Shown here: piece by piece, positions 1 through 64,000 of the stretch
Numbering within the stretch: position 1 is the first letter of the stretch
Layout of the letters: each line of letters starts with the position of its first letter
Virus record (IMG/VR): IMGVR_UViG_3300023202_000247
Coordinates: 62,001-126,000 of that record
DNA: 64,000 nt
Reading direction: 5' to 3' (one strand)
Made by a program: the position numbers and the translations under genes
Notes under the pieces: model-generated
Databases searched by the model: none
Seen by the model: the letters and a program-made list of their open reading frames with translations, nothing else
What the model was told of the DNA's origin: nothing

Positions 1-119
1 GAAGTGTGATGACGAAGATATCTTCAAGCGCATGATCACTACGCTTTGGAGTGGAAGCTTCGTTGCTGCTTGCGCTCCCGTTGTTGACGACGGAACTGGT
101 GTTGCAGTTGAGCTGAGAA

Positions 120-314
120 TTGATAGTGGACAAACACACGTCCAGCTTGATCAAAAGCTTGTTTCGTAGCTGGTGGCCTGCGTATGTTACTGGAGGAGGT
201 GTCATTCTGTATGTAAAGATACTTACAGGTGGCACCTTCTTCGTAACATTAGCAATGCTTGCAGCATTTACATTACTAATAATAGCAGTAGCAATATATG
301 ACATACGCAAGTAA
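120..314 (+). CDS. small membrane protein
   Basis: 64-aa ORF with two hydrophobic segments, overlaps helicase start. Confidence 0.5.
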   Translation: MIVDKHTSSLIKSLFRSWWPAYVTGGGVILYVKILTGGTFFVTLAMLAAFTLLIIAVAIYDIRK

Positions 315-1827
315 GCTGCCCATGCAGGGTAAGTTCAAGCGCAAGAGAAAGCCCAAGCCATTCAAGAAAGCAGAGCGTGACAATTTAACTTGGAGTGATC
401 ATCAAGAGGCAATCTTCGATGAGGTTGTTGATGGTGACGAACACATCGTGGTTCTGGCCGGTCCCGGAGCTGGCAAAACCGCAACCATCGTGGAGGCACA
501 ACATCGCTTGCCCGCACACATGCGTGACAGTATGCTTTTCACCGCCTTCAACGCCTCCGTTGCTGCAAAGTTGGGCAAGAAAATTCCTGCTGATTGTAAA
601 ACTCATCATGCGGTGGGGTTTGCGTGTGTCAAAAGACACTGGGGTTCGACGTATAACATCGGAGGTTACGGTACCGTTGATGCTTACAACGATGCATTGA
701 AGCAGCTTGCGGCCAAACATGTGGGCGAAAAGAATCCAAAGCTGATTGAGAATCTAATCAGGGCTTTGGATCTTTGCAAGGTTCAGTTGGCTGAAGACTT
801 TGACGAGATTGACGATGTAATCATTCGTCATGGCATCCCACTCTGCGATATGAACTCCAAGTCTTTTGCAGAGGTTGTGCTTTCTATGATGGAACGCACT
901 CGAGAAAGTCCTCTCACTCGCAAGGGTAAGAACGTAATCAGCTTCACGGATATGATTTGGCTTCCGTATGTACACGGATGGCAACCAAAGAAGTATGACT
1001 ACGTGTTCGTGGACGAGGCTCAAGACTTGTCCGAGTGTCGTACCAACTTGCTCATGAAGTCTCTCAATCATGGTGGACGTATGCTTGCAGCGGGAGACAT
1101 ACATCAAGCAATATACAGCTTTGCCGGAGCATCAGTAGATTCGCTCAACGGTTTGATTCGGACTCTCGAGGCACGTTCCTTGCCATTGTCCATCTCGTAT
1201 CGTTGCGCTGTCAATATCGTTGAGCATGCAAAGCGCATCAATCCTACAATTGAGGCAGCGCCAGGTGCAATTGATGGTATCGTTGAAACATTCGAAGGTG
1301 AAGACATTCTAGATAAAGTAAAGTCTGGTGATGCCATTCTTTCGCGTAGCAACTACCCTCTAGTTCGTCTGTGCTTTCAGTTGATTCGCAAGGGTTTCAA
1401 AGCGAATATTCAAGGCCGAGACATCGGCAATCGTTTGCTTTGGCGTATCGAATGTTGGGAACCGTCCAATGTGAATGAATTGTTTCGTATCATTCAAAAT
1501 TGGCGGGATGGAATGGTTGATTACCTGGAATCCTTGAACATTGATACGTCGGGTGTATTCGATGAAGCTAATTGTATCGAGGAATTCGCAAGTAACTGTG
1601 ATACGTTGACAGAGGTGCGTGAGCGCATCAAAGAGTTTTTCAGTGATGATGATGCTCAAGTCAAACTCAGCAGCGTGCACAAGGCCAAGGGTTTGGAATG
1701 GGATAGCGTCATCATGTTGGGAAAGACTTTCAAACCCGACCGTGGGCTCGAAGAGTTAAACATCGAGTATGTGGCAATCACACGTGCCAAGCGTGAGTTG
1801 AAAATTGCAGAAGGGAAGCTACCGTGA
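298..1827 (+). CDS. UvrD/Rep-like superfamily 1 helicase
   Basis: Walker A AGPGAGKT, VDEAQD, GDxxQAIYxFAGA, SYRC, SVHKAKGLEWD, YVAITRAK. Confidence 0.93.
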   Translation: MTYASKLPMQGKFKRKRKPKPFKKAERDNLTWSDHQEAIFDEVVDGDEHIVVLAGPGAGKTATIVEAQHRLPAHMRDSMLFTAFNASVAAKLGKKIPADCKTHHAVGFACVKRHWGSTYNIGGYGTVDAYNDALKQLAAKHVGEKNPKLIENLIRALDLCKVQLAEDFDEIDDVIIRHGIPLCDMNSKSFAEVVLSMMERTRESPLTRKGKNVISFTDMIWLPYVHGWQPKKYDYVFVDEAQDLSECRTNLLMKSLNHGGRMLAAGDIHQAIYSFAGASVDSLNGLIRTLEARSLPLSISYRCAVNIVEHAKRINPTIEAAPGAIDGIVETFEGEDILDKVKSGDAILSRSNYPLVRLCFQLIRKGFKANIQGRDIGNRLLWRIECWEPSNVNELFRIIQNWRDGMVDYLESLNIDTSGVFDEANCIEEFASNCDTLTEVRERIKEFFSDDDAQVKLSSVHKAKGLEWDSVIMLGKTFKPDRGLEELNIEYVAITRAKRELKIAEGKLP

Positions 1828-1864
1828 AAGATTTTGAAAAAATTATGTTGTTCATTGGAATAGC

Positions 1865-2518
1865 ATGTGTGCTTATGGTACTTGGACTCTTGTTCTTTTT
1901 GCCAACCGATATGTGGACGGGTGCAAGGGGAATAGGAGCGTCGCTCACATTCATTATAAGCATTCCGCTTGTGATGGTTTCACTCGGCAGGAATTTTTTG
2001 TGAAAAAATTCTATCGTAAGTGTCATGATTATTCATTGATGATCATCGACATGCAGCGAGATTTTCTAACATACTGTGGAAGCTCGTTACCCTCAGTTTC
2101 TTCGATGGTTCCTCCAATTCGAAGACTTATTCGCTCTGCAAAGCGCCGAAACAATTTTGTCGTTACCGTAGAGATTCCCGGTGAGGGACCGACCATTGAA
2201 AAGATAAGAGAGCTGACGATAGGTTATGGGCGACACATTCGCACGATAAAAATGAATCAGTCTGTTAGTTATCAGCCTATTCGCTTGCTGAAAAAAGCTG
2301 GCGGAAACTTTGAAAATATCGTTCTTTGCGGAGTCAATACTGACATGTGTGTTATCGACTCTGCATTTACTTTGGCAGGCTTTGGTTGCAAGGTATTAAT
2401 TCCGAGATCAGCAACCGGAATGCATTTACATGCAACTGCTAAGTATTCGGTACGTATGCGGGATAGATTTTTAAGGCATGAATTCAGTCATCCTAATATA
2501 GAGGTTATATGGGACTAA
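1865..2518 (+). CDS. isochorismatase-family cysteine hydrolase (true start probably further downstream)
   Basis: LMIIDMQRDF and LCGVNTDMCVIDSA motifs. Confidence 0.8.
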   Translation: MCAYGTWTLVLFANRYVDGCKGNRSVAHIHYKHSACDGFTRQEFFVKKFYRKCHDYSLMIIDMQRDFLTYCGSSLPSVSSMVPPIRRLIRSAKRRNNFVVTVEIPGEGPTIEKIRELTIGYGRHIRTIKMNQSVSYQPIRLLKKAGGNFENIVLCGVNTDMCVIDSAFTLAGFGCKVLIPRSATGMHLHATAKYSVRMRDRFLRHEFSHPNIEVIWD

Positions 2519-3015
2519 AAACTTGCAAAGCTTGTACCAAACCGGCTACTCGCGGTGTCTATTGTGACTTTCATAGAAAACAAGCAAATGATGCACGTGA
2601 TGAATTGGCTAAGAGACGCAAAGAGGCTGGTCTTTGTGTAAAGTGTGGTAAGGAGACTGATGAGAATAGCTTTGCTTATTGTACTAAACACATGCTGGCC
2701 AATCAGAAAAGACGGCGACTCAGTGATGTAAAGCTGAGTGGTGGTATTCGTACCATTCTTAATAAGGATAGGGTTGACAAAGAGGATTTGATCCTTATAA
2801 AGAAGAAACTGTCTGATGTTCTAACCGCTTCAGACTTTCAGTCTCGAATCGACGATACTGAACGAAAGGTACTGAACCTTCGTATCCTATCGGATAAGTC
2901 ACTCCGAAAAGCTGGGAATGAACTTGGCTTGACCTATGAATGGGTTCGCCAAATTGAGACCAAGGTAGCTAATAAGGTCAAAGATTACATAGATAAGAAA
3001 GAGGTAGAGCTATGA
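2509..3015 (+). CDS. Zn-finger plus sigma70 region-4-like HTH protein
   Basis: CxxC clusters; C-terminal ERKVLNLR..SLRKAGNELGLTYEWVRQIETK. Confidence 0.7.
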   Translation: MGLKTCKACTKPATRGVYCDFHRKQANDARDELAKRRKEAGLCVKCGKETDENSFAYCTKHMLANQKRRRLSDVKLSGGIRTILNKDRVDKEDLILIKKKLSDVLTASDFQSRIDDTERKVLNLRILSDKSLRKAGNELGLTYEWVRQIETKVANKVKDYIDKKEVEL

Positions 3016-3245
3016 GTAGTGATCTAAAAGATGATGTCAGAGATGAACTAGAGAACTGTATCAGGACTCCAGATGTTGAGGGTTTGATCGATTCCCTTGA
3101 CAATCTAAAGGGGAGTTATGCTGTCCAATACATTCTCAGTGTAATGGAAGAGAATGACTTCGACATTTCTCTAGTACTGGATCTCTTGAAAAATACACGA
3201 GATTCTGATGATGAAGAGGATGAAGGTGGGGAAAATAAAGAATAA
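3012..3245 (+). CDS. hypothetical acidic protein
   Basis: ATGA-coupled ORF with RBS. Confidence 0.6.
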   Translation: MSSDLKDDVRDELENCIRTPDVEGLIDSLDNLKGSYAVQYILSVMEENDFDISLVLDLLKNTRDSDDEEDEGGENKE

Positions 3246-3248
3246 GGG

Positions 3249-3361
3249 TTGACAAACCATTTGAACTGATTAAATTGTGAATCATGAAGGACGATGGGTT
3301 GGTATCAAAATCAATCATCTTCCAAAAAAAACCTTGACAAACCAAAACAACGACTTAAACT
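3249..3361 (+). promoter_or_regulatory. tandem sigma70-like promoters
   Basis: TTGACA 3249-3254 N16 TAAATT 3271-3276; TTGACA 3334-3339 N16 TAAACT 3356-3361. Confidence 0.65.
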
Positions 3362-3415
3362 ACAAGGCATCTAACGACAACAACCAGTTGTCTAACAAAA
3401 GGGAATAAGAAGATC

Positions 3416-3736
3416 ATGTCAAAGCCCAAGAGTTTGAAGCAGTACGAGCGTCGTTTCCGTCAGTTTTCCTCGCAGGACCGTGCATATTGCACGTCGTCGG
3501 AGATGAGGGAGGCCATCGGTGAAGTGCTCGCGAAGGAGTGCGCCGACGGTGGCAGTACCACGTCCGAGGCGGTGGCGAAGCAGCTGTGGCGCAGTAAGCG
3601 CTTCCGTCAGTCGAAGGAGCAGATGTTGCTGCTCCAGGTGCGCGAAGCCATCAAGAACTGTGAGGTTCCCGGCTTCGTTCCCGTCCGCCGCGTCGGTGTG
3701 GTCTCGCTCGAGACCGCCGAGGCGATGTCCGACTGA
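3416..3736 (+). CDS. hypothetical protein with GC-rich codon usage
   Basis: own promoter and terminator; GC clearly above flanks. Confidence 0.75.
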   Translation: MSKPKSLKQYERRFRQFSSQDRAYCTSSEMREAIGEVLAKECADGGSTTSEAVAKQLWRSKRFRQSKEQMLLLQVREAIKNCEVPGFVPVRRVGVVSLETAEAMSD

Positions 3737-3760
3737 GCCCCAACGCTCGTAGCCAAACGC

Positions 3761-3800
3761 GCCCCGCATTGCATCACGCAATGCGGGGCGCTGGCTATTT
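3761..3800 (+). terminator. GC-rich hairpin, probable terminator
   Basis: gccccgcattgc-atcac-gcaatgcggggc. Confidence 0.55.
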
Positions 3801-3983
3801 GGGGCATGTGTGCTATGTTGCGGCATGAGTGACATCATGTTGACTGACGAGCAAAAAGAAACTATTCTCAATTATATATTCTCGCCATGTGAGAATGTTG
3901 TCGCGACGAAAGCAATATTCATTCGATAACTTTCTCATCGAGCTGAAGCGTAAAAACGATTTTTTGAAAGAAAAGCTGAAGCA

Positions 3984-4208
3984 ATGAATAAGAGATGTGA
4001 AAATGAATCCGAGTTGCGCCGTCGGCTGTGGAAACTAATCCTGTCGTGGCGTAAGAATGAGGATGTATTGCGAGAGTCCGCGGGTCACACCCGGGCCGAT
4101 GGCACGACCGTGCTGGAAAAGATAGTACGGGTACGCAGTCATGCCAAGGCGGACATGATCAGCAAGTGTGCAGACCAAATCGAAGAGTTATTAGAAGGTG
4201 ACCGATGA
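3984..4208 (+). CDS. hypothetical protein
   Basis: ORF track. Confidence 0.55.
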   Translation: MNKRCENESELRRRLWKLILSWRKNEDVLRESAGHTRADGTTVLEKIVRVRSHAKADMISKCADQIEELLEGDR

Positions 4209-4232
4209 ACAGGTTATCGATGAACAGGTAAA

Positions 4233-4667
4233 ATGAAATGTAATAAAGCAGATCATCGTATGTTTCAGAATAATGACACTTGTTATAAATGTAAGCAGTT
4301 GGAAGAAAACAAGGTCATTTATTCTATTTATACATATAACTATGATCCTAAAACGGATATTAAAAAGCTTGAGATCAGCAATGGCTTTTTCTTTGATGAG
4401 GCTAAAGCTGTTGAGTTAATAGAAACGGCTGGTGAAATTGACTTGTTCGAGTATCACACCAACTATGCCGTTATCATCAGAGAATATGAGGGCGACTATA
4501 GTAAGTTAATGAGCGATGTGGTTGGCGTGTGGGCCGCTCATCAAAACTATAGTGATGACGAGGTTGTTAGTGACCATCCTTTTCTCGGTCCAGGTCCGTT
4601 CAAGGCTATGAGGCTGGATGAAAAAGAGTGGCCACAGTTTTTCAAGAATTTGATTTGGTGCAATTGA
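4233..4667 (+). CDS. hypothetical protein
   Basis: ORF track. Confidence 0.65.
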   Translation: MKCNKADHRMFQNNDTCYKCKQLEENKVIYSIYTYNYDPKTDIKKLEISNGFFFDEAKAVELIETAGEIDLFEYHTNYAVIIREYEGDYSKLMSDVVGVWAAHQNYSDDEVVSDHPFLGPGPFKAMRLDEKEWPQFFKNLIWCN

Positions 4668-5098
4668 GAATGTTGAGAGATTATCACAGCTTTGATATGT
4701 TGGTACAGTGGCTACCATTTATCGTAGGACCAATTGTAGAGTTGTTCTTTCCAAAGTACCACACTCACATTTGGACGTTTATATTCGGATGGGTTGCTGT
4801 ATATGGTGTTCGTAACTTTGTTATGAAGCCTGTTTGGAGATGGCTTAATAACAAAACCGGAGTACCACCCCATCTAACCGTTTCATATCCCAAAAAGCTA
4901 CCGGTTGGAAACATGGCTACTTGTGCTACCTGGGAAGGCAAGGACGGCGGCATTGATGAAAATGATAAGATGCTTTACGTTTCATATCATGCACGCATTT
5001 TTACATCGAACTTGACCAGTAAATCAACCGTAGGTTTGGTTATGAAGTGGCTTGATGCATTGGAAAATGGTTGCGCCAAACTATCTGAGAAGCGATGA
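4628..5098 (+). CDS. hypothetical membrane protein
   Basis: two hydrophobic helices; coupled to next gene. Confidence 0.6.
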   Translation: MATVFQEFDLVQLRMLRDYHSFDMLVQWLPFIVGPIVELFFPKYHTHIWTFIFGWVAVYGVRNFVMKPVWRWLNNKTGVPPHLTVSYPKKLPVGNMATCATWEGKDGGIDENDKMLYVSYHARIFTSNLTSKSTVGLVMKWLDALENGCAKLSEKR

Positions 5099-5910
5099 GA
5101 CCAGTAATTTTACCACGCAAAGACCTTGATTGGGAAGACGAAGCAGAAGCTGCGGCAAAGTATTTCAACATACTTTATTACCGTCCACAAGTAATCCAAG
5201 ATAACTTGGTTATTGCTCGTTTCTCAGCTGTACCATTCTACAGAGAACAAGCTCTCGAGTATGAATATGTAGGTGCGCGTATGATTAACTCGTACGCTGA
5301 GCATCTATACATTGCAGACTTGCGCGAGTGGTATGCAGACTTGATGGAGTTTACTCCGAAGACGTGGACACAGCTTCATACGATTCCCGATGAAGGACCA
5401 TTCGTTCTCAAAGGGATCACGAATAGCAAAAAGTTTCTGTGGAAGACTCATATGTTTGCGCAGAATAAACAGGAAGCTATTCAGGTTCATTCACGTTTGA
5501 CGCAAGATTCGATGATTGCGTATCAAGATATCGTCATACGTGAGTATGTGCCTTTACATACATACATGACTGGATTGCAAGGCATGCCGGTCACCAAAGA
5601 GTTTCGGTTTTTCTTTTACAAGGGAAACCTTTTGAGCGGCGGATACTATTGGTCCAGTCACATGTACGACTTGGAGGATGCTGGTATCAAGCCTGACATT
5701 GTTGAGGTTCCACTTCCTTGGTTGATGGAGATTGCGCGCATAGTTGCAAAAAAAGCGACGTTCTTCGTGTTGGACGTTGCGCAAACCGAAAGTGGTGAAT
5801 GGATTTTGATCGAGGTTAATGACGGACAGCAATCCGGTTTGTCCGAGAATGACCCCGATGTTTTGTATAGAAATCTGAAAAAGTTCTTGCAGGAAGACGG
5901 ACACGTATGA
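5095..5910 (+). CDS. ATP-grasp domain protein (R2K-like)
   Basis: FVLKG, IREYVP, EFRFF, FVLDVA, WILIEVNDGQQSG motifs. Confidence 0.85.
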   Translation: MRPVILPRKDLDWEDEAEAAAKYFNILYYRPQVIQDNLVIARFSAVPFYREQALEYEYVGARMINSYAEHLYIADLREWYADLMEFTPKTWTQLHTIPDEGPFVLKGITNSKKFLWKTHMFAQNKQEAIQVHSRLTQDSMIAYQDIVIREYVPLHTYMTGLQGMPVTKEFRFFFYKGNLLSGGYYWSSHMYDLEDAGIKPDIVEVPLPWLMEIARIVAKKATFFVLDVAQTESGEWILIEVNDGQQSGLSENDPDVLYRNLKKFLQEDGHV

Positions 5911-6443
5911 TAACCTTGAAAAGCCCACCAAAGTTTCGAGACATTCCACCATTCATTCCATTCACTGGTTACACCGTAGATGTTACTTGGCAACATTTGC
6001 AAGAGTGGCTTGATGATGAAGAGAATAAGAATCTTGAACCTGACTTTCAAAGGGGACACGTTTGGACCGATGAAAAGCGTCAAGCGTATATTGAATTCTG
6101 TCTTCGTGGGGGAAATTCTGCAAACGATATCTATTGGAATTGTGAGAACTATGGTCGAGGAGGACAAGGAGAGCTAGTCCTAGTAGACGGAAAGCAACGT
6201 CTAACATCTGTTCTCATGTTTCTACAAGATAAAATAGCTGTTTTTGGTAAGCATCGTTACAGTGACTTTGTCGATCGTTTGGGCACTGGTACTAGACTAC
6301 ATATCAATATCAACAGCTTGAAGACACGAGCAGAAATTCTTCAGTGGTATCTTGATCTCAACACTGGTGGAGTTGTTCATACCAATGAAGAGATTGAAAA
6401 AGTTCGTCGCATGTTGAAAAAGGAGTTGAGTTCCAATGCATAA
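5907..6443 (+). CDS. DUF262 / ParB-like domain protein
   Basis: PDFQRGHVW, VDGKQRLTS, LNTGG motifs. Confidence 0.88.
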   Translation: MITLKSPPKFRDIPPFIPFTGYTVDVTWQHLQEWLDDEENKNLEPDFQRGHVWTDEKRQAYIEFCLRGGNSANDIYWNCENYGRGGQGELVLVDGKQRLTSVLMFLQDKIAVFGKHRYSDFVDRLGTGTRLHININSLKTRAEILQWYLDLNTGGVVHTNEEIEKVRRMLKKELSSNA

Positions 6444-6708
6444 AGAAGTAATCAAGTTTGAAAAAGAATGTAAGCGTTTCACTGATGCCGAGAAGACTGT
6501 TGATAATGCTGGCTACAGAGAAAATATCTTTGAATTCTATGTGTACGGTAAGCTTTTGATTTGCAAAGATAAAGAGTTGAATGTGCACCTAGCTAACTTC
6601 AAAAAGGTATTGGGCGATCATGATTTTGACACTCATATGATGACGCAAATCATGAAAAAGCTTGATAAAAATGAAGCTGAGTTTTTCAAATCATTGGCTA
6701 GCAAATGA
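6436..6708 (+). CDS. hypothetical protein
   Basis: overlap-coupled ORF. Confidence 0.6.
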   Translation: MHKEVIKFEKECKRFTDAEKTVDNAGYRENIFEFYVYGKLLICKDKELNVHLANFKKVLGDHDFDTHMMTQIMKKLDKNEAEFFKSLASK

Positions 6709-7304
6709 AAATCAAACTCGTTGCAGCAACCAATGGTTATGTTGAAGATGCACAGCAATCTATCATGCTGTGGTATAACAACTATGAAGAATGTGATCTT
6801 GCAGGATCGCTAATCAGTCTGGCATCTCAGCTTGCAGACCTGTATCGCTCGGAGGTTCTGAGAGATACGCATTATGAACCAGGGCTTCCGCCATTCGGAG
6901 AGCGGCCCACAACCGCGAATAGATATTATCCCGGCGGTGATAGACTCTTGTTCGAACCATTTGATCCCAGCGAGTTTGCCGAATACATTCGCAAGCTCCC
7001 ATCACAAACCGTTAATGCGATGGTTATGGAAGACTATGGTTATTGGGATTTTGTTAGCTTTTATAGAGCCCGCAGAATTCCAATGTCCGAAACGCTACTG
7101 GTTACAGAGAACTTCGAGCGTATCATTGCTGCATCGGTTCCCGTCGATGACTCGTTTCTTCCTGAAGAACGAGAGTGTATGCTTCGGTTTGTTAAAGATA
7201 ATCAATATCAAATTGCATGTAATGAGAGTTGGAATCTAGCATCCATTTGTTACGATGAAAAACATATTCCAGTCAACACTCCAGAAAGACTCGGCTTCAA
7301 ATGA
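6705..7304 (+). CDS. hypothetical protein
   Basis: ATGA-coupled ORF. Confidence 0.65.
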   Translation: MKIKLVAATNGYVEDAQQSIMLWYNNYEECDLAGSLISLASQLADLYRSEVLRDTHYEPGLPPFGERPTTANRYYPGGDRLLFEPFDPSEFAEYIRKLPSQTVNAMVMEDYGYWDFVSFYRARRIPMSETLLVTENFERIIAASVPVDDSFLPEERECMLRFVKDNQYQIACNESWNLASICYDEKHIPVNTPERLGFK

Positions 7305-7525
7305 AAAATGAAAAGATTAAACTCGGGCTGATCAAGCTGTTTCAGAAAGTTCTTGACAACAAGACTGATGATGTGCTACCATTGTTGAATAGTGTTGCAT
7401 CCGTAAAAGATGTATTGGACTGGTCAGCTCGCACAGTTGGTTACAAAGATGTTGACGAGTATGTAAAAGAACATGGCAAAGATGGTCTGGTTGCGATGTT
7501 GGAGTACAAACTAAAGGGTGAGTGA
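7301..7525 (+). CDS. hypothetical protein
   Basis: ATGA-coupled ORF directly upstream of cas12f-like gene. Confidence 0.6.
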   Translation: MKNEKIKLGLIKLFQKVLDNKTDDVLPLLNSVASVKDVLDWSARTVGYKDVDEYVKEHGKDGLVAMLEYKLKGE

Positions 7526-9003
7526 TGTCTGAAAAGCCTGAACCCATTGAAACCAAAGAAGAGAAAAGGAAGAAGAGTCGCAAGCGTCAAAAGAAAGTTA
7601 CCGACACTTCGCGCAAGAAGGCTAAGATTAAAAACATTGCCAGAGTAATAAAGATTGAACTGGCAAAGCCAATCGATAGTGTATTTCACTCCAAATCTAC
7701 TCCTGTCAGTTGGGACGAGGTTGGTCCCGAACTACGTCGACAGCGGAGCATCATGCACCGGCTTCTTAATTCAGCTGTAACCGAATGTGAATTGGCTCAG
7801 CGCGGTAACATCGATAAGCCCATTCAAACTGTTGTGTATCATGCTGTTAAAAAAGAGTTTAACAGTTTTGTAGAGTGGACGAGCAATCATAAGAATAAAG
7901 AAATTCGCGACAGGTATGAAGGCTTCGCATTGCCTGGCGGAACGTTTGCTGCTGTTAGTGGAATTGCTTATAAGCAATGGTCTACATGGAAGAAGGATAA
8001 GACTGGCAGTTCCAGTCTCCCGTCCTTTCGCAAGGGTGCGCCCATCTTCATTCGCAAACAAGAATGCGAGCTTGCCAAGGATGATGATATTGGAATTTAT
8101 CTAAAGCTGAAGTTGTTTCCCAACGGTGCAATTCGTTTTGCAATTCGTCCCAGCCGTGGAGATCATTTCAAAACGATTCGTGAAATCGTCGAATCTGATG
8201 GTTCTTGCTGGCAAGGTGATTGTAAAATCATCTTTGATGAAAACGCAAGGCGAAAGAATGGTGGAAAGGGTAAGTGGTTTGCGTTTCTAACCTACTACAC
8301 TCGCGCTCCTAGTCCCGCGGATGCTGATATGAAAAAGGCTTTGGTGCTCAATCGTGGACACCATTGTTTTCTGTACGCAATGACAACAACTGGTAAGTCA
8401 CACATTATCATGCGCGGCAGTGATGTGCGAGCTTACCGTAAACGTGTCAGTAAGCTTCGAGGTGAGTTTAAGGGTAATTTCTATGAAGCGGGAAGCGGTT
8501 CCCGTGGTCATGGAAAGATGCGTAAGTATCGAGAGTATGCAAAGTTTGGTAACAAAGAATCTAATTTCTTGAAGACCAAAAGTCAACAAGCATGGGCTCG
8601 AGTGGAAGAGATTATGAAGCGGGAAGGCTGTGGCACTGTGATTGTTGAAGATTACAGCGGTGCAGAGACTCGGTTTTTGCAGTGGCCATTGTTCGAATTC
8701 AAAAACCACGGTAAAAATATGTGTGAACGTAATGGTTTCAACATGCAAGAAACCAAAAGGGTCAGTGCTATTGCATGTCCACGCTGTGGTAGTGACGACC
8801 ATAAGAAATATATGAATCGAAATCTCATTTTTCATTGCAATGAATGTGGTTTCGAACGCCCATATGATTTCGTATCCACTTTCAACATGGGGTTGGCCGC
8901 CGGTGCTGACATGGGTTGCTTCCGATTTACCCCGGCAGAAACTAGAACTGATAGAGAAGAAAAAGCAAAGCTCGAAGCTGAAGCCGCGGAGCTAAAGAAA
9001 TGA
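7522..9003 (+). CDS. cas12f: Cas12f1/TnpB-family RNA-guided protein, predicted nuclease-dead (RuvC-I D to N)
   Basis: Colinear with AsCas12f1 as recalled: IELAKP..WDEVGPELR, SLPSFRK, KWFAFLTY, KALVLNRG (vs IMGIDLG), GSRGHGK, EGCGTVIVED, RFLQW, CPRCG..FHCNECGF..D. Confidence 0.85.
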   Translation: MMSEKPEPIETKEEKRKKSRKRQKKVTDTSRKKAKIKNIARVIKIELAKPIDSVFHSKSTPVSWDEVGPELRRQRSIMHRLLNSAVTECELAQRGNIDKPIQTVVYHAVKKEFNSFVEWTSNHKNKEIRDRYEGFALPGGTFAAVSGIAYKQWSTWKKDKTGSSSLPSFRKGAPIFIRKQECELAKDDDIGIYLKLKLFPNGAIRFAIRPSRGDHFKTIREIVESDGSCWQGDCKIIFDENARRKNGGKGKWFAFLTYYTRAPSPADADMKKALVLNRGHHCFLYAMTTTGKSHIIMRGSDVRAYRKRVSKLRGEFKGNFYEAGSGSRGHGKMRKYREYAKFGNKESNFLKTKSQQAWARVEEIMKREGCGTVIVEDYSGAETRFLQWPLFEFKNHGKNMCERNGFNMQETKRVSAIACPRCGSDDHKKYMNRNLIFHCNECGFERPYDFVSTFNMGLAAGADMGCFRFTPAETRTDREEKAKLEAEAAELKK

Positions 9004-9557
9004 ATTGCAATCATACTTTTAAGGTAAGTAGCTATACTACAAAGCATATTACTTATCGTTGTAGTAAATGTAATGAGCGGGCTGAGCGTTCCTCTTCCAA
9101 GGAAGAGGAAAAGTACATTAGCGAAAAACAAAATAGGAGACTTAATCCTCCCAAACATTATGTTTGGCACAAGTTTGCCAAAGCGTTTCAAAATGATGAT
9201 ATGTCTTGGAAAAAAGAAAATCTCAACAAGATGCATGTTATCAGTAAATGGGCAGAAAAATATCCAGAACACATCCGAATCATTCGCTGTGATGATTCCG
9301 TAAATTCAAGTTCAGTGATCATATTCATTGAGCACAAGTCTGAGCGTTCATATATGGGTACAACGATGTTGTGCGTGCCTCAGTGTAGTCCTGATCCACC
9401 AATTAGTATGTTTCTTTACCCCAACCATGTGGAGAATATGATTGCTGCGCTTCAAGAAATTGAAGTTCAAACTAGAACGATCAAAGAGATTGAAAATGCT
9501 GATTCTATAAAGGACAGCAAAGAAGTTAATGAAATGTTGTCGTATGAAAAATCTTGA
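9000..9557 (+). CDS. hypothetical protein with N-terminal Zn-ribbon
   Basis: CxH..CSKC; ATGA-coupled to cas12f-like gene. Confidence 0.65.
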   Translation: MNCNHTFKVSSYTTKHITYRCSKCNERAERSSSKEEEKYISEKQNRRLNPPKHYVWHKFAKAFQNDDMSWKKENLNKMHVISKWAEKYPEHIRIIRCDDSVNSSSVIIFIEHKSERSYMGTTMLCVPQCSPDPPISMFLYPNHVENMIAALQEIEVQTRTIKEIENADSIKDSKEVNEMLSYEKS

Positions 9558-9825
9558 GAAACTTGAAATGTTTTATGATAGGATTAAGAAATATGATTCA
9601 AAGTCTGAATACAACTTTTCAGAAATTGTTTCAACAGCTCAGTCTTTATTAGGCATTACAGATCAAGAATTGGCTGATACGTTTAGTGTAAGTCGGTCCA
9701 CTGTATATCGCTGGGCAACCTGTAGCAGTATGCCGTGCCTAGCTGTTAGAGATTCTTTCTTAAAGTGGTTATCAATGAATATTCAACACAGGCTGAACAG
9801 CCGGTCAACTGAAAAAAGTCCTTGA
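9544..9825 (+). CDS. XRE-family helix-turn-helix protein
   Basis: LGITDQELADTFSVSRSTVYRW. Confidence 0.8.
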   Translation: MKNLEKLEMFYDRIKKYDSKSEYNFSEIVSTAQSLLGITDQELADTFSVSRSTVYRWATCSSMPCLAVRDSFLKWLSMNIQHRLNSRSTEKSP

Positions 9826-9850
9826 CATTCAACTGCTTCTGAGTTAGATT
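9822..9850 (+). promoter_or_regulatory. sigma70-like promoter for the structured RNA
   Basis: TTGACA 9822-9827, 17-nt spacer, TAGATT 9845-9850. Confidence 0.7.
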
Positions 9851-9856
9851 GGCTTT

Positions 9857-10069
9857 CGTGATGAAGCCAGTATCACACAGCCTCTCACAAGTAGGGCAAA
9901 ACATCTCGCTAACGTTCCTCGGAACGATCGTCCGTAAGGACAGCTACGATACGCCGTTGGTATCCTTCGGGAAACCTGCGGAAAACAACGGGGTGACTGC
10001 ACACCCTAAGGCGAGTGTACCGAAAGTAAGGGGCTGTGTAATGCTGGCGTCACAAAAAGTATCGTAGCT
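9857..10069 (+). ncRNA. structured RNA, candidate tracr/omega-type guide scaffold for the dCas12f
   Basis: Long stem 9858-9885 with 10029-10053 (three G-U pairs favour + strand); hairpins with GUAA and cUUCGg loops; 11-bp pseudoknot agctacgatac 9942-9952 with gtatcgtagct 10059-10069. Confidence 0.7.
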
Positions 10070-10684
10070 AGATGCTCCGTTGGTTTGCAAAGCCTCAGAG
10101 CCAGCAGTGTGACGTTACTGCTTAAAATTTTTACAAAGGGATGCTGTGCTCTTACAGACCTCATCCTAAAGTATCGTAGCACAGTATGAAGTGTCGTGCA
10201 CAAATGCAGTAAGCGGTTGCTATGATGGGTTGGTTTGTAAAGATAATATAAGTATCGTAGCAGAAAGTGCAACTAGCAGGCGTTGGTTTGCAAAGGACGC
10301 TGTGCTCTTAAAAAGTCACAGACGATCTGTGTGTAGTGAAATCGGAGAAAAATGACCGAAAAAGAACTGAAACATTATGTTCAGAACAACCTGGGGGATG
10401 GTGGTTTCATTGAAAAATCCGAAGGATACTGCCTCATAGGCGAATTCAATGGTCCAGTTCGACATGTTTACGGATTCGGTAGAACATGGGCCCAAGCATA
10501 TGAATCCGTCTTCAAAAAAAATCTAAACTGATGCTTAATGCTGGCATCACAAAAAGAGGTCACAGACAAGTATCGTAGTTAGATGGAGCCTCAGTGGTAA
10601 CGCAGAACGTCTTCATAGATCAAATACAGTGACAGCCTCGTCTCAATTTTTACAAAGGATGCTGTGCTCCTAAAAGTCACAGAC
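10059..10684 (+). CRISPR. degenerate CRISPR-like array (motifs gtatcgtagc, gttggtttgcaaag, and hairpin repeat caaaggatgctgtgctcctaaaagtcacagac)
   Basis: gtatcgtag at 10059,10171,10252,10570; gttggtttgYaaag at 10079,10229,10282; hairpin repeat at 10134-10159,10291-10323,10653-10684, stub 10559-10567; irregular spacing. Confidence 0.5.
10352..10531 (+). CDS. 59-aa hypothetical protein inside the repeat region
   Basis: RBS ggag, MTEKELKHYVQNN...KKNLN*; below ORF-track cutoff. Confidence 0.6.
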   Translation: MTEKELKHYVQNNLGDGGFIEKSEGYCLIGEFNGPVRHVYGFGRTWAQAYESVFKKNLN

Positions 10685-10695
10685 AACAATTTACA

Positions 10696-10878
10696 ATGAG
10701 TACACTTCCTAGAGTTACTTTCAATACAGAAGATGGGCTAGAAAAGCACGGTAATGTGTTGCTTCGTCAGGAGCCGAACCTAATCGTGCATGTAAAGGAT
10801 GAACCAGAAGCTATTTGGCTTGTCCCAATTTCATCCTGCGTAAAGCAACAGGAGAAAAAGAAAAAGAAGAAGGCATGA
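10696..10878 (+). CDS. hypothetical protein
   Basis: ORF track. Confidence 0.55.
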   Translation: MSTLPRVTFNTEDGLEKHGNVLLRQEPNLIVHVKDEPEAIWLVPISSCVKQQEKKKKKKA

Positions 10879-11135
10879 AATATCTGCTATTAATAATAGC
10901 AGCATCAATTGTCAGTTGTACAGCACCTACCTCGTACGCTAGTCCGAGTGTAGGTGCTTGGCATTGGTGCCAAGAAACTTGTACCGAGCGCTCCAATAAC
11001 GGTGCTTGTACGAACTTTTACGTATCAGAGTGTGAGCGCTATGCTCATACATCTGAAGATGATGCCATTCAAATGGAAGAACAGGCATGCCTTGATAAAG
11101 GATATTCTGCTATTGATTGTGAATACTCACGATGA
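10875..11135 (+). CDS. Cys-rich putative lipoprotein
   Basis: MKYLLLIIAASIVSC signal/lipobox-like. Confidence 0.55.
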   Translation: MKYLLLIIAASIVSCTAPTSYASPSVGAWHWCQETCTERSNNGACTNFYVSECERYAHTSEDDAIQMEEQACLDKGYSAIDCEYSR

Positions 11136-11764
11136 ATGATAAATATATTAAGATAAAAGATGCGCGCGAGCGTAGAATAAAAAACAACCTGTGTATCACT
11201 TGTGGTTTGATTCCACCACGAAAAGATCGACGTATGTGTGTTGATTGTTCGGACAAGCGATTGAAATATGAGGCAGAGCTTCGCTTGCGTGCCACTGAAG
11301 AAAAACGTAAGAAGCGTAATGCTGTTAACAGAAAGCTCAATAGAACTTTTATCGAGCGCGGCATATGTCCAAATTGTTACAAGCGTCCATTGGAAGAGGG
11401 TAAAAAATCTTGTTCCAAATGCCTAAAGGGTGCACGAGACAGGGCTAAATATCCTTTGCGTTTGCCAAGAGGGGGTATGTCATTGTTCATGGGCGAGTAT
11501 AAAGCTTTAACCCAAGAACAGTTTCATAATTTTTACAAGGCTGTCGAACGTAAAGGCAGCGCTGCAAACTTCGAATCATACCTATCCGAACTAGAGTCCA
11601 AAGTCTACCGTGCCCGCATCGATGGCACATCTATGGAAGCAATTGCTAAAGACATTGGATATACTAGACAAGGTGTAGCGTATATCGAAAGAAACATTGC
11701 TAAGAAGTTTGTCGGAAAAGTTGGCAAACTCAAACTCTCCGATTTGAGGAACAATGGAACTTGA
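11132..11764 (+). CDS. Zn-finger plus sigma70 region-4-like HTH protein (similar architecture to 2509..3015)
   Basis: four CxxC pairs; LSELESKVY..SMEAIAKDIGYTRQGVAYIE. Confidence 0.7.
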   Translation: MNDKYIKIKDARERRIKNNLCITCGLIPPRKDRRMCVDCSDKRLKYEAELRLRATEEKRKKRNAVNRKLNRTFIERGICPNCYKRPLEEGKKSCSKCLKGARDRAKYPLRLPRGGMSLFMGEYKALTQEQFHNFYKAVERKGSAANFESYLSELESKVYRARIDGTSMEAIAKDIGYTRQGVAYIERNIAKKFVGKVGKLKLSDLRNNGT

Positions 11765-11822
11765 TCAGTTGTAGTAATGAAATGTGTTTCCGCAGAAGAT
11801 CCTAGCTAGAAGAGGTTTAAAC

Positions 11823-12260
11823 ATGGAAAAGCTAAGATTAGAGATTGACTGTGATGATGACAAGATGTATTACAAGTGGGATACGGATGAATTGCATAAT
11901 CCATATGGTCCAGCAGTTGAATTTGTAAGTGGAACTAAAGAATGGTGGGTAAACGGAAATCGTCACCGAGAAGATGGTCCAGCAATTGAATATGCAAATG
12001 GACATAAAGAGTGGTATCTAAACGGTAAACGTCATCGGGAAGATGGTCCAGCAATTGAATATGCAAATGGATCTAGAGAATGGTATCTAAACGGTAAACG
12101 TCATCGTGAAGATGGTCCAGCTTTTGAACATGCATATGGATCTAAAGAATGGTGGGTAAACGGTGTCGAATTTACAGAGGAAGAATTCAACAGTCGTCAC
12201 TCTTGTACCAGCAAGATTGTTAAGATTGACGGAAAACGCTACAAGTTAGAAGAGATTTGA
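11823..12260 (+). CDS. HREDGPA-repeat (MORN-like beta-hairpin) protein, copy 1
   Basis: MEKLRLEID cap, 23-aa HREDGPA repeats, IDGKRYKLEE cap. Confidence 0.85.
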   Translation: MEKLRLEIDCDDDKMYYKWDTDELHNPYGPAVEFVSGTKEWWVNGNRHREDGPAIEYANGHKEWYLNGKRHREDGPAIEYANGSREWYLNGKRHREDGPAFEHAYGSKEWWVNGVEFTEEEFNSRHSCTSKIVKIDGKRYKLEEI

Positions 12261-12262
12261 AA

Positions 12263-12754
12263 ATGGAAAAGCTGCGAGTAGAAATTGACTGTGATGGTAC
12301 AAAAAAGTATTACAAGTGGGATACGTGTGAACTACATAATCCGTATGGTCCAGCAATTGAATATGAAAATGGAGATAAATCTTGGTATCTAAACGGTAAA
12401 CTTCATCGTGAAGATGGTCCAGCAATTGAATGGACAGATGGACATAAAGAGTGGTGGATAAACGGTAAAGTTCATCGTGAGGATGGTCCAGCTGTTGAAT
12501 TTGCAAATGGAGATAAATGTTGGTATCTAAACGGCAAACGTCACCGAGAAGATGGCCCAGCTGTTGAATACGCAAATGGATCTAAATTTTGGTATGTAAA
12601 CAGTAAACGTCATCGTGAAGATGGTCCAGCAATTGAATGGGCAAATGGACATAAAGAGTGGTATGTAAATGGTGTCGAATTGACAAAGAAAGAATTTCAC
12701 AATCGTCACTCTTGTAAAAGATTGTTAATATTGACGGAAAACGTTACAAGCTAG
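12263..12754 (+). CDS. HREDGPA-repeat protein, copy 2 (C-cap frameshifted)
   Basis: four repeats; C-cap DNA present but out of frame after ~12716. Confidence 0.8.
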   Translation: MEKLRVEIDCDGTKKYYKWDTCELHNPYGPAIEYENGDKSWYLNGKLHREDGPAIEWTDGHKEWWINGKVHREDGPAVEFANGDKCWYLNGKRHREDGPAVEYANGSKFWYVNSKRHREDGPAIEWANGHKEWYVNGVELTKKEFHNRHSCKRLLILTENVTS

Positions 12755-12767
12755 AAGAGGTTTAAAC

Positions 12768-13208
12768 ATGGAAAAGCTACGAGTAGAGATTGACTGTCAT
12801 GGTAACAAGATGTATTACAAGTGGGATACGGATGAACTGCATAATCCATATGGTCCAGCTGTTGAAGGTGCAGATGGAGATAAAGAATGGTATCTAAACG
12901 ATAAGCTTCACCGAGAAGATGGCCCTGCTATTGAAGGTGCAGATGGAGATAAAGAATGGTATCTAAACGATAAGCTTCACAGAGAAGATGGTCCAGCAGT
13001 TGAATATGCATATGGACATAAAGAGTGGTATGTAAACGGTAAACGTCATCGTGAGGGTGGTCCTGCTGTTGAACATGCAGATGGATATAAAGAATGGTAT
13101 GTAAATGGTACCAAACTGACAGAAGAAGAGTTCAACAGTCGTCACTCATTTTGTACCAGCAAGATTGTAGAGATTGACGGAAAACGTTACAAGCTAGAAG
13201 AAGTTTGA
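12768..13208 (+). CDS. HREDGPA-repeat protein, copy 3
   Basis: same architecture. Confidence 0.85.
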   Translation: MEKLRVEIDCHGNKMYYKWDTDELHNPYGPAVEGADGDKEWYLNDKLHREDGPAIEGADGDKEWYLNDKLHREDGPAVEYAYGHKEWYVNGKRHREGGPAVEHADGYKEWYVNGTKLTEEEFNSRHSFCTSKIVEIDGKRYKLEEV

Positions 13209-13211
13209 AAG

Positions 13212-13652
13212 ATGGAAAAGCTAAGATTAGAGATTGACTGTGATGGTACAAAAAAGTATTACAAGTGGGATACGGATGAGTATCATAATCCATATGGTCC
13301 AGCTATTGAATATGCAAATGGATATAAAGAGTGGCGGGTAAACGGTAAACGTCATCGTGAAGATGGCCCTGCTATTGAAGGTGTAAATGGAACTAAATTT
13401 TGGTATCTAAACGGTAAACGTCATCGTGAAGATGGTCCAGCAATTGAATTTGTAAATGGATCTAGAGAATGGTGGGTAAACGGTAAACGTCATCGTGAAG
13501 ATGGTCCAGCTTTTGAACATGCAGATGGATATAAAGAATGGTGGATAAATGATACCAAACTTACAGAGGCAGAGTTCAACAATCGTCACTCATCTTGTAC
13601 CGGAAAGATTGTTAAGATTGACGGAAAACGTTACAAGCTAGAAGAAGTTTGA
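13212..13652 (+). CDS. HREDGPA-repeat protein, copy 4
   Basis: same architecture. Confidence 0.85.
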   Translation: MEKLRLEIDCDGTKKYYKWDTDEYHNPYGPAIEYANGYKEWRVNGKRHREDGPAIEGVNGTKFWYLNGKRHREDGPAIEFVNGSREWWVNGKRHREDGPAFEHADGYKEWWINDTKLTEAEFNNRHSSCTGKIVKIDGKRYKLEEV

Positions 13653-13655
13653 AAG

Positions 13656-14096
13656 ATGGAAAAGCTAAGATTAGAGATTGACCATCATGGTACAAAAAAA
13701 TATTACAAGTGGGATACGAATGAACTGCATAATCCATATGGTCCAGCTGTTGAATATGCAAATGGATATAAAGCTTGGTGGATAAACGGTAAACGTCATC
13801 GTGAAGATGGCCCTGCTATTGAAAGTGTAAATGGAACTAAATTTTGGTATCTAAACAATAAGCGTCATCGTGAAGATGGTCCAGCTATTGAACATGCAGA
13901 TGGACATAAATCTTGGTATCTAAACGATAAACTTCATCGTGAAGATGGTCCAGCTTTTGAACATGCAGATGGATATAAAGAATGGTATGTAAATGGTACC
14001 AAACTGACAGAAGAAGAGTTCAACAGTCGTCACTCATCTTGTACCAGCAAGATTGTGGAGATTGACGGAAAACGTTACAAGCTAGAAGAAGTTTGA
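13656..14096 (+). CDS. HREDGPA-repeat protein, copy 5
   Basis: same architecture. Confidence 0.85.
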   Translation: MEKLRLEIDHHGTKKYYKWDTNELHNPYGPAVEYANGYKAWWINGKRHREDGPAIESVNGTKFWYLNNKRHREDGPAIEHADGHKSWYLNDKLHREDGPAFEHADGYKEWYVNGTKLTEEEFNSRHSSCTSKIVEIDGKRYKLEEV

Positions 14097-14099
14097 AAG

Positions 14100-14498
14100 A
14101 TGGAAAAGCTAAGATTAGAGATTGACTGTGATGGTACAAAAAAGTATTACAAGTGGGATACGTATGAACTGCATAATCCATATGGTCCAGCTATTGAATA
14201 TGCAGATGGAGATAAATTTTGGTATGAATTTGCAGATGGAGATAAAGCTTGGTATCTAAACGGCAAACGTCATCGTGAGGATGGCCCAGCTTTTAAATAT
14301 GCAAATGGACATAAAGAATGGTATGTAAATGGTAAACTTCATCGTGAAGATGGTCCAGCTATTGAATATGCAGATGGAGATAAAGCTTGGTGGATAAATG
14401 ATACCAAACTTACAGAGGAAGAATTCAATAGTCGTCACTCTTGTGCTGGTAAAGTTGTGGAGATTGATGGAAAACGTTACAAACTAGAAGAAGTTTGA
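14100..14498 (+). CDS. HREDGPA-repeat protein, copy 6 (internal in-frame deletion)
   Basis: KFWY-EFADG junction lacks part of one repeat. Confidence 0.85.
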   Translation: MEKLRLEIDCDGTKKYYKWDTYELHNPYGPAIEYADGDKFWYEFADGDKAWYLNGKRHREDGPAFKYANGHKEWYVNGKLHREDGPAIEYADGDKAWWINDTKLTEEEFNSRHSCAGKVVEIDGKRYKLEEV

Positions 14499-14501
14499 AA
14501 T

Positions 14502-14979
14502 ATGGAAAAGCTAAGATTAGAGATTGACTGTGATGGTACAAAAAAGTATTACAAGTGGGATACGTGTGAATTGCATAATACATATGGTCCAGCTGTTGAA
14601 TATGCAGATGGAGATAAATCTTGGTATGTAAACAATAAGCTTCACAGAGAAGATGGTCCAGCTGTTGAAGATGCAGATGGATATAAATTTTGGTATCTAA
14701 ACAGCAAGCTTCATCGTGAGGATGGTCCAGCTGTTGAAGGTGCAAATGGAGATAAAGTTTGGTATGTAAACGGCAAGCTTCATCGGGAAGATGGCCCTGC
14801 TATTGAAGATGCAGATGGAGATAAATTTTGGTCCTGCTGTTGAATTGGAAGATGGAACTAAAGAATGGTATGTAAATGGTACCAAACTGACAGAAGAAGG
14901 GTTTAACAATCGTTACTCATCTTGTACCAGCAAGATTGTAGAGATTGATGGAAAACGTTACAAGCTAGAAGAAGTTTGA
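14502..14979 (+). pseudogene. HREDGPA-repeat protein, copy 7, frameshifted
   Basis: deletion at ~14830 joins ttttgg to tcctgct, splitting it into ORFs 14502..14843 and 14791..14979. Confidence 0.8.
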
Positions 14980-15008
14980 AAGATGGAAAAGCTTCAAGAG
15001 GATATACG

Positions 15009-16283
15009 ATGAGCACAGTTGTAGTAATGAAATGTGTTTCCGCAGAAGATCATCCCAAGGCTGATGCCCTGCGCCTTTATCAATTTTCTCCCGGCGATGG
15101 TCAAGAGAATGTACAAATCATTGCCAACCTGGAAAATGTATATCAGGTAGGTGATCATGCAATCATTGCCAATATTGGTTGTATTCTCAAGGAAGATAAT
15201 CTAAATGTCAAGCCTGCTAAGTTTCGTGGTATTCCTTCATATGGAATAGCAATGGGTAAGACTGATAAGCCTGTAGGTACTGATCTAACCGATGAGTATT
15301 GCATCGAGCAAAAATCGCCGTTGCCCATTCAGAAGTGGCCGAAGATTGAGAGTCTTTCCAGCGTCCGTCAATATATGGTAGAGGTTGATGAGTTTCATCC
15401 AATCGATTACCGACCAAAGATAAAGATTGATGGGGCAAACACTTCGGTACATGTCAAGGATGACACTGTCATGGCTCAAAGCCGTGTCAAGATGCTCACT
15501 GTAGATGATGACCTGTACGGTTTTGCCAAGTGGGTTGATGCGAATCGAGACTACTGGTCTGCAATTTCTGACGATTACTTAGTTGTTTTCGGAGAATGGG
15601 CAGGTGAAGGAATTCAAAAGCGCAACGCTGCTGTAGCTAGCGTTAGTAAAAAGTTTTTTGCGGTTTTTGCAATTTACGATGGTAAGGGATATATTGTAAG
15701 CCCCGAGAAAATTCGTGCCCTTTTGCCAAAGCATGAAGACATTTACGTTTTGCCATGGGCCGATGAGAAACATACATTTGATTTCACGGACCGTGACAAG
15801 TTGCGTGTAACGGCTGAGCATGTAGCAAAGCAAGTTGCAATCGTGGAAGAGTGCGACCCTTGGGTCAAGAGCACATTTGGTTTGGAAGGTACGGGCGAAG
15901 GTCTAGTTTACTACCCTTTGCTCGAAGGCGATGATTATATTGATCAGTTTGCATTCTCCAATTTCGTTTTCAAAGCCAAAGGCGAAAAGCACAAGGTAAA
16001 GAAAACGAAGAAGCCCGTGCCCATTGATCCGGAAGTTGCTGAATCCATTGCGGAATTCGTTGATACATTTGTCACGGAGAATCGTTTGGAGCAAATGGCA
16101 ACGGAGTTGGGCTGTGGTTATGATATGAAAAAGACTGGTCAGTTTATCAAGCTTGTCATAGCTGACGTTCAAAAGGAAAGCGTTGATGAATTGAAAGCTT
16201 CCAAGTTGGAATGGAAAGATGTGGTGAAACCGGTGAGTAGCGCAGCCGTATCTTGGTGGCAAAAGAAATGTAAAGAAATATAA
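15009..16283 (+). CDS. ATP-dependent RNA ligase (Rnl2-like) with N-terminal tRNA-binding OB domain
   Basis: HPKADALR..FRGIPSYG OB domain; KIDGAN, FGEWAG, FAVFAI, GEGLV, FKAK motifs; RBS gagga before ATG 15009. Confidence 0.85.
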   Translation: MSTVVVMKCVSAEDHPKADALRLYQFSPGDGQENVQIIANLENVYQVGDHAIIANIGCILKEDNLNVKPAKFRGIPSYGIAMGKTDKPVGTDLTDEYCIEQKSPLPIQKWPKIESLSSVRQYMVEVDEFHPIDYRPKIKIDGANTSVHVKDDTVMAQSRVKMLTVDDDLYGFAKWVDANRDYWSAISDDYLVVFGEWAGEGIQKRNAAVASVSKKFFAVFAIYDGKGYIVSPEKIRALLPKHEDIYVLPWADEKHTFDFTDRDKLRVTAEHVAKQVAIVEECDPWVKSTFGLEGTGEGLVYYPLLEGDDYIDQFAFSNFVFKAKGEKHKVKKTKKPVPIDPEVAESIAEFVDTFVTENRLEQMATELGCGYDMKKTGQFIKLVIADVQKESVDELKASKLEWKDVVKPVSSAAVSWWQKKCKEI

Positions 16284-16337
16284 GATGTAATTTCTGATTT
16301 CTATTGATTTGTGCTAGCAAAGTTGTAGAGTTGAAAG

Positions 16338-16844
16338 ATGGAAAAGCTACGAGTAGAGATTGATTATCATGGTACCAAGAGATATTACAAATGGGATACG
16401 TGTGAACTACATAATCCGTATGGTCCAGCAATTGAATATGAAAATGGATCTAAATGTTGGTATCTAAACGGTAAATATCATCGAGAAGATGGTCCAGCTA
16501 TTGAATATGCAAATGGATCTAAATTTTGGTATGTAAACGGTAAACGTCACCGAGAAAATGGTCCAGCTATTGAATATGCAAATGGAGATAAATATTGGTA
16601 TTTAAACGATAAGTGTCATCGTGAAGATGGTCCAGCTATTGAATATTCAAATGGATATAAAGAGTGGTGGGTAAACGATAAGCGTCATCGTGAGGATGGT
16701 CCAGCTGTTGAATATGTAAATGGATCTAAAGAATGGTGGATAAATGATACCAAACTGACAGAGGAAGAGTTTAACAATCGTCACTCTTATGCTGGCAAAG
16801 TTGTGGAGATTGACGGAAAACGTTACAAGCTAGAAGAGGTTTGA
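16338..16844 (+). CDS. HREDGPA-repeat protein, copy 8
   Basis: same architecture, four repeats; followed by relic start MEKLRL* at 16846. Confidence 0.85.
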   Translation: MEKLRVEIDYHGTKRYYKWDTCELHNPYGPAIEYENGSKCWYLNGKYHREDGPAIEYANGSKFWYVNGKRHRENGPAIEYANGDKYWYLNDKCHREDGPAIEYSNGYKEWWVNDKRHREDGPAVEYVNGSKEWWINDTKLTEEEFNNRHSYAGKVVEIDGKRYKLEEV

Positions 16845-16978
16845 TATGGAAAAGCTAAGATTATAGATTAATCATCATGGTGACAAGAGTTCAGTGAAAA
16901 GAATGTGGGGAAGTAGAAAGCAATCTAATACATTTATTACAATAGATGTAGACAAAGAAAAGTTATTCTTGTAGGAAA

Positions 16979-17260
16979 ATGAAATGGATAGCTGATAAAC
17001 TGTCAGGTGGAGAAACTGTGCAGATCAAACTGTCCGGTAACTCCATGACGCCTAGAATAAAATCTAGACAGTTAGTTATCATCGAACCATGCAAGATTGC
17101 TGATGTGAAGCAAGATGATGTGGTTTTTTGCAAGGTCAAAGGCAACTATTATTTACACTTAGTAAAGAAAGTTGGCGATGATGGTCGCATTCTAATTGGT
17201 AACAATCATGGAAGAATCAATGGCTGGACAAAATTGGTGTTCGGTAAATTGAAAGAGTAA
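16979..17260 (+). CDS. S24/S26 peptidase-like protein
   Basis: SGNSMTPRI..DVVFCKV..YLHLVK. Confidence 0.7.
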   Translation: MKWIADKLSGGETVQIKLSGNSMTPRIKSRQLVIIEPCKIADVKQDDVVFCKVKGNYYLHLVKKVGDDGRILIGNNHGRINGWTKLVFGKLKE

Positions 17261-17262
17261 CG

Positions 17263-17751
17263 TTGTTTGTTGGGAGTGAAAGAATGATTCGTTTGATAAA
17301 TATCAAAGTAGTTGCTCATTACCCTTATGATTGGGGATTTGATGAAACGCTTGCAAAAACGGCATGTAAATATCTAGAAGGATTTTTACACAACCATTTC
17401 AGCGATAGATCGCTTTTTACTGAGAGTGAGTCTAAAAGATTGATCGGAGCCATCAAAACTGGCGTGATGATGAATAGTGTAATTTCTGGTTATGACATTT
17501 ATCTTTCTCATGAGATTTATACTTCCCTTAGAGGAAAGTTAAATCTAGATTTGCTGAGTTTTCACATGAACGGTTTCATCGAGGGAGCTTTTTATTGTCA
17601 TCATATTCAACCATATCCGGAGGGTCCCGATAATAAGGACTCTGTCGAATACAAAGCTTGGTTAAGGCTAGAAGAAGCTAAGAGAGATTTGGAAGATGCT
17701 TATGAGAACTTCAATATAGAAAAATTACCCGTAAGTATTGAAGACCAATAA
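17263..17751 (+). CDS. hypothetical protein
   Basis: ORF track. Confidence 0.6.
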   Translation: MFVGSERMIRLINIKVVAHYPYDWGFDETLAKTACKYLEGFLHNHFSDRSLFTESESKRLIGAIKTGVMMNSVISGYDIYLSHEIYTSLRGKLNLDLLSFHMNGFIEGAFYCHHIQPYPEGPDNKDSVEYKAWLRLEEAKRDLEDAYENFNIEKLPVSIEDQ

Positions 17752-17887
17752 TCTTCAACAGTTTACAGTATCGTAGCACAGAACGAAATCCATAATGCAG
17801 AGAACGTGAAGCATTGCTTCGCAAAAGGAGAATTGGTCAACCATATAGGTGATATATCTATGTGGTATGACAGTACTTCCGAATACC

Positions 17888-18072
17888 ATTAAGTGGGGTA
17901 GCTACAAATTTTTGAAGGCCCTGTATATTATGGCGATCACCGTGGTCGCTTCCCCCTTGCCAAGATGGAAAAGTATAATCTTGGTGAAGATGGTGAATTA
18001 ATATATGTTATCTCTCGTACCGAGGGTGGCAATTTCATGGCCTACAACGGCTATGACAGATGCAAAATGACC
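17888..18072 (+). pseudogene. relic paralogue of the adjacent lysin N-terminus
   Basis: IKWGSYK/EGPVYYG and TEGGNF..GYD mirror IKWGKYK..EGPVYYG and TEGGTL..SYD in 18164..19327; frameshifted. Confidence 0.7.
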
Positions 18073-18079
18073 AGGTGCT

Positions 18080-18142
18080 TTGCTCACTACGGTGAGACAC
18101 ACCATTGAATCAAGTACTCAACATTGCTCACTACGGTGAGAC
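18080..18142 (+). CRISPR. two orphan CasPhi(Cas12j)-like repeat ends
   Basis: ttgctcactacggtgagac at 18080-18098 and 18124-18142; TTG + 5-bp stem + TACG loop + AC. Confidence 0.5.
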
Positions 18143-18163
18143 ATCCATTGATGAAGGGTAAAT

Positions 18164-19327
18164 TTGATGACAAAAATTAGTGATATAAAATGGGGAAAGT
18201 ATAAAAATTATGAAGGCCCTGTTTATTACGGCAGTGTAAAATATAAATTGCCATCAAACCCATCTAGCGATGACAAGCTGTTAGCCGTTACTACCGCGAC
18301 TGAGGGTGGAACACTTGATGCAGTTCAGAGCTATGACTCTGGAATAATCAGTGTGGGTTTGATTCAACTAATTGAGGCAAGTTACTTTCTTGCCTCAAAG
18401 TTGATTGGATATACTATCTCAAATGAGCCCGGTTTGATAAAGCCTTTGCAACCAGCGCTTGATGCTTCAGATACCATTTTTAAAAACAATGGAAGACGTT
18501 GGAGATTTTTTGTTCGCGGTGATGAAGTTGACGAACTTCCAGAACAACGGCGACTTTTTTTATTAAACTCTAATGGCTATATAGGCTCTTGGGATGATGA
18601 GTCAAAAAAGCATTCAAAGTTGTGGATAGCTTCGATGTCTGATTTTTTAGCCCAAGATCAAGCTGTAAAATTACAAACAACATATGTTGCATCTCGTTTA
18701 AGGTCATTTGTGATGCCCAAAGTTAAGCCTTTTCTTTGGGATGGTAAACCTGATGACACTTGGGTTGGTGCAACTAGGGCGGCCTATGTTAGTTTTTCAG
18801 CTAATAATCCGCTAAGAGCAAGCCAAAGTTTAGATAAAGCTATAGCCGATTCCTCAGCTTACTCCAAGTGGAGCAAAGATTGGTGTATCAATATTATCAA
18901 ATGGTTGACGTTTGGTTCGGGAATTACAATCTATCCACATAGATATAATAAAATTAGACCTGTTATAGAGCGTATCTATAATGTGGATCTTCCAGATTTT
19001 GCTGAAGAGTTGAAGTCTCTCGACCTTGGTGGTCAAGGTATGTGGGACCCTCGAGAAATTCAACAGGCTCTTTCAGACTTGGGATACGATATCGGACCAA
19101 GCGGTGTTGATGGTAAATGGGGACCAAAATCAACAGAAGCTATGCTGGACTTTCAAAGAAAGCATGGTATCGTCAGCGAAACTTTAGGCTATCCAGATAA
19201 GAAAACTCGAGCCGTTCTAATCATCATGAGAGATGAACAGCTTAGAGAACCAACGATTGATCAGCTTGCATCTTATGCGCAAGGGCTCGGTATAGATTTG
19301 GCGAGAGATGAAATGTGGAATGAATAA
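18164..19327 (+). CDS. putative endolysin with C-terminal peptidoglycan-binding domain
   Basis: TEGG..YD..SVGLIQ lysozyme-like N-terminus; IQQALSDLGY..VDGKWGPKSTEAMLDFQ (PG_binding_1). Confidence 0.8.
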   Translation: MMTKISDIKWGKYKNYEGPVYYGSVKYKLPSNPSSDDKLLAVTTATEGGTLDAVQSYDSGIISVGLIQLIEASYFLASKLIGYTISNEPGLIKPLQPALDASDTIFKNNGRRWRFFVRGDEVDELPEQRRLFLLNSNGYIGSWDDESKKHSKLWIASMSDFLAQDQAVKLQTTYVASRLRSFVMPKVKPFLWDGKPDDTWVGATRAAYVSFSANNPLRASQSLDKAIADSSAYSKWSKDWCINIIKWLTFGSGITIYPHRYNKIRPVIERIYNVDLPDFAEELKSLDLGGQGMWDPREIQQALSDLGYDIGPSGVDGKWGPKSTEAMLDFQRKHGIVSETLGYPDKKTRAVLIIMRDEQLREPTIDQLASYAQGLGIDLARDEMWNE

Positions 19328-19580
19328 ACGATATGTAACAATTCAAGCTGTCTTAATTCAGGAAACAGATAAGGGCAGACAAGTTCAACCCGTTGATTTT
19401 TATGAGTCAACATGGGTTCCGAAATCTCATTCGGTTTTTATTGCTGACGATAAAGATCCTGATGTTGGCATGCTCTATGTTCCCGAATGGTTGGCTATAG
19501 ATCGCGGTTGGGTAGAGATTCCGGATCCTGATCCCTTCAATGGTTACCTTGATGCGTTCTTTGAAGAGGGTCCATTCTAA
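19320..19580 (+). CDS. hypothetical protein
   Basis: ETDKG..WVPKS..VPEWLA, a common small phage protein pattern. Confidence 0.65.
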   Translation: MNKRYVTIQAVLIQETDKGRQVQPVDFYESTWVPKSHSVFIADDKDPDVGMLYVPEWLAIDRGWVEIPDPDPFNGYLDAFFEEGPF

Positions 19581-19631
19581 CCAATTTGTTACTAAAATGT
19601 GAAACCGGCCAGCCGTTCTATGCGATAAGAC

Positions 19632-19779
19632 TTGACAAAAAAGTCCTTGATGTCATACTGAAGGCAGGGAAGCACGTTGATCAACGTTTCCTTGAAAGGC
19701 TCGGTGATAAATCACCGAGCCTTTCTTTTATCATGATCACAAGAAACATCCTTGACAAACCTCCAATGATGGTTAGATT
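19632..19779 (+). promoter_or_regulatory. tandem promoters with an intervening hairpin and terminator
   Basis: TTGACA 19632 N16 CATACT; terminator gaaaggctcggtga-taaa-tcaccgagcctttctttt; TTGACA 19752 N16 TAGATT. Confidence 0.65.
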
Positions 19780-19809
19780 GAATAACATATTTGGTTATGG
19801 AGGACCATC

Positions 19810-20031
19810 ATGCGTTATACTGTTTCTTTTTGTGACAATCCAACTCATGCCGTGATTGGTTACATCTCTGATGAGAAGAGAGCCGGTATTCTAGCAATGA
19901 CGAACAATGAATTCCATGCCCATCTGCTGAAGAAACAGTTTTCTAGACGAGGTTTTGCGCTGGTTGTTGAGACTGAAAGTGGATGTTTCAAACGTCTTGT
20001 GGATAATCTGCCATATAAACATGGCAAATGA
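19810..20031 (+). CDS. hypothetical protein
   Basis: RBS ggagga. Confidence 0.65.
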   Translation: MRYTVSFCDNPTHAVIGYISDEKRAGILAMTNNEFHAHLLKKQFSRRGFALVVETESGCFKRLVDNLPYKHGK

Positions 20032-20326
20032 ACTAGATGAATACGATCAGGTAGCTCCAACTCAGCCGGCTCCTACGAGACAAGATGTGAGACCACAAGA
20101 AAGTCTCACAGGATTGCCGGATGTTGACTATATCATTCAGCTGTTGAATACCGCAAGTGCATTGCTTGGCGATGGTAAGACTGATGAAGCAATGCAAGTT
20201 ATGGAAGAGGCTAAGAAAAGAGTTTATGATTATGGTCTCGAGTTGCATAGAGACATAATTCATCTTTTTGCCTCCAACTATGAGAAATTTTGTAAAATTG
20301 CCGCTTCCCCCGGCCGCCCGTTCTGA
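20021..20326 (+). CDS. hypothetical protein
   Basis: MANELDEYDQ start inside ORF 19955..20326. Confidence 0.6.
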   Translation: MANELDEYDQVAPTQPAPTRQDVRPQESLTGLPDVDYIIQLLNTASALLGDGKTDEAMQVMEEAKKRVYDYGLELHRDIIHLFASNYEKFCKIAASPGRPF

Positions 20327-20401
20327 ATATTTCTGTTGACAATTGGTTAAGCTATGTCACAATGAGCGGACATCAAGATCCCACTCACGGGGGTAAGTAA
20401 A

Positions 20402-21181
20402 ATGTCAGCACAAAAACTACATCTCAATCAAATTCTGGCAATCGAAAAAGGCCAGCGCACCAAGAACAAGCAAGACATTACCAAGGTTTATCAGCGTCTC
20501 GAAAAGAATGCGCTGCTGAATGGTATCATCGAGGACTATCGGCCAAAGGCTGAAGATGAAGAAGCCATTCACAAAGAGAATCCGATACAGCTGACCGTGT
20601 GGCAAGCTTTGTCTGATGCCAAGGCTGACTGGGTTGATTCATTTGATATCGTGGCTGCCAGAGATTGGACGAATACTCAGGCAAAAGCCGATGTCATTCT
20701 AGATGCGGATTCTACAAATCCGGTAACTCTTCTAAAAAATGTTCCGGTGAGTTTTCTTCTTTACTTCGAGAAGCAGCTCGACGATGTTTACACACTTGTC
20801 AAGAATCTTCCTACCCTTCCAACGGATGAGAAGTGGGAGTGGAGTAATGAAAGTAATTGCTTCATTTCTGACAAGAGTATAACTGAACGTAAGACTACGC
20901 TCAAGGAACCGCTTGTCAAGTTTGAGGGTAACGACAAGCATCCTCCGCAGGTAGATGTAATTGATGTCCAGAAGGTCATCGGCTATACTACCAAGCGTAA
21001 GCTCAGTGGAGCAATCCCTGCCTCCGAGCGTGAGGAATTGAAACGCCGTGTGCAAAAGCTTCAAGCCGCTGTCAAGCGGGCACGTGAGGCGGCGAACATG
21101 GCAGAGGTAGACCGCCAGAAGGTTGGCGATGCTGTCTTTGGCTATTTGTTCGAAGGCATGGAAAACTACCACGGCAAGTAA
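20402..21181 (+). CDS. conserved helical protein of unknown function, upstream of tRNA-like ncRNAs
   Basis: LNQILAIEKG, VPVSFLLYFEKQL, LPTL, DKHPPQV, KLSGAIP, AVKRAREAAN; upstream TTGACA 20336 N16 CACAAT. Confidence 0.8.
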   Translation: MSAQKLHLNQILAIEKGQRTKNKQDITKVYQRLEKNALLNGIIEDYRPKAEDEEAIHKENPIQLTVWQALSDAKADWVDSFDIVAARDWTNTQAKADVILDADSTNPVTLLKNVPVSFLLYFEKQLDDVYTLVKNLPTLPTDEKWEWSNESNCFISDKSITERKTTLKEPLVKFEGNDKHPPQVDVIDVQKVIGYTTKRKLSGAIPASEREELKRRVQKLQAAVKRAREAANMAEVDRQKVGDAVFGYLFEGMENYHGK

Positions 21182-21208
21182 AACTTTCATGGGTTTCTAG
21201 CCCATGGA

Positions 21209-21357
21209 CGAGCACAAGCTCATTAATCAAAAACAAAAACAGAGTTCTTCAGTCGAAGTGTAGGTTCGAACCCTACCCTGCCCACATGGGGGCAGGTAGC
21301 CCAACTGGCAGAGGCATCTGGAGAAAGTAAACTCAATCTTCGTCAAAGTATTGCTCG
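21209..21357 (+). ncRNA. Y RNA(YrlA)-like ncRNA 1 with permuted tRNA-like domain
   Basis: T-arm gtagg-ttcgaac-cctac 21260-21276; acceptor stem cctgccc 21277-21283 / gggcagg 21290-21296 closed by a loop; D-arm 21299-21315; closing stems ttcttcag/ctggagaa and cgagca/tgctcg. Confidence 0.75.
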
Positions 21358-21375
21358 AAGATAACTGATGCTGGA

Positions 21376-21549
21376 GGAATGTGTAATCAAACCGTGTAGA
21401 ACGATATTGTCGAAATGTCCATTCGACTTGGACCCTTCACACCGACATACTTGTTATGTCTTTAGTTCTCTTTTTACGTGAAGGTAGTGTAACGGAAACA
21501 CGCGACACTTGAAACTGATTCTACATGTTAAACGCTCCGTACACATTCT
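21376..21549 (+). ncRNA. Y RNA(YrlA)-like ncRNA 2 with permuted tRNA-like domain
   Basis: T-arm gtcca-ttcgact-tggac 21417-21433; acceptor ccttcac 21434-21440 / gtgaagg 21478-21484; D-arm gtgt-aacggaa-acac; stems tgtcg/cgaca, tgtagaa/ttctaca, gaatgtgta/tacacattc. Confidence 0.75.
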
Positions 21550-21589
21550 AAAGACCCCTGTCGGCACAGTGTCTGGCGGGACTAGTACT

Positions 21590-21629
21590 AGGCCCGGGAT
21601 GCGGTGAAATTCCCGGGCCTTCTTTTTTT
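21590..21629 (+). terminator. Rho-independent terminator
   Basis: aggcccggga..tcccgggcct followed by T-run. Confidence 0.85.
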
Positions 21630-21650
21630 CACATACACACGTGTACATAC

Positions 21651-22271
21651 ATGGATAAAAAACTAAATACATTACAAGTAGTCTTGCATGATTACTTGCG
21701 CCATCCTCACAGAGACATTCGTGATATTCTAAAAGAACGATGTCATGATGATGAAGAACTGAAATATATTAGTGAGCAAATATATTTTGCAGCTAACAGA
21801 GCATTCAATTTATATGGATCTTTCAATGATTGGATATCGTCACTCGAATGTGATTCCACTCAAATAGTTTCAGCTTTGAGAGAAGTTATAGATGTCCGTA
21901 GATTGAGTCTCATACTAGATAAGACATGTAATAGTAAAAAATGCTATAAAGAGGCGGAACGATTTATAGTTGAAGCTCATTATGGTTGGCCTGAGCGTTG
22001 GAGCTTGCGCTCACAATATCTAGCTGAGATAGTTCTTGGTAGAAAAAGTAATGGTGCAAATGGTTTATCGATTGACTGGAGTTTCAACGATAAAGAAGAA
22101 GCTAAAAGAGCTGTAGACAAATTGATCGCAGTGGGTTTTTATGCAACTTGTGGTGATTATGGTTTATCGCCACCAAAGGCTGCTTCGGATGCAGCGAATG
22201 AAGCTATGTCCGTTGCTTATAAAAATATGATAAATGGTGATTTAGATCACCTGTTCCCAAAATCAAATTAA
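21651..22271 (+). CDS. hypothetical protein
   Basis: ORF track. Confidence 0.65.
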   Translation: MDKKLNTLQVVLHDYLRHPHRDIRDILKERCHDDEELKYISEQIYFAANRAFNLYGSFNDWISSLECDSTQIVSALREVIDVRRLSLILDKTCNSKKCYKEAERFIVEAHYGWPERWSLRSQYLAEIVLGRKSNGANGLSIDWSFNDKEEAKRAVDKLIAVGFYATCGDYGLSPPKAASDAANEAMSVAYKNMINGDLDHLFPKSN

Positions 22272-22517
22272 GAAAGGTATACGTTAAATGAGAAAGCCAA
22301 CGAAACCAAGTATGCCCAGACGACCGCAAAAACCCGTTGTAAATAAGCCAATATATATCCTCCAAAGAGAAGATTTTTCAAAGGATATGTTTTTTAAACA
22401 AAACAAATGTCACTTTAAAACAAATCAGAGAGGTTGTTGAAAAAGATGGCGGAAATGAAGATGAATATATAGTCTCAATTAAATTATGATAGTGATAGCA
22501 ATTAAAGGAATTAAGAT

Positions 22518-23099
22518 ATGTCAGAAATCAAAGTTGTACAAATAAAAGTTTTATCCGATCCAACTCTTCACTTAGAGTTTGATTTAACATCGGGTGTGCT
22601 CACTGAAATCCTTGTCAAATATAATCATAACTATGATTATAGAGAGGATATTGTTCTAGATAATATTGAACAATATATTTTGAGTAGGCAAGTTCGAGAA
22701 AATATAACTAATGGTTTGCAAAGTTTTCTAAAGTCTTTAAGAGAGATAAACTTTGGAAACCAACTTAGCGTAGGTGATAGCGTCACATTTTCTGAAGCAA
22801 TTCATCGAGAGCCATACAAAAGTTTCTTTGAGACATTGGGACGTGAGCATTCAACCCTGGCAAGAGTTGAAGCGATTGATGAGTATGGTGATATTTCCAT
22901 TTCTGTTATGGAACTTTTTTGGCACGGCGACAGATGGAATCACGTTAAACCAGACTTCGAAAACAATGAAAATTGTTATTTGCCTAGAAAAATGTTTCGT
23001 TTGGCTCAGAAGGTTTCTCTTTATGTAGATGGAGAGAATGTAGCAGAATTATCAGATTTAATAATTGAACACCAGACTGCTAGAAGAGATGAAATCTAA
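22518..23099 (+). CDS. hypothetical protein
   Basis: ORF track, RBS aagga. Confidence 0.65.
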   Translation: MSEIKVVQIKVLSDPTLHLEFDLTSGVLTEILVKYNHNYDYREDIVLDNIEQYILSRQVRENITNGLQSFLKSLREINFGNQLSVGDSVTFSEAIHREPYKSFFETLGREHSTLARVEAIDEYGDISISVMELFWHGDRWNHVKPDFENNENCYLPRKMFRLAQKVSLYVDGENVAELSDLIIEHQTARRDEI

Positions 23100-23508
23100 A
23101 ACAAATCCATTCTTAGGTGCTTTTACAAACTCCAATTTGATGGAGCATCTAACAAAACTAAAATCTAAAAAAGATGCCGATGTTGTTTCAGAGTCAAAAG
23201 AGCCTGGTGACTGCGCCGTTTTGCCAAGGCCAGAACAAGTGGCTAAGTTTACATTTGAAGTTCTTAGTTTAGATGATGTAAAGATAGTTGGAGAACCTGA
23301 TGATGTCTTAGCATTTGAAAAAGAAATGGCAGAGTGTGAAAATGAGTTTTTTGTAATGCATTTTGGTGCACAATATATCATGCCATATACTCAAGCAACG
23401 AGTGTATCTGGTCCTAATTATGTGGGCATATATGAACCAGACAAAGGTACATGTTTGATTATCAATGTTAAACTCGCCTGCTATATTCTGAAGTTAAAAT
23501 ATTTATAA
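23065..23508 (+). CDS. hypothetical protein
   Basis: ORF track (start probably ATG 23090). Confidence 0.6.
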   Translation: MNTRLLEEMKSKTNPFLGAFTNSNLMEHLTKLKSKKDADVVSESKEPGDCAVLPRPEQVAKFTFEVLSLDDVKIVGEPDDVLAFEKEMAECENEFFVMHFGAQYIMPYTQATSVSGPNYVGIYEPDKGTCLIINVKLACYILKLKYL

Positions 23509-23759
23509 TGAGTAAAACTCAGTATCATTCAATGAATGAATCAACGATTTCTCATTATGTCAAATATGATGGTGCTAACTATTGTGAAGGTCCTTGTTCG
23601 CGGCACATGTTATACGAAACATTTTCCTCTCTAAAAGAGCTCTCTCTTTTAGAGAATAATAAGTGGAAAAAATATTTGAAAGAAAATAATAAGATTACTA
23701 TAATGGATAGGCATACTGACAAATGGAAGATACATTACGCAAGCGCTCAGGCGAAGTAA
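23508..23759 (+). CDS. hypothetical protein
   Basis: TAATG coupling. Confidence 0.5.
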   Translation: MSKTQYHSMNESTISHYVKYDGANYCEGPCSRHMLYETFSSLKELSLLENNKWKKYLKENNKITIMDRHTDKWKIHYASAQAK

Positions 23760-23953
23760 ACTATCACGATCCGCTCACTAGCTTCATGTATGACTTGCTA
23801 AAAAATTGCGGAGCTGGTACAATGGAAAGACTCGTGCAGGCCGCCGAGGAGGCGCAGGACAAGGATGAATTCGTTTTTACGAATGGATGGCTTGCGCATT
23901 ATGCCAATGACTTAGCAATTAGATTACGAAAAGCATTGAAAGAAGATGTATAG
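23723..23953 (+). CDS. hypothetical protein
   Basis: ORF track. Confidence 0.6.
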   Translation: MEDTLRKRSGEVNYHDPLTSFMYDLLKNCGAGTMERLVQAAEEAQDKDEFVFTNGWLAHYANDLAIRLRKALKEDV

Positions 23954-24377
23954 AGAATCGGCAGCTCCTGAAACATGTAAGCATGGTTATAGAGATGATG
24001 CTGTCTGTCCCTTGTGTATCAAAGAAGCACAAGATATTGTGGAACAAATTGTTGCATCAACTCAACGTTCTTACAAGAAAAGCATTATAGATGTAAAATT
24101 TCAAAATAAAGTTAGAGGAGCTTTTAAAACTCTTATCAAATATACAGAGCTTGACAACGGTTCCAAGATAAAATCTTTGAGAGATGAGGAGCGCGAAGAA
24201 ATTGCTAAAGCTGTAAACTCATTGAGAGAGAGTATGGTTGAGCAAGAGGCAAGAAGAGTTCGCGACTCAATCCTCGAATACAAATCCGAGGACCATGGTT
24301 TAATCAAACAACAAAAAGTACTTGTCACATTTTGCAGTTTATTATTTATAATAGTGGTTGTATTATGTATTCTGTAA
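23946..24377 (+). CDS. hypothetical protein with C-terminal TM helix
   Basis: hydrophobic C-terminus. Confidence 0.6.
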   Translation: MYRESAAPETCKHGYRDDAVCPLCIKEAQDIVEQIVASTQRSYKKSIIDVKFQNKVRGAFKTLIKYTELDNGSKIKSLRDEEREEIAKAVNSLRESMVEQEARRVRDSILEYKSEDHGLIKQQKVLVTFCSLLFIIVVVLCIL

Positions 24378-24416
24378 AAAAGGCAGATGCAGAGTCTTTG
24401 CGTGGAAAAATGCTAA

Positions 24417-24995
24417 ATGAAGCATAAAAAAGATAATTCATTTTTACCGATAACATCTGTCAATCTCATTCCGGATGTTTCCAAAAATTCTAATAGGGAT
24501 TTTGATACTGATGATTTAGATCACGCAGATTCTGAGATAGACGATGACTTTCTCAATAATCTTTTAGAACAGCTTAAACATAACGGAATACTTAAAGTTG
24601 TTGATCTTAGAGAAGAAAGTTTAAACTTTAGATTGTTGGGGGAGTTTGAGAGCATGGTGAATACATATTATGCTCCAGTTTTAGATAATAGTGATAATAA
24701 AATTAAAATGGTTGTAGCAGGTTCGAAAGAAGTATATCACATAGAAAAAGTTATACAGAAAGAAATGCTTAAAATAAATAATATTTTAAGTAATTTTTAT
24801 TATGATCATTTTACAAACTATGATTTAAATTTTCGTTTGAATGATATACCACATATAAGCAAACGATCACATGGTTTAATAAACTTTAAATTTCCAAAAG
24901 AATATTTGCGGGCTTCGCTCTTTTACGACGAGCACGGCGACGTTGCTCGGCTTACTCTTGAGTTTTTAATTATCAATGATGAAAAAAATATATAA
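24417..24995 (+). CDS. hypothetical protein
   Basis: ORF track. Confidence 0.6.
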   Translation: MKHKKDNSFLPITSVNLIPDVSKNSNRDFDTDDLDHADSEIDDDFLNNLLEQLKHNGILKVVDLREESLNFRLLGEFESMVNTYYAPVLDNSDNKIKMVVAGSKEVYHIEKVIQKEMLKINNILSNFYYDHFTNYDLNFRLNDIPHISKRSHGLINFKFPKEYLRASLFYDEHGDVARLTLEFLIINDEKNI

Positions 24996-25245
24996 CCAAA
25001 TCAGAAAAACGAATTAGACAAGACGAAGATATTCTCAATAATTAAAACTGTAATATAGACGATCTTATCCATGATGTAGTTTCAATTGAGTTAGTAAATC
25101 ATGATGTTGATCACAATCGCAAGCAAGAACTTATCGATGGTGAAATTATAAGAGATTGATTGGAGGCGCTTGGGAGTGACAACGCCGTGCTCAGCGATGT
25201 GAAAAGAACTTGACGCTGTGCCAGGGCATGATATATAATAGTTAC

Positions 25246-25318
25246 GGGCCATTAGCTCAGCGGTTAGAGCATTCGCCTCATAAGCGACTGGTCGTAGGTT
25301 CGAATCCTACATGGCCCA
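25246..25318 (+). tRNA. tRNA-CAT, probably tRNA-Ile2 (lysidine); no encoded CCA
   Basis: cloverleaf GGGCCAT/ATGGCCC, anticodon loop CTCATAA, GGTTCGAATCC; C4:G69 and C5:G68 (TilS determinants); upstream TTGACG/TATAAT. Confidence 0.9.
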
Positions 25319-25356
25319 CAAAGATTCCAAAAATAGGAAAGTAAGGAAAGGTAAAA

Positions 25357-25674
25357 ATGTCGTCAAATAAGTTTTGGGTTGTCTTTAAAGAAGATATTTA
25401 TCACAATATGGTAGAATCTGGAGACACTGTTATCGATTATAAAGTAATAAACGATGGACCTTATTCAACTGCTGATCAAGCAATAGATAGGGACGTTAAT
25501 AGAGCGCCTGGCAAATACATTATTGTAAGATGTTCCATTCCAGATAATAATTTTTATAAATTTGTTCAAGCTGCTTTGTCATCAACTGTTGGAGATAGTT
25601 GGGACAACTTATTCGTTCATTTTCATGAGACTGTGAAATTGGATACGTCTATTGAAGGTGAAGAAGCGGCTTGA
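25357..25674 (+). CDS. hypothetical protein
   Basis: ORF track. Confidence 0.6.
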   Translation: MSSNKFWVVFKEDIYHNMVESGDTVIDYKVINDGPYSTADQAIDRDVNRAPGKYIIVRCSIPDNNFYKFVQAALSSTVGDSWDNLFVHFHETVKLDTSIEGEEAA

Positions 25675-25931
25675 TGCCAAAAAACTTTGAAAATCTTCGT
25701 GAGCAAATATCTGTAGAGCGTCAAGAAACGAAGAGGCAGCAGATTTTCTAATCATCTTTGATGAAGATGCTGGTCATCTCGTTGAAGAATCCGTAGTTGG
25801 TTTGCTCAAATCAGCGAGTCTCCATTTTGAATGGGCCATTGTTGATTGTAATGATATCATTGTTAAAGATGGCAATGAGGATTTGATGAATGATATCGAT
25901 AGTCACTTTGGAGTGGAGCAAGTGATAAAAC

Positions 25932-26459
25932 TTGTACAAGGAGGAACTGATGAAGGTAACGATTGATCGCAGTTCTTGGTCGAATGGTGATACATTTCCA
26001 ATGGTACGAAAGTGTGTAAATGGGCTGAGAACCCAACAGAACACTCAGTGTTGTTTGGGGTTCGTATGTGAACAAGCTATGGGGGAACGTATTCCAACTC
26101 CGTATTCTTCTAACAGAATCATTTCCTATCCGAATGAGTTGATGAAGCATCCTCACTTTAAAACTTTGGGGAATAAAATTCCTCAGGTTTTATTTGATGA
26201 GCTATCTGCGGAAGACAAAAATTGGCTTAATGAGTTTATCAAGCAAACATTTAAGGAATCGGTATCGGATGATTCTCTGAATAGTTTTTTGGAAAATCTT
26301 CAGTATCGATACCGATGGGAGGATGTTGTTGCCTATGTAAATGATTATTGTTACGGCGTTGACTGGCCCGAAGGATTGCGAGAGAAACTTTTGTCAGGAA
26401 TCTTTGAGAGAATTGGAATCCAAATCGAGTTTGTAGGTACAAGACCTACCGAAGATTAG
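25932..26459 (+). CDS. hypothetical protein
   Basis: TIDRSSW..QCCLGF..NDY..REKLL..F..IGIQIEFVG; RBS ggagg before ATG 25950. Confidence 0.65.
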   Translation: MYKEELMKVTIDRSSWSNGDTFPMVRKCVNGLRTQQNTQCCLGFVCEQAMGERIPTPYSSNRIISYPNELMKHPHFKTLGNKIPQVLFDELSAEDKNWLNEFIKQTFKESVSDDSLNSFLENLQYRYRWEDVVAYVNDYCYGVDWPEGLREKLLSGIFERIGIQIEFVGTRPTED

Positions 26460-26469
26460 GAACAAGATT

Positions 26470-26652
26470 ATGACTTATGAAGATATCTTTAAAGAATTCA
26501 CTGATAAGACCAAGGATATTCTTTGGAAAAATTATATTGAGTACAAAGATAAAAAGATTAATCAGATTTGCGCTAATTACCATCTAAAAAACCTTTGTCA
26601 ACTCGCCAAGGATCTTGATGGTTCCAAATCAAACTGTGTGTCCTACATGTAA
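26470..26652 (+). CDS. hypothetical protein
   Basis: ORF track. Confidence 0.45.
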   Translation: MTYEDIFKEFTDKTKDILWKNYIEYKDKKINQICANYHLKNLCQLAKDLDGSKSNCVSYM

Positions 26653-26706
26653 TAATCAGTTTGATGCGATGCAAAACGAATGTAGTTTCTGTGAATACAA
26701 GATTAT

Positions 26707-27420
26707 ATGGAAATGATTAAGTATCCCAAGACTCCAAGGTTGACAAAATCATTAGGAGTTTATGATGATAACTATGAGGTTGTTGTCGAAGAAAAGATTG
26801 ACGGCGCTAACTGCGCCGTTTCTTTTATTGGTGATAAACTCACACTTCAAAGTCGCGGTCACATTTTAACCGGCGGCAAGCGAGAGTTTTTATTTAAGCG
26901 TCTTTGGCCATGGGCTTACGAACGTCTCAATATGCTACGATACATACTGGGTGAACGATATGTTTTATTCGGTGAATGGATGTATGCTAAGAACAAAATG
27001 TATTATGATAATCTTCCGGATTACTTTATAGCATTTGATATCTGGGATAAACACAACAATTTCTTTTTGAATAGTGATATTTGGCGAGAGATGGTTGCAG
27101 GTTTCGATGTTGAAACTGTGCATCTCATAGCACGTGGAAGTGCAAACAAGATGAATAATTTTGCCCAATACATCACAAAAACAATATATAAATCAGGTAC
27201 TTGGAAAGATGAATATGAACAAAAGCTTCTTTATCTTCATGAATTTTATGATGAGTCTGAGACAGATATGTCCGACTTGATGGAAGGCATTTACATCAAG
27301 ATTGAGGATGATGAAAAAGTTGTCGACCGTTATAAGTTGATAAGAGATGATTTTGAAAAGATTCAAACCGATGATGCCAAGTGGGGTCAACGTCCCATAT
27401 TTGAGAATGGTATTAGATGA
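26707..27420 (+). CDS. ATP-dependent RNA ligase family protein
   Basis: KYPKTPRL, EEKIDGAN, QSRGH, FGEW, FIAFDI, MEGIYIK. Confidence 0.88.
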   Translation: MEMIKYPKTPRLTKSLGVYDDNYEVVVEEKIDGANCAVSFIGDKLTLQSRGHILTGGKREFLFKRLWPWAYERLNMLRYILGERYVLFGEWMYAKNKMYYDNLPDYFIAFDIWDKHNNFFLNSDIWREMVAGFDVETVHLIARGSANKMNNFAQYITKTIYKSGTWKDEYEQKLLYLHEFYDESETDMSDLMEGIYIKIEDDEKVVDRYKLIRDDFEKIQTDDAKWGQRPIFENGIR

Positions 27421-28034
27421 ATACATTTAAATATGAACCAATAGAAAATATTGGAGATCATGTTCGCATTCGCAATCGTCTTCAAATGTTGAAGAATTAT
27501 TGGAGGATGAACTGTATCATACGTGTAGAATACATTGCTCGGATTGATGAATTATTGCGGTCCGCTGGTGTTTATGGACCAGTATTTTCACATCTATCTG
27601 ATAAATGTGGGTGTGCTCTTGTCAAGTTAAACACTGAGCTTGATGAACAGTTTGTTGTTGAAACGTTTGATGAAGTGATTGCGATTTTGGATGGTCTGGA
27701 AAAAGATGGTCAGGTAACGCGACCAGCATTTAGAGTTCATTCTGAACGAGATATAAAAAGTTTTAAAGTGGATAACAAATTAGTTGGACAACATGTGTTT
27801 CATTGTATTCGACATACAAGTGAAAATGCTACAACGATTGCCATAGCGCATTCGGAAGATACTGCTCGTGAAGCAATAGAGGCTGATGCCCGCAAGCTCT
27901 CCTCATCTTTTGAGAGTTTTGACGTATTTCGTCTCGAAGGATCTAAGTTGACGCAGCTTACTTTGCATCCCGTATGTGATAACCATCAGATGGTAAATCT
28001 GTTCTACACTATAAGAGAAGTTGTAGTTATATGA
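27417..28034 (+). CDS. hypothetical protein
   Basis: ATGA-coupled. Confidence 0.65.
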   Translation: MNTFKYEPIENIGDHVRIRNRLQMLKNYWRMNCIIRVEYIARIDELLRSAGVYGPVFSHLSDKCGCALVKLNTELDEQFVVETFDEVIAILDGLEKDGQVTRPAFRVHSERDIKSFKVDNKLVGQHVFHCIRHTSENATTIAIAHSEDTAREAIEADARKLSSSFESFDVFRLEGSKLTQLTLHPVCDNHQMVNLFYTIREVVVI

Positions 28035-28675
28035 ATTACGAAGATTTATATGATTATGAAAACTCGGCAAATTGTATAGTAAATATAAGTAATAGAATTA
28101 ACCACTTAAAGTTTAGGATAACTAATAGTAGCTCTGAAAGCTCCAAGTTTGAAGCTATGTTTAAACATAGCTTTTTAAGCTATTTTGAAAAACTCAAACT
28201 GACAAACCTCATCGATGATAAATATGCCGATTATTTTGATTTAATCCATTCATCTGTTAAAAATATGAAAGATTATTCAGATATCAAACATATAGCTGAT
28301 GAACTAAACATATTTAATAACTTAATAAAATTGACCTATGAATTTGATTATGCGGATGAATTTGATTATGCGGATATTCAAGTTTTTAGAATTGCCTCCT
28401 ATAAAAAATCCATTCATGGTGAATTCATTGTTAATATTTTAAAGAAAATATCTACTGCTTCTGATTTAATCATAAATGGCATTGGTGGAAGAAAGCATGA
28501 GAGGCGTGAATTTGCAAAGATAAGCAGAGAAATTAAAACCTATATCAATGATTACATGACAAGTTTTACTAAAAGTAAAAACCCAAAACTTGGCGTGTTT
28601 GGAACTTCCATGATAGGTCAGACGAACGGCATGCGTCCGTTGATACAGACAAAGGTTGAGACTAAATATGAGTAA
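28031..28675 (+). CDS. hypothetical protein
   Basis: ATGA-coupled. Confidence 0.6.
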   Translation: MNYEDLYDYENSANCIVNISNRINHLKFRITNSSSESSKFEAMFKHSFLSYFEKLKLTNLIDDKYADYFDLIHSSVKNMKDYSDIKHIADELNIFNNLIKLTYEFDYADEFDYADIQVFRIASYKKSIHGEFIVNILKKISTASDLIINGIGGRKHERREFAKISREIKTYINDYMTSFTKSKNPKLGVFGTSMIGQTNGMRPLIQTKVETKYE

Positions 28676-28842
28676 AATATCTAATATATTTGGTATTACA
28701 ACGTTGAAGACTGTCTCGTCAAGTCAAAAATTGCCAAGGATGCTGAGCGCAAAAAGACGAATCGAAAAAAACTCGAGCATGTCAACATGTTCCGTGATAT
28801 ACCAGCTCATCGAACCATGAGACTCCCAGAGAAAGAGGCAAA

Positions 28843-29160
28843 GTGATGCCCGTCTATGAGTTGAAGAATGGTAACTTCGATCAACATGGTCATATCATTC
28901 GCTGCTCATGTCATACTTCAGATCATCAGTTTGAGATAAATTGGTGGGAAAGTGAAGATAAAGAAGTATACTTTACCATTCATTTGAATGATACGTATTC
29001 GTTTTGGAATCGTCTTGTTCTCGGCATCAAGTATATCTTTGGTTTCAAGTCGAGGTATGGAAACTTCGCCGAAATTATATTGATGCCGGAAGATTGTAAA
29101 GAGGTTTCCAAAATTCTTGATGAAGCTGTAAAGACATTGGAGAAAGATGATGAGTGCTGA
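28843..29160 (+). CDS. hypothetical phage protein
   Basis: CSCHTSDH..FWNRL..GIKYIFG..SRYG pattern. Confidence 0.7.
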   Translation: MMPVYELKNGNFDQHGHIIRCSCHTSDHQFEINWWESEDKEVYFTIHLNDTYSFWNRLVLGIKYIFGFKSRYGNFAEIILMPEDCKEVSKILDEAVKTLEKDDEC

Positions 29161-29734
29161 TAACCCGTATGGAATGAACGAAGACACTACTAGAAAGCTT
29201 AAGATGGTTATAGAACATATAAGTAAACGTAGAGTTTATGATATTTCTAACATTGATGATCCCAGTACATATGATTTATTTGAAAATCTTTGGTATTGTA
29301 CAGGATATACTATTGGGATTAAAAATCAAGAACGAAAGTATTTTGTATACGATGATTTTTATTTTGTGTTAGTTAAAATACATGTACGACGGTCAGAAGG
29401 CCGTTGCGCGCTGGGAGGGGCGGCAACCCATCTACAAGGTGATGTTGTTGAACGCCGGATTTATAACGAAGAATTTTTGCCATCAAAATGGCCTATACAT
29501 GATGAACAAGTTGAAAGATTGGAGCGGTGTTCATGGCCAATGGCCAAATACACACGGGAAGTTCTCACTAAGTTTGTAGAGTACGTTAAAAATGAAACTC
29601 CTTTGACAGATGGTTCGCCCGATCCTGGCGGGGACCCTCATTATTATGAATTAAATAAAGGTCTCATAGATCCTGTTATTAAGGAAATAGAGTTTCTTTT
29701 GGAGATGAAAGATGAAGACATACCAGACATGTGA
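29147..29734 (+). CDS. hypothetical protein
   Basis: ORF track. Confidence 0.65.
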   Translation: MMSADNPYGMNEDTTRKLKMVIEHISKRRVYDISNIDDPSTYDLFENLWYCTGYTIGIKNQERKYFVYDDFYFVLVKIHVRRSEGRCALGGAATHLQGDVVERRIYNEEFLPSKWPIHDEQVERLERCSWPMAKYTREVLTKFVEYVKNETPLTDGSPDPGGDPHYYELNKGLIDPVIKEIEFLLEMKDEDIPDM

Positions 29735-30458
29735 GACGTGTGAAGCTTACCGTAAAGATAACACGACTCAGTCTTTAATGGCAGCAAAAAGCTGTCATTC
29801 TTGCAAGGGTACTGGCATTCGTATCACCGATGAAAGTTATCGTTGCAATCGTTGTGGAAAATCCACTTTGATTTGTGGTGGTCTGCACGGTTTGAACTTT
29901 GCCAAAGTTGGAGGCGGATACTATTCTATTGCTCTTGTTGATCTAAACAATTATGAGTTTAGCATATGTGAGTCTTGTTTGAGATATATGTTTGAGAATG
30001 AGTTTATCATTCCGCCAACCATAACATCTACGATGTATGTAGATGATGAAGATTTATGGGAAAGAGATAAAGAAATTGTGAATGAGCGGCGCGCAGAAAA
30101 GCGTGCCGCATGCGTGTTCATTCAACATCAAGGTGCTATATTGGCGGTTGCTAGGCGCGATGATCCGAATGCGTGGGGACTGCCTGGGGGAAAATGTGAT
30201 GTCTTTGAAGATAAAGAAGATGCGGCAAGGAGAGAGTTTCTAGAAGAGATTGGTACCGAAGTGGAAATTTCGCATCCGGCTTATACGGGTCCTTGTGGCG
30301 AATACGATGTCACAACATTTTATGGCAAATGTGATATTTCCAAAATCAAAAAAGGTGATGCTGGGCGCGTTGCATTGGTTGGCTGGACTCATATTTTAAA
30401 CGGTCCTTTTGGTGATTATAACCAAAGACTGAAAAACATTGTTGATGAAAAGATATAA
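29712..30458 (+). CDS. Zn-finger plus Nudix hydrolase
   Basis: Nudix box WGLPGGK..E....AARREFLEEIG; N-terminal CxxC motifs. Confidence 0.85.
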   Translation: MKTYQTCETCEAYRKDNTTQSLMAAKSCHSCKGTGIRITDESYRCNRCGKSTLICGGLHGLNFAKVGGGYYSIALVDLNNYEFSICESCLRYMFENEFIIPPTITSTMYVDDEDLWERDKEIVNERRAEKRAACVFIQHQGAILAVARRDDPNAWGLPGGKCDVFEDKEDAARREFLEEIGTEVEISHPAYTGPCGEYDVTTFYGKCDISKIKKGDAGRVALVGWTHILNGPFGDYNQRLKNIVDEKI

Positions 30459-30675
30459 GGCCACAGTTCATTTCAACAAACACTCTGTAAGAACAACTGG
30501 CTGTCCTTGGAGCATTCATTATCGTGGCAAATGCCATCTTGTTAAGTCGATAAATTGGAGTGTGAATGCCAAGACTGAGTGGAAACCTGATAGAAAAACA
30601 AACCCTCGAGCATTCATTACAGCAATGGTAAAAGAGCTTATCATTGATGATAATGGGATGGCTACGTTGAAATGA
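30439..30675 (+). CDS. hypothetical protein
   Basis: ORF track. Confidence 0.6.
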   Translation: MLMKRYKATVHFNKHSVRTTGCPWSIHYRGKCHLVKSINWSVNAKTEWKPDRKTNPRAFITAMVKELIIDDNGMATLK

Positions 30676-31091
30676 AAAATGAGCGCTGGCAAACACAAAC
30701 AATTACCACGCTAGATATAGAAAATGGTATATTTGGTAATTGTTTTGCAGCATGTGTTGCATCTATTTTGGGGATGAAGCTGGATGATGTGCCAAACTTT
30801 TGCGTTAAAGAGACTTGGTGGGAAGATTTTGGCGAGTGGTTGAGCCGACGAGGATATGCTGCTATAGAGTGGAAATCTGATAATAAGATAAGTGGTACTC
30901 ACAATGCTAACGATACATTGTTGATAGCATCCGGAAAAAGTCCGCGTGGTGATTGGAGTCATTGTGTAGTATGGAAAGGTAATGAGATGGTATTTGATCC
31001 ACACCCTTCTCGTGATGGATTAAAGGATGAGCCAGAGTTATACCTTCTGATGTTTCCTGTTGATTTGACGGAGTTTTCACGTGACAATTAA
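30672..31091 (+). CDS. papain/C39-like peptidase-fold protein
   Basis: GNCFAACVASIL..SPRG..HCVV..FDPHP (Cys-His-Asp). Confidence 0.6.
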   Translation: MKNERWQTQTITTLDIENGIFGNCFAACVASILGMKLDDVPNFCVKETWWEDFGEWLSRRGYAAIEWKSDNKISGTHNANDTLLIASGKSPRGDWSHCVVWKGNEMVFDPHPSRDGLKDEPELYLLMFPVDLTEFSRDN

Positions 31092-31234
31092 AGTTCTTAG
31101 ATAAGACAAGTCTAAGACGCCGTGCTATTTAAAGATGTGGACCTGCTACAGCGTCTGGTCATCTCCGTAAAAGGCGGGTCTGGTCTGGGTCGCATTACTT
31201 TTTCCGAGATGACCTCTAATTTAAAGGAAAGAAG

Positions 31235-31828
31235 ATGAAAAAAGCAATCTCATTCATTCTGCTCGTGTTCATTCCATTTTGTTTTATCAACTGTGCAAAA
31301 TACGATAAGCTGGTTGAACGCGATGAAACCTGCAACATGAAATGGGCAGACTATGAAGCACAACTGCAACGTCGTAGCGATTTAATTCCTCGGCTTGTCA
31401 ACACTGTAAAAGCTGCTGCAAAACATGAAAAAGATACTCTTACAGAAGTTACCGAAGCTCGAAGCAAAGCTACGAAGATTACTTTGAGTGCCGAAGATTT
31501 GACGGATCCTGCCAAGGTTGTAGCCTTCCAAAAGGCCCAGGGTAATCTGGGAAGTGCCCTGAGTAAACTGATGATGCTGAATGAGAAGTATCCGGACCTC
31601 AAAGCCAATCAAAACTTTAGAGATTTTCAGGTCCAACTAGAAGGAACGGAGAATAGAATTCTCAGAGCACGTACTGAGTATAACAGGGTTGTAAAAGAAT
31701 ACAATCTAGAACTACGTCGTGTTAGTGGTAAAGCAATCAACCCACTAACAGGTAAAGAGTTTAAGCCTCGCGTTTATTTCAAAGCTGAAAGCGGTGCTAA
31801 AAACGCTCCGGATGTGAACTTTGATTAG
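31235..31828 (+). CDS. lemA: LemA family protein
   Basis: QLQRRSDLIPRLV, HEKDTL, EKYPDLKANQNF, LEGTENRI. Confidence 0.93.
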   Translation: MKKAISFILLVFIPFCFINCAKYDKLVERDETCNMKWADYEAQLQRRSDLIPRLVNTVKAAAKHEKDTLTEVTEARSKATKITLSAEDLTDPAKVVAFQKAQGNLGSALSKLMMLNEKYPDLKANQNFRDFQVQLEGTENRILRARTEYNRVVKEYNLELRRVSGKAINPLTGKEFKPRVYFKAESGAKNAPDVNFD

Positions 31829-32081
31829 TTTTTACATTCAATTAACTCATCAAATTGATGGGCTTTATGAAAAAAGCGATGATGAGCTTGATGATTTCTT
31901 TGATCGTATTGCACATGTTGCGTTTACATGTCATCATACCTCTCCACATTATAATGTAGAGGTTCATTCCGAAGGTATAACTCTTTACATAGAGGGTTAT
32001 ATTGTTGCGCCGTCTAGAAAAACGGCATATGAAATGTTCAAAAACTACATCGAACACTGGGGGCAAATAAAAGTACAATGA
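31821..32081 (+). CDS. hypothetical protein
   Basis: ORF track. Confidence 0.5.
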   Translation: MISFYIQLTHQIDGLYEKSDDELDDFFDRIAHVAFTCHHTSPHYNVEVHSEGITLYIEGYIVAPSRKTAYEMFKNYIEHWGQIKVQ

Positions 32082-32788
32082 AAAAAATCACGTTTCTTCT
32101 TCTAACTCTGCTTCTGAGTACCATTGCTCTGCCAGTTGGTGCATATACACCACCCAAGGCAGATGGTTTCATTACTGATACGGCTGGCAAACTATCTTCA
32201 GCTGAAGAAAAGGAACTTGAAGTAATATTAAAGGGTGTATCTGAAACAAAAGCAAATGAAATTGCTGTTCTCATCATTCCATCGTTAGAGGGTGAGCCTG
32301 TAGAAGACGTTGCGTATGATACGTTTCAAGCGTGGGGTGTTGGTAAGAAGGGCTTGGACAATGGCGTGTTGTTGGTCATTGCTGTTGGTGATAGAAAGTC
32401 TCGTATCGAAACTGGCAAAGGTGTTGAAGGGGACCTAACTGACCTTGAATGTGGAGAAATCCTAAGAAACGTCCTAGCCCCGCATCTAAAACGTGGTGAA
32501 TGGTATGATGGTATCAACGATACTGTATCTCATATCAATAAAGCTGTTGAAGCTAGAGACTATAAGCCAAAAGCTGAGAAGAAAAACCTTTCCCCAGCTC
32601 TAATTTTCTTCATCATACTCATTGTTCTAATCGCTATATGGCTTTTGTCTAAAGTCAAAGGTGGCGGCGGTGGTGGTGGCTACTATACTGGTGGCGGCGG
32701 TTACAGTGGGGGTGGTAGTTTTGGTGGCAGCGGTGGAGGATTCGGTGGTGGATCTTCTGGCGGTGGCGGTTCTAGTGGAGGATGGTAA
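32078..32788 (+). CDS. TPM-domain (YgcG-like) membrane protein
   Basis: DTAGKLS, WGVGKKGLDNGVLL, RIETGKGVEGDLTD; TM helix and Gly-rich tail ending W. Confidence 0.92.
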   Translation: MKKITFLLLTLLLSTIALPVGAYTPPKADGFITDTAGKLSSAEEKELEVILKGVSETKANEIAVLIIPSLEGEPVEDVAYDTFQAWGVGKKGLDNGVLLVIAVGDRKSRIETGKGVEGDLTDLECGEILRNVLAPHLKRGEWYDGINDTVSHINKAVEARDYKPKAEKKNLSPALIFFIILIVLIAIWLLSKVKGGGGGGGYYTGGGGYSGGGSFGGSGGGFGGGSSGGGGSSGGW

Positions 32789-33072
32789 TGACAGCTTTAA
32801 TGATAATTAGTGTAATCAGTATTACATTCTTGATTGTTGGTTTAGCTTATCGCATGGTGGTTAGGCCAAGGCCAAAGCTTGTCAAGCATGCTGGGCCTGG
32901 AAAACATGGGATATATATTTTTGAATTTGATGATGGTTCAAAGTATCACGGTGACTGTACTGTTTGGTACAAACACGTGGGCGCTGGTGTAAAGCGTTGC
33001 AGTTTGGACAAAGAGGTTTGGCTTTCTAACATTTGGGAAAGCTTGGAATTCAAAAGAAAAATGAAATCGTAG
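32782..33072 (+). CDS. hypothetical membrane-anchored protein
   Basis: N-terminal TM. Confidence 0.55.
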   Translation: MVMTALMIISVISITFLIVGLAYRMVVRPRPKLVKHAGPGKHGIYIFEFDDGSKYHGDCTVWYKHVGAGVKRCSLDKEVWLSNIWESLEFKRKMKS

Positions 33073-33100
33073 TTGCAGTATTAGGTGGAAGGAATGAGAG

Positions 33101-33433
33101 ATGGAATTAGTAGTAGCAGGTGTGTGTGTAGTTTTCTTATTTGCATTGCTCTTTGTATTTAGACGGCAAAATAAGAAGCTTGATAAAAGGGTTGATAGAA
33201 TCGTATCAGCTCCACCAACAGTAAGAGAAAGAAAAAAGAATTCTGGCTCTCATGTTTACACAGATCCCAGTTATTTTAGATATTCGTACACCCAACATCT
33301 ATTGGATGATGACTCATCGGACTCCAACAGGGGTTTCAGTTCAGGATTTGATTTTGGAGGCGATGATGGTGGTAGCGATTTTGACTTTGGTGGCGGCGAT
33401 AGCGGTGGCGGTGGCGCTAGCGATGACTTCTAA
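33101..33433 (+). CDS. membrane protein with Gly/Asp-rich TPM-type tail
   Basis: N-terminal TM; FGGGDSGGGGASDDF. Confidence 0.7.
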   Translation: MELVVAGVCVVFLFALLFVFRRQNKKLDKRVDRIVSAPPTVRERKKNSGSHVYTDPSYFRYSYTQHLLDDDSSDSNRGFSSGFDFGGDDGGSDFDFGGGDSGGGGASDDF

Positions 33434-33442
33434 ACATAAAAA

Positions 33443-34120
33443 TTGGACAAGTTTATGAAAAAACTAGAAAAATTTGGTAAAGATATTCTAATAAATTCAG
33501 ATGGTCAGCCCACCACAACCGGTGGTATTACTTTATCAAAAGTATTGTCTAATATCATAAGTGATGATGAACATACTCCAGAGGTTAAAGCAGCCTTAAA
33601 ACAATTGGCAAGTTTCTATGCTCAAGACTTTTCCAGTGATTGGATTCCAGATGTTGAAATAGTTGAAGGCGACCTGCTAAAATCAGATGCAAAATACATT
33701 TGTCATCAATGCAATTGTATAACACGTAGGGCCGCGCATCTTGCTAAATCAATGTTTATAGCATTTCCATGGAGTGATGTGTATGCTCACAGACAATACG
33801 ATGGTATTCAGTCCAAACCAGGAACCATCGAAATAACTGGTGATGGCAAAGCCAAGCGATATGTGGTAGCATTATTTGGCCAGGTGAATCCCGGCAAGCC
33901 AAAACATTATGGGTTTCAAGAAGATAATTCTGAAGCAAGAGAAAAGTACTTTGCTGAATCTTTGAAAGAATTGGCAAAGGTTTCTAACTTGGAAAGTATT
34001 GATTTTCCATATGGAATTGGTTGTGGTGCTGCTGGCGGTAATTGGGATGTATACTATAATATGATTTGCAAGTTTGCGTTTGAAGTCGATGCACGTGTGA
34101 GAATTATCAAGTTGGACTAA
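33443..34120 (+). CDS. macro domain protein
   Basis: GDLL..ICHQCNC..LAK..PGTI..FPYGIGCGAAGGNW. Confidence 0.88.
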   Translation: MDKFMKKLEKFGKDILINSDGQPTTTGGITLSKVLSNIISDDEHTPEVKAALKQLASFYAQDFSSDWIPDVEIVEGDLLKSDAKYICHQCNCITRRAAHLAKSMFIAFPWSDVYAHRQYDGIQSKPGTIEITGDGKAKRYVVALFGQVNPGKPKHYGFQEDNSEAREKYFAESLKELAKVSNLESIDFPYGIGCGAAGGNWDVYYNMICKFAFEVDARVRIIKLD

Positions 34121-34885
34121 ATGAAAAGAACTGACAAGTCTCCCATTCCATATCCCAAAGGTATTTCCAAACAAGAAAGACTTTTGTATAGAAATATCAT
34201 AGTGCAAACTAAACTGCTTGCAAAGCAACTTATTTGGAATGGTAGAATGGATTGTAATCCAGATCCATCAAATTTAATCATTATGTGTTCTGGTGGTTTG
34301 GACAGCACTGTATTAGCTCACGCAGCATATCTTGCCAGTTGTTTGGATGATATGCCAAAGGTTACATTGTTTCAAGTTAACTATAATTTGAGACCCAATG
34401 AAGTTGATTTGGAAAAAGCTCATGTAGAAAAACTCTGCAAACAGTTTGGGTTTGAACATTATTATGTTGATACAAAGTTTGATGACGGCCCTAATCTTCA
34501 GGCACGTGCTCGAGAATTTCGTTATGAGCGGTTGAATGAACTTGCAAAGTCGATTTTTAACAAGGGTTTTTCTGTTAATGGAATGACAGCTCATCATAAA
34601 GATGACTATATTGAAACAAGAATTCTATCTTTTCTAAGAAATGGAAATGATTCAATAATTGAAAATCCACTAAGAGGAAGATATATTCGGATTTATCGTC
34701 CTCTTTTATCTTTTGAAAAAAATGAATTGAGGCAATATGCCCAGGCATTTGGTCTCAGTTGGTGTGATGATTCATCCAATCAAAGTTCTGAGAAATACAC
34801 TAGAAACTTTCTTCGTCGCGAACTGTTGCCTTTGATTAAAGATCATATCAATCCTGGAATCGTAAAAACATTATCCGACTACTAA
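34121..34885 (+). CDS. tilS: tRNA(Ile)-lysidine synthetase
   Basis: SGGLDS PP-loop, AREFRY, TAHHKDD, RPLL, DSSN..YTRNFLR. Confidence 0.9.
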   Translation: MKRTDKSPIPYPKGISKQERLLYRNIIVQTKLLAKQLIWNGRMDCNPDPSNLIIMCSGGLDSTVLAHAAYLASCLDDMPKVTLFQVNYNLRPNEVDLEKAHVEKLCKQFGFEHYYVDTKFDDGPNLQARAREFRYERLNELAKSIFNKGFSVNGMTAHHKDDYIETRILSFLRNGNDSIIENPLRGRYIRIYRPLLSFEKNELRQYAQAFGLSWCDDSSNQSSEKYTRNFLRRELLPLIKDHINPGIVKTLSDY

Positions 34886-34899
34886 GCACATATATATGT

Positions 34900-35274
34900 G
34901 TGAGTTTCGAAAACATTCTAGCATCTTTGGAGGAGTATTTAAGCCTCAAGCATGACGTGGATACTGGTTGTGCCGATGAGGATGCGTTGCGTGCTGCAAA
35001 GAAACGCTTTGCAGAGAGTCTAAATCAATATGTAGACTGGAGAGCTGACTCTGTAATAGCTGAGCATAAGAAAAAGATTTCATCTGAACATTCGGGTAGC
35101 ATGAATGCGCTTGGCATTGGCATAAAGCATTCTAATATTGCAATAGCTGCTTTGAATTCAGCACCTACTCCGCCAAAAGATATTGAATTCATGTTGAGTT
35201 CAGGTAAAATTCGTGAGTGGATGAAAGCATATAAGAAATGGTATGATAATGAAAGAAAGAAAGGCTCCAAATGA
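34900..35274 (+). CDS. hypothetical protein, paralogue of next gene
   Basis: MSFE..LNSAPTPP..WMKAYKKWY. Confidence 0.7.
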   Translation: MSFENILASLEEYLSLKHDVDTGCADEDALRAAKKRFAESLNQYVDWRADSVIAEHKKKISSEHSGSMNALGIGIKHSNIAIAALNSAPTPPKDIEFMLSSGKIREWMKAYKKWYDNERKKGSK

Positions 35275-35615
35275 GCTTTGAAAAGTTTTTCACAGCATTC
35301 AAGGACTATCTGAATAGCAAAGGTACATGTGATAGTGGAGACTTTCCCATCAAACAATACAAAGAAGAGATGCGTATTGCTCTTAATGATATAATTGATG
35401 AGCGTATCAAGCTAGATAAACACAAACCACCTCGCAAAAGCAGCATGACTACCGTCATGCCTTCTCAGCGACCGATGGAAAGTGATAGCGTCGACATGCT
35501 CGACGCGCTAAACTGTGCCCCTATACCACCGGCCAACCCGTCTAACTATTCTCAGTGGATGGAAGCGTACACGAAATGGTACTATTCCAAAAGGAACAAA
35601 GTAATTAAACGATGA
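35271..35615 (+). CDS. hypothetical protein, paralogue of previous gene
   Basis: MSFE..LNCAPIPP..WMEAYTKWY. Confidence 0.7.
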   Translation: MSFEKFFTAFKDYLNSKGTCDSGDFPIKQYKEEMRIALNDIIDERIKLDKHKPPRKSSMTTVMPSQRPMESDSVDMLDALNCAPIPPANPSNYSQWMEAYTKWYYSKRNKVIKR

Positions 35616-37126
35616 AACAAATATCTCTCAGTAAGAAAGAGGAGATGCTTTGCAATTTGTTGATGGATGTTGTATTGGAGAAGGCTCCGGGTACAACGTT
35701 ACGTATTGCTGGTGGTTGGACCAGGGATAAATTGCTTGGTTCTACCACCAATGATATTGATATCTCCATTGATACCATGACGGGTGAGAAGTTTGCTCAT
35801 ATGGTTACTGAGTACATGGATGATAAAGATATCAAACATGGCAACATATCCGTCATCAAATCAAATCCAGACCAAAGCAAGCATCTAGAAACCGCAATGC
35901 TTAAAATCTATGGAATGGATATAGATTTTGTTAACCTTCGTAAAGAAACATATGCTGACTCTAGAATACCATCTATTGAGATAGGTACACCAGAAGAAGA
36001 TGCCAAACGTCGTGATTTAACTATCAATGCATTGTTTTATAATATAAACGATGACAAAGTTGAGGATTTTGTTGGCGGTCTAAAAGACTTGGACGATTAT
36101 AATCTCAGAACACCTATCGATGCTAAGCAAACTTTCTTAGATGACCCTCTGAGAATGCTTCGTATCATTCGTTTTGCTGCTAGATATAAATATGATGCAG
36201 ATGATTCCATCATCGAGGCAGCGAATAAGGATGATGTTAAGTGGGCTTTCTTGAATAAAGTAAGCAAAGAAAGGATGTGGACTGAAATTGCCGGGCAAGA
36301 GAAGCCTGATGGGTGGAAAAACGGTATCTTGAATGAAAAATATGCCATCCACGGTATCGAATTGCTCAACAAAATGGGTTTGCGAGACCTATTGTTCTGG
36401 TTTTCTCCGGAAGAAAAGAAATTATTGGGTCTAGATAAGGATTTGGTTAGTTTTGATTCGGATCAAAATAATCCTAATCATGATTTAACCATTTGGGATC
36501 ATACATGTAAAGTTATTGATAACCTAGAGTATTTTCGTCACTTATCTTCAAGAGAAGATGAGTTGGTTTTGACGTTATCAGCACTATTACATGACATAGG
36601 TAAGTGTGATTTGTGTTCCAGACAAGAAACTGATGAAGGTTATTACACTTATCATGGTCATGAAGACTCTTCTGCTAAGATGACAGAGTACTTTCTCAAC
36701 AAAATGAAAGCTCCTGTGCACATTACAAAGCGTGTTGTGCGTTTGGTTGCAGAGCACATGCGTCTTCACAACCTTCCCGATGATGCTTCTGATAAAGCAT
36801 TGCGTCGTTTCATGCGAGACCTCGAATCGGACTGGGAAATGTCCGTTGATTTGGCCTTGGCCGATGCAATGGGAAAGAATAACCCTCCGTTTGGAACGCC
36901 GGATCGCTACCTCAACTTTAAAAACAGAATGAAAAATCTCAAGGCTGAGATGGGAAACAAGACTGCGCCGAGTCGTCCAATTTCTGGCCATGATTTGATG
37001 AGTCTTGGCATTCCAGCTGGTCCACAAATGGGTAAGTTACTCAAACAACTCGATGAAGAGTTGCTAGAAAACCCAACTATGTCAAAAGATGAAGCTATCA
37101 ACTTTGTCAAAAGTTTGAATGTGTGA
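35612..37126 (+). CDS. cca: CCA-adding tRNA nucleotidyltransferase with HD domain
   Basis: AGGWTRDKLLG..DID, DFVNLRKE, RRDLTINAL, DDPLRMLR; LLHDIGK. Confidence 0.92.
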   Translation: MKQISLSKKEEMLCNLLMDVVLEKAPGTTLRIAGGWTRDKLLGSTTNDIDISIDTMTGEKFAHMVTEYMDDKDIKHGNISVIKSNPDQSKHLETAMLKIYGMDIDFVNLRKETYADSRIPSIEIGTPEEDAKRRDLTINALFYNINDDKVEDFVGGLKDLDDYNLRTPIDAKQTFLDDPLRMLRIIRFAARYKYDADDSIIEAANKDDVKWAFLNKVSKERMWTEIAGQEKPDGWKNGILNEKYAIHGIELLNKMGLRDLLFWFSPEEKKLLGLDKDLVSFDSDQNNPNHDLTIWDHTCKVIDNLEYFRHLSSREDELVLTLSALLHDIGKCDLCSRQETDEGYYTYHGHEDSSAKMTEYFLNKMKAPVHITKRVVRLVAEHMRLHNLPDDASDKALRRFMRDLESDWEMSVDLALADAMGKNNPPFGTPDRYLNFKNRMKNLKAEMGNKTAPSRPISGHDLMSLGIPAGPQMGKLLKQLDEELLENPTMSKDEAINFVKSLNV

Positions 37127-37527
37127 TGTCTTGGTTCGTATCTTGGGGACAACTGTTATTTTCTGAAGATGATGGAATCTATTCGCTGAAACTTAGTGTT
37201 GATGAAGAGATTGCGAACCTTTACAGAAGTTTCATTCCGAAAAGTTTACGTTTCAATAGACCCCGCTACCCAGCTCACATTACAATTGTAAGAAACGAAA
37301 TCTTAAAAGATATCAATGGTTTAGAAAGAAAAGAGTTATATTATCCATTTCTTTACTCTAATGTGATAGAGAGATGTGATACGTATATTTGGCTGCCAGT
37401 TCGCGCTATACAGTTGCAACAGTTGAGAGTAAGCCTCGGCTTGGAGGAAATGAGCGAATGGACACGGCCACCGACAGGAGAGGATTGTTTTCACATAACG
37501 ATTGGGAATACAAAGGGTTTGTCTTAG
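37123..37527 (+). CDS. 2H phosphoesterase
   Basis: two HxT motifs: AHITIV and FHITIG. Confidence 0.82.
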   Translation: MMSWFVSWGQLLFSEDDGIYSLKLSVDEEIANLYRSFIPKSLRFNRPRYPAHITIVRNEILKDINGLERKELYYPFLYSNVIERCDTYIWLPVRAIQLQQLRVSLGLEEMSEWTRPPTGEDCFHITIGNTKGLS

Positions 37528-37548
37528 GCAATATGTCCTCATATTCTT

Positions 37549-38442
37549 ATGAGGACATGGAACGACTTCAGATATTTGGAACCAAAGCTGACAAATCTAT
37601 CAGCGGGTGAAGCATATTATGGTCTCCATGAAGCTTGGAAAAAGATATTTGATGAAACCCCATCATTTAATACGATTGTGATATTGCTCAGCCAAACAGC
37701 ACTGGAAACTGGTCGTTGGGCAAAGATGTATAATTACAATTGGGGCAACATAAAATCTCACTCCGATGATGGTCACTATTGGACGATGTATGATTGTAGT
37801 GAAATTATAAACGGGCGAGAGTTTTTCTTTCACCCACCACATGATCAATGTAAATTTAGAGCTTATAGGTCTGTTGAGGATGGTGCTGAAGATTATATAA
37901 GATTAGTTTCTAAAAAGAAAAATTATGAAATTGCATTTCGTGCATTAAAACGTGGAGATGTTGATACATATACCAGAGCTTTGAAACAGGGTGGTTACTT
38001 TACCGCGAACTTGTTTCATTATCTCAAGTCGATGAGGTCTTTAGTTGCTGAATTTGAAAAGAAAAGACATGAGCTAACTAGTTGGTCACCACCGCTACCA
38101 TCCCCAAAGGAACTTTATATTGAAAAGATGGTTGAGCTTTTAGCTGCCCGCGCTGCTGGTACAGTAGATGAATCAGCATTTGCCACGGAGCTTGATGAAT
38201 ATTGGCAACAAATGTCGGCCGACGAGCAGGATCTCGTTGAAGAACGCTTCGGCACTGGCCTGGAGATTCCAGTCATGCTAGAGTCTGTATCACCGCCCGC
38301 GCCAGAACCGTACAGTGATTACGAAGACTTTGACGAAAAAGAAGTTTCCAAAGTATTAAAAAGTAAAACAAAGTATAAGGTTGTTGGATTGCTGGGTATA
38401 GCGTTCATTATCGTGACCTGGGTTTATACTTTTGTTCAATAA
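37549..38442 (+). CDS. glucosaminidase (FlgJ-like muramidase) with C-terminal TM
   Basis: QTALETG, YNWGNIK, FRAYRSVEDG, GGYFT. Confidence 0.8.
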   Translation: MRTWNDFRYLEPKLTNLSAGEAYYGLHEAWKKIFDETPSFNTIVILLSQTALETGRWAKMYNYNWGNIKSHSDDGHYWTMYDCSEIINGREFFFHPPHDQCKFRAYRSVEDGAEDYIRLVSKKKNYEIAFRALKRGDVDTYTRALKQGGYFTANLFHYLKSMRSLVAEFEKKRHELTSWSPPLPSPKELYIEKMVELLAARAAGTVDESAFATELDEYWQQMSADEQDLVEERFGTGLEIPVMLESVSPPAPEPYSDYEDFDEKEVSKVLKSKTKYKVVGLLGIAFIIVTWVYTFVQ

Positions 38443-38591
38443 ATGCGTGATTTGATAGAACTAATTTTTGGCGTTGTAATCATCATATGTATAATCTATG
38501 CTTTGGCGTATGGTGTAACTTATGATGGGGTACATTATAGTATAAGTCTTGGTGAAGAACGCGGTCTAGAAATAAAGAAAGAAAAAGCAAA

Positions 38592-39011
38592 GTGAGTCTT
38601 CTAGATATATTAAAGAAAGAAAAGCTTTCTGCGATGAAAGCAAAGGACACTGTCCGGCGTGACATTCTAAGTCTCGTTATCGGTCAAGCTCAACAACAAA
38701 ATGTTTCGGATGATGCGGCGCTTCATGGTATCATCAAGAAACTAATCAAGAGCAATGATGAAACTTATGAAAGTGCGCGCGATGACATGCGAGATCAGCT
38801 GAAGGAAGAAAACAATATTCTTCAATTCTTTTTGCCAAAAGAAATGTCTCGTGATGAGATAATAAAGTTTATCGATGACAATGTTGACATTGCATCAGCT
38901 CAATCTGATGGCCAAGCAATTGGTCAGGTTATGAAAGCAATCAAGAATCAGAGCACCCCAGTAAACGGAAATCTAGTTAAAGAAATCGTAAACGAGAAAC
39001 GTAACAAATGA
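38592..39011 (+). CDS. GatB/YqeY domain protein
   Basis: AMKAKD, ILQFFLPKEMS..I, GQVMK. Confidence 0.85.
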   Translation: MSLLDILKKEKLSAMKAKDTVRRDILSLVIGQAQQQNVSDDAALHGIIKKLIKSNDETYESARDDMRDQLKEENNILQFFLPKEMSRDEIIKFIDDNVDIASAQSDGQAIGQVMKAIKNQSTPVNGNLVKEIVNEKRNK

Positions 39012-42000
39012 CAGAATCAATCTTTGACCAAGTACTGGCAAACCAAAAATCAATAAGCAGAATTGATAACGATCCTCAAATTTTTTATGCTCTCATCGGG
39101 CTCATGCGCAAGCAAGATCCAAAGCAGTATGAGGAAAAGTTTGGTGAACTTAGAAACACCTTAGAAGAATATCTCGTCACAATCGAGAGGGATTACGAAA
39201 TCCTGGCAAACGCTGAGCGCAGTTTGTTCGAGGAAATTCGTAAAACCACAAAACGTCGCAATCCTTTTGACGGGTTGCAAGAGCAACAAGACGATCTATA
39301 TGATCGCTTCTTCGACACGCTCGCGCCCAACTTCATTCGTGTACAAAAGCAAGTTCTGCTTCAAATACGAGATTACTTTCGTACCTTGGTAAAAGTTGTG
39401 GCTGATTTGCAGCCACGAACTTTGATGATTGCTGAAGATGCTAAGGTAGATTTTTCATCCACCGATTCCATCAACAAAATGATGGGTGAGATGAATCTAA
39501 ATAAAGGTCATGTTCGGGACTGGGTGAACTCCGTCATCCATCTAGACAAAGCTGAAGAAGCTCTTGCTCAAACAGCTGACAATGTTGTTGGTTATGTTGA
39601 AACATATTATACGTTTCTGATGAATCGACACAATTCAGAAGGTGTCGCCATTCATCGCGATCCCATCGTTACAGATTTGGCACTTCTAATCTATCAAAAC
39701 ATCGATGCCCATGGTGAGATTGATGGTGGTAAGGATCCTGAAGAGTTGAGCGCATATTCCATGCGTAAAGCTGAGATAATTGTTGATGCAATTTCTCAAG
39801 GATTTGTTTGGGACTTTATAAAAAATCCAGATAGCTTTACCGCTTTCATTCGTGAAGCATTTGAAGGTGCAAGCAAAAAAGTTAAAGCCTTGATGTCTCT
39901 TTATCGTACAGAGATAGATAACCTTAATGCCATCGTTAACTGGAAAGGTCTCAGCTTTGGTGGTTCGGATGCAGCAGAGCGACGACTAAATCGTCATCTA
40001 GATTTTCTAGGAGATGTCGATCCCAACTCGATTCGTGAACAAGAAGATACAAAGCTTCTTTCAAAAGAAGAGCGCTACAACCGCGAGTTCAAAAACAAAA
40101 CGATTGCTCACATTGTTGAGCTTCTTACACACGAGAAGCCACAGATGCGAGAGATCATCGATTATGTTCTCGCACGAAAGAAAGAACTGCGTGTATTCTT
40201 CCACGAAGAAAACAGCTTTTACGTTTGCAGAATTGGACAGGGCAATCCATTTCTCGGGACAGCCCCGGGTGCATTAGAGGTAATCCCAGGCACTCGTCCT
40301 ACCGCAAGCATGGACGACATTATCGGAAGTGGCTTTGCAGAGATTAAAGAGTTTGTTGGCCACATTGAAGATGCTGGTAAATGGCATGATTTGTTTCTTG
40401 CAACAAGTCCAAGTAAAACAACTGATAAAAGTAATGTATTACTTGTTGGACCGATGGGATGTTTAGCTGGAGAAACATATATTCAATTTGAAGTCTACGA
40501 TGAAGAAGGGAAAAGAGTCAATCACAAAGGTGGAACAATAGAGCGTTTGTATCAACGCTTCCATGATTTGCTACAAACTCACGGTAGTCATCCTCAAAAT
40601 AACAACGGCACTTTTTGTGTATCATCTGTTAATGATGAGGATCGTATCTTAATTAACAAGATAGAGGACGTTGTTAAAACTGGTGAGAATGAATGCTATG
40701 AACTTACAACTGCCAGTGGTGACTCTATTATTGCAACAGCTGATCATCCATTTTTCAATGGTGAAAAATATATCGAACTTCAAAATTTGAAAGAGGGTGA
40801 TTTTGTCACACTGCATAGAAATAAAAAGTACACGGGTGATGCTCCTATTGATAAAAATAAGAGATCCAATGATAGAAAATATTTGTATGTCAAGAATCAC
40901 CCAATAGCTGAAAAAAAGATTGTTAATGGCAAATATGAATATTACAGACTTGTGCGCGCAAGAGCTGTAATGGAAGCTCATATTAATAACTTGTCTCTTG
41001 ATCAATATGTTTCTATGTTGAACGATGGGGAAGTTAATGGTCTTTCTTTCTTAGAAAGAAACCAACATGTTCATCATATTGATGAGAACATACTAAATGA
41101 TGAGCTTAACAATCTTGTTATCATAGATAGAGCGGAGCATAATAGTAAACATGCACGCGAACATCAAAACAATCTCAGGTTTGAGATTGTTAGAGATAAA
41201 ATTGTATCAATAAAATCTGTTGGAAAAAGAACAACTTATGACATAAAAATGTCTAAGCCTTATCATAATTATGTTGCAAATAATTTTGTTGTGCATAATT
41301 GTGGAAAGAGCGAAATGCTCAGAGCTGTTGGTTGTGATAAAAATAGTCTCGGCATTTACGCACAAGGTTCGGATTTTCTTACTTGCTGGAAAGGCGAGGC
41401 AGAAAAGAATCCCAAGCGCTTGTTCGAATCCGCTGTCAAGCTGCAACGTGAGAGCAAAAAACATGTTCACATTCTAATTGATGAGATTGACTCTGTGCTC
41501 TTGAAACCAGAGTTCATGAGCTATGGAGACTCTAATTTGTCTTTGGAATTTCAAATGATAATGGATGGTGTGGTTCATTATCCTCACCTTAGTGTGTGGG
41601 GCACGACCAACCATCCCGAGCGAATTCCGATGCCGATGATTCGAAGATTCTCAAAGGTACTCATCGTTGGCGAATTGAGCGTTGATGATCGAGAGACGCT
41701 GCTCAAAACCTTTATTGGTAGTAACCTACCCATTGCTACCGTGAAGGCAGGAGAGTGGAAGATGCTTAGCTCCAAGCTCGAAGGTGCAACTGGTGATATC
41801 GTTCGTAAGGTTGCCGATCATCTATGGCGTACAAAGATGAGTTGGTTCGTTGCGAATCACGAAAAAGATGCAGAAAAGCTCGTCGAGTTCCTTAATCGTG
41901 ATGGTCAATTTGAAATTGACACGTTTACCAAAGAAGAGCGCGGAGAATTCAAGACGAAACTTTCAGATTTCTTCGAGGTAACGGCAGATGATATCAATGC

Positions 42001-42118
42001 AGCCATCGATGTTCACTTGAGAAACCCGGCAATCAATGCGGAAATTGAAGTTGCACAAGAAACTTACGCGCAAGCTCGTGAGTTCCTTAACCAATTGGAC
42101 GCTGGCAAAATGGAATAA
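39008..42118 (+). CDS. AAA+ ATPase interrupted by an intein
   Basis: Walker A GPMG/CGKS split by intein; ILIDEIDS; TTNHPERI..RRF. Confidence 0.88.
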   Translation: MTESIFDQVLANQKSISRIDNDPQIFYALIGLMRKQDPKQYEEKFGELRNTLEEYLVTIERDYEILANAERSLFEEIRKTTKRRNPFDGLQEQQDDLYDRFFDTLAPNFIRVQKQVLLQIRDYFRTLVKVVADLQPRTLMIAEDAKVDFSSTDSINKMMGEMNLNKGHVRDWVNSVIHLDKAEEALAQTADNVVGYVETYYTFLMNRHNSEGVAIHRDPIVTDLALLIYQNIDAHGEIDGGKDPEELSAYSMRKAEIIVDAISQGFVWDFIKNPDSFTAFIREAFEGASKKVKALMSLYRTEIDNLNAIVNWKGLSFGGSDAAERRLNRHLDFLGDVDPNSIREQEDTKLLSKEERYNREFKNKTIAHIVELLTHEKPQMREIIDYVLARKKELRVFFHEENSFYVCRIGQGNPFLGTAPGALEVIPGTRPTASMDDIIGSGFAEIKEFVGHIEDAGKWHDLFLATSPSKTTDKSNVLLVGPMGCLAGETYIQFEVYDEEGKRVNHKGGTIERLYQRFHDLLQTHGSHPQNNNGTFCVSSVNDEDRILINKIEDVVKTGENECYELTTASGDSIIATADHPFFNGEKYIELQNLKEGDFVTLHRNKKYTGDAPIDKNKRSNDRKYLYVKNHPIAEKKIVNGKYEYYRLVRARAVMEAHINNLSLDQYVSMLNDGEVNGLSFLERNQHVHHIDENILNDELNNLVIIDRAEHNSKHAREHQNNLRFEIVRDKIVSIKSVGKRTTYDIKMSKPYHNYVANNFVVHNCGKSEMLRAVGCDKNSLGIYAQGSDFLTCWKGEAEKNPKRLFESAVKLQRESKKHVHILIDEIDSVLLKPEFMSYGDSNLSLEFQMIMDGVVHYPHLSVWGTTNHPERIPMPMIRRFSKVLIVGELSVDDRETLLKTFIGSNLPIATVKAGEWKMLSSKLEGATGDIVRKVADHLWRTKMSWFVANHEKDAEKLVEFLNRDGQFEIDTFTKEERGEFKTKLSDFFEVTADDINAAIDVHLRNPAINAEIEVAQETYAQAREFLNQLDAGKME
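40460..41299 (+). mobile_element. intein (280 aa) with HNH homing endonuclease
   Basis: C1 CLAGET, ATADHPF, HVHHIDEN..NNL..EH..KH, NFVVHN/C. Confidence 0.92.
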
Positions 42119-42298
42119 GGTAGAAGCGTCATGTTTGGCATTGCTCGGGACGTTCTTTGGTGCTATTGGTCTATGGATCATTGGCGTCCCGAGCAAATCT
42201 TTTTCCGAATTCTTCCCAATCTTAGCAGCGTTAGCTGTGTATAATATGTCCATAGCATATAATATTGGTGATATTGAACTATAATAATAGGAGAAAGT

Positions 42299-42556
42299 TT
42301 GTTTGACGACATAGGTGATTTACTAAAGCAATTACCATCTGCAAGAGATGATCTTACCAAGATGATTCTGTCTTATCTAAAAGACAAAGGCTTATCTCCT
42401 GAAGAATTAGTAATTGCACTTCTTAGTATATCTGCGCTTATTGCGTCGAGCACTGGTTGTGAGGAAAAAACATATAAGAAGCTTGCGGAGATAGCATTTG
42501 CAATTGAAGAGGCGAATGTCACTCTAATCAAACAAAAACAAAGTAAGGCTAACTAA
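42299..42556 (+). CDS. hypothetical protein
   Basis: RBS aggag, TTG start. Confidence 0.6.
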   Translation: MFDDIGDLLKQLPSARDDLTKMILSYLKDKGLSPEELVIALLSISALIASSTGCEEKTYKKLAEIAFAIEEANVTLIKQKQSKAN

Positions 42557-42566
42557 AGGAGAAGCC

Positions 42567-42734
42567 ATGGCAAAGAAAAAGAAGAGAAACTATCTCTTGG
42601 CTTTGGTTGCGAAAAATGATCCTGCGAGGTACAGGACACGCACCGTAAAGCCAGAGAAGGGTAAGGGACGTAAAAATCGCCCGCGAAGGAAAGACTGGAG
42701 CAAGAAGATTGATGACCTTGATTATGCAGCTTAA
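42567..42734 (+). CDS. arfA: ArfA-like alternative ribosome rescue factor (55 aa)
   Basis: RBS aaggag; RNYLLALVAKNDPARYRTRTVKPEKGKG resembles ArfA [25 protein letters not shown]; not in ORF track. Confidence 0.65.
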   Translation: MAKKKKRNYLLALVAKNDPARYRTRTVKPEKGKGRKNRPRRKDWSKKIDDLDYAA

Positions 42735-42768
42735 TATAGTTTAAGCTATATAATCAAGGTCATCAATC
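42707..42768 (+). promoter_or_regulatory. long hairpin over the arfA-like stop codon (candidate RNase III site)
   Basis: perfect 19-bp arms 42707-42725 / 42750-42768 plus inner agcttaa/ttaagct. Confidence 0.7.
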
Positions 42769-42784
42769 ATTAGGAAAGAGTAAA

Positions 42785-43180
42785 ATGAGAAACAGTTTGA
42801 CAATCAACGCAGAGACAAAAGTAATCCTCGAAAAACTCAAAGAGAATCGTCAAAAGCATATTGAGATTTATAATGAGGCCATGAAGAATTACAAGAGTAA
42901 AGTTATAGAACTCTTGAAAGAAAAGATTGAAGAGGTCAATTCTTCTGAAAAGATTGAAGCCATATCTTTTCATCTAGCCCTTCCGCAGTCGTTTGTAAAA
43001 GAATATGATATGGCAATTAGAGCGCTAGAGTATAATGTTGATGATACGATTCAATTGGATCAAGATCAGATTGAAAAGTATATCAACGACAACTGGCAGT
43101 GGATGGATACATTCCTCGTTGGTTCTATGAACTATTCTGCTCAAGCCGCAGAGTATGGGGCGTCGAGAGGATTACGATGA
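42785..43180 (+). CDS. hypothetical protein
   Basis: ORF track. Confidence 0.7.
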   Translation: MRNSLTINAETKVILEKLKENRQKHIEIYNEAMKNYKSKVIELLKEKIEEVNSSEKIEAISFHLALPQSFVKEYDMAIRALEYNVDDTIQLDQDQIEKYINDNWQWMDTFLVGSMNYSAQAAEYGASRGLR

Positions 43181-43512
43181 GTGGTAACGCAGCTACGGAT
43201 GAAGAGCTTTTTGGGCTGTTGGAACTACAGCTTAAAAGCGTCGAAGGTACAATGAGAGCAGCTGCCTTCTGGCTCGAGATGTTTGATGATGCTAGTGGAG
43301 AAGTGGATAAACGTCAAATAACAGTTTGTTCACATATTTTGAAACGTTTTCTTCAGCTTCAAAAGAATGTTGATGAATTGAAGTTGGGTAGAAAGCTTAA
43401 TGGTGAAGAGTATCTGCTAATCAGAGCTATGAACAATGAAGATGTCAATCATGACACAATTAAAAAAGTTTTGTCTGGAGAAGAAGGCAAAAGAAAAAGT
43501 GAGGTTAACTAA
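43177..43512 (+). CDS. hypothetical protein
   Basis: ATGA-coupled start MSGNAAT. Confidence 0.6.
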   Translation: MSGNAATDEELFGLLELQLKSVEGTMRAAAFWLEMFDDASGEVDKRQITVCSHILKRFLQLQKNVDELKLGRKLNGEEYLLIRAMNNEDVNHDTIKKVLSGEEGKRKSEVN

Positions 43513-44126
43513 TGCGTAGAAGAGAGTTTATTGGCAGTGCCGTTGCTGGTGGCCTAGTTGTGTCTGGCATATCACCTGATGTGAATGCTGTTGAAGTTAA
43601 CTCAGACTATGAAGAATATAAGCGATGGCGATGTAATTACGAAAAGCAAATGTTGCTTGCTGCTATTATTCGAATAAGTCATAAGCATGATAAATATCTA
43701 ACTGGGTGGACACTGTCAGATAATCCATATTATTCGTTTGATGATCTGTGTGATAAGTTTCGTAGTGAATACGCTCGTTGTTCTGTAAGTGATGATAGAG
43801 TCGTTACATTTGATAATGTTATTGCATTACATGAAAGCTATACCTTTCCAGAAAATAATAACTTATATGGTAATACATATATGTATGTACCAAAACGTGG
43901 ATTTGAAGTGACAGGTTGGTATAAGGATGATGGAGAATTCATAACAACTCATGAATACATAAAACAGCGCAGAAAAGCTGGTATAACAGAATCTAATAGA
44001 TTTTATTCTGATTTTCAAATCAAACGTATTGAAGATATAAATGCTATTCATGATAATGAATACATTCAGGAAGCATTCAAGGACTTCAAAATCCACATGA
44101 AAAGAGTGAGGTTAACTAATGCGTAG
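43512..44126 (+). CDS. hypothetical protein with twin-arginine (Tat)-like signal
   Basis: MRRREFIGSAVAGGLVVSG. Confidence 0.6.
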   Translation: MRRREFIGSAVAGGLVVSGISPDVNAVEVNSDYEEYKRWRCNYEKQMLLAAIIRISHKHDKYLTGWTLSDNPYYSFDDLCDKFRSEYARCSVSDDRVVTFDNVIALHESYTFPENNNLYGNTYMYVPKRGFEVTGWYKDDGEFITTHEYIKQRRKAGITESNRFYSDFQIKRIEDINAIHDNEYIQEAFKDFKIHMKRVRLTNA

Positions 44127-44270
44127 AAGAGAATTTATTGGCTGTGCCGTTGTTGAGGCACAATCGTAGAGTGATGACACCTGCTTATCAAAGCACTAAA
44201 AGTTGGAAAAGGAAAAATAACATGACAGCGGAAAATAACAAGAGATACAGATGATTTATTCAAACAGTTC

Positions 44271-44738
44271 ATGGATACGGTATTGAATAACCGTTTGGAT
44301 GATTCTCAATTCCTATTTGGCCTTGCAGGTATGATTATGAGAAACATGCAGAAGAAAAAGCGATTCAACGATCATACTCTAGAGGCGACCTCTAAAGTAT
44401 TGAGAGGTTGTCAAAAAATTCTTCTGGAGATGCCTGACGTTACTGTTGCAAAGGACCCTACAGATGGAAACGGCATACCTTTGGAATCCTTCTCTGGAGG
44501 GCAAGTCTTGGTAGATGCTTTGGAGAAATTGACTCATCTGTATCTGAACCAATCAAATAGTAGTCCTCATGTAACGGCAAGGTTGGCCGGGATGATGGTT
44601 GCTTCTTTGGACAGTGGTGAACGGATCACAGATTTTCGCTATGAAGCTCTCGAGCAGATTCTGCAAGCCTGTCAGAGACACTTGCAGAGACACTTGTTCC
44701 ATGAAATGGAAACTAATAAATCATCTCTCAATTCCTGA
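44271..44738 (+). CDS. hypothetical protein
   Basis: ORF track. Confidence 0.6.
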   Translation: MDTVLNNRLDDSQFLFGLAGMIMRNMQKKKRFNDHTLEATSKVLRGCQKILLEMPDVTVAKDPTDGNGIPLESFSGGQVLVDALEKLTHLYLNQSNSSPHVTARLAGMMVASLDSGERITDFRYEALEQILQACQRHLQRHLFHEMETNKSSLNS

Positions 44739-44955
44739 AACAATTGCAGCTGTTTATGATCTTCACGATGATGATATAGATCGCGATCGTGTGGATAAAC
44801 ACATCTCAGAATGCAATGTATGCAAAACGATGATTGATAACGAACGTGAATCCAATCCATTGGTTGGTCTACCAGAGCATGAGCTTGAAGAATTGTGGGA
44901 AAACACCGAGCCACAAGCTGGTGACGGAAAACGTTACAAGCTAGAAGAAGTTTGA
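44599..44955 (+). CDS. small protein with anti-sigma zf-HC2-like motif, fused to an HREDGPA C-cap
   Basis: HISECNVC motif; ends DGKRYKLEEV; start probably ATG 44701. Confidence 0.5.
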   Translation: MLLWTVVNGSQIFAMKLSSRFCKPVRDTCRDTCSMKWKLINHLSIPETIAAVYDLHDDDIDRDRVDKHISECNVCKTMIDNERESNPLVGLPEHELEELWENTEPQAGDGKRYKLEEV

Positions 44956-45046
44956 AAGATTAGAGTTTAACAGTTGTCACTCATCTTGCGCTGGCAAAGT
45001 TGTAGAGATTGACGGAAAACGTTACAAACTAGAAGAAGTTTGAAAT

Positions 45047-45487
45047 ATGGAAAAGCTAAGATTAGAGATTGACCATCATGGTAACAAGAGATACTACAAG
45101 TGGGATACGGATGAGTATCATAATCCATATGGTCCGGCAATTGAATATGCAAATGGACGTAAAGAGTGGTGGGTAAACGATAAGCGTCATCGTGAAGATG
45201 GCCCTGCTATTGAAAGTGCAAATGGATCTAAATCTTGGTATGTAAACAATAAGCTTCATCGAGAAGATGGTCCAGCTATTGAATATGCAAGTGGAGATAA
45301 AGTTTGGTATCTAAACAACAAGCTTCACCGAGAAGATGGTCCTGCTGTTGAATGGGAAGATGGAGATAAATCTTGGTGGATAAACGGTGTCGAATTTACA
45401 GAGGAAGAGTTCAACAATCATCGCTTATCTTGTACCGGAAAGATTGTAGAGATTGATGGAAAACGTTACAAGCTAGAAGAGGTTTGA
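45047..45487 (+). CDS. HREDGPA-repeat protein, copy 9
   Basis: same architecture as 11.8-16.8 kb copies. Confidence 0.85.
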   Translation: MEKLRLEIDHHGNKRYYKWDTDEYHNPYGPAIEYANGRKEWWVNDKRHREDGPAIESANGSKSWYVNNKLHREDGPAIEYASGDKVWYLNNKLHREDGPAVEWEDGDKSWWINGVEFTEEEFNNHRLSCTGKIVEIDGKRYKLEEV

Positions 45488-45490
45488 AAT

Positions 45491-45931
45491 ATGGAAAAGC
45501 TACGAGTAGAAATTGACTGTGATGGTACAAAAAAGTATTACAAGTGGGATACGGATGAATTCCATAATCCGTATGGTCCAGCTGTTGAATATGCAGATGG
45601 AGATAAATTTTGGTATGTAAACGGTAAACGTCATCGTGAAGATGGTCCAGCAGTTGAATTTGCAAATGGAGATAAATTTTGGTATCTAAACGGTAAACTT
45701 CACAGAGATGATGGCCCAGCTTTTGAATATACAAATGGAGATAAATTTTGGTATCTAAATGATAAGCGTCATCGGGAAGATGGTCCAGCAATTGAATGGA
45801 CAAATGGACATAAAGAGTGGTGGATAAATGGTACCAAACTTACAGAAAAAGAGTTCAACAGTCGTCATTCATCTTGTACCGGAAAGATTGTTAAGATTGA
45901 CGGAAAACACTACAAACTAGAAGAGGTTTAA
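45491..45931 (+). CDS. HREDGPA-repeat protein, copy 10
   Basis: same architecture. Confidence 0.85.
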   Translation: MEKLRVEIDCDGTKKYYKWDTDEFHNPYGPAVEYADGDKFWYVNGKRHREDGPAVEFANGDKFWYLNGKLHRDDGPAFEYTNGDKFWYLNDKRHREDGPAIEWTNGHKEWWINGTKLTEKEFNSRHSSCTGKIVKIDGKHYKLEEV

Positions 45932-46127
45932 ACGTCACAAACCCAAGGAAGAGCTGTACGATCTGTGGGAGGCAGTGGACGATGAAGCTGATGTACCGAT
46001 GATGGAATGGTTACATCGGATTATATTCGTTCCATTGTCATTGAAACTGGACGGGTGGCCGATTTAATAAAATCGTCATCTTTTGATTGCGCACTGCGAT
46101 GAGATAAGCTATGATAGCCGAAGCCCA

Positions 46128-46209
46128 GATGAAGAAACTCAAAGGATGCTGTGCTCCTAAAAGTCACAGACAAACTCAAAGGATGCTGTGCTCCTAAAAG
46201 TCACAGACA
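46128..46209 (+). repeat. two spacer-less tandem 37-nt hairpin repeats (left flank)
   Basis: aaactcaaaggatgctgtgctcctaaaagtcacagac at 46135-46171 and 46172-46208. Confidence 0.9.
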
Positions 46210-46242
46210 AATGATCCGTTACATGCCTGAGGTAAAAGAACC

Positions 46243-46704
46243 ATGAAAAATCTAGAAGACATTGGATCTGTTTTTGCTCCCAAAACAGGGGCAAGTGTTT
46301 ATTCGATACTCGAAAATATCTTTGAAGAAAGTAAAGATGTTGCTATCGAGTATCGTTCATTTGTTACAGAATTTCGCAGAGTTGTGGAAGTTATAAATGA
46401 ATATATTAACCGAAACTTTCACCCATCGATAAAAGTTTCAGTAGTAAAAGATGAACGAAATTTTTATCATTTAGTACTTAAAAAAGCTGGCCTGTCTGTT
46501 GCTGGTAAGTATGAATTTAAATTAGGCACGTTTTCCAAACGTAAACAAAATGATCTATGGTACTTTCATTATTGCTCAGAACAGGGCGATGACTATAACA
46601 AATATATACAAATTAAATCAATTAGCGAAATTGAAAATGCTGTAGCTACGGTCCTGTTAGATGAAGAAATATCTAACAGACTGAAAAAATTCGTGTTGTC
46701 ATGA
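46243..46704 (+). CDS. hypothetical protein between identical 82-nt direct repeats
   Basis: RBS gaggt; ORF track. Confidence 0.7.
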   Translation: MKNLEDIGSVFAPKTGASVYSILENIFEESKDVAIEYRSFVTEFRRVVEVINEYINRNFHPSIKVSVVKDERNFYHLVLKKAGLSVAGKYEFKLGTFSKRKQNDLWYFHYCSEQGDDYNKYIQIKSISEIENAVATVLLDEEISNRLKKFVLS

Positions 46705-46707
46705 AAG

Positions 46708-46789
46708 GATGAAGAAACTCAAAGGATGCTGTGCTCCTAAAAGTCACAGACAAACTCAAAGGATGCTGTGCTCCTAAAAGTCACAGACA
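46708..46789 (+). repeat. two spacer-less tandem 37-nt hairpin repeats (right flank)
   Basis: identical to 46128-46209; units 46715-46751 and 46752-46788. Confidence 0.9.
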
Positions 46790-46926
46790 CACAGTATGTA
46801 AACATCGGTGATGCAACTCCTCAAAAGCTTGCCAAGCTCGCAGAGTTTGTAAGCAAATCTGTTTCGGCTCAGAGTCAGAATGTTAGTTCCGGCAAAGCTG
46901 CTCCAGTTGCATCAATCAAGTTCTAA
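46789..46926 (+). pseudogene. orphan 3' end of a probable vWA/TerY-like gene
   Basis: TQYVNIGDATPQKLAKLAEFVSKSVSAQSQ..IKF* with no convincing start; followed by terminator. Confidence 0.5.
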
Positions 46927-46947
46927 ATCACGTCCAGAAATTTAGGG

Positions 46948-46984
46948 AGAAGGCCCTGTCCATTTGGGCGGGGCTTTCTTTTTG
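46948..46984 (+). terminator. Rho-independent terminator
   Basis: gaaggccctgtcc-attt-gggcggggctttc + T-run. Confidence 0.7.
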
Positions 46985-46992
46985 GAGCAGTT

Positions 46993-48588
46993 ATGAAAAA
47001 GAAACTACTTTACAGTATTCTTGGAATTGCAATTTTTCTGCTCTCTGCAAGACTCATCATCCCGTATGGAGCAAAACTATACGTTGAAGACAAGTATGGC
47101 GTAGAGATAAGCCACTGTAAATTTGATGGGCTGGCTAACCTAGAGTTCATCAACATAACTAGCAACAATATTAAACCCTTCAATGGTGCTCTTAAAAGGG
47201 TAAGTGTTGATTGGTTTCAAAAAACCATAAAGATTACGGGTGGTTATGTAAGATATAACTATGGAGATAAAAAGAGGGCGATTAGTAACAACAGCCATAA
47301 AAAATGGAATGTTGCTGTTTATGATTTAGATGTGTATATTGCTCATGATTTGGGCACCATTAGTTTGCAAGATGTCAATTATTACCATGGTGTTGTGTTT
47401 GCAGAGCGTGCATTCGGTAATTTGAATCGAATAAGATTCGACGCAACTGGTTTGAAATATATGGACGAAATTGTAGCTGTTGAATATGCTACGGTGTACC
47501 ATAATTATGATATACAACTACCAACGTTTAATCCTGGAAAAAAGATAAATATTACTAGGGTAAAGTTTTCCATACCCAATAAAAAGGGATACATTGGTAG
47601 CGCTGAGTACGGTCCGATTCAACTTGGCAAAGCCGAGATAAGTACAAGCAACAATCAGATAACGGCAGATATAAGTGAAATATCTATAAAGCATAATTGG
47701 TTTGGAAAAGAGCGTGTAAAGTTTAAGGACATTGCGCTCAAGTATATTGGTGATAACAAAATTCGTTTGTTTAATCACGGTGCATCTGCTACGATTGATT
47801 TGAACGAGTTATCAATCAAAGGTTCCGGGTCTTGTCTTGATTGGGTAGCTATGGCACCCAAAATTGATTTTACAAGAATCGAATCTTTAGATGATTTTTA
47901 TTTTATTGGCAACCTCTCATTTGAAGTTGGTATCAAACCACCGGTATTTAAACTTGAACAAAATTGTCAGTTTAAATGCTCGTCTCATTTGATTCGTTTT
48001 CTTTTTGCACCAGAGGGTTTTGCCTATGTGGCTTACAAGCCTGATGGTAAAAAGTATATTAGAATAACAAGTCCGTCGAGAAAAACCTGGATTCCTCTTG
48101 AATCTATCAGTCCACATGTGGTGCGTTCTGTTGTTGCTTTGGAAGACCCAGGATTCTATAGTCACAAGGGTATCATACCCAATGCTTTGAAGAATTCACT
48201 CATTGCAAATCTTCAGACGGGTAAGTTTAGCCGTGGTGGTAGTACGATTACTATGCAATTGGCTAAGAATCTTTGGGTTGGGCGTGATAAAACCATAACT
48301 AGAAAAATACATGAAGCCATGATGACCATGGCATTAGAATCATGTATGACAAAAGATAGAATATTGGAGTTTTATCTCAACGTTATAGAGTTTGGTCCAA
48401 AGATATACGGTATCGGCGCTGCATCACAATACTACTTCAATAAATCACCAGCGCTATTAGATGAAACTGAAAGTTTTTATCTAGCAATGATCCTTCCACG
48501 TCCCAACTCTTCCGCCCCGCCAAACCAGGGTGGATTAATTTACGCACGTAAGTTACGAGAAAGATTGAAGAAAAATGGCGGAATATAA
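46993..48588 (+). CDS. peptidoglycan transglycosylase (GT51) domain protein
   Basis: EDPGFYSHKG, GGSTITMQLAKNL, RKIHE, KDRILEFYLN, YGIGAASQYYF; N-terminal TM. Confidence 0.9.
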   Translation: MKKKLLYSILGIAIFLLSARLIIPYGAKLYVEDKYGVEISHCKFDGLANLEFINITSNNIKPFNGALKRVSVDWFQKTIKITGGYVRYNYGDKKRAISNNSHKKWNVAVYDLDVYIAHDLGTISLQDVNYYHGVVFAERAFGNLNRIRFDATGLKYMDEIVAVEYATVYHNYDIQLPTFNPGKKINITRVKFSIPNKKGYIGSAEYGPIQLGKAEISTSNNQITADISEISIKHNWFGKERVKFKDIALKYIGDNKIRLFNHGASATIDLNELSIKGSGSCLDWVAMAPKIDFTRIESLDDFYFIGNLSFEVGIKPPVFKLEQNCQFKCSSHLIRFLFAPEGFAYVAYKPDGKKYIRITSPSRKTWIPLESISPHVVRSVVALEDPGFYSHKGIIPNALKNSLIANLQTGKFSRGGSTITMQLAKNLWVGRDKTITRKIHEAMMTMALESCMTKDRILEFYLNVIEFGPKIYGIGAASQYYFNKSPALLDETESFYLAMILPRPNSSAPPNQGGLIYARKLRERLKKNGGI

Positions 48589-49378
48589 CGTTGATTCACA
48601 TTTTTGGAAAGGTCGAACCCATAAGGTTTGTGAAGACTATGCTTTGTCATTTAGTATTCAATCTGAAGAAGTTGCAGTACCTTATATCATAGTATGTGAT
48701 GGATGTTCATCGAGCCCCAACACAGATGTTGGAGCAAGAGTTTTAGCCCATTCAGCGGCGAAACATATCAGCGACTTTGGGTTTGATGATAACTTTACCC
48801 GGCGTGTTATTTATGAGGCCGGGATGACAATTGAATCTTTGGGGCTTAGACAAGAATCACTTGATGCCACCCTGTTGATTGGAAAATATGAAGGTGGTAA
48901 GTTTAGCTGCGAAATCTTTGGAGATGGTGTTATTGCTTACAAAACACCAAATGAACTGGGTATTTATATTGTTGAGTATGAATCAAATGCGCCAGAGTAT
49001 CTAAGTTATAATTTAGATCAGACGAGATATGATGTTTATATGGATGCCACCGATGGTGAACGTAACATTGATAAGATTATTCTTACAGGAGATGATACTG
49101 TAGTACAAGCAGTTAAAGATATAGAAATTCCAGAAGATGCTACGATGCTTTCGTTGATGAGCGATGGTGTTTGCTCATTCATGAAGGCGGCCGACACCAG
49201 CACATATAAAAAAGATGTGCAGATGGCACCGGCGTTCATCATCAAACAATTGGTTGATTACAAGATGACTAATGGTGAGTTCGTTCATCGAAGAGTACGA
49301 GGCTTTGAAAAAGCCGCAAAGTCAAATCGATGGTATCATGATGATGATGTGTCAGTTGCAACGATTCATTTACGATGA
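48575..49378 (+). CDS. PP2C-family protein phosphatase
   Basis: GRTH..CED, IVCDGCSS, FGDG, LMSDGV, DDVSVA. Confidence 0.88.
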   Translation: MAEYNVDSHFWKGRTHKVCEDYALSFSIQSEEVAVPYIIVCDGCSSSPNTDVGARVLAHSAAKHISDFGFDDNFTRRVIYEAGMTIESLGLRQESLDATLLIGKYEGGKFSCEIFGDGVIAYKTPNELGIYIVEYESNAPEYLSYNLDQTRYDVYMDATDGERNIDKIILTGDDTVVQAVKDIEIPEDATMLSLMSDGVCSFMKAADTSTYKKDVQMAPAFIIKQLVDYKMTNGEFVHRRVRGFEKAAKSNRWYHDDDVSVATIHLR

Positions 49379-50068
49379 AACTAGAAGTAAAAGGTAAAGG
49401 TCCGGTAACTCTAACCAAGGCCAACTTTGTTGGTCAGGGCGGCGAAGGACAAGTATATGCCAAGAGTGGCATTGCTTACAATGGAAATCTATTTGTAAAG
49501 AATGATGATAGTATCAACTATATAGATTTTACCGAGCTGCCAAAAAATCTAATGGTAAGTCAAAATCAGTAGCAAAAGTGTTGGGTTCAGCAGCATCAGT
49601 TTTTCGTGGCGTGGTGGTTCAGAACCTGCTAGACTCCTGTTATGTAAGCATGTTCCCCATGCCCAACAAGCACGTTCAAATTAGAATCAAAGAGTTGGAA
49701 GGTTACAAAGTAATTGATGGTAAATTCGACTCTGGGGTTTTGATGGTTCTGGCTGCGTCAAAACAAAAGAACAATATTATTTACGATAGATTTGTTTTTA
49801 GATTTGACGATAAGTATGAGAAATATGATATTAGAAAAGTCGATAATGTTGGATCAACACATATCAACTTTGTAGTTCTCGAGACACCGGCATTGTTGTT
49901 TGTCTCAATGAAAATGAAGAAGTTGAGGCATTTTCATCCAAGAAGAATGAGCCTAATATGAAAACAATTAGTGATGATGTTCTAAGTGGTGATATGATTT
50001 TGCACAAAGCTGCAAACAAACTTTACTTTTCACGTGACAATAAACTTTTCTCCATGAGTATGAAATGA
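49375..50068 (+). pseudogene. Ser/Thr kinase-like gene with catalytic core deleted and frameshifts
   Basis: Gly loop VGQGGEGQVY then abrupt switch; pieces 49375..49572, 49578..49961 and a third frame ending SMSMK* at 50068. Confidence 0.65.
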
Positions 50069-50322
50069 CTGAAAGATACGAAAAATTCGAGAACGATCTC
50101 AAAGCACAAATTGAAAAAATCAACAAAAATTACGATGAAGAAGTGAAAAATATTCATCGTGAATACGATGAAAAAATAATTGAAATCAATCAGAAATTTT
50201 TATCTGAAACAGAAAAGTTGAATAAAAAGTATGACCGTTCGACGTGGTGGATGCTCGGCACGATACTCATTCTAAACTTTATCGTCGCTATTACTATCAT
50301 TTTAATTTTAATTTTGAAATAA
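50065..50322 (+). CDS. coiled-coil protein with C-terminal TM
   Basis: ORF track. Confidence 0.6.
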   Translation: MTERYEKFENDLKAQIEKINKNYDEEVKNIHREYDEKIIEINQKFLSETEKLNKKYDRSTWWMLGTILILNFIVAITIILILILK

Positions 50323-50564
50323 TGTCTGGTGACAAAATTGCGCTGATTAATTCGTGGCTCAAGTGGCGTCCACGAGGGTTGGTAATCATGCCGGCAAGAT
50401 CATATAATGGTGGATACTCTCATCCAAATGTCATTCGTTATGAGGGTGATAACCATTATGAAGCTGGTAAATCATTTACATATGATCTAAACAAAGAGCC
50501 AAATAAAAGCCTAATTGTTGCTTTGAAAAAAGCTTTTAACAGGTCAAGTGGTTCAGATGTCTAA
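50322..50564 (+). CDS. hypothetical protein
   Basis: TAATG-coupled start MSGDKIAL. Confidence 0.5.
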   Translation: MSGDKIALINSWLKWRPRGLVIMPARSYNGGYSHPNVIRYEGDNHYEAGKSFTYDLNKEPNKSLIVALKKAFNRSSGSDV

Positions 50565-52416
50565 GATTAAAGAACTAGAAAAGAAAATCAATAAAGCGCG
50601 TCATGATTACTACAATCATCAACCAACAGTTGATGATGACGTTTTTGATGCTTGGGTTGATGAGCTAACCGAACTCGATCCAGATAACGAATCGGTAACA
50701 GCGATTGGTGCCGATATCGTTAGCAACTGGCCAGAGATGGTACATGATGTACCAATGGGTTCATTGAATAAAGTAAATGGACCAGATGCATTTGGCAAAT
50801 GGGCTGAAGATTGTGAGACCGTATCTGATATCTTTGGCACTGAAAAACTGGATGGCATCAGCATCAACACCATTTGGAAAGATGGTATTCTCGTTCATGC
50901 AGTTACCAGAGGTAATGGTAAAAAGGGTGAAGATATTCTACAAAACGTTCGCCGAATGGAAGGTGTTCCGAAAAAGCTGAAGAACTTTTCTGGTAATATT
51001 CGTGGAGAAATCATTCTTCGCAAAAGCAAATTTGAAAACGTTGCTGATCAATACTCCAACGTTCGTAACGCTGCTAGTGGCATTGCTCGTCGTTACGATG
51101 GCAAAGGGTCTGCCATTCTCACAGTGTTGTTCTATGAGATTGCTGATGAATCATTTGACACCGAACAAAAACAATTTGATCGTTTGAAAAGCCTCGGCTT
51201 GATGACACCGAACCATTGGCACTTCAACGATGTCGCTGCCGCCATTCAAAAGTGGCAAGACTATATGTCTTCGGAACGGGACAAACTTGATTATGATATT
51301 GACGGCTTGGTGTTACGAGTCAATGATATGAATGCTCAGTTTGCCTTGGGAGAGAAAAGTCATCGCCCCAAGGGAGCAATTGCATTTAAGTTTGATGCTC
51401 CAAAAGCTACATCGATTCTGAGAAAGATTACATGTCAAGTTGGCAACACTGGTGCTATTACTCCAGTTGCTGAGTTTGATGAGGTTACACTTGCTGGTGC
51501 TAAAATAACTCGTGCCAGTCTCTATAACTTCAAATATGTTGATGAGTTGAAAGTGGGGCCTGGTGCAGAAGTTCTCATCGTCCGAGCAAATGATGTGATT
51601 CCTCGTGTAGAGAAATGCATCAAACCTGGTCGAAAGTTTACTCCTCCCGATAAATGTCCAGAGTGTAGTTCACTCACCAAGTGGAATGGTGAGTACCTGA
51701 TGTGTACGAATGTTCTTAGTTGTCCTGCGCAAACCATTGGACGATTGAAGATTTGGATTCGTGAACAAAACATTTTGGAGTGGGGAGACAAAGTTCTCAA
51801 ACGTCTAATCGATGCTGAACTCGTTAGAGATGTTGGCGATCTTTACACCTTAACAGCGGATGACATTCAATCGTTAGAACGCATGGGTGAAAAGAGCGCA
51901 AAGAATCTCGTTGCCATCATGGACAAACATCGCAATCTTCCGCTCGAAAACTTCGTTGGCGGCCTTGGTATCAACGGTATTGGAACGTCCATGGTAAAGC
52001 TTGCAATTCGTGCAGGTTATGATACTTTGGATGCATTAAAACAAGCTAGCGTATCTGATTTTTCATCAATCGATGGATTCGGAGATATCAAGGCTGAGCA
52101 ATTTGTTGAAGGTTTGAGTAAAAACTCGAAACGTATGGACGCAATTCTTGCGGCCGGAGTGAAAATTGTTGCACGTCAGAAAGGTGTGCTAACGGGAAAG
52201 AGCTTTTGTTTTACTGGCAAAAGCGCCAAGCCTCGTGCTGAATTGCATAAGATTGTTGAAGGCGCTGGTGGCGATGTGAAAAAGAGCGTCGGCAGAGGGC
52301 TAAACTTTCTCGTATTGGCGGACCCATCTTCTGGTAGCAGTAAAGCTAAAGCCGCAAAGAAACTTGGAACCAAACTCATTTCCGAAGATGAGTTTTTGAA
52401 AATGGTAGGTATGTAA
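50557..52416 (+). CDS. ligA: NAD-dependent DNA ligase
   Basis: YYN, MGSLNK, EKLDG, TRGNG, RGE, DIDGLV, AIAFKF, OB, Zn finger, HhH, BRCT. Confidence 0.96.
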   Translation: MSKIKELEKKINKARHDYYNHQPTVDDDVFDAWVDELTELDPDNESVTAIGADIVSNWPEMVHDVPMGSLNKVNGPDAFGKWAEDCETVSDIFGTEKLDGISINTIWKDGILVHAVTRGNGKKGEDILQNVRRMEGVPKKLKNFSGNIRGEIILRKSKFENVADQYSNVRNAASGIARRYDGKGSAILTVLFYEIADESFDTEQKQFDRLKSLGLMTPNHWHFNDVAAAIQKWQDYMSSERDKLDYDIDGLVLRVNDMNAQFALGEKSHRPKGAIAFKFDAPKATSILRKITCQVGNTGAITPVAEFDEVTLAGAKITRASLYNFKYVDELKVGPGAEVLIVRANDVIPRVEKCIKPGRKFTPPDKCPECSSLTKWNGEYLMCTNVLSCPAQTIGRLKIWIREQNILEWGDKVLKRLIDAELVRDVGDLYTLTADDIQSLERMGEKSAKNLVAIMDKHRNLPLENFVGGLGINGIGTSMVKLAIRAGYDTLDALKQASVSDFSSIDGFGDIKAEQFVEGLSKNSKRMDAILAAGVKIVARQKGVLTGKSFCFTGKSAKPRAELHKIVEGAGGDVKKSVGRGLNFLVLADPSSGSSKAKAAKKLGTKLISEDEFLKMVGM

Positions 52417-52709
52417 TGGACCAAAGTTTATTAAATAAATTTTACCAAAACAATCTAAGTAAAGATGATATTGTAAATATAGTAAGATATCATGTTAGAT
52501 CCGGAATTTTGTATTATATAGATAATCTCCTTTACAATTTGGATGTTGAAAAAGTTAATCCAACATTATTGTTAGAAATGATAACAACAATTAAAAGCGA
52601 ACATAATGTAAAGAATCTTGCAATGTGGACTTACTTCATTGATCAGGTAAAAGATAAACATCCAAGTATCAAGCAAAGGTTGCGCTGGGCTCTCGGCCAG
52701 TACCCTTGA
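52416..52709 (+). CDS. hypothetical protein
   Basis: TAATG coupling. Confidence 0.6.
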   Translation: MDQSLLNKFYQNNLSKDDIVNIVRYHVRSGILYYIDNLLYNLDVEKVNPTLLLEMITTIKSEHNVKNLAMWTYFIDQVKDKHPSIKQRLRWALGQYP

Positions 52710-52724
52710 GCATGTTCATGACAA

Positions 52725-53534
52725 ATGACTAAAAGTTTTTCTGAGCGTCAAAAAGAGTACGAAAGTGCTTACGACCAAACTATAATAAAAAGAATACCGG
52801 TTATCATCAGGGTAGATGGGAAAAACTTTTCTAAAGTAACGAGGAAATTATCACGTCCTTATTGTCATAAAATGATGCGCACCATGCAAGAAACCATGCT
52901 GTATGTTGCGCGTGATTTGGGCGGATGTGTTTTTGCCTATACTCAAAGTGATGAAATATCATTCGTTCTACGAAACGATCAAGAATTAGACACAGAGCCG
53001 TGGTTTGGCAACCGAACTCAAAAGCTGAGTTCTGTGGTTGCGTCGATGACTACTTATCATTTTAACAACTTGGTAAACAATAGTCTCGATCCTCCGCGAC
53101 TGTGCGGTATGCCCTGCTTTGATGCTCGAACATTCGGTGTGCCCGACTTCAATGAAACGATAAACAATCTATACTTCAGACAAACAGATTGTAGACGAAA
53201 TTCTATTGAGGGAGCTGCTAGAGCTGAGATTAGCAAAAAGGTTGGAAGTAAAACTGCTAGAAAAATGCTTCACAAGAAAAGCATTGATGAGCAGTTAGAT
53301 ATTCTATATGATATGTGTCACATAGATTATGACCAGCACTATCCTGTAGAGTATCGCCATGGATCTGCCGCTTATCGTGCACCATGTGTAACAGATGATG
53401 ACAGCCCCAATAGAACAAAATGGATCATAGATCGAAATCTATCGTTGATGAATAAACAACGAAAATTTCTTTTGACCATTTTAGAATATGGTCAAGATAT
53501 ATTCAGGCCAGAACGTGATATCTCTGAAAATTAA
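52725..53534 (+). CDS. thg1: tRNA(His) guanylyltransferase Thg1-like (3'-5' polymerase)
   Basis: IRVDGKNFSK, YTQSDEISF, FGNRTQKLSS, FDAR, RQTDC.RNS. Confidence 0.92.
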   Translation: MTKSFSERQKEYESAYDQTIIKRIPVIIRVDGKNFSKVTRKLSRPYCHKMMRTMQETMLYVARDLGGCVFAYTQSDEISFVLRNDQELDTEPWFGNRTQKLSSVVASMTTYHFNNLVNNSLDPPRLCGMPCFDARTFGVPDFNETINNLYFRQTDCRRNSIEGAARAEISKKVGSKTARKMLHKKSIDEQLDILYDMCHIDYDQHYPVEYRHGSAAYRAPCVTDDDSPNRTKWIIDRNLSLMNKQRKFLLTILEYGQDIFRPERDISEN

Positions 53535-53892
53535 ACCTGATAAGTTCGATAGTGAGCTTACAGAAAAACAACTTGACGGCATTCAAAGCGTTTTGGAAAA
53601 CTCTTGTACCGGAAGGTTTTGTATAAGCAGATCCAAATTATATGAAAGTGTTAAAGATTTATTAGGCATTACTCTCGAAAAATATAGATTTGAGCGTGAA
53701 ATTACTAAAGCTATAAAGAATGGCAGCTTGAAAGGGTTTGAAACCAGACCCGGTAAGAGTGGTGGCATATGTAAAGCTGGTGTGTTTGACAAGTCTGAAC
53801 AGAAGCATCAGTGTAAGCAGTGTCAAAGATTCGAGCGCGAACTTCAATCGCTGCGAGAGAAGGTGCGGCTCTTAAGTGGACAGCACCCTTGA
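53488..53892 (+). CDS. hypothetical protein
   Basis: ORF track. Confidence 0.6.
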   Translation: MVKIYSGQNVISLKIKPDKFDSELTEKQLDGIQSVLENSCTGRFCISRSKLYESVKDLLGITLEKYRFEREITKAIKNGSLKGFETRPGKSGGICKAGVFDKSEQKHQCKQCQRFERELQSLREKVRLLSGQHP

Positions 53893-53988
53893 CAAAGTCA
53901 ACAGATGAGTTAAGTTGTGGTGACTGGAGTTTACAGCTCCACTGGAATAAAAAAAGTCGCTTGACAAAACCAACAGATGAGTTAGATT
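53889..53988 (+). promoter_or_regulatory. tandem near-identical promoters
   Basis: TTGACA 53889 N16 TAAGTT; TTGACA 53961 N16 TAGATT; both spacers contain caacagatgagt. Confidence 0.7.
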
Positions 53989-53991
53989 GTC

Positions 53992-54516
53992 TTGTATCAG
54001 CAAGGAATATCTCAAATGAGTTACGATAAACAATGTTTACTAAACGACACTGACGAGGATGTATTCTTCGTCGATGATGAAGCCAAGATGCCTGTTTACT
54101 TGAAGGAAATTCGAGACGGGGAATACATTGGCAAGCTTCAGTTCAATGGCACATTGGATTTTGAAGACGGCCTAACGTTCATGATCTTCACTGCCGACAA
54201 GATGGAGGAGGAAATCCAGATTGGTCCGAGTGATCCGAGGCGTTCTTCTCCCCATCGTGATAAGACGATTGAATTGGATAGGAACAGGATTCTGATTCGA
54301 CTCGAACAAAAAGAAGATCGTGATGGAAACATCTATCATTTTGCAGAGGTTCAGTGTCCAATGGCTGTTCTTCATGCACGACGAGGATTGTTTTTCCAGA
54401 TAAACACCAACACTGATGAAATGTGGATCTCTCGGCTCCGAAACCGGATGCGCCGCTTTCACCGAAATTCCGTTGACAGGCAGCCCCATTCGCGCTACGA
54501 TGAGCAGCACGCATAA
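53992..54516 (+). CDS. hypothetical protein
   Basis: probable start ATG 54016 with RBS aagga. Confidence 0.65.
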   Translation: MYQQGISQMSYDKQCLLNDTDEDVFFVDDEAKMPVYLKEIRDGEYIGKLQFNGTLDFEDGLTFMIFTADKMEEEIQIGPSDPRRSSPHRDKTIELDRNRILIRLEQKEDRDGNIYHFAEVQCPMAVLHARRGLFFQINTNTDEMWISRLRNRMRRFHRNSVDRQPHSRYDEQHA

Positions 54517-54970
54517 GGAAAATAAAATGATGAATAAAAATGTACGCTACGGCTACTTTACGGTCGATACGCCCAAAGGCAAAGGATATGTTTGTGTTCG
54601 TTTGCAACGACTCAAGTGTTTCTCAGATACCGCACCTATAAATGCAGAGGCAACCTTTTCTTTTTGCTCTCCAATGGATGCGCCGAAAGAGCCGTCTGAG
54701 CTTGGAAAGAATTTCAAGCGAAAGGCTCGGGCCATTGCGGATTCTCGAGCTGAATCAAATCGTATCAACCAAAAGGTTGAAATTCAGTTCAACCCTTCAA
54801 TTTCGCAAAGTATTCTCTTTAGAGAAATCTTGAACAAGGCGACCCAGGTTGATTCCGAAAAGAAGGATAAAAACGGTCGTCACTACAAAGTTGCTCCAGA
54901 CTGGGTGCGTAATGCTATGAAACAAGAAAGGGTTTCATTTGGGTTGCCCACCTCTAAACCATCAAACTAA
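54416..54970 (+). CDS. hypothetical protein
   Basis: probable start ATG 54528 with RBS aagga. Confidence 0.65.
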   Translation: MKCGSLGSETGCAAFTEIPLTGSPIRATMSSTHKENKMMNKNVRYGYFTVDTPKGKGYVCVRLQRLKCFSDTAPINAEATFSFCSPMDAPKEPSELGKNFKRKARAIADSRAESNRINQKVEIQFNPSISQSILFREILNKATQVDSEKKDKNGRHYKVAPDWVRNAMKQERVSFGLPTSKPSN

Positions 54971-54989
54971 GATCATGAGCGTATTGTAA

Positions 54990-55068
54990 CAAAGGATGCT
55001 ACGTTTCTTAAAACTGTAGACTATCGCGAGATGCAATAAAGGATGCTGTGCTCCTAAAAGTCACAGAC
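54990..55068 (+). CRISPR. mini-array: repeat-16 nt-repeat
   Basis: caaaggatgctacgtttcttaaaactgtagac 54990-55021, tatcgcgagatgcaat, aaaggatgctgtgctcctaaaagtcacagac 55038-55068. Confidence 0.55.
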
Positions 55069-55096
55069 CCCCGTCACACGTTGACGCTCATGATTT

Positions 55097-55127
55097 GAAG
55101 GCCGGTGTCATCATGACACCGGCCTTC
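55097..55127 (+). terminator. strong hairpin after the mini-array
   Basis: gaaggccggtgtca-tca-tgacaccggccttc; no clear U-tract. Confidence 0.55.
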
Positions 55128-55146
55128 GCCTATTGAGGAGATTCAA

Positions 55147-57549
55147 ATGTCATTTAAATATCAAGTTACTAAAATCAGCGATAATCATTATGTATTGGAA
55201 AAGATGAAAGATATGAAATGCGATGTACATGCATATCTTTCAGAAAAGCTATATAATCTCTCAGAAGAGGGATTGTGGACTCAAGCATATAATTCTGCAT
55301 CACACGAAGGTGTAAAGGGTGTGTACCTAATGCCTGACTGTTTGTCTGATGATACTGAGGTTTTAACGCCGCAAGGATTTACAAAAATATCAGAATTGTC
55401 TTCAGATACAAAAATTGCAAATGTTATAATCACGGATAAGGGTGCTCAAGGGGTTTATTGGAAAGAGCCAAAAGTAATTATACATAGAGAATTAAGAGAA
55501 AATGAAAGGGTTTTCTCACACACTTTTCAAAGATTAAACAAAAGTATTTTAACAACAGAAGGGCATAGGCACCCTTTTACTGTTAATGAATGTACAACTG
55601 ATATTATCAGCAAAGAAATGCCTAAAGAAGCCTTCGTTAAAAATTTTATTTGGTATGGAAATGATTCTGAAACTCGTCAGCGTATAAAACTTACAGATGA
55701 TGAAATAAAACTTATTACATGGATTGTTGGCGATGGAAATATAACACATAATAAAAATAACGCTAATAAAAGAATTAGGTTTGGGTTCAAAAAAATTAGA
55801 AAAATTCAGCGAGTAACTTTTCTTCTTAATGAAATTGGTCTAAATTATACTGTTTGTAAGTCTGACAAACAAACTGAAATTTATATAAACACAAGCTCTA
55901 GTCAAAAATTTATTGATATTGTTGGAGATAATAAAGAATATCCAAAGAATTGGATATCTGATTTGAATCAGAATCAAGCATCTATGATGATAGATGAAAT
56001 GCTAATGATAGATGGAGACTGGGAAAATCATAATAAAATGGGCAGTAGTGTCATATATACATCTAGAAAAACTGATGCTGATTTTATCAGCAGCGTTGTT
56101 TCTAAGTATATTGGGTGTGCAAACATTAAGTTTGATGAAAAAAGATATGATAATGGATGCTGGAAGATATCTATAATTAAAGGTGAAAATCTGCAAAAGT
56201 CATCTAAAAATGGTTTACATAATACTAAAGTTATAACCAATGTATCTAGCTATACAGGAAAGGTTGTTTGCATTACCTGCGACTCTGGGTATTTTATAGC
56301 TCGTCAAAATGGACTTACGTTTGTAACTGGTAATTGCCACCTCGGCTATGGCATTCCAGTTGGTGGTGTTGTTGTTACAGATGACGTTATCATTCAGGCT
56401 GGATCTGGATATGATATCTCGTGCGGTGTAGTGTATATGAAAGTTCCGAAGTTGCATGCTTCGGACATTGCAAGTTGGCAAAAGCGAGAGAGCTGGGTGC
56501 GTGAAGTATCCAAGCGTATTGCTTTGGGCGTTGGCTCTCATCGTCCGAGTAAGATGAAAGAGTTTCAATCTAAAGATACTCATGAAATCTTGCGTCACGG
56601 AGCAAAGGCAATCGGAATCAATTCTGACTTTTGTGAGCGACAGTTCATTCCGATTCGTGGCAACATCGACTTTGAAAAGATTGAAAAGGCTTGGGGCAAA
56701 GCTACTGGTCAGCTTGGATCGGTTGGTGGTGGCAATCATTTCGTAGAAATGCAAGTCGATGAAAATGATGGAAGTGTTTGGGTAATGATCCATTGCGGTT
56801 CTCGTGGTTATGGTTGGCAAACAGCTAATCATTTCTTTTACGAGGGCGCAAAGCATCGTGGCCTTCCCATGAATAGAAGAGAGTCCAGTTGGCTTCGTAT
56901 CGACGAGGATCTTGGCAAAGAATATTGGGCTTACCATAACAGTGCTGCAAACTATGCGGTGGCTAATCGTCACATCATCGTAGAGGGCATTCAGGAAGCT
57001 TTGCGCAAGGTTTGGAAAACTGAAGGCGAGCTTTACTACGAAATCAGTCACAACCTCGTTCAAGAGGAAACGTTGGTATTACCTGATGGTTCGCATACCA
57101 AAGGTTTCGTTCATCGTAAAGGAGCGACGAGAGCTTTTCCAGCTGGGCATCCCGATCTCATCGGAACCAAGTGGGAGAAGACTGGTCATCCATGTCTAAT
57201 TCCGGGCAGTATGTATGACGGAGCTGCAATCCTTTTTCCATTGGAAGGTGCTTATCAAACCGCGTGCTCAGTGAATCATGGTTCAGGTCGCCTCATGGCT
57301 AGAGGTCAGGCAAAGAAAAAGCTAAAGCCCAAGCAGCAGTTTATCGATGACCAGATGCGCACAGTGAAGCGTAAGCTGGGCGGCATCGAAGTCAGAGGTA
57401 TCGTAGGTAATACCAAGAAAACTCCACTTGATGAATGCGGTCACGTTTACAAGAATTTGGATGATGTGCTTGGAGTTCTAGAAGACGAAGGTATTGCAAA
57501 GGTAAAGCATAGACTGTACCCAGTTGCAAACCTAAAGGGTACCGACTGA
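55147..57549 (+). CDS. rtcB: RtcB RNA ligase interrupted by an intein
   Basis: MPD/CHLGYGIPVGG, GYDISCGV, GGGNHF, HCGSRG, SHN, HRKGAT, PGSM, HGSGR, YKNL. Confidence 0.95.
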   Translation: MSFKYQVTKISDNHYVLEKMKDMKCDVHAYLSEKLYNLSEEGLWTQAYNSASHEGVKGVYLMPDCLSDDTEVLTPQGFTKISELSSDTKIANVIITDKGAQGVYWKEPKVIIHRELRENERVFSHTFQRLNKSILTTEGHRHPFTVNECTTDIISKEMPKEAFVKNFIWYGNDSETRQRIKLTDDEIKLITWIVGDGNITHNKNNANKRIRFGFKKIRKIQRVTFLLNEIGLNYTVCKSDKQTEIYINTSSSQKFIDIVGDNKEYPKNWISDLNQNQASMMIDEMLMIDGDWENHNKMGSSVIYTSRKTDADFISSVVSKYIGCANIKFDEKRYDNGCWKISIIKGENLQKSSKNGLHNTKVITNVSSYTGKVVCITCDSGYFIARQNGLTFVTGNCHLGYGIPVGGVVVTDDVIIQAGSGYDISCGVVYMKVPKLHASDIASWQKRESWVREVSKRIALGVGSHRPSKMKEFQSKDTHEILRHGAKAIGINSDFCERQFIPIRGNIDFEKIEKAWGKATGQLGSVGGGNHFVEMQVDENDGSVWVMIHCGSRGYGWQTANHFFYEGAKHRGLPMNRRESSWLRIDEDLGKEYWAYHNSAANYAVANRHIIVEGIQEALRKVWKTEGELYYEISHNLVQEETLVLPDGSHTKGFVHRKGATRAFPAGHPDLIGTKWEKTGHPCLIPGSMYDGAAILFPLEGAYQTACSVNHGSGRLMARGQAKKKLKPKQQFIDDQMRTVKRKLGGIEVRGIVGNTKKTPLDECGHVYKNLDDVLGVLEDEGIAKVKHRLYPVANLKGTD
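55339..56334 (+). mobile_element. intein (332 aa) with LAGLIDADG-type endonuclease
   Basis: C1 CLSDDTEVLT, TTEGHRH, WIVGDG and MIDGD, FVTGN/C; AT-richer than exteins. Confidence 0.92.
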
Positions 57550-57584
57550 TCCCTAAGGTCTCACCCCTAAGTTGCCGAAAATGT

Positions 57585-57612
57585 TTGACAAACGAGGGTG
57601 GTGGGTTAGACT
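57585..57612 (+). promoter_or_regulatory. sigma70-like promoter overlapped by a long hairpin
   Basis: TTGACA N16 TAGACT; agggtggtggg / cccaccaccct arms. Confidence 0.55.
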
Positions 57613-57657
57613 GTCTCTGTAAGACGGGTCTGTGACCCCACCACCCTAAGGACTGAG

Positions 57658-58059
57658 ATGCGAAATCTAGACGCCGAGCAACTTAAGGAACTTTGCGAAA
57701 GTAACCCAGCACTGCGCGAGGAATTTACTCGAGCCATCAAGACTCGAATTGAAACGTACGAGAGTCTTCTCTCAACTATTCAGAAAAAAGAGACTGTCGT
57801 CTCCAAGACAAAGCCAAAAGTAACGAAACCCGTTGATAACAAGTTGACACATGCTCAAGCTGTGCTAGCTATTCTTGGCGATCATCCCAGCGGTCTTACT
57901 CCGAAGCAGATGATGGATAAAGCTAAACAGTATAACCATCACTTCTCCAATAGCATTTATGCAACGCTCGGTTCCATGAAACATCATGGTCGAGTGAAGG
58001 TTATCAAAGGCAGACAGCAGCGGTACAATCGTTACGCACTTGCAACCTCCACCAAGTAA
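57658..58059 (+). CDS. winged-helix DNA-binding protein
   Basis: AVLAILGDHPSGLTPKQM..IYATLGSM..GRV..RYAL. Confidence 0.6.
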   Translation: MRNLDAEQLKELCESNPALREEFTRAIKTRIETYESLLSTIQKKETVVSKTKPKVTKPVDNKLTHAQAVLAILGDHPSGLTPKQMMDKAKQYNHHFSNSIYATLGSMKHHGRVKVIKGRQQRYNRYALATSTK

Positions 58060-58065
58060 CACGAG

Positions 58066-58091
58066 AAAAGCCGGGATCTTCCCGGCTTTTT
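58066..58091 (+). terminator. Rho-independent terminator
   Basis: aaaagccggga-tct-tcccggcttttt. Confidence 0.8.
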
Positions 58092-58094
58092 GCT

Positions 58095-58391
58095 TTGAAC
58101 ACAATGAAACATTTTGAAGATATATGGAATGCAGCTGAAGATATAGCTGCACAAGAAGAGTTGGGTAACCTGCAACGATATGAAGTCGTTGCAAAAATGA
58201 TGGTAGCCCTTGACAAATGCTCTTCCAATGGCAATAGTGAAGGGACACATGATGCACTTGGTGAAATTTTATTTCAACTATGTGCTTTGACTAGGAGTTA
58301 TAATGCAAACTCTGCCCTCGCACTCAAGATGGCCATTGAAAAACACAAGCAGGAGCTTTTGGATCCTGACGATCCTGACACTCCTGACTAG
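58095..58391 (+). CDS. MazG-like all-alpha protein
   Basis: DALGEILFQLCAL...ALKMAIEK. Confidence 0.45.
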   Translation: MNTMKHFEDIWNAAEDIAAQEELGNLQRYEVVAKMMVALDKCSSNGNSEGTHDALGEILFQLCALTRSYNANSALALKMAIEKHKQELLDPDDPDTPD

Positions 58392-58926
58392 TACAGCTTT
58401 TGCGTCGGATGAAAAAGCTCTGGGACATATGCCTCCACTTCCATCCGAACAGTTAAAGCAACCGATTTACATCAGTGAGTGCGGGCTGCGTATCAGAGAG
58501 TGGCGTGGCACCGTAATGAATGCAGAACGTCTTTCCAGGGTTAAAAAGCTTTGCACATTGGCTGTGAACAAGTTTTACCCATTTGCTCAGCTAATGGGAT
58601 TGCAAATTCACAACGAGTCAAAGTTCTCGTTTGATATTGCATTCATTCCAGATAATTCTGATTATCGTGGAATAAATGATACCAAATATCGTTTTTTTTA
58701 TCGTAGTTCCAAAAATGTTTGGGGCTATACTAGTAGGACGAATCAATTCATTTTTACAATTTCGAGCGTTTTAATATCAGAAATGTCATTTGTTTTGCCT
58801 CATGAAATGTTTCATGCATTGAGCATGCATCATGGAATTTTTGACGCACACTCTGATGATATTGAGGATTGTATTAAAATTGATGAACAATATGCTCTTG
58901 CTTTTGAAAAATATGTCAGACAATAA
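58303..58926 (+). CDS. secreted zincin-like metallopeptidase
   Basis: signal-like hydrophobic stretch; HEMFH ... E. Confidence 0.6.
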   Translation: MQTLPSHSRWPLKNTSRSFWILTILTLLTSTAFASDEKALGHMPPLPSEQLKQPIYISECGLRIREWRGTVMNAERLSRVKKLCTLAVNKFYPFAQLMGLQIHNESKFSFDIAFIPDNSDYRGINDTKYRFFYRSSKNVWGYTSRTNQFIFTISSVLISEMSFVLPHEMFHALSMHHGIFDAHSDDIEDCIKIDEQYALAFEKYVRQ

Positions 58927-58940
58927 TTTGGCATACTATT

Positions 58941-59294
58941 ATGATTCGCAAGGCGTTACATTTTGCAAATAGGTTCGAGAAGCTTGCTAGTGCTGAGCTG
59001 ATAAAAGATATACTCAAACGTAATATGCGCATACTACTTCTCAATAGTGGTATGCAAACCAATGAGTTTAGAGTTACACCGGACCAAATTGAGGCAATTA
59101 TACCTGGAAATGCGCCACCTTACACAGTAATGTTGCGTTTAACAGGTGCAACTCTACCAGATGATCCCGCTACACGAGCGTATGCTGTACGCGCATTGCG
59201 CGACAATGCGGAGAATTTGTTGAGAAATAAAATGCCTGGATATGATATCACGGTTGATATCGATGAAGGTAGTAGAGTAAAACCTCTTTCGTGA
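58941..59294 (+). CDS. hypothetical protein
   Basis: ORF track. Confidence 0.65.
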   Translation: MIRKALHFANRFEKLASAELIKDILKRNMRILLLNSGMQTNEFRVTPDQIEAIIPGNAPPYTVMLRLTGATLPDDPATRAYAVRALRDNAENLLRNKMPGYDITVDIDEGSRVKPLS

Positions 59295-59321
59295 AGAGCG
59301 ATTGGGGTTTAACACCCCTTT

Positions 59322-59780
59322 TTACCCCGCCTTTTCCGATTTTTCTTTGTTGCGGGCGCGATACTCTTTCATTTTCTCTTTATACGCTTTCATGCAACGT
59401 GCACAACGGCAATTGTGTTTGCGATACATCCAGTATGTGCCATGGCGCGGCTTCGGAGTGGAAAAATCCCAACTTTCTTTGGACTTTGCTTTATGACAGT
59501 CTGCGCAAAGCAGTTGAACCTTTTTTAATTCTTTTTTCACCTCAGCATCAGACACTGAGTGTACATCGCTCATTCTAATCTTTTTATTCTTTCTATTCTT
59601 ATGATCAATGTGAAGGTTTTTCTTAGAGCCACAGCGAGAACACTTGCCTCCCAACTCTTTGATTACTTGGTCACGCTTCGTTCTATATCGATTTGCCATG
59701 TACTCACGAAAATACTCATTACGATCCGTAGCTTCGGCAAAAAGCGTTGCTAATTTTAGTACAAGATCATAACGAGACAT
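59322..59780 (-). CDS. HNH endonuclease
   Basis: CSRCG..LHIDH..QLLCADCH; HG..Y..CRC..C. Confidence 0.85.
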   Translation of the reverse strand: MSRYDLVLKLATLFAEATDRNEYFREYMANRYRTKRDQVIKELGGKCSRCGSKKNLHIDHKNRKNKKIRMSDVHSVSDAEVKKELKKVQLLCADCHKAKSKESWDFSTPKPRHGTYWMYRKHNCRCARCMKAYKEKMKEYRARNKEKSEKAG

Positions 59781-60235
59781 TATTTCGAAGCCCTCTTCAA
59801 AAGATATACATGGACTTCATGATTGTTTGCAATAGCCATTATCATATCATCTAGGCCCAATGTCATCGTATCATTCTTTTTCAATGCATCATAAGTTTTT
59901 TCGCTCAACTTTAAAAATGCTTGTTCCGCCATCAAACTTCTTTCCAGTAAATTTTCATAGCGGTTTTCAAATGTTTGAACGATGGAACTTTGCAAATCTT
60001 CTTTAGAGTCTAGTTCGTCAAAGACTCCCAAACATTTTTCCGCTGCCTCATCAACACTGCCACTCGTTGCCTCATATATTCTTTGAAACAAAAGATGATT
60101 CGCGTAATAACTTTCACCTTGAGCCTTCCAGTGTGCATCTTGATGTATCCTATACAATGCTCGCAAAAAAGCTACGTATGTGCTCATTATTTCAACAGAA
60201 TCTGAAACTGCCATTCTTATCATAGATATATACAT
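59780..60235 (-). CDS. ferritin/Dps-like protein
   Basis: HQDAHW..G..YYANHLLFQRIYE..DEAAEK..HVYLL. Confidence 0.8.
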   Translation of the reverse strand: MYISMIRMAVSDSVEIMSTYVAFLRALYRIHQDAHWKAQGESYYANHLLFQRIYEATSGSVDEAAEKCLGVFDELDSKEDLQSSIVQTFENRYENLLERSLMAEQAFLKLSEKTYDALKKNDTMTLGLDDMIMAIANNHEVHVYLLKRASK

Positions 60236-60252
60236 AAATATTAGAATGAATT

Positions 60253-60996
60253 ATGAAAAACAGAAATCTAAATATCCCTGTAAAAACAGGAGCAACTGTT
60301 ACCGTTGTTGGTGACATTCACGAACATCCCGATCAATTTTTTGAAATGATTGACCGGGTCAAACCCAGCAAAAAAAACATATTTGTCTCTGTTGGAGATG
60401 TTTATGACAAGGGTTATGGAACATCTACTGCTAATAAAATCTTAGCAGAGATGAAAAAATTATCAGAAAATGGTGTTGGTTTCATGGTAAAAGGCAACCA
60501 TGAACTAAAAAGATTGAAAAGAACAAGCAAAAAAGATTTTGATGAATATCTTCATTGGGTAAATAAGTTACCACTTGCCTTGTCGTTTTCGTTCAACAAT
60601 GGGAAAAGATTAACAGTTGTTCATGGTGGCATACTTCCCAAACACAATTGGAATGATTTAGTAGGTAATACTGATATTGTTTATGTTCGCAAGGTAGACG
60701 AATATGGTAATTATATAAAACTCAAATGGGTCAAGGATGATGACGGAACGAAACACCTAGAATACGCGAAGCCTGGTGTGTATTGGCATGAAAAATATGA
60801 TGGCCGGTTCGGGTACATTGCGTCCGGCCATGAGCCACAAAAGGATGGTGAGCCCAAGTGGTTCGAACATTCGTGCAACCTGGACACCGCATGCTATGAT
60901 ACTGGCGTACTTTGTGCCCAGGTTTTCAACGAGCGCGGGCGTGGAGAGCTAATAAAAATTCATGGAAAGGCTTGTTCTACTTATCCTGTTTACTAG
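60253..60996 (+). CDS. calcineurin-like metallophosphoesterase
   Basis: GDIH, GDVYDKG, GNHE, HGG, GH, LDT. Confidence 0.9.
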   Translation: MKNRNLNIPVKTGATVTVVGDIHEHPDQFFEMIDRVKPSKKNIFVSVGDVYDKGYGTSTANKILAEMKKLSENGVGFMVKGNHELKRLKRTSKKDFDEYLHWVNKLPLALSFSFNNGKRLTVVHGGILPKHNWNDLVGNTDIVYVRKVDEYGNYIKLKWVKDDDGTKHLEYAKPGVYWHEKYDGRFGYIASGHEPQKDGEPKWFEHSCNLDTACYDTGVLCAQVFNERGRGELIKIHGKACSTYPVY

Positions 60997-61912
60997 ACTT
61001 TCTAGCAGCCCTTTTCTTTTTAGTTTTTGGAGGATCGCACTCTTCCGGGCAAACAACGGAATCTATAACAGCGCTGATATCTTCAATTTTCATTTTTGAT
61101 CTAGAACCATCAGCGTTACGTGGAGCGCCACCAACAGTGCTACTGCCACCCCAGCCAGACTCCAACTTGTTCAACTCGGCATAAATTGTTTCTAATGAAA
61201 AGTTATCAATGAAGTCTGATCGTTTACCGATTGTAACTGCTGTAGACCCATCTTCCAGAGGTCTTATGATTGCAACTTTATCAAACTGTTGCCACACTTT
61301 GCTAAGCACATGAGGGTCGGTACTTTCTAGTAAAGCCCAGCCACGTTCATTTCGAAGAATTTTGAACTCACCGTGCTCGGGTTGTTTGGAAACCTCTATA
61401 CTAGAATCACCGTTAGCATACATTGTAATTCTATGTAGAATTGATTCTAGAATTGGTTTGAGTCCTTCATTTGATAACTTTTCATAGTCACCATTCCTTT
61501 TACTATCTGTTTCTGGTGCACAAACCCACTCAACTATCTTTTTCATTCCATTGATTTCTAGTGCGCCAACATATCTGTCACCTTTACCTATAGCAGTAAT
61601 TAACTTTTCAACTAGTGGTTCTTTACATCTATCTGGATATTTCAAACACCATATAGCTGCGCAAACATCAGCATCAACATCATTACAATAAGCAGTATAT
61701 AAACTAGGATCTAGTCCCAATTGTATTGCTGTCCAAGCTTGTTCACATGCACTTAAAGTTGGAAAGCGTAAACATCCGGCATGATGATCGAATGAATACT
61801 TGTGATTTTGCGTATCGATTGCTGGCCCTTGAACAAAACCATCCAGAGCTATCGAATACTCTGGTAGTTCCTTGAGCGCCATTACTTTGCCTCTTTCGAT
61901 AACGATATCCAT
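60977..61912 (-). CDS. DHH-like phosphoesterase
   Basis: ALDG, FDHH, DVDAD, GWGG..GG motifs. Confidence 0.55.
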   Translation of the reverse strand: MDIVIERGKVMALKELPEYSIALDGFVQGPAIDTQNHKYSFDHHAGCLRFPTLSACEQAWTAIQLGLDPSLYTAYCNDVDADVCAAIWCLKYPDRCKEPLVEKLITAIGKGDRYVGALEINGMKKIVEWVCAPETDSKRNGDYEKLSNEGLKPILESILHRITMYANGDSSIEVSKQPEHGEFKILRNERGWALLESTDPHVLSKVWQQFDKVAIIRPLEDGSTAVTIGKRSDFIDNFSLETIYAELNKLESGWGGSSTVGGAPRNADGSRSKMKIEDISAVIDSVVCPEECDPPKTKKKRAARKSSKQDK

Positions 61913-61992
61913 AATTAACCTCGCTTCTCAAACAGAATGTCCCGCGAATTTGCGCGGGACGACATGAGAAATCATAATCTTGGTTCTTCTGT

Positions 61993-62286
61993 ATGTCAAA
62001 AAACACCAAGCTCTACGTGATATTTTTTTTAAAGTCACTCGGCTTGATTATTTTAATCCTAAGCCCGTTTCTTTCGTTTTGGCTAACCAACCTCGGGCCA
62101 GAGGTTGAAAGTGAAATATTCATTGACGTAGGCTGCCTTTTCATCATTGGAGGTCTTCTCTTTCGCACGGGTGACGGTTTGAGTGACGAAAAACACAACC
62201 AAGACATTTTGAATCCAGCATTTTGGTTCGTACTTGCATCTGTTTGCATTGCAACCATTTTAGCATTTCACTACTTTTTGATTTAA
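61993..62286 (+). CDS. small membrane protein (3 TM)
   Basis: three hydrophobic segments. Confidence 0.6.
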   Translation: MSKNTKLYVIFFLKSLGLIILILSPFLSFWLTNLGPEVESEIFIDVGCLFIIGGLLFRTGDGLSDEKHNQDILNPAFWFVLASVCIATILAFHYFLI

Positions 62287-62523
62287 AATTTCACACAAAC
62301 TCGACACCCAAAAAGATTCGAGATAAAAATTGTCGAGTTGGTCTTCGATATAGATCGTCCACGCATGGAGATGGTGAATGGTGAATGGTTTAGATCCTCT
62401 ACTAAGTAATAGCTGAGTAACAGTACTAGATCAGATCACTAGATCATGATCTATAGACATACTTTAGTATGGCAGTTTTTCGCAAATAGTTTTTTATGCG
62501 AATGTTTTCAGGATGTTTTGTAA

Positions 62524-62856
62524 GTGAGCGAAAATATTGACAAAATCTACGATTTGCCGCCAGATGTCGAGAAATATCTCGAAACCGTTGATGATGGTAC
62601 ATCCGTAACTTTAGATGGGTTGATGGAGCTTTTACAAGCTATAATTAGTAAATCTAGTCTTGATAAAGAACGTGTGAAAATAATAACTAGATTATTTTTT
62701 CAAGAAATGAGAACCGCACTTCTTCGAGGCGAGACTATTAGCATAAAAAAACTTGGTAAGTTCAAGGTATATAATCCAAACGATGGCTCTTCAAAGAAGA
62801 GAGTGTTTCTCAAATTTAAACCATCCCCGCAAATCATAAAGGATATAAATGGATGA
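62524..62856 (+). CDS. HU/IHF-like DNA-binding protein
   Basis: ALLRGETISIKKLGKF..NP..FKPS. Confidence 0.75.
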   Translation: MSENIDKIYDLPPDVEKYLETVDDGTSVTLDGLMELLQAIISKSSLDKERVKIITRLFFQEMRTALLRGETISIKKLGKFKVYNPNDGSSKKRVFLKFKPSPQIIKDING

Positions 62857-63094
62857 TATCAGACAGGCTAAAAGCAAAGACATTGCAAACTATGTTGTCA
62901 TTTATAAGATACTTGGTATACATCGAGAGCTGAGTATAAAATGCATGGAAGAACTTCATAGAAGAGAACAAGCTGGTGATGATTTTGATTACACGGCGTA
63001 TATAAATAAAGAGGTAGAAAAAAGTCCGAAGTCACAAATGTCAGACAAAGATAAAAACATTCTACTGGGAATGTTTAAGATGAGTTTCAAATGA
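62849..63094 (+). CDS. hypothetical protein
   Basis: ORF track. Confidence 0.6.
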   Translation: MDDIRQAKSKDIANYVVIYKILGIHRELSIKCMEELHRREQAGDDFDYTAYINKEVEKSPKSQMSDKDKNILLGMFKMSFK

Positions 63095-63588
63095 ACGAAG
63101 CGGATAGTTTAAAGAAAGAGTTGTGTAAAAGAATATTTAACAACCTTGGATTGATACCAAACAACTTCGGTATCGTTGGTATATCATTACCAGAATTTTA
63201 TAGCAAAAAGCCGGTACAAACTGAAGTTGATGGAGAAATTATTACAAATGAAACTTTTGTTGCTACAATTTCATTTGGAAATAAATATGTCATAGGTGTA
63301 ACTAACTTGGGGACACATGATGAACCAGAGTTAACTATGATAATGGAACAGGTTGATTCTGGTATGTTCGGATTCAAACTAGAATACATTGATGACGATG
63401 TTCGTTGTTTGATGGGTCAGCTGCGTGATGGTATTTGGACCGAATTATCACTTACCCATCAACTCAACATGACAATATTTTTCGAAACTATTACAGCTGA
63501 GGGAAAGCTCTGGGAACCTGAGCCGGGTGCGAGTGGGGCGATGCACAAATTGTTGACAGGTGCTCTCGAGCATGATATGTTCGGTTGA
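63091..63588 (+). CDS. hypothetical protein
   Basis: ATGA-coupled. Confidence 0.65.
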   Translation: MNEADSLKKELCKRIFNNLGLIPNNFGIVGISLPEFYSKKPVQTEVDGEIITNETFVATISFGNKYVIGVTNLGTHDEPELTMIMEQVDSGMFGFKLEYIDDDVRCLMGQLRDGIWTELSLTHQLNMTIFFETITAEGKLWEPEPGASGAMHKLLTGALEHDMFG

Positions 63589-63811
63589 AGCGCTCTACGA
63601 GAAAATAATGAAGCTTTATATTCTAACGCGCATCCCGCTAACTACGTTAGAAAATGGTATTGGAGATATCGTATTAGATGAATTGATTGAAGCAGTTACG
63701 ATGCTATCATCAATCATAGTTGACGACGAACAAATAGCAGCTCGACTCATGGAGTCGAATGATAACCTCAAACATGTTTACGAACTAACAATAGAAAAAA
63801 AGAATGTCTGA
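63560..63811 (+). CDS. hypothetical protein
   Basis: ORF track (start probably ATG 63608). Confidence 0.5.
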   Translation: MLSSMICSVEALYEKIMKLYILTRIPLTTLENGIGDIVLDELIEAVTMLSSIIVDDEQIAARLMESNDNLKHVYELTIEKKNV

Positions 63812-64000
63812 TATTAGTACCTTCATATCAAACTACATCGCACAATGTGCAAAAAATGGTAAGTCAGCCTTACTCGAAATCTTCGCAGAAGCGAAGGCTG
63901 AGATTGCTGAAATTGACAAAAAACTTCACGATGCTGATGCTCTAAGAATTAGACGCTCTAATTTGCTCAAACTATTGGGTGAGCTGGGTGATGATTCGAT

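What the first reader, a model, noticed from the sequence alone, without database searches (positions are those of the whole stretch)
20336..21629. Unknown 259-aa protein co-transcribed with two circularly permuted tRNA mimics (Y RNA-like), no Ro60 nearby
Seen: one unit of promoter, CDS, two ncRNA modules and terminator. Each module runs T-arm (TTCGA loop), acceptor 3' strand, loop, acceptor 5' strand, TA, D-arm (GG). The anticodon arm is replaced by a long interrupted stem closing the RNA. The two differ in sequence but share the fold; module 2 has a hairpin and a pyrimidine tract in the acceptor loop. Known: this topology is that of bacterial YrlA Y RNAs, which bind Ro60/Rsr and are often linked to rtcB. 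The adjacent protein shows no TROVE/vWA features I can recognise. Inference: an undescribed ribonucleoprotein, possibly a tRNA decoy against host ribotoxins or a tether for RNA-processing enzymes.
Basis: partly seen in the sequence, partly recalled or inferred. Interest (0 to 1): 0.85.

Follow-up and report, generated by a model that had tools for sequence, protein, structure and literature searches.

The report
tRNA-mimic RNA pair with unknown protein
A giant phage carries a small gene of unknown function followed by two RNAs shaped like rearranged tRNAs, and this protein-plus-RNA unit recurs in thousands of phages and soil bacteria without the Ro60 protein that normally partners such RNAs, so it is probably an undescribed RNA-protein particle.

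Summary
One unit holds a promoter, a 259-aa CDS (Pfam DUF7873), two circularly permuted tRNA-like modules and a terminator.

The linkage is conserved and runs both ways:
- Module B follows the DUF7873 gene in 79 of 79 bacterial loci (Streptomyces, Actinomadura) and in about 67 of 74 viral loci. Module A is present in most of them.
- A DNA pattern search for module B geometry found DUF7873 just upstream wherever enough sequence was held.
- All 29 base pairs of module B covary.

The RNAs are relatives of YrlA Y RNAs. They have the same topology, give weak Rfam YrlA hits, and share a UUAAACGCCG motif with the Ro-linked YrlA of mycobacteriophage Bxz1.

They do not behave like plain YrlA:
- The proposed Rsr-recognition motif is at chance frequency.
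- A Ro60 gene lies nearby in only 2 of 163 loci, and none lies in the 64-kb window.
- Phages encoding DUF7873 and phages encoding Ro60 fall in almost separate host genera.
- No other neighbouring gene is conserved.

DUF7873 folds confidently but matches no solved or viral structure.

Best reading: a Ro-independent ribonucleoprotein built on YrlA-type tRNA mimics. Physical binding and function were not tested.

The parts
20336..20363 (+). sigma-70-type promoter-like site: TTGACA, 16 nt, CACAAT, with an extended -10 TG
   Evidence: 10 of 12 matches, TG present; sequence
20402..21181 (+). CDS of 259 aa, a Pfam DUF7873 (PF25283) family protein; a G-rich ribosome-binding site lies 8 nt upstream
   Evidence: ORF; E 3e-71, 240 bits against a cutoff of 27; family of 2,716 clusters; AlphaFold pLDDT 87
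21188..21206 (+). hairpin directly after the stop codon (CATGGG / CCCATG) with no T run, so it is not a terminator; GC-rich hairpins occupy the same place in L001 and L003
21202..21373 (+). module A, the first tRNA-like RNA. Core 21242-21334: closing stem 21242-52/21318-34, T-arm 21260-76, 7-bp acceptor hairpin 21277-96, TA, D-arm 21299-315. The outer stem is degenerate compared with the family, and a local hairpin lies at 21336-62.
   Evidence: YrlA, 20.3 bits, 21259-21315; model R2, 94.8 bits, full length; covariation in T, acceptor and D helices; cognate flanks pair better than all 15 non-cognate
21362..21561 (+). module B, the second tRNA-like RNA. Helices P1 21377-85/21540-48, P2 21394-401/21519-26, P3 21408-12/21503-07. 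T-arm 21417-33. Acceptor 21434-40/21478-84 around a 37-nt loop. D-arm 21487-501. Conserved unpaired motifs: ATCAA 21386-90, CTGA 21515-18, TTAAACG 21528-34.
   Evidence: model R1, 96.9 bits, full length; 29 of 29 pairs covary; conserved junction motifs
21556..21581 (+). extra hairpin between module B and the terminator
21591..21629 (+). intrinsic terminator: 9-bp GC stem, 11-nt loop, T run. The scan tool missed it because its loop limit is 8.
   Evidence: sequence; fold; equivalent terminators in L001 and L003

Best explanation
This is a self-contained gene cassette. It makes one protein (DUF7873) and, from the same transcript's 3' part, two different YrlA-type tRNA-mimic RNAs. I propose that protein and RNAs assemble into a Ro60-independent ribonucleoprotein.

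Shown:
- The anatomy of the unit.
- The conserved, reciprocal linkage of gene and RNAs in phages and bacteria.
- The covarying folds.
- The lack of any other conserved neighbour.
- The RNAs' kinship with Ro-linked YrlA.

Inferred, by analogy with Mycobacterium smegmatis YrlA (PMC4201824):
- Each module has a 7-bp acceptor stem, and in the family its loop often starts with NCCA. RNase P would cut at the 5' acceptor strand.
- The 3' strand would then be trimmed or completed to CCA. This phage encodes its own CCA-adding enzyme.
- That gives nicked, tRNA-shaped particles on a long stem.

Inferred without direct evidence:
- DUF7873 binds the conserved internal loops of the stems. In module B these are AUCGA opposite UUAAACG(C)CG, plus CUGA. 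In module A they are the periodic CUNA repeats.
- The exposed tRNA-like elbow and acceptor end then recruit or occupy tRNA-handling enzymes such as ligases, nucleases and modification enzymes. This would be the role Y RNAs play for Ro60 in RNA repair and quality control.
For: Linkage:
- Module B lies downstream and on the same strand in 79 of 79 bacterial loci and in about 67 of 74 viral loci.
- Full-length module A is present in about 75 of 91 sources.
- In the reciprocal RNA-first search, 25 of 29 long-gap (21-29 nt) matches have DUF7873 214-693 nt upstream. Three others start less than 450 nt before the match. The fourth (L296, gap 21) has no DUF7873 in about 9.5 kb of upstream sequence.

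Structure:
- 96% of cells are paired, against 59% in shuffles, and all 29 pairs show double changes.
- Cognate flanks pair better than non-cognate flanks, p about 5e-10, for both modules.

No other conserved neighbour.

Independence from Ro60:
- tblastn finds Ro60 in 2 of 163 loci and not in the window.
- GNCGAAN0-1G occurs in 3 of 59 module A flanks and 4 of 47 module B flanks, against 1.4 and 1.0 expected.
- 75 phage records carry DUF7873 and 356 carry Ro60, in almost separate host genera.
- The 66.4 kb of the 68.9-kb Gordonia phage Ziko genome that were fetched carry the cassette but no Ro60 match. In L012, Ro60 has its own adjacent tRNA-like RNAs, separate from the DUF7873 pair.

Kinship with YrlA.

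tRNA theme:
- A tRNA gene lies within 1 kb of the cassette in 37 of 79 viral loci.
- The window encodes RtcB, two RNA-ligase-family proteins and a CCA-adding enzyme.

The protein is a large family of uniform length (2,716 clusters, about 245 aa, no fusions seen) with invariant polar residues.
Against: - No binding data exist. Genomic linkage alone would equally fit a cis-acting RNA element.
- The family is near neutral (median pI 6.25), which is not typical of RNA-binding proteins.
- The fold matches nothing, so no RNA-binding domain can be named.
- One lineage (L024, L025) has the gene followed by a terminator and no RNAs.
- About 10 viral loci lack module A.
- Module B shares a motif with a Ro-linked YrlA, so a host Ro60 partner is not excluded.
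- Whole host genomes could not be searched for rsr.
Confidence: 0.5

Rival explanations
1. These are ordinary YrlA Y RNAs whose partner is an Rsr/Ro60 encoded elsewhere, in the rest of the 321-kb phage genome or in the host. DUF7873 would then be an accessory or effector tethered by the RNA, or merely a neighbour.
For: - Rfam's only match is YrlA.
- A bona fide Ro-linked YrlA (Bxz1) scores no better on that model, 32.5 bits.
- The same UUAAACGCCG motif follows the D-arm in Bxz1 YrlA.
- Two viral loci carry a Ro60 gene 2-6 kb upstream of the cassette, on the same strand.
- Only 64 kb of the phage was available.
Against: - Ro60 is absent from 161 of 163 loci and from the window, whereas published YrlA genes lie within 4 kb of rsr (PMC4201824).
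- The proposed Rsr-recognition motif is at chance frequency.
- DUF7873 phages and Ro60 phages infect nearly separate host genera.
- No Ro60 match in the 66.4 of 68.9 kb of Ziko that were examined.
- In L012, Ro60 has separate adjacent tRNA-like RNAs.
- The full-length module B model does not match the Bxz1 stem, only the tRNA-like core.
Confidence: 0.15
2. The tRNA-like modules are cis-acting 3'-UTR elements. RNase P and RNase Z cleavage would define and stabilise the 3' end of the DUF7873 mRNA, or set its dosage, and the released RNAs would have no function of their own.
For: - The RNAs follow the CDS with no terminator or promoter between them in the window.
- A conserved hairpin sits right after the stop codon.
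- The acceptor stems have the 7 bp that RNase P requires (PMC4201824).
Against: - Two distinct module types are each conserved across phyla, with long covarying stems and conserved unpaired motifs far from the cleavage sites. That is much more than a processing signal needs.
- An encoded NCCA is present in 40 of 106 modules.
- The stem motif is shared with a trans-acting Y RNA.
Confidence: 0.12
3. This is a conflict module. One version is a phage counter-defence or bacterial defence unit in which the tRNA mimics act as decoys or sensors for enzymes that attack the tRNA acceptor end or elbow. Another version is a protein-toxin / RNA-antitoxin pair of type III style.
For: - The two-part cassette is autonomous, sits in variable genomic contexts and is shared by phages and bacteria.
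- It often lies beside phage tRNA arrays.
- The window phage invests heavily in tRNA repair.
Against: - No PADLOC match.
- The modules have no anticodon loop, so anticodon nucleases are not decoyed.
- The RNA is not a tandem repeat and lies after the gene, not before it, unlike ToxIN-type systems.
- The cassette is present in at least 563 bacterial loci, most listed ones Streptomyces. That looks more like a housekeeping or stress function than a sporadic defence island.
Confidence: 0.13

Closest known systems
YrlA-type bacterial Y RNAs with Ro60/Rsr (Rfam RF02553; Chen et al. 2014, PMC4201824; bioRxiv 10.1101/312249)
   Same: - The order is the same: 5' stem strand, T-arm, acceptor-like hairpin, D-arm, 3' stem strand.
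- The pairing of 5' and 3' ends closes the RNA.
- The 7-bp acceptor and CCA-like start of the loop match M. smegmatis YrlA, which is cut by RNase P and receives CCA.
- Two different RNAs are made from one locus, as with YrlA and YrlB.
- A UUAAACGCCG motif is shared with the Ro-linked YrlA of phage Bxz1.
   Different: - The linked protein is DUF7873 (about 245 aa, unknown fold), not the roughly 530-aa TROVE+vWA ring.
- GNCGAAN0-1G is not conserved.
- The stems are longer, with other conserved loops.
- Scores are far below the Rfam threshold.
- There is no conserved RtcB linkage.
[quoted passage not shown]
   Same: A tRNA-like ncRNA is paired with a non-Ro protein, which is a precedent for Ro60 being replaceable as the partner of tRNA mimics.
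   Different: - DUF7873 gives no Band_7 Pfam match.
- b7a-tRNA is described as closely resembling a real tRNA, whereas these modules are permuted and lack an anticodon arm.
- There is no conserved RtcB neighbour.
- The original paper could not be read here.
tmRNA-SmpB, including two-piece tmRNA from circularly permuted ssrA genes (own knowledge)
   Same: A tRNA-like domain lacks an anticodon arm and works with a small dedicated protein. Permuted gene order is resolved by processing at the acceptor stem.
   Different: - ARAGORN finds no tmRNA here.
- There is no tag reading frame.
- G3:U70 is not conserved.
- A proper D-arm is present.
- The protein is not SmpB.
Circularly permuted tRNA genes of the red alga Cyanidioschyzon merolae (own knowledge)
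   Same: The 3' half (T-arm, acceptor 3' strand) is encoded upstream of the 5' half (acceptor 5' strand, D-arm).
   Different: Those genes mature into complete tRNAs with an anticodon loop. Here the anticodon arm is replaced by an open-ended long stem, so no decoding tRNA can result.

Membership tests
YrlA (Rfam RF02553) | Permuted tRNA-like core: T-arm, acceptor-like hairpin and D-arm, closed by pairing of the 5' and 3' ends | tested here: met
   covariation; closing stems
YrlA (Rfam RF02553) | Score at or above the Rfam gathering threshold (69 bits) | tested here: not met
   20.3 bits for module 1 and no hit for module 2. The Ro-linked Bxz1 YrlA also fails at 32.5 bits, so this criterion is weak.
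YrlA (Rfam RF02553) | GNCGAAN0-1G motif in the 5' strand, proposed to be the Rsr recognition site (PMC4201824) | tested here: not met
   3 of 59 module A flanks and 4 of 47 module B flanks carry it, against 1.4 and 1.0 expected by chance. Window module 1 does contain GTCGAAG at 21252-21258, most likely by chance.
YrlA (Rfam RF02553) | Encoded within about 4 kb of an rsr/Ro60 gene on the same strand (PMC4201824) | tested here: not met
   No TROVE in the 64-kb window. Ro60 lies within 2-7 kb in only 2 of 163 loci.
YrlA (Rfam RF02553) | Bound by Rsr in vivo | not testable with these tools
   Needs immunoprecipitation.
Ro60 / TROVE protein | TROVE and Ro60-type vWA domains in a ring-shaped protein of about 500-550 aa | tested here: not met
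   The CDS is 259 aa with only a DUF7873 match. There is no structural match.
DUF7873 (Pfam PF25283) | Full-length match above the Pfam gathering score | tested here: met
   240.4 bits against 27, residues 7-251 on profile positions 3-243 of 244
Band-7/SPFH protein with b7a-tRNA | Band_7 domain protein adjacent to a tRNA-like RNA and RtcB | tested here: not met
   No Band_7 match. There is no conserved RtcB neighbour. RtcB in the window lies 34 kb away.
Canonical tRNA or tmRNA | Cloverleaf with an anticodon arm (tRNA), or a tag reading frame with a tRNA-like domain (tmRNA) | tested here: not met
   Rfam at gathering threshold and ARAGORN find only tRNA-Met at 25246-25319.
Known anti-phage defence or type III toxin-antitoxin systems | Match to a PADLOC model, or a tandem-repeat RNA antitoxin upstream of an endoribonuclease toxin | tested here: not met
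   No PADLOC hit for four family members. The RNA lies downstream of the gene and consists of two unlike modules.

The most novel reading that the evidence does not exclude
DUF7873 is an enzyme rather than a passive binder, and the two processed modules are dedicated cofactors or substrates for it.

- Each module would have a free CCA end, a tRNA-Leu-like (A) or tRNA-Gly-like (B) body, and no anticodon.
- They could be aminoacylated carriers kept off the ribosome, or handles that present RNA ends to repair ligases.
- The conserved UUAAA and AUCGA internal loop would form a T-loop-type platform that docks a tRNA elbow.

This would be a new class of protein-RNA machine, parallel to Ro60-Y RNA and SmpB-tmRNA.
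Probability: 0.1. Interest if true: 0.92.

Novelty: new variant of a known kind. Interest (0 to 1): 0.76.

Why it matters
Bacterial Y RNAs have been defined by their partnership with Ro60. In the literature read here, only a predicted Band-7 case hints that tRNA-mimic RNAs can work with another protein.

This cassette is abundant. The protein family holds 2,716 clusters at 50% identity. It is found in at least 563 bacterial loci, most of those listed from Streptomyces, and in at least 292 viral contigs.

It also occurs in 75 phage genome records (GenBank / INPHARED). Their hosts include Gordonia, Arthrobacter, Vibrio, Klebsiella, Ralstonia, Rhizobium and cyanobacteria.

That makes two questions directly testable in tractable systems:
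- What are tRNA-like Y RNAs for?
- Is Ro60 dispensable for them?

It would also assign a first functional context to a large DUF. In addition, it would correct phage annotations that call small CDSs over these RNAs, such as Ziko genes 125 and 126.

Tried and rejected
- Rfam at gathering threshold finds nothing in the region.
- Foldseek of the confident model against PDB and BFVD gives no match with E below 0.01 and TM scores of about 0.15.
- A profile search against PDB sequences gives nothing.
- PHROGs, PADLOC and NCBIfam give no hit.
- blastn of the region against cultured phages gives no match.
- RNAalifold on MAFFT and model-derived alignments of module A recovers the tRNA-like core but not the closing stem. 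A column-pair scan also failed. I replaced these with an alignment-free test of cognate against non-cognate flanks.
- The DNA pattern AGAGC, gap of 0-24, TTAAACGCCG was too unspecific and gave only chance hits.
- In the better pattern, matches with short and middle gaps were ordinary tRNAs such as tRNA-Asn.
- The literature search for DUF7873 returned 0 papers. Searches combining tRNA-like, Streptomyces, sRNA and Y RNA found no description of this cassette.
- Burroughs and Aravind 2016 and the Sim et al. 2020 review are not held. The Chen 2014 supplement is not held.
- Rejected idea, real split or permuted tRNA genes: there is no anticodon loop.
- Rejected idea, capsid or encapsulin-like protein: there is no HK97-fold match, and the gene stands alone in Streptomyces chromosomes.
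- Rejected idea, conserved aminoacylation identity such as G3:U70: it is not conserved.
Full report
**What is in the window**

A promoter-like site, TTGACA, 16 nt, TG-CACAAT, lies at 20336-20363. It precedes a 259-aa ORF at 20402-21181.

A hairpin with no T run sits directly after the stop codon, at 21188-21206. Two tRNA-like modules follow.

Module 1:
- T-arm at 21260-21276.
- A 7-bp acceptor hairpin at 21277-21296.
- The TA link and a D-arm at 21299-21315.
- It is closed by 21242-52 pairing with 21318-34.

Module 2:
- T-arm at 21417-21433.
- Acceptor strands at 21434-40 and 21478-84, around a 37-nt loop.
- TA and a D-arm at 21487-21501.
- Three closing helices: 21377-85/21540-48, 21394-401/21519-26 and 21408-12/21503-07.

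A further hairpin and a strong terminator (21591-21629) end the unit. The whole 3' region folds better than shuffled sequence, z = -4.1.

Rfam at gathering threshold and ARAGORN see only a tRNA-Met at 25246. A permissive Rfam scan gives YrlA as the only meaningful match, at 20.3 bits over 21259-21315.

**The protein**

- The ORF is a full-length member of Pfam DUF7873, E 3e-71.
- It has no PHROG, PADLOC or NCBIfam match.
- A profile search of 1.84 billion representatives finds 2,716 clusters with E of 0.001 or less. The 150 best are 216-260 aa, each matched over essentially its whole length.
- An AlphaFold model built on 22 homologues is confident, pLDDT 87 and pTM 0.71. It shows three repeats of a long helix plus a beta-hairpin, and a final long helix.
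- Foldseek finds nothing similar in PDB or BFVD. A profile search of PDB sequences also finds nothing.
- Invariant residues include Q10, N91, W145, H180 (in an HPxQ motif) and N232.
- The family is near neutral, median pI 6.25.

**The linkage is conserved and reciprocal**

Two Actinomadura-type loci were fetched through homologous proteins. They showed two YrlA-like hits and a terminator in the same position.

Across 82 loci, a strict permuted-tRNA grammar finds 119 modules in the 900 nt after the DUF7873 gene. It finds 10 in the other ~2.2 Mb. 76 of the 82 loci have at least one module.

The modules fall into two conserved types:
- Type A comes first. Its D-arm resembles that of tRNA-Leu and its discriminator is mostly A. 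Its 5' strand carries four CUNA repeats. Its 3' strand reads roughly UCAGACUAUCGCUCCAAGCU.
- Type B comes second. It has an ordinary GCUCAAUGGCAGAGC D-arm and its discriminator is mostly U.
- Type B's unpaired motifs are AUCGA on the 5' strand, and CUGA and UUAAACG(C)CG on the 3' strand.

In 40 of 106 unique modules the acceptor loop begins NCCA.

Covariance-model searches gave these results:
- The module B model (R1) gives full-length hits in about 67 of 74 viral sources.
- R1 hits all 79 bacterial loci, 77 at full length. Every hit lies 130-260 nt after the gene on the same strand, and there are no hits elsewhere in 965 kb.
- The module A model (R2) gives full-length hits in about 75 of 91 sources.
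- About ten viral loci have B only.

I also ran the search the other way, starting from the RNA. The DNA pattern was a D-arm, a gap, then TTAAACG.
- Of the 29 matches with a long gap (21-29 nt), 28 have the module B spacing of 25-29 nt. 25 of these have DUF7873 214-693 nt upstream.
- The other three begin less than 450 nt before the match, so the gene could not be seen.
- The 29th (L296, gap 21) has about 9.5 kb of upstream sequence and no DUF7873, and was not looked at further.
- Matches with shorter gaps were ordinary tRNAs.

**The structures are real**

RNAalifold on MAFFT alignments finds compensatory changes in the T, acceptor and D helices of module A. For module B, 27 of its 29 predicted pairs show them, including closing helices P1 and P2.

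On 149 model-aligned sequences:
- 96% of cells are paired, against 59% in shuffles.
- When partners are slid, 40-47% are paired.
- All 29 pairs show double changes.

The closing stem of module A could not be aligned column by column. An alignment-free test supports it instead. Cognate 5' and 3' flanks bind each other better than non-cognate flanks for both modules, Wilcoxon p about 5e-10. Both window modules beat all 15 non-cognate partners.

**Is it just YrlA with Ro60 elsewhere?**

The RNAs are clearly related to YrlA:
- The Ro-linked YrlA of mycobacteriophage Bxz1 scores only 32.5 bits on the Rfam model. The weak scores here therefore do not argue against kinship.
- Bxz1 YrlA carries the same UUAAACGCCG immediately after its D-arm.

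Several defining features of the Ro system fail:
- No TROVE protein is encoded in the window.
- tblastn with three Ro60 proteins hits only 2 of 163 loci, L012 and L051. Pfam confirms these as vWA_Ro60 plus TROVE.
- In L012, Ro60 is followed by its own odd tRNA-like RNAs, separate from the DUF7873 pair.
- The GNCGAAN0-1G motif that Chen et al. propose for Rsr recognition occurs at chance frequency.
- No neighbouring protein family is conserved. The best is found in 7 of 82 viral loci and in about 21 of 79 mostly Streptomyces loci. All the neighbours are unrelated to RNA repair.

Among phage genome records (GenBank / INPHARED):
- 75 records carry DUF7873. Their hosts are Vibrio, Gordonia, Rhizobium, Klebsiella/Serratia, Arthrobacter, Pseudanabaena, Ralstonia and Microcoleus.
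- 356 records carry Ro60. Their hosts are Mycobacterium, Streptomyces, Gordonia and Microbacterium.
- The two sets barely overlap by genus.

Gordonia phage Ziko (68.9 kb) has the cassette. No Ro60, RtcB or RNA ligase is annotated in the stretches fetched, and tblastn found no Ro60 in the 66.4 kb examined. I could not test whether the hosts encode Rsr.

**Context**

- In phages, a tRNA gene lies within 1 kb of the cassette in 37 of 79 viral loci.
- The window itself is rich in tRNA-repair genes. It holds an RNA ligase fused to a tRNA-binding domain (14976-16283) and a second RNA ligase (26707-27420). It also holds a CCA-adding enzyme (35612-37126) and RtcB (55147-57549).
- None of these is a conserved neighbour in other loci.

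**Interpretation**

The evidence best fits a Ro-independent ribonucleoprotein built on YrlA-type tRNA mimics, with DUF7873 as the dedicated partner.

Processing by RNase P and CCA addition is inferred from the 7-bp acceptor stems, the encoded NCCA and the M. smegmatis precedent (PMC4201824). Binding and function are inference only.

The rivals are a host or distant Rsr partner, a purely cis-acting 3'-UTR processing element, and a conflict decoy or toxin-antitoxin module. They are less well supported but not excluded.

Exceptions exist. L024 and L025 have the gene but no RNAs. The Microcoleus phage has a degenerate module.

I found no description of this cassette in the searchable literature.

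Noticed in passing
window 14976-16283, 26707-27420, 35612-37126, 55147-57549, 25246-25319: The phage carries a tRNA-repair toolkit. It has an RNA_ligase fused to a tRNA_bind domain, a second RNA_ligase-family protein, a CCA-adding enzyme (PolyA_pol head, HD, tRNA_NucTran2), RtcB and a tRNA-Met. The RtcB match covers only residues 393-798 of an 800-aa ORF. The N-terminal 392 aa give a weak LAGLIDADG hit, so an intein or homing-endonuclease insertion is possible.
   Followed up: partly
window 39008-42118: A 1036-aa ORF contains an intein splicing domain inserted in an AAA ATPase.
   Followed up: no
window 12768-14096 (also 16338-16844): Three tandem ORFs of exactly 146 aa each are probably paralogues. 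They give faint DUF6745 hits.
   Followed up: no
window 7522-9003: A 493-aa ORF gives a weak match to the Cas12f1-like/TnpB TNB domain. TnpB-like genes also recur near the cassette in 6 viral loci (L082 3138-4280).
   Followed up: no
L012 6420-6680: Two unusual RNA genes lie downstream of a phage Ro60 gene. One is a tRNA with an insertion of about 60 nt in the anticodon region. The other is a non-permuted tRNA-like RNA whose anticodon arm is replaced by a long arm containing UUAAACG, the motif conserved in module B.
   Followed up: partly
L166 8720-8833 and 8979-9188 (Gordonia phage Ziko genes 125 and 126): Two annotated small hypothetical-protein CDSs lie in the region just downstream of the DUF7873 gene. 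Gene 126 overlaps the module A and B model hits (R2 8936-9109, R1 9088-9289). Gene 125 lies just upstream of them. At least gene 126 is probably a mis-annotation.
   Followed up: partly
L024 8717-8852 (L025 assumed the same, not read): This is an exception. The DUF7873 gene is followed directly by a terminator hairpin and then a membrane-protein gene. No tRNA-like module was detected within 8 kb on either side.
   Followed up: partly
L001 468-855: In Actinomadura macrotermitis the RNase P RNA gene lies 5 kb upstream of the DUF7873 cassette. This is probably coincidence, though RNase P is the enzyme predicted to process the modules.
   Followed up: no
module A 5' strands, e.g. L011 8752-8810, L017 8727-8780; weak in window 21210-21250: There are four CUNA repeats with a 6-7-nt period on the 5' strand, mirrored by UNA motifs on the 3' strand. 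This gives a long helix with regularly spaced U-A / N.N / A-U steps and could be a multimer-binding platform. The window copy has largely lost this outer stem.
   Followed up: partly
L165 11235-11672 (Microcoleus phage My-WqHQDG, minus strand): The cyanophage homologue has a degenerate module. It has a T-arm and a 7-bp acceptor hairpin with an 82-nt loop, but no recognisable D-arm. A second tRNA-like hit lies 2 kb further downstream.
   Followed up: partly
L051 7081-7372 and L060, L074: Phage-encoded tmRNA genes lie within a few kb of the cassette in three viral loci. In L051 the tmRNA sits between a Ro60 gene and DUF7873.
   Followed up: no

Follow-up and report, generated by a model that had tools for sequence, protein, structure and literature searches.

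The 321,461-bp virus record IMGVR_UViG_3300023202_000247 (IMG/VR) carries a 55-amino acid (aa) open reading frame (ORF) that is a distant homolog of the ribosome rescue factor ArfA; its last codons and stop lie in a conserved RNA hairpin, its product ends in a conserved Ala-Ala tail, and across homologous loci the tail and the hairpin are strictly coupled. From this combination we infer RNase III cleavage of the message, tmRNA tagging of its product, degradation by way of the Ala-Ala tail, recruitment of a release factor, and a benefit to the phage, and we put at roughly 60% the probability that the gene encodes a phage ArfA-type rescue factor regulated, like E. coli arfA, through a hairpin, tmRNA, and in this case an Ala-Ala degron. 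As with E. coli arfA, its expression is probably linked to how trans-translation is faring in the host, although the parts are arranged differently.

As a back-up for tmRNA, ArfA is regarded as having a narrow distribution among bacteria. In the literature searched, phage ArfA (mentioned in PMC8953757) appears only in passing annotations, with no study of its regulation, and nothing was found on ArfA in jumbo phages or on an ssrA-like tail on ArfA. Phage ArfA genes are already known as annotations; new here are the diverged family, the hairpin with the stop codon at its apex, and the candidate Ala-Ala degron encoded in the gene itself. The window (the whole stretch of DNA analyzed, 64,000 nt) comprises bases 62001-126000 of the record, and nearly all genes are on the + strand; coordinates below are those of the window.

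The ArfA-Like Gene and Its Immediate Neighbors

The features of the locus are as follows.

42556-42561, + strand: Shine-Dalgarno sequence AAGGAG, 5 nt before the ATG (read from the sequence)
42567-42734, + strand: ArfA-like coding sequence of 55 aa including the TAA stop, MAKKKKRNYLLALVAKNDPARYRTRTVKPEKGKGRKNRPRRKDWSKKIDDLDYAA (ORF list, homologs, Pfam, and hhalign)
42585-42698, + strand: conserved core R7-W44, RN..LA....NDP.R.R.RTV.PEKGKGRK.RPR..xW (family alignment and hhalign)
42657-42668, + strand: KGKG motif (K31, G32, K33, G34), aligned with K34-G37 of E. coli ArfA
42707-42768, + strand: 27-bp RNA hairpin, proposed RNase III substrate (fold, z -9.1; compensatory changes)
42711-42731, + strand: C-terminal tail DDLDYAA (acidic/aromatic, then Ala-Ala), ssrA-tag-like
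42726-42734, + strand: GCA GCT TAA, the Ala-Ala-stop that occupies the apex of the hairpin, an arrangement common to all eight homologs with an Ala-Ala tail
42772-43180, + strand: ribosome-binding site AGGAAAGAG (42772-42780) and a 131-aa ORF (42785-43180) with no assigned function

A preliminary description of this DNA had reported a 55-aa basic ORF with a KGKG motif and the C-terminus DDLDYAA, all of which are present at 42567-42734 on the + strand; the span that it gave, 42567-42768, runs exactly from the start of the coding sequence to the end of the hairpin. The protein is basic and is preceded by a strong ribosome-binding site, and AAGGAG shares one base with the TAA stop (its last base) of the preceding 85-aa ORF (42299-42556). 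The conserved core, which corresponds to about residues 13-41 of E. coli ArfA in the hhalign alignment, lies entirely 5' of the hairpin. On the 3' side, the ribosome-binding site of the 131-aa ORF begins 4 nt past the end of the hairpin, and the gene in this position is not constant across homologous loci (131 aa, 92 aa, 53 aa, or a 274-aa glycosyltransferase).

The N-terminal lysine run (42573-42584) differs in length among samples; a 54-aa variant with one lysine fewer (P0001) occurs on three contigs. Further upstream, an 82-aa ORF (42036-42284, + strand) overlaps the end of an AAA ATPase gene and is without a family match; it has two hydrophobic stretches and may be a small membrane protein.

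A Hairpin over the Stop Codon

The long hairpin across the last codons and the stop, as originally described, is located at 42707-42768, where it is well supported both by folding and by compensatory changes in homologs. Its 5' arm (42707-42734) consists of codons 48-55 and the TAA stop (42732-42734), its loop of 6 nt (42735-42740), and its 3' arm (42741-42768) is noncoding. The stem has a 20-bp lower part (19 Watson-Crick pairs and one G-U pair), a C/A mismatch, and a 7-bp upper part. The minimum free energy is -40.6 kcal/mol, compared with -14.6 +/- 2.9 in 200 dinucleotide shuffles (z = -9.1), none of which (0/200) folds as well; the hairpin ranks 13th in free energy among 45,913 windows of 70 nt in the 321-kb genome. 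As a yardstick for a candidate RNase III substrate we took at least 20 bp (some two helical turns) of duplex with few interruptions, and the hairpin presents 20 bp, a 1x1 mismatch, and 7 bp. RNase III substrates that are cut on both strands are typically of this kind, near-perfect duplexes longer than two turns.

Other identities for the hairpin were considered. A repeated or mobile palindrome is ruled out, the arm sequence being single-copy in the genome. So is an intrinsic (Rho-independent) terminator, because no T-run follows the stem; a scan of the + strand finds no terminator-like site, the stem is A+T-rich, and the sequence immediately after it is ATCATTAGGAAAGAG. Rfam returns only sub-threshold look-alikes of miRNA precursors, as expected of any long hairpin. 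A genome-wide search for a second combination of hairpin over the stop and Ala-Ala tail on other ORFs gave no clear case, with a pair-count measure that is noisy when used alone.

Other G+C-rich perfect stem-loops of 13-17 bp occur in the window (3759-3791, 19694-19725, and 55097-55127) and at 3-23 kb of the genome. Several of them outdo the hairpin of the ArfA-like gene in strength and lie close together within the first 23 kb of the record. The stem-loops may belong to a repeat family or act as terminators.

The arfA mRNA of E. coli has a comparable structure in the 3' part of its ORF, a hairpin that folds as 14 + 8 bp around a single internal mismatch and so, like that of the window, exceeds 20 bp; in both genes, the residues past the 5' arm are outside the conserved core. 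The two differ in the position of the stop, which is at the apex of the hairpin in the window and about 25 nt past it in E. coli, and in that the window gene is phage-borne. In E. coli, RNase III cleavage or termination within the hairpin yields a non-stop mRNA whose product is tagged by tmRNA, and the occasional full-length ArfA is unstable through its hydrophobic tail (PMC8012679). The tail of the window protein is instead Ala-Ala and ssrA-like, whereas that of E. coli ArfA is hydrophobic and aggregation-prone.

The RNase III hairpins of T7-type phages are a second point of comparison, since they too are long intercistronic stem-loops in a polycistronic phage message and have no T-run. In T7 sites the stem is interrupted by internal loops, and a single cut leaves a 3' hairpin that is protective. 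The window stem differs in being a near-perfect duplex that includes the end of the coding sequence and the stop.

Hairpin and Ala-Ala Tail as One Conserved Module

Ala-Ala terminates 11 of the 69 family members, against 0.3 expected. The tails of the homologs include DSYELAA, DDFFDCAA, SLIAA, LSIAA, and DDLYYRAA, compared with DDLDYAA in the window. The ssrA-like C-terminus proposed in the preliminary description is thereby found to be a conserved property of relatives and, as set out below, one coupled to the hairpin. On sequence grounds the conserved Ala-Ala has the form of an ssrA-like degron (ClpX C-motif 1). ClpX recognizes the terminal residues and free carboxylate of the ssrA tag. That tag (...YALAA) likewise ends in Ala-Ala after acidic and aromatic residues, as do the window tail and DSYELAA of the relative P0003; it differs in being added by tmRNA, whereas the window tail is encoded in the ORF and the tails have Y, C, I, L, R, or H at the antepenultimate position.

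DNA was available for eight distinct loci with the Ala-Ala tail (the window, L002, L003, L008, L010, L011, L025, and L028) and for eight without it (L006, L007, L019, L020, L026, L027, L029, and L030). A long hairpin with GCN-GCN-stop at its apex is present in 8/8 of the former, and all eight of the latter lack the hairpin. The stop is enclosed by 22-37 base pairs in the Ala-Ala loci versus 1-17 in the others, with no overlap between the two groups (Mann-Whitney p 4.7e-4); among the 16 loci compared, the tail is strictly coupled to the hairpin. The Ala-Ala proteins are the nearest relatives of the window protein, and the coupling may therefore have one origin instead of repeated selection.

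The arms differ in sequence from locus to locus. For six aligned homologs RNAalifold predicts 26 pairs, and double compensatory changes are seen in 18 of these. Paired cells make up 90.7% of the observed alignment, versus 70% after shuffling of columns and 31-41% after the partner is displaced by 1-3 columns; none of the shuffles (0/500) attains the observed covariation. The alanine codon pairs across the eight loci are GCA GCT, GCT GCT, GCT GCC, GCC GCA, GCT GCA, and GCG GCC, and this synonymous variation indicates that selection acts on the amino acids in addition to the base pairing. Hairpin and tail have been kept jointly while the sequences diverged to 57-65% identity.

These data bear on a more ordinary explanation, that the hairpin is an intercistronic RNA element (an RNase III processing site or 3'-end stabilizer of the T7 kind, or a translational coupler) beside a constitutive ArfA-like factor. 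There would then be no non-stop message, and the Ala-Ala tail would be a by-product of the needs of the stem. The 3' arm holds the ATG of a possible downstream ORF in L010, L002, and L003, and in the window the next ribosome-binding site is 4 nt past the stem, as a coupler might have it; strong hairpins occur elsewhere in the genome, and ArfA genes of cultured phages have ordinary stops and no such hairpin, so that phage ArfAs can be unregulated. However, the downstream genes vary and yet the hairpin always accompanies the ArfA-like ORF with Ala-Ala-stop at the apex, the synonymous variation of the alanine codons points to amino acid selection, and a long near-perfect duplex is apt to be cut on both sides, so that the stop would be lost. 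We consider an ordinary intercistronic element unlikely.

The tail might also act without any contribution from mRNA cleavage. In that case the full-length protein would be active and, as a ClpXP substrate through its Ala-Ala degron, would accumulate when ssrA-tagged proteins flood ClpXP, making it a sensor of protease load. The conserved C-terminal Ala-Ala after acidic and aromatic residues, as in ssrA tags, is what such a sensor would be expected to have; the constant place of the tail in a long conserved duplex, with the stop at the apex, is left unexplained, and the analogy with arfA and brfA favors truncation (PMC8012679). The probability of a pure protease-load sensor seems to us low.

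Relation to ArfA

The preliminary description had called the gene ArfA-like and proposed an HMM search against the ArfA family as a check. The direct search falls short: ArfA (PF03889) is the sole Pfam family matched by the window protein (E 0.0049), and its score of 16.7 bits does not reach the gathering threshold of 25.5. Profile-profile comparison does give a match, although a distant one. With hhalign, the family alignment and an ArfA alignment of nine enterobacterial and six cultured-phage sequences are matched at a probability of 93.3% (E 2.7e-7; 34 columns, 41% identity), and against E. coli ArfA alone the family gives P 4e-4. The identity claimed for the gene thus stands at the level of distant homology.

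Direct searches give a weak though consistent picture, and some of them do not make the connection. PF03889 is matched weakly by 14 of 45 family members, with no E-value better than 0.002, and is the commonest family among their matches. Scores of profiles against single sequences between the window family and ArfA are only 8-22 bits. There was no match for the window protein in NCBIfam or in PHROGs; a search of the PDB by phmmer and the family profile found no ArfA chain, only chance matches to S15 and hexon proteins (E>1), and the family profile run against six frames of E. coli K-12 did not recover arfA, giving one chance match at E 0.09. Two relatives are named "stalled ribosome alternative rescue factor ArfA" by JGI, and in neighbor clusters of the Atlas, built on language-model features, ArfA accounts for 12-16% of members, one cluster being mostly viral.

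The window protein (55 aa) is shorter than E. coli ArfA (YhdL, PF03889; 72 aa). Both are small and basic, with the pattern N..(A)L...DP.(F/Y)R.R....KGKG followed by basic residues and a tryptophan. In the hhalign alignment, residues of the window protein are paired with those of E. coli ArfA as N8/N14, A12/A18, L13/L19, D18-P19/D22-P23, Y22/F25, R23/R26, and R25/R28, and by this alignment the release factor-contacting N-terminal motif (the A18 equivalent and DP..F/R.R) is present. In E. coli, mutation of A18 blocks RF2 activation, and Q27-E30 form the strand that contacts RF2 (PMC8012679); the alignment thus takes in residues of known function, the counterpart of this strand among them. The KGKG motif is kept (with no variation at G32 across the family and almost none at G34), but after it the family has RK.RPR in place of SY, and the KH motif is absent. 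With this replacement and the sub-threshold score, the window protein is filed, on sequence comparison, as a distant member of the ArfA superfamily and not as a canonical ArfA.

Divergence after KGKG (RK.RPR in place of SY..KH), together with the lack of a match above the family threshold, leaves room for a protein that occupies the mRNA channel of the ribosome without activating a release factor, and that blocks tmRNA-SmpB or the host ArfA on stalled ribosomes or alters host translation in some other way to the advantage of the phage; the A18T form of E. coli ArfA shows that binding without activation is possible (PMC8012679). We give such an inhibitor a small probability. The RF2-contact motif (N8, A12, DP, the aromatic residue, and R.R) is the best-conserved part of the alignment, a short release factor gene lies directly 3' in the contig of one relative and another relative's genome has one, and self-limiting control by tmRNA suits a back-up rescue factor better. 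Complex prediction for the family with E. coli RF2 (RF2_ECOLI) returned a score of 0.00, a value that has no bearing on binding either way.

Among other rescue systems, B. subtilis BrfA and F. tularensis ArfT are also short, release factor-dependent rescue peptides; no sequence relation of either to the window protein was found. The brfA gene is expressed from a truncated, non-stop mRNA and is repressed by trans-translation (PMC8012679), with truncation by a terminator before the stop and not by a long duplex.

ArfA in Cultured Phages and Distribution of the Family

A tblastn search of cultured phages with E. coli ArfA found homologs in Salmonella phage Arash (gp99c), Pseudomonas phage pf16, Pseudoalteromonas phage J2-1, Ralstonia phage RsoM2USA, Citromicrobium phage RXM (g10), and Erythrobacter phage XM05, two of them annotated as ArfA and one mentioned in PMC8953757. 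Arash gp99c (L013) is labeled "ribosomal protein L2", and the ArfA ORFs of pf16 (L014) and RsoM2USA (L016) are unannotated and lie opposite called hypothetical genes. These proteins are, like the window protein, phage-borne and of ArfA type, and those of XM05 and RXM share with the window family a K/QRN..(A) start at the N-terminus and (R)V(R)P.KG(K/R)G. They differ from it in having GS(Y/F).R after KGKG, ordinary stops, no hairpin over the stop, and no Ala-Ala tail. None of the six is detectably similar to the window protein by tblastn.

An exhaustive HMMER search recovered 61 homologous cluster representatives (E<1e-3), and a word-indexed search ten relatives, none of them from NCBI or UniRef. 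The family consensus is RN.ILA....NDP.R.R.RTV.PEKGKGRK.RPR, with G32, P39, and R40 invariant. Scanning with a back-translated pattern identified four other viral contigs (116-336 kb) and eight metagenome contigs, one of which is identical to the window gene. One motif pattern run against 185,579 prokaryotic species genomes (one per species) found no family member. Neither megablast with 3 kb around the gene nor tblastn with the window protein and P0040 gave a match among 50,697 phage records; at that sensitivity, the family is therefore absent from deposited phage genomes. It is known from metagenomes only and occurs there on large viral contigs, several of which share a gene order: glucosaminidase, YqeY, AAA ATPase, acetyltransferase or YpsA-like protein, then the ArfA-like gene.

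A group of large phages carries the ArfA-like ORF as a genuine gene. That it is a chance Lys/Arg-rich ORF beside an unrelated palindrome, as its shortness, biased composition, and weak profile-to-sequence scores against ArfA might suggest, is contradicted by the 61 homologous clusters, the strong ribosome-binding site, the conserved synteny, and the covariation of the hairpin, and has a negligible probability.

Proposed Regulation

When a ribosome stalls at the 3' end of a message and its mRNA channel is left empty, the ArfA-like peptide would, by analogy with E. coli, bind in that channel. It would then bring in a class-I release factor of the host (RF2 in the ArfA paradigm), and the nascent chain would be freed. 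Control would begin at the mRNA. Host RNase III is proposed to cut the near-perfect 27-bp duplex, so that the last few codons and the stop are lost; the DDLDYAA tail would go with them when the 5' arm is cut. Translation of the resulting non-stop message would bring in tmRNA-SmpB, which would tag the peptide for proteolysis. With the cut message handled in this way, truncated active protein (about residues 1-47, with the core R7-W44 intact) would build up only when tmRNA is saturated or disabled.

Messages that escape cleavage would give a product ending in ...DYAA, a putative ssrA-like degron for proteases of the ClpXP type. This degron would close the leak that E. coli closes by the unstable hydrophobic tail of its ArfA. 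This reading accounts for the finding of tail and hairpin only together. Relatives with neither tail nor hairpin, which are short and end just past the core, and the ArfAs of cultured phages may be constitutive versions.

A broader reading, which we offer tentatively and at somewhat less than even odds, is that a clade of huge phages has a self-contained sensor-effector cassette for failure of host trans-translation, in which the uncut product mimics the tmRNA tag. With a non-stop cut route and a tag-mimicking uncut route, both would end in proteolysis unless tmRNA is exhausted. If this is true, ribosomes would keep recycling when the takeover by the phage, or a host defense that shreds mRNA or tRNA, fills the cell with stalled ribosomes.

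Translation-Related Genes of the Phage

The record is estimated to be 75% complete, has a G+C content of 40.6%, and contains one tRNA. Among the genes that can be recognized are those for a helicase, RNA ligase, CCA-adding enzyme, NAD-dependent DNA ligase, and an RtcB that contains an intein; just 5' of the ArfA-like gene are a YqeY-domain protein and an intein-split AAA+ ATPase. RNA ligase, tRNA-Met, the CCA-adding enzyme, the YqeY-domain protein, and the DNA ligase form a set for RNA repair and translation. Those in the window are located as follows.

14976-16283, + strand: RNA ligase
25246-25319, + strand: tRNA-Met (CAT)
35612-37126, + strand: CCA-adding tRNA nucleotidyltransferase
38592-39011, + strand: YqeY-domain protein
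39008-42118, + strand: 1036-aa classic AAA+ ATPase (Cdc48/Vps4-like)
50548-52416, + strand: NAD-dependent DNA ligase
55147-57549, + strand: 800-aa RtcB RNA ligase, interrupted by an intein or a homing endonuclease of LAGLIDADG type

An intein that carries an HNH endonuclease domain splits the Walker A motif of the AAA+ ATPase (GPMG/CGKS) at the position of the slash; in several related contigs, too, an AAA ATPase is found 5' of the ArfA-like gene. Genes for tmRNA, SmpB, RNase III, and a release factor (RF-1/PCRF domain) were not found in the 321-kb record (about 75% complete), and the corresponding steps would therefore need host factors.

Release factor genes do occur with relatives. The phage that carries L002 (IMGVR_UViG_3300009095_001812) encodes a 174-aa "half" release factor (L012:1345-1869) that corresponds to about positions 157-330 of RF1, with a PPT tripeptide and GGQ and without domain 1. 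The P0029 contig has a 194-aa PCRF+RF-1 gene directly 3' of the ArfA-like gene. On the broader reading above, the partner of the ArfA-like peptide in some relatives may be such a half-size RF1 of the phage itself and not the RF2 of the host.

A family of repeat proteins is also present in the window (146 aa; one copy of 132 aa), in at least six copies that are 74-75% identical (12768-14498 and 45047-45931, + strand), four in tandem and two 31 kb away. Their internal repeats, HREDGPA.E..G.KEW..NGK, are MORN-like by eye, and the C-terminus GKRYKLEEV recurs on an otherwise different ORF (44599-44955).

Implications for Phage Infection

RtcB, RNA ligase, and the CCA-adding enzyme are tools for the repair of cleaved tRNA or rRNA. 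Decay of host mRNA during takeover, or defenses that cut RNA, could generate non-stop complexes and exhaust tmRNA, and a back-up factor switched on only at that point would keep ribosomes available for phage translation. Host ArfA has been reported to rise in the DRT2 defense response (PMC13434031).

Huge phages keep a diverged ArfA, and one sub-clade appears to have rebuilt tmRNA-dependent feedback from other parts, with a stop at the apex of the hairpin and an ssrA-like degron replacing the hydrophobic tail. Such a rebuilt loop would be a natural and independent confirmation of the regulatory logic of arfA and brfA. If the 200-nt cassette works as proposed, it would be reusable as a reporter of trans-translation capacity. 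Its presence suggests that ribosome stalling and exhaustion of tmRNA are real constraints in infection, which fits with the RtcB, RNA ligase, and CCA-adding enzyme encoded nearby.

Follow-up and report, generated by a model that had tools for sequence, protein, structure and literature searches.

Solitary CRISPR repeat units and mini-arrays in viruses are known as tools against host or rival CRISPR systems. Solitary units act as RNA anti-CRISPRs (Racr), tend to sit next to acr genes, and were described as not associated with cas genes in the virus (PMC10651486), while viral crRNA-like RNAs come in multiplexed units alongside Acr proteins (bioRxiv 10.1101/2024.10.29.618823) and crRNA-like regulatory mini-arrays are known (PMC10120712; PMC6858448). 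Type V-M effectors (Cas12m; V-U1 is the earlier name) use a crRNA with a 36-nt scaffold (stem plus pseudoknot) and a guide of roughly 20 nt, need no tracrRNA, cut their own pre-crRNA within or just upstream of each scaffold, and bind DNA without cutting it; the first seven scaffold nucleotides are disordered in the structure (PMC10442227, PMC11013384). V-M loci usually lack an adaptation module. In T4-type phages, the PeSL cassettes, an early promoter plus a terminator stem-loop, flank ORFans, recombine and release mini-circles (PMC2839356, PMC4122927). We describe here a jumbo-phage locus that shares features with each of these, in which an orphan gene lies between identical pairs of CRISPR-type repeat units.

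The window analysed is a 64,000-nt stretch, bases 62001–126000 of the 321,461-bp virus record IMGVR_UViG_3300023202_000247 (estimated 75% complete); coordinates are those of the window unless marked “genome”, which refers to the whole record. The original prediction placed a whole gene, like a cassette, between two identical 82-nt blocks, each of two spacer-less 37-nt repeats, and this observation is confirmed. The cassette region comprises the following features:

46128–46209 (+): left 82-nt block, 8 nt plus two abutting B-type CRISPR-repeat-like units (46136–46172 and 46173–46209) with no spacer.
46243–46704 (+): ORF153 (P0001), an orphan gene of 153 aa with an ATG start; GAGG, 11 nt upstream of the ATG, lies in the 33-nt stretch between the second unit and the ATG.
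46708–46789 (+): right 82-nt block, identical to the left one (units at 46716–46752 and 46753–46789), read here as the leader of a second, now gene-less unit.
46790–46992 (+): stretch led by the right block, holding a start-less open frame (46768–46926), then a weak GC hairpin and T-run, seen by eye only and not called by a terminator scan, before the transglycosylase gene (46993–48588).

The two blocks are 100% identical, and the unit has four exact matches where 0.00 are expected in 100 shuffles. The same structure was found in a contig from a different sample (a 122-kb record, L019) at 99.88% identity, or 4 SNPs, over 3391 nt, whereas short-read Logan contigs from other runs (L020, L024, L025 and L028) break inside the units, as expected for a dispersed repeat. 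The claim that the right block abuts a headless gene fragment is only partly confirmed: 46768–46926 is an open frame with no ATG that starts inside the unit, and since it has no family hit and no paralogue in the genome, as the flanks also have none, it may not be a gene remnant at all. The right block is preceded (46699–46720) by AAAGGATG, the first 8 nt of the unit core, which may be the stump of a third, internally deleted unit; the left block lacks it. The 59-aa ORF at 10352–10531 does lie between copies of the repeat, as had also been claimed, but the left copy is diverged (91% with a 1-nt insertion) while the right copy has the exact core.

No family, homologue or fold match was found for ORF153. 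Searches of viral contigs and the 5.8-billion word search returned no relative, an exhaustive HMMER search gave only low-complexity repeat hits, and Pfam, PHROGs, NCBIfam and PADLOC gave nothing above threshold. Its AlphaFold model is poor (pLDDT 60), and Foldseek against PDB gave nothing at E <= 0.001; the top XisI-like rows have E 0.05–0.2 and TM about 0.3, and we treat them as noise. Near relatives were absent from phage GenBank records, no relatives beyond near-identical strains were found for the cassette, and Rfam at gathering thresholds found only a tRNA in the window.

What the original prediction did not recognize is the identity of the repeat. An nhmmer profile of the 37-nt unit finds about a dozen full copies plus several degenerate ones, together with a regular array at genome 44040–45380, about 62 kb upstream of the cassette and outside the window, made of a closely related 36-nt repeat with 30–46-nt unique spacers. 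Directly upstream of this 12-unit array and its leader lies a 671-aa gene (P0005, genome 41906–43921) that matches PADLOC Cas12u1 (V-U1) at 1.8e-47 and the PDB Cas12m structure 23vw at 1.2e-24. In the alignment to 23vw, Asp aligns with Asp at two conserved acidic positions, while a further position, Glu in the reference, aligns with Ala-Lys, so that the RuvC triad looks incomplete, although which positions form the triad is our inference. No Cas1 is present in the record. The array differs between strains of the same phage through extra spacers, a three-spacer duplication and a fused spacer, and its spacers are GC-rich (0.50–0.73) against a genome of 0.41. One array spacer (genome 44876–44910, duplicated at 45089–45123; GC 0.29; conserved in three strains) matches the phage’s own genome 35/35 on the minus strand at genome 260161–260195, inside a 682-aa ORF with no family hit; the 5′ flank on the protospacer strand reads ...TTTATC, and the match reflects either self-regulation by a non-cutting Cas12m or a spacer taken from a kin phage. 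This is a genuine phage-borne type V-M CRISPR-Cas12m locus, and the cassette units, 85–90% like its repeat, are a variant of it.

Array-type (A) and cassette-type (B) units share a 31-nt core and differ mainly in one stem, CUACG...UGUAG against CUGUG...CACAG. We tested a two-stem pseudoknot (columns 7–11/20–25 and 14–18/31–35) on an alignment of 15 distinct variants: 90.6% of cells pair, against 50% or less when partners are slid; two pairs change on both sides between the classes (AU to GC, CG to UA); and the four substitutions seen on the 3′ strand of stem I all give G-U. The A/B covariation is, however, in effect one evolutionary event between two lineages, two B copies carry a G-to-A change that breaks a stem-I pair, and one copy (genome 171961) breaks two stem-II pairs. 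A distant Cas12m homologue on another very large, 496-kb metagenome contig (L031:11892–12436) has an eight-repeat array whose 38-nt repeat has the same topology with different letters, and an 86%-identical relative shows a third stem-II version. The orientation, with the guide 3′ of the repeat, agrees with the leader and the degenerate terminal repeat of the array. The variable first 5 nt and conserved 31-nt core of the unit match the published Cas12m scaffold with its disordered 5′ end. In the cassette the units abut with no spacer, and elsewhere B units are mostly single or in two-unit mini-arrays, not separated by unique spacers of about 30–40 nt; they are therefore repeat-derived units, not an array.

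B units are dispersed, all on the + strand (11 forward, 0 reverse) and apparently all between genes. Spacer-less tandems lie at 46136/46173, at 46716/46753, and inside the array at genome 44111/44148; two-unit mini-arrays lie at genome 57883/57960 and at 54986/55033; and singles lie at genome 32452, 34363 (partial) and 171961, and at window 10131 (degenerate), 10288 and 10649. Those in the window outside the cassette, with their context, are as follows:

7522–9003 (+): a second type V effector, Cas12f/V-U3-like (P0007; PADLOC 1e-32, PDB 9nzq 1e-18), whose first RuvC Asp aligns with Asn; a zinc-ribbon ORF and an HTH ORF follow it.
9850–10130 (+): a strongly structured non-coding region (z = −4.5, measured on the fold of 9850–10160), a possible guide-RNA scaffold, between the Cas12f-like operon and the first B-type unit.
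10131–10159 (+): degenerate B-type unit directly after the structured non-coding region.
10288–10324 (+): diverged B-type unit (1-nt insertion), 28 nt upstream of the 59-aa ORF.
10352–10531 (+): 59-aa orphan ORF lying between repeat-bearing modules (10039–10160 and 10536–10685).
10649–10685 (+): B-type unit with the exact core.
54986–55021 (+): array-type (A-like) variant unit, the first repeat of a mini-array.
55033–55068 (+): B-type unit, the second repeat of the mini-array.
55069–55127 (+): 27-nt GC-rich (0.56) spacer-like guide, then a 31-nt near-perfect palindromic hairpin (55097–55127), upstream of RtcB (55147–57549).

Six units end 13–57 nt before a start codon, four of them within 13–33 nt, and in those cases a purine-rich ribosome-binding motif lies in what would be the guide. 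The genes behind the units are orphans, except one excisionase/MerR-like HTH gene. At 54986–55127 the mini-array is clean, with 13 nt between its two repeats, and adjoins a cluster of RNA/DNA repair genes (50548–57549) that includes an NAD-dependent ligase, a Thg1-like gene and an 800-aa RtcB; an intein-containing AAA protein lies at 39008–42118. The sequences after the gene-proximal units have no target elsewhere in the genome, so they are not ordinary guides, and the spacer-like guides after B units had no exact hits in genome or viral collections; in the phage’s own genome there is only an 11-nt match near the gene downstream of genome 57883, which we judged too weak. The motif GTATCGTAG, in six of seven cases within (A)AGTATCGTAG, recurs seven times in this setting on the + strand (window 10059, 10171, 10252, 10570 and 17768; genome 46232 and 57804), several copies lying right after a full or truncated unit 3′ end. 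A 34-nt segment at 10611–10644 is inverted (32/34 as reverse complement) relative to genome 57845–57878, between two otherwise identical modules that each have about 53 nt of identical sequence upstream and a B unit downstream; it looks like a small invertible or flipped element.

Recombination between units is supported by the array itself. Its second repeat is a chimera, array-type over its 5′ two thirds and B-type in its 3′ arm, followed by the same one-base linker, AACTC, B unit and first bases as the cassette’s left block, and then by a 101-aa orphan gene (P0006). This insert is flanked by a 190-nt direct duplication comprising the last 21 nt of cas12m, the leader and the first repeat, at about 96% identity with a 20-nt indel. 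In the duplicated copy (genome 44530–44600), the 20-nt insertion completes a degenerate repeat-like element ending ...TAAAGATGTAGAC just before the leader, reminiscent of the crRNA-like autoregulatory mini-arrays described in cas loci (PMC10120712). With the 59-aa ORF, which lies between direct repeats of a larger unit-bearing module, three small orphan ORFs in this genome sit between direct repeats built from CRISPR-derived sequence, and one junction is a visible crossover within repeat homology. Empty or differently filled sites, which had been named beforehand as a check, did not turn up in the close strains available: their contigs are nearly identical at every unit and show no gain or loss at the cassette, and their differences lie in tandem families of 146-aa paralogous genes with a 69-nt internal period (MORN-like repeats; 44967–45931 and 12768–14498), whose copy number varies between strains. 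The record has no tyrosine or serine recombinase (PF00589 and PF00239 absent), and the mechanism is most simply general homologous recombination.

The interpretation offered in the original prediction, that the repeats serve as recombination sites for gene capture or excision (as a 580-bp circle) or as cleavage sites releasing single-gene mRNAs, is thus partly supported: exchange between units is supported, a dedicated capture or excision system is not, and the cleavage alternative is plausible by analogy with published Cas12m processing (PMC11013384, PMC10442227). We read the 82-nt block as a double crRNA-scaffold leader and the region as two consecutive leader-headed units, block plus ORF153 and then block plus a gene-less remnant that ends before the transglycosylase gene, rather than as a gene locked between recombination sites; each block precedes its own downstream stretch, and the same double unit also heads the gene inside the array. 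Our analysis establishes the identity and dispersal of the units, their kinship with the array repeat, the conserved structure and the recombinant A/B junction. The rest is inference, drawn from sequence alone: that the block was duplicated, or the ORF153 module inserted, by ordinary homologous recombination between units, as in the array, the perfect identity of the blocks pointing to a recent duplication, insertion or conversion; and that the units are transcribed with the downstream genes and bound, and probably cut just upstream of each scaffold, by a Cas12m-type protein. Such processing would yield one guide-less scaffold RNA and an mRNA whose 5′ end is a Cas12m handle with the ribosome-binding site in the guide position, and expression of these orphan genes would then be coupled to Cas12m. 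The B units could also belong to a different Cas12m than the phage’s own, although no second cas12m is in the 75%-complete record. We consider this overall reading about as likely as not, and cannot decide between regulation by the phage’s own Cas12m and decoying of a foreign one.

A bolder version, which is not excluded but which we consider unlikely, is that of CRISPR-repeat-bounded gene modules: the phage’s nuclease-poor Cas12m would recognize scaffold units in the 5′ leaders of orphan (possibly anti-defence) genes, cut polycistronic RNA there and stay bound to crRNA–mRNA chimeras, so that it controls their stability or translation, and the same units would serve as portable homology that moves single-gene modules around the genome, into the CRISPR array and between co-infecting phages.

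The best-surviving alternative, which remains possible though less likely, is that B-type units are RNA anti-CRISPRs or crRNA-like decoys that mimic the repeat of a V-M system of the host, a plasmid or a rival related phage; guide-less tandem scaffolds would soak up that Cas12m, the adjacent orphan genes would be protein anti-CRISPRs, as in the described racr–acr loci (PMC10651486), and the altered stem II would keep the decoys from poisoning the phage’s own Cas12m. The spacer-less or single units preceding orphan genes fit this, as does the difference in stem II between the phage’s array, the B units and a close relative’s array, and the array spacer matching phage-type DNA hints at conflict between kin phages. 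Yet no array with B-type repeats was found in viral, metagenome or plasmid collections, even with stem II left free in the viral and metagenome contigs (these were exact-pattern scans, except the plasmid blastn, which also found no copy of the block); this phage encodes a near-cognate Cas12m; and A- and B-type units occur together in one mini-array, which suggests one shared machinery.

It is doubtful that the unit is mainly a promoter, repeat-embedded or repeat-derived, with its −35 in the 5′ flank and −10 in TAAAAGT/TAAAGT, the block then being a tandem promoter cassette that heads small genes as in PeSL cassettes. The unit length (36 nt) equals a −35-to-start span, several single copies begin TTTACA with a 16–17-nt gap to the A-rich hexamer, genes start 13–57 nt after the unit’s end, and promoters occur inside CRISPR repeats in Neisseria. 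However, a sigma-70 scan finds no + strand promoter in 45800–47100, the hexamers score only 3–4 of 6, the tandem units have a poor −35 (AACTCA), and compensatory stem changes and G-U-preserving substitutions are not expected for a promoter; at 55033 a promoter reading would give a scaffold-less short RNA, while the mini-array reading is natural. A dedicated integron-like cassette system, in which the ORF excises through a recombinase, is improbable despite the identical direct repeats around a single promoter-less-looking ORF and the three such arrangements in one genome: besides the absence of a recombinase and of any empty site in the strains compared, the units are CRISPR repeat derivatives, not attC-like imperfect palindromes, and the junction in the array lies inside shared homology, as expected of homologous rather than site-specific exchange. 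An assembly artefact, either a falsely duplicated repeat or a mis-joined contig, is very unlikely even though short-read contigs break at the units, given the independent assembly from a second sample and blocks that are shorter than typical reads and enclose unique sequence.

If the units are handled by Cas12m, this would be a case of a DNA-binding CRISPR effector wired into a virus’s own mRNA leaders, and a natural source of orthogonal Cas12m scaffold pairs; if they are decoys, the neighbouring orphan genes are good candidates for the first anti-Cas12m proteins.

Like integron gene cassettes, the locus has a single ORF bounded by repeated elements, but with no integrase, attC structure, attI or Pc it is not a member. 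Like viral solitary repeat units, these are CRISPR-repeat look-alikes scattered in a phage genome outside arrays, intergenic and next to small genes of unknown function; here, however, the type is V-M, the phage also encodes the near-cognate Cas12m and an array, no outside array with this repeat was found in the collections searched, and the units form a separate sequence class with compensatory stem changes that occurs as spacer-less tandems on both sides of a gene, any inhibition of a CRISPR system being conjectural. The loci at 54986–55127 and genome 57883–57992 resemble viral mini-arrays in their repeat, short spacer, (repeat) layout with a degenerate first repeat, whereas no target, even partial, was found for their guides and the cassette units have no spacer, or have a gene’s 5′ UTR in the guide position. 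Compared with described type V-M systems, the homologous effector, the 36-nt repeat with stem plus pseudoknot, the incomplete-looking RuvC triad and the lack of an evident tracrRNA or Cas1 are shared; but the system is carried by a jumbo phage rather than a plasmid or actinobacterial chromosome, its effector has no close relatives in viral contigs and is only about 23–26% identical to its nearest homologues outside this phage lineage, its array is interrupted by a gene, one repeat-unit module being recombined into the array itself, and its repeat units are dispersed genome-wide. As with the PeSL cassettes of T4-type phages, in which recombination between copies shuffles single ORFan modules and a circle of gene plus one motif is the predicted by-product, a conserved short motif sits in front of ORFans in a large lytic-type phage; yet no composite promoter–terminator motif was detected, the only terminator call lying inside ORF153, the units derive from CRISPR repeats, and no mini-circle and no indel between relatives has been shown here. 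Whether handles or decoys, CRISPR repeats would here be acting as portable homology for shuffling single genes, a CRISPR-derived counterpart of the PeSL cassettes.
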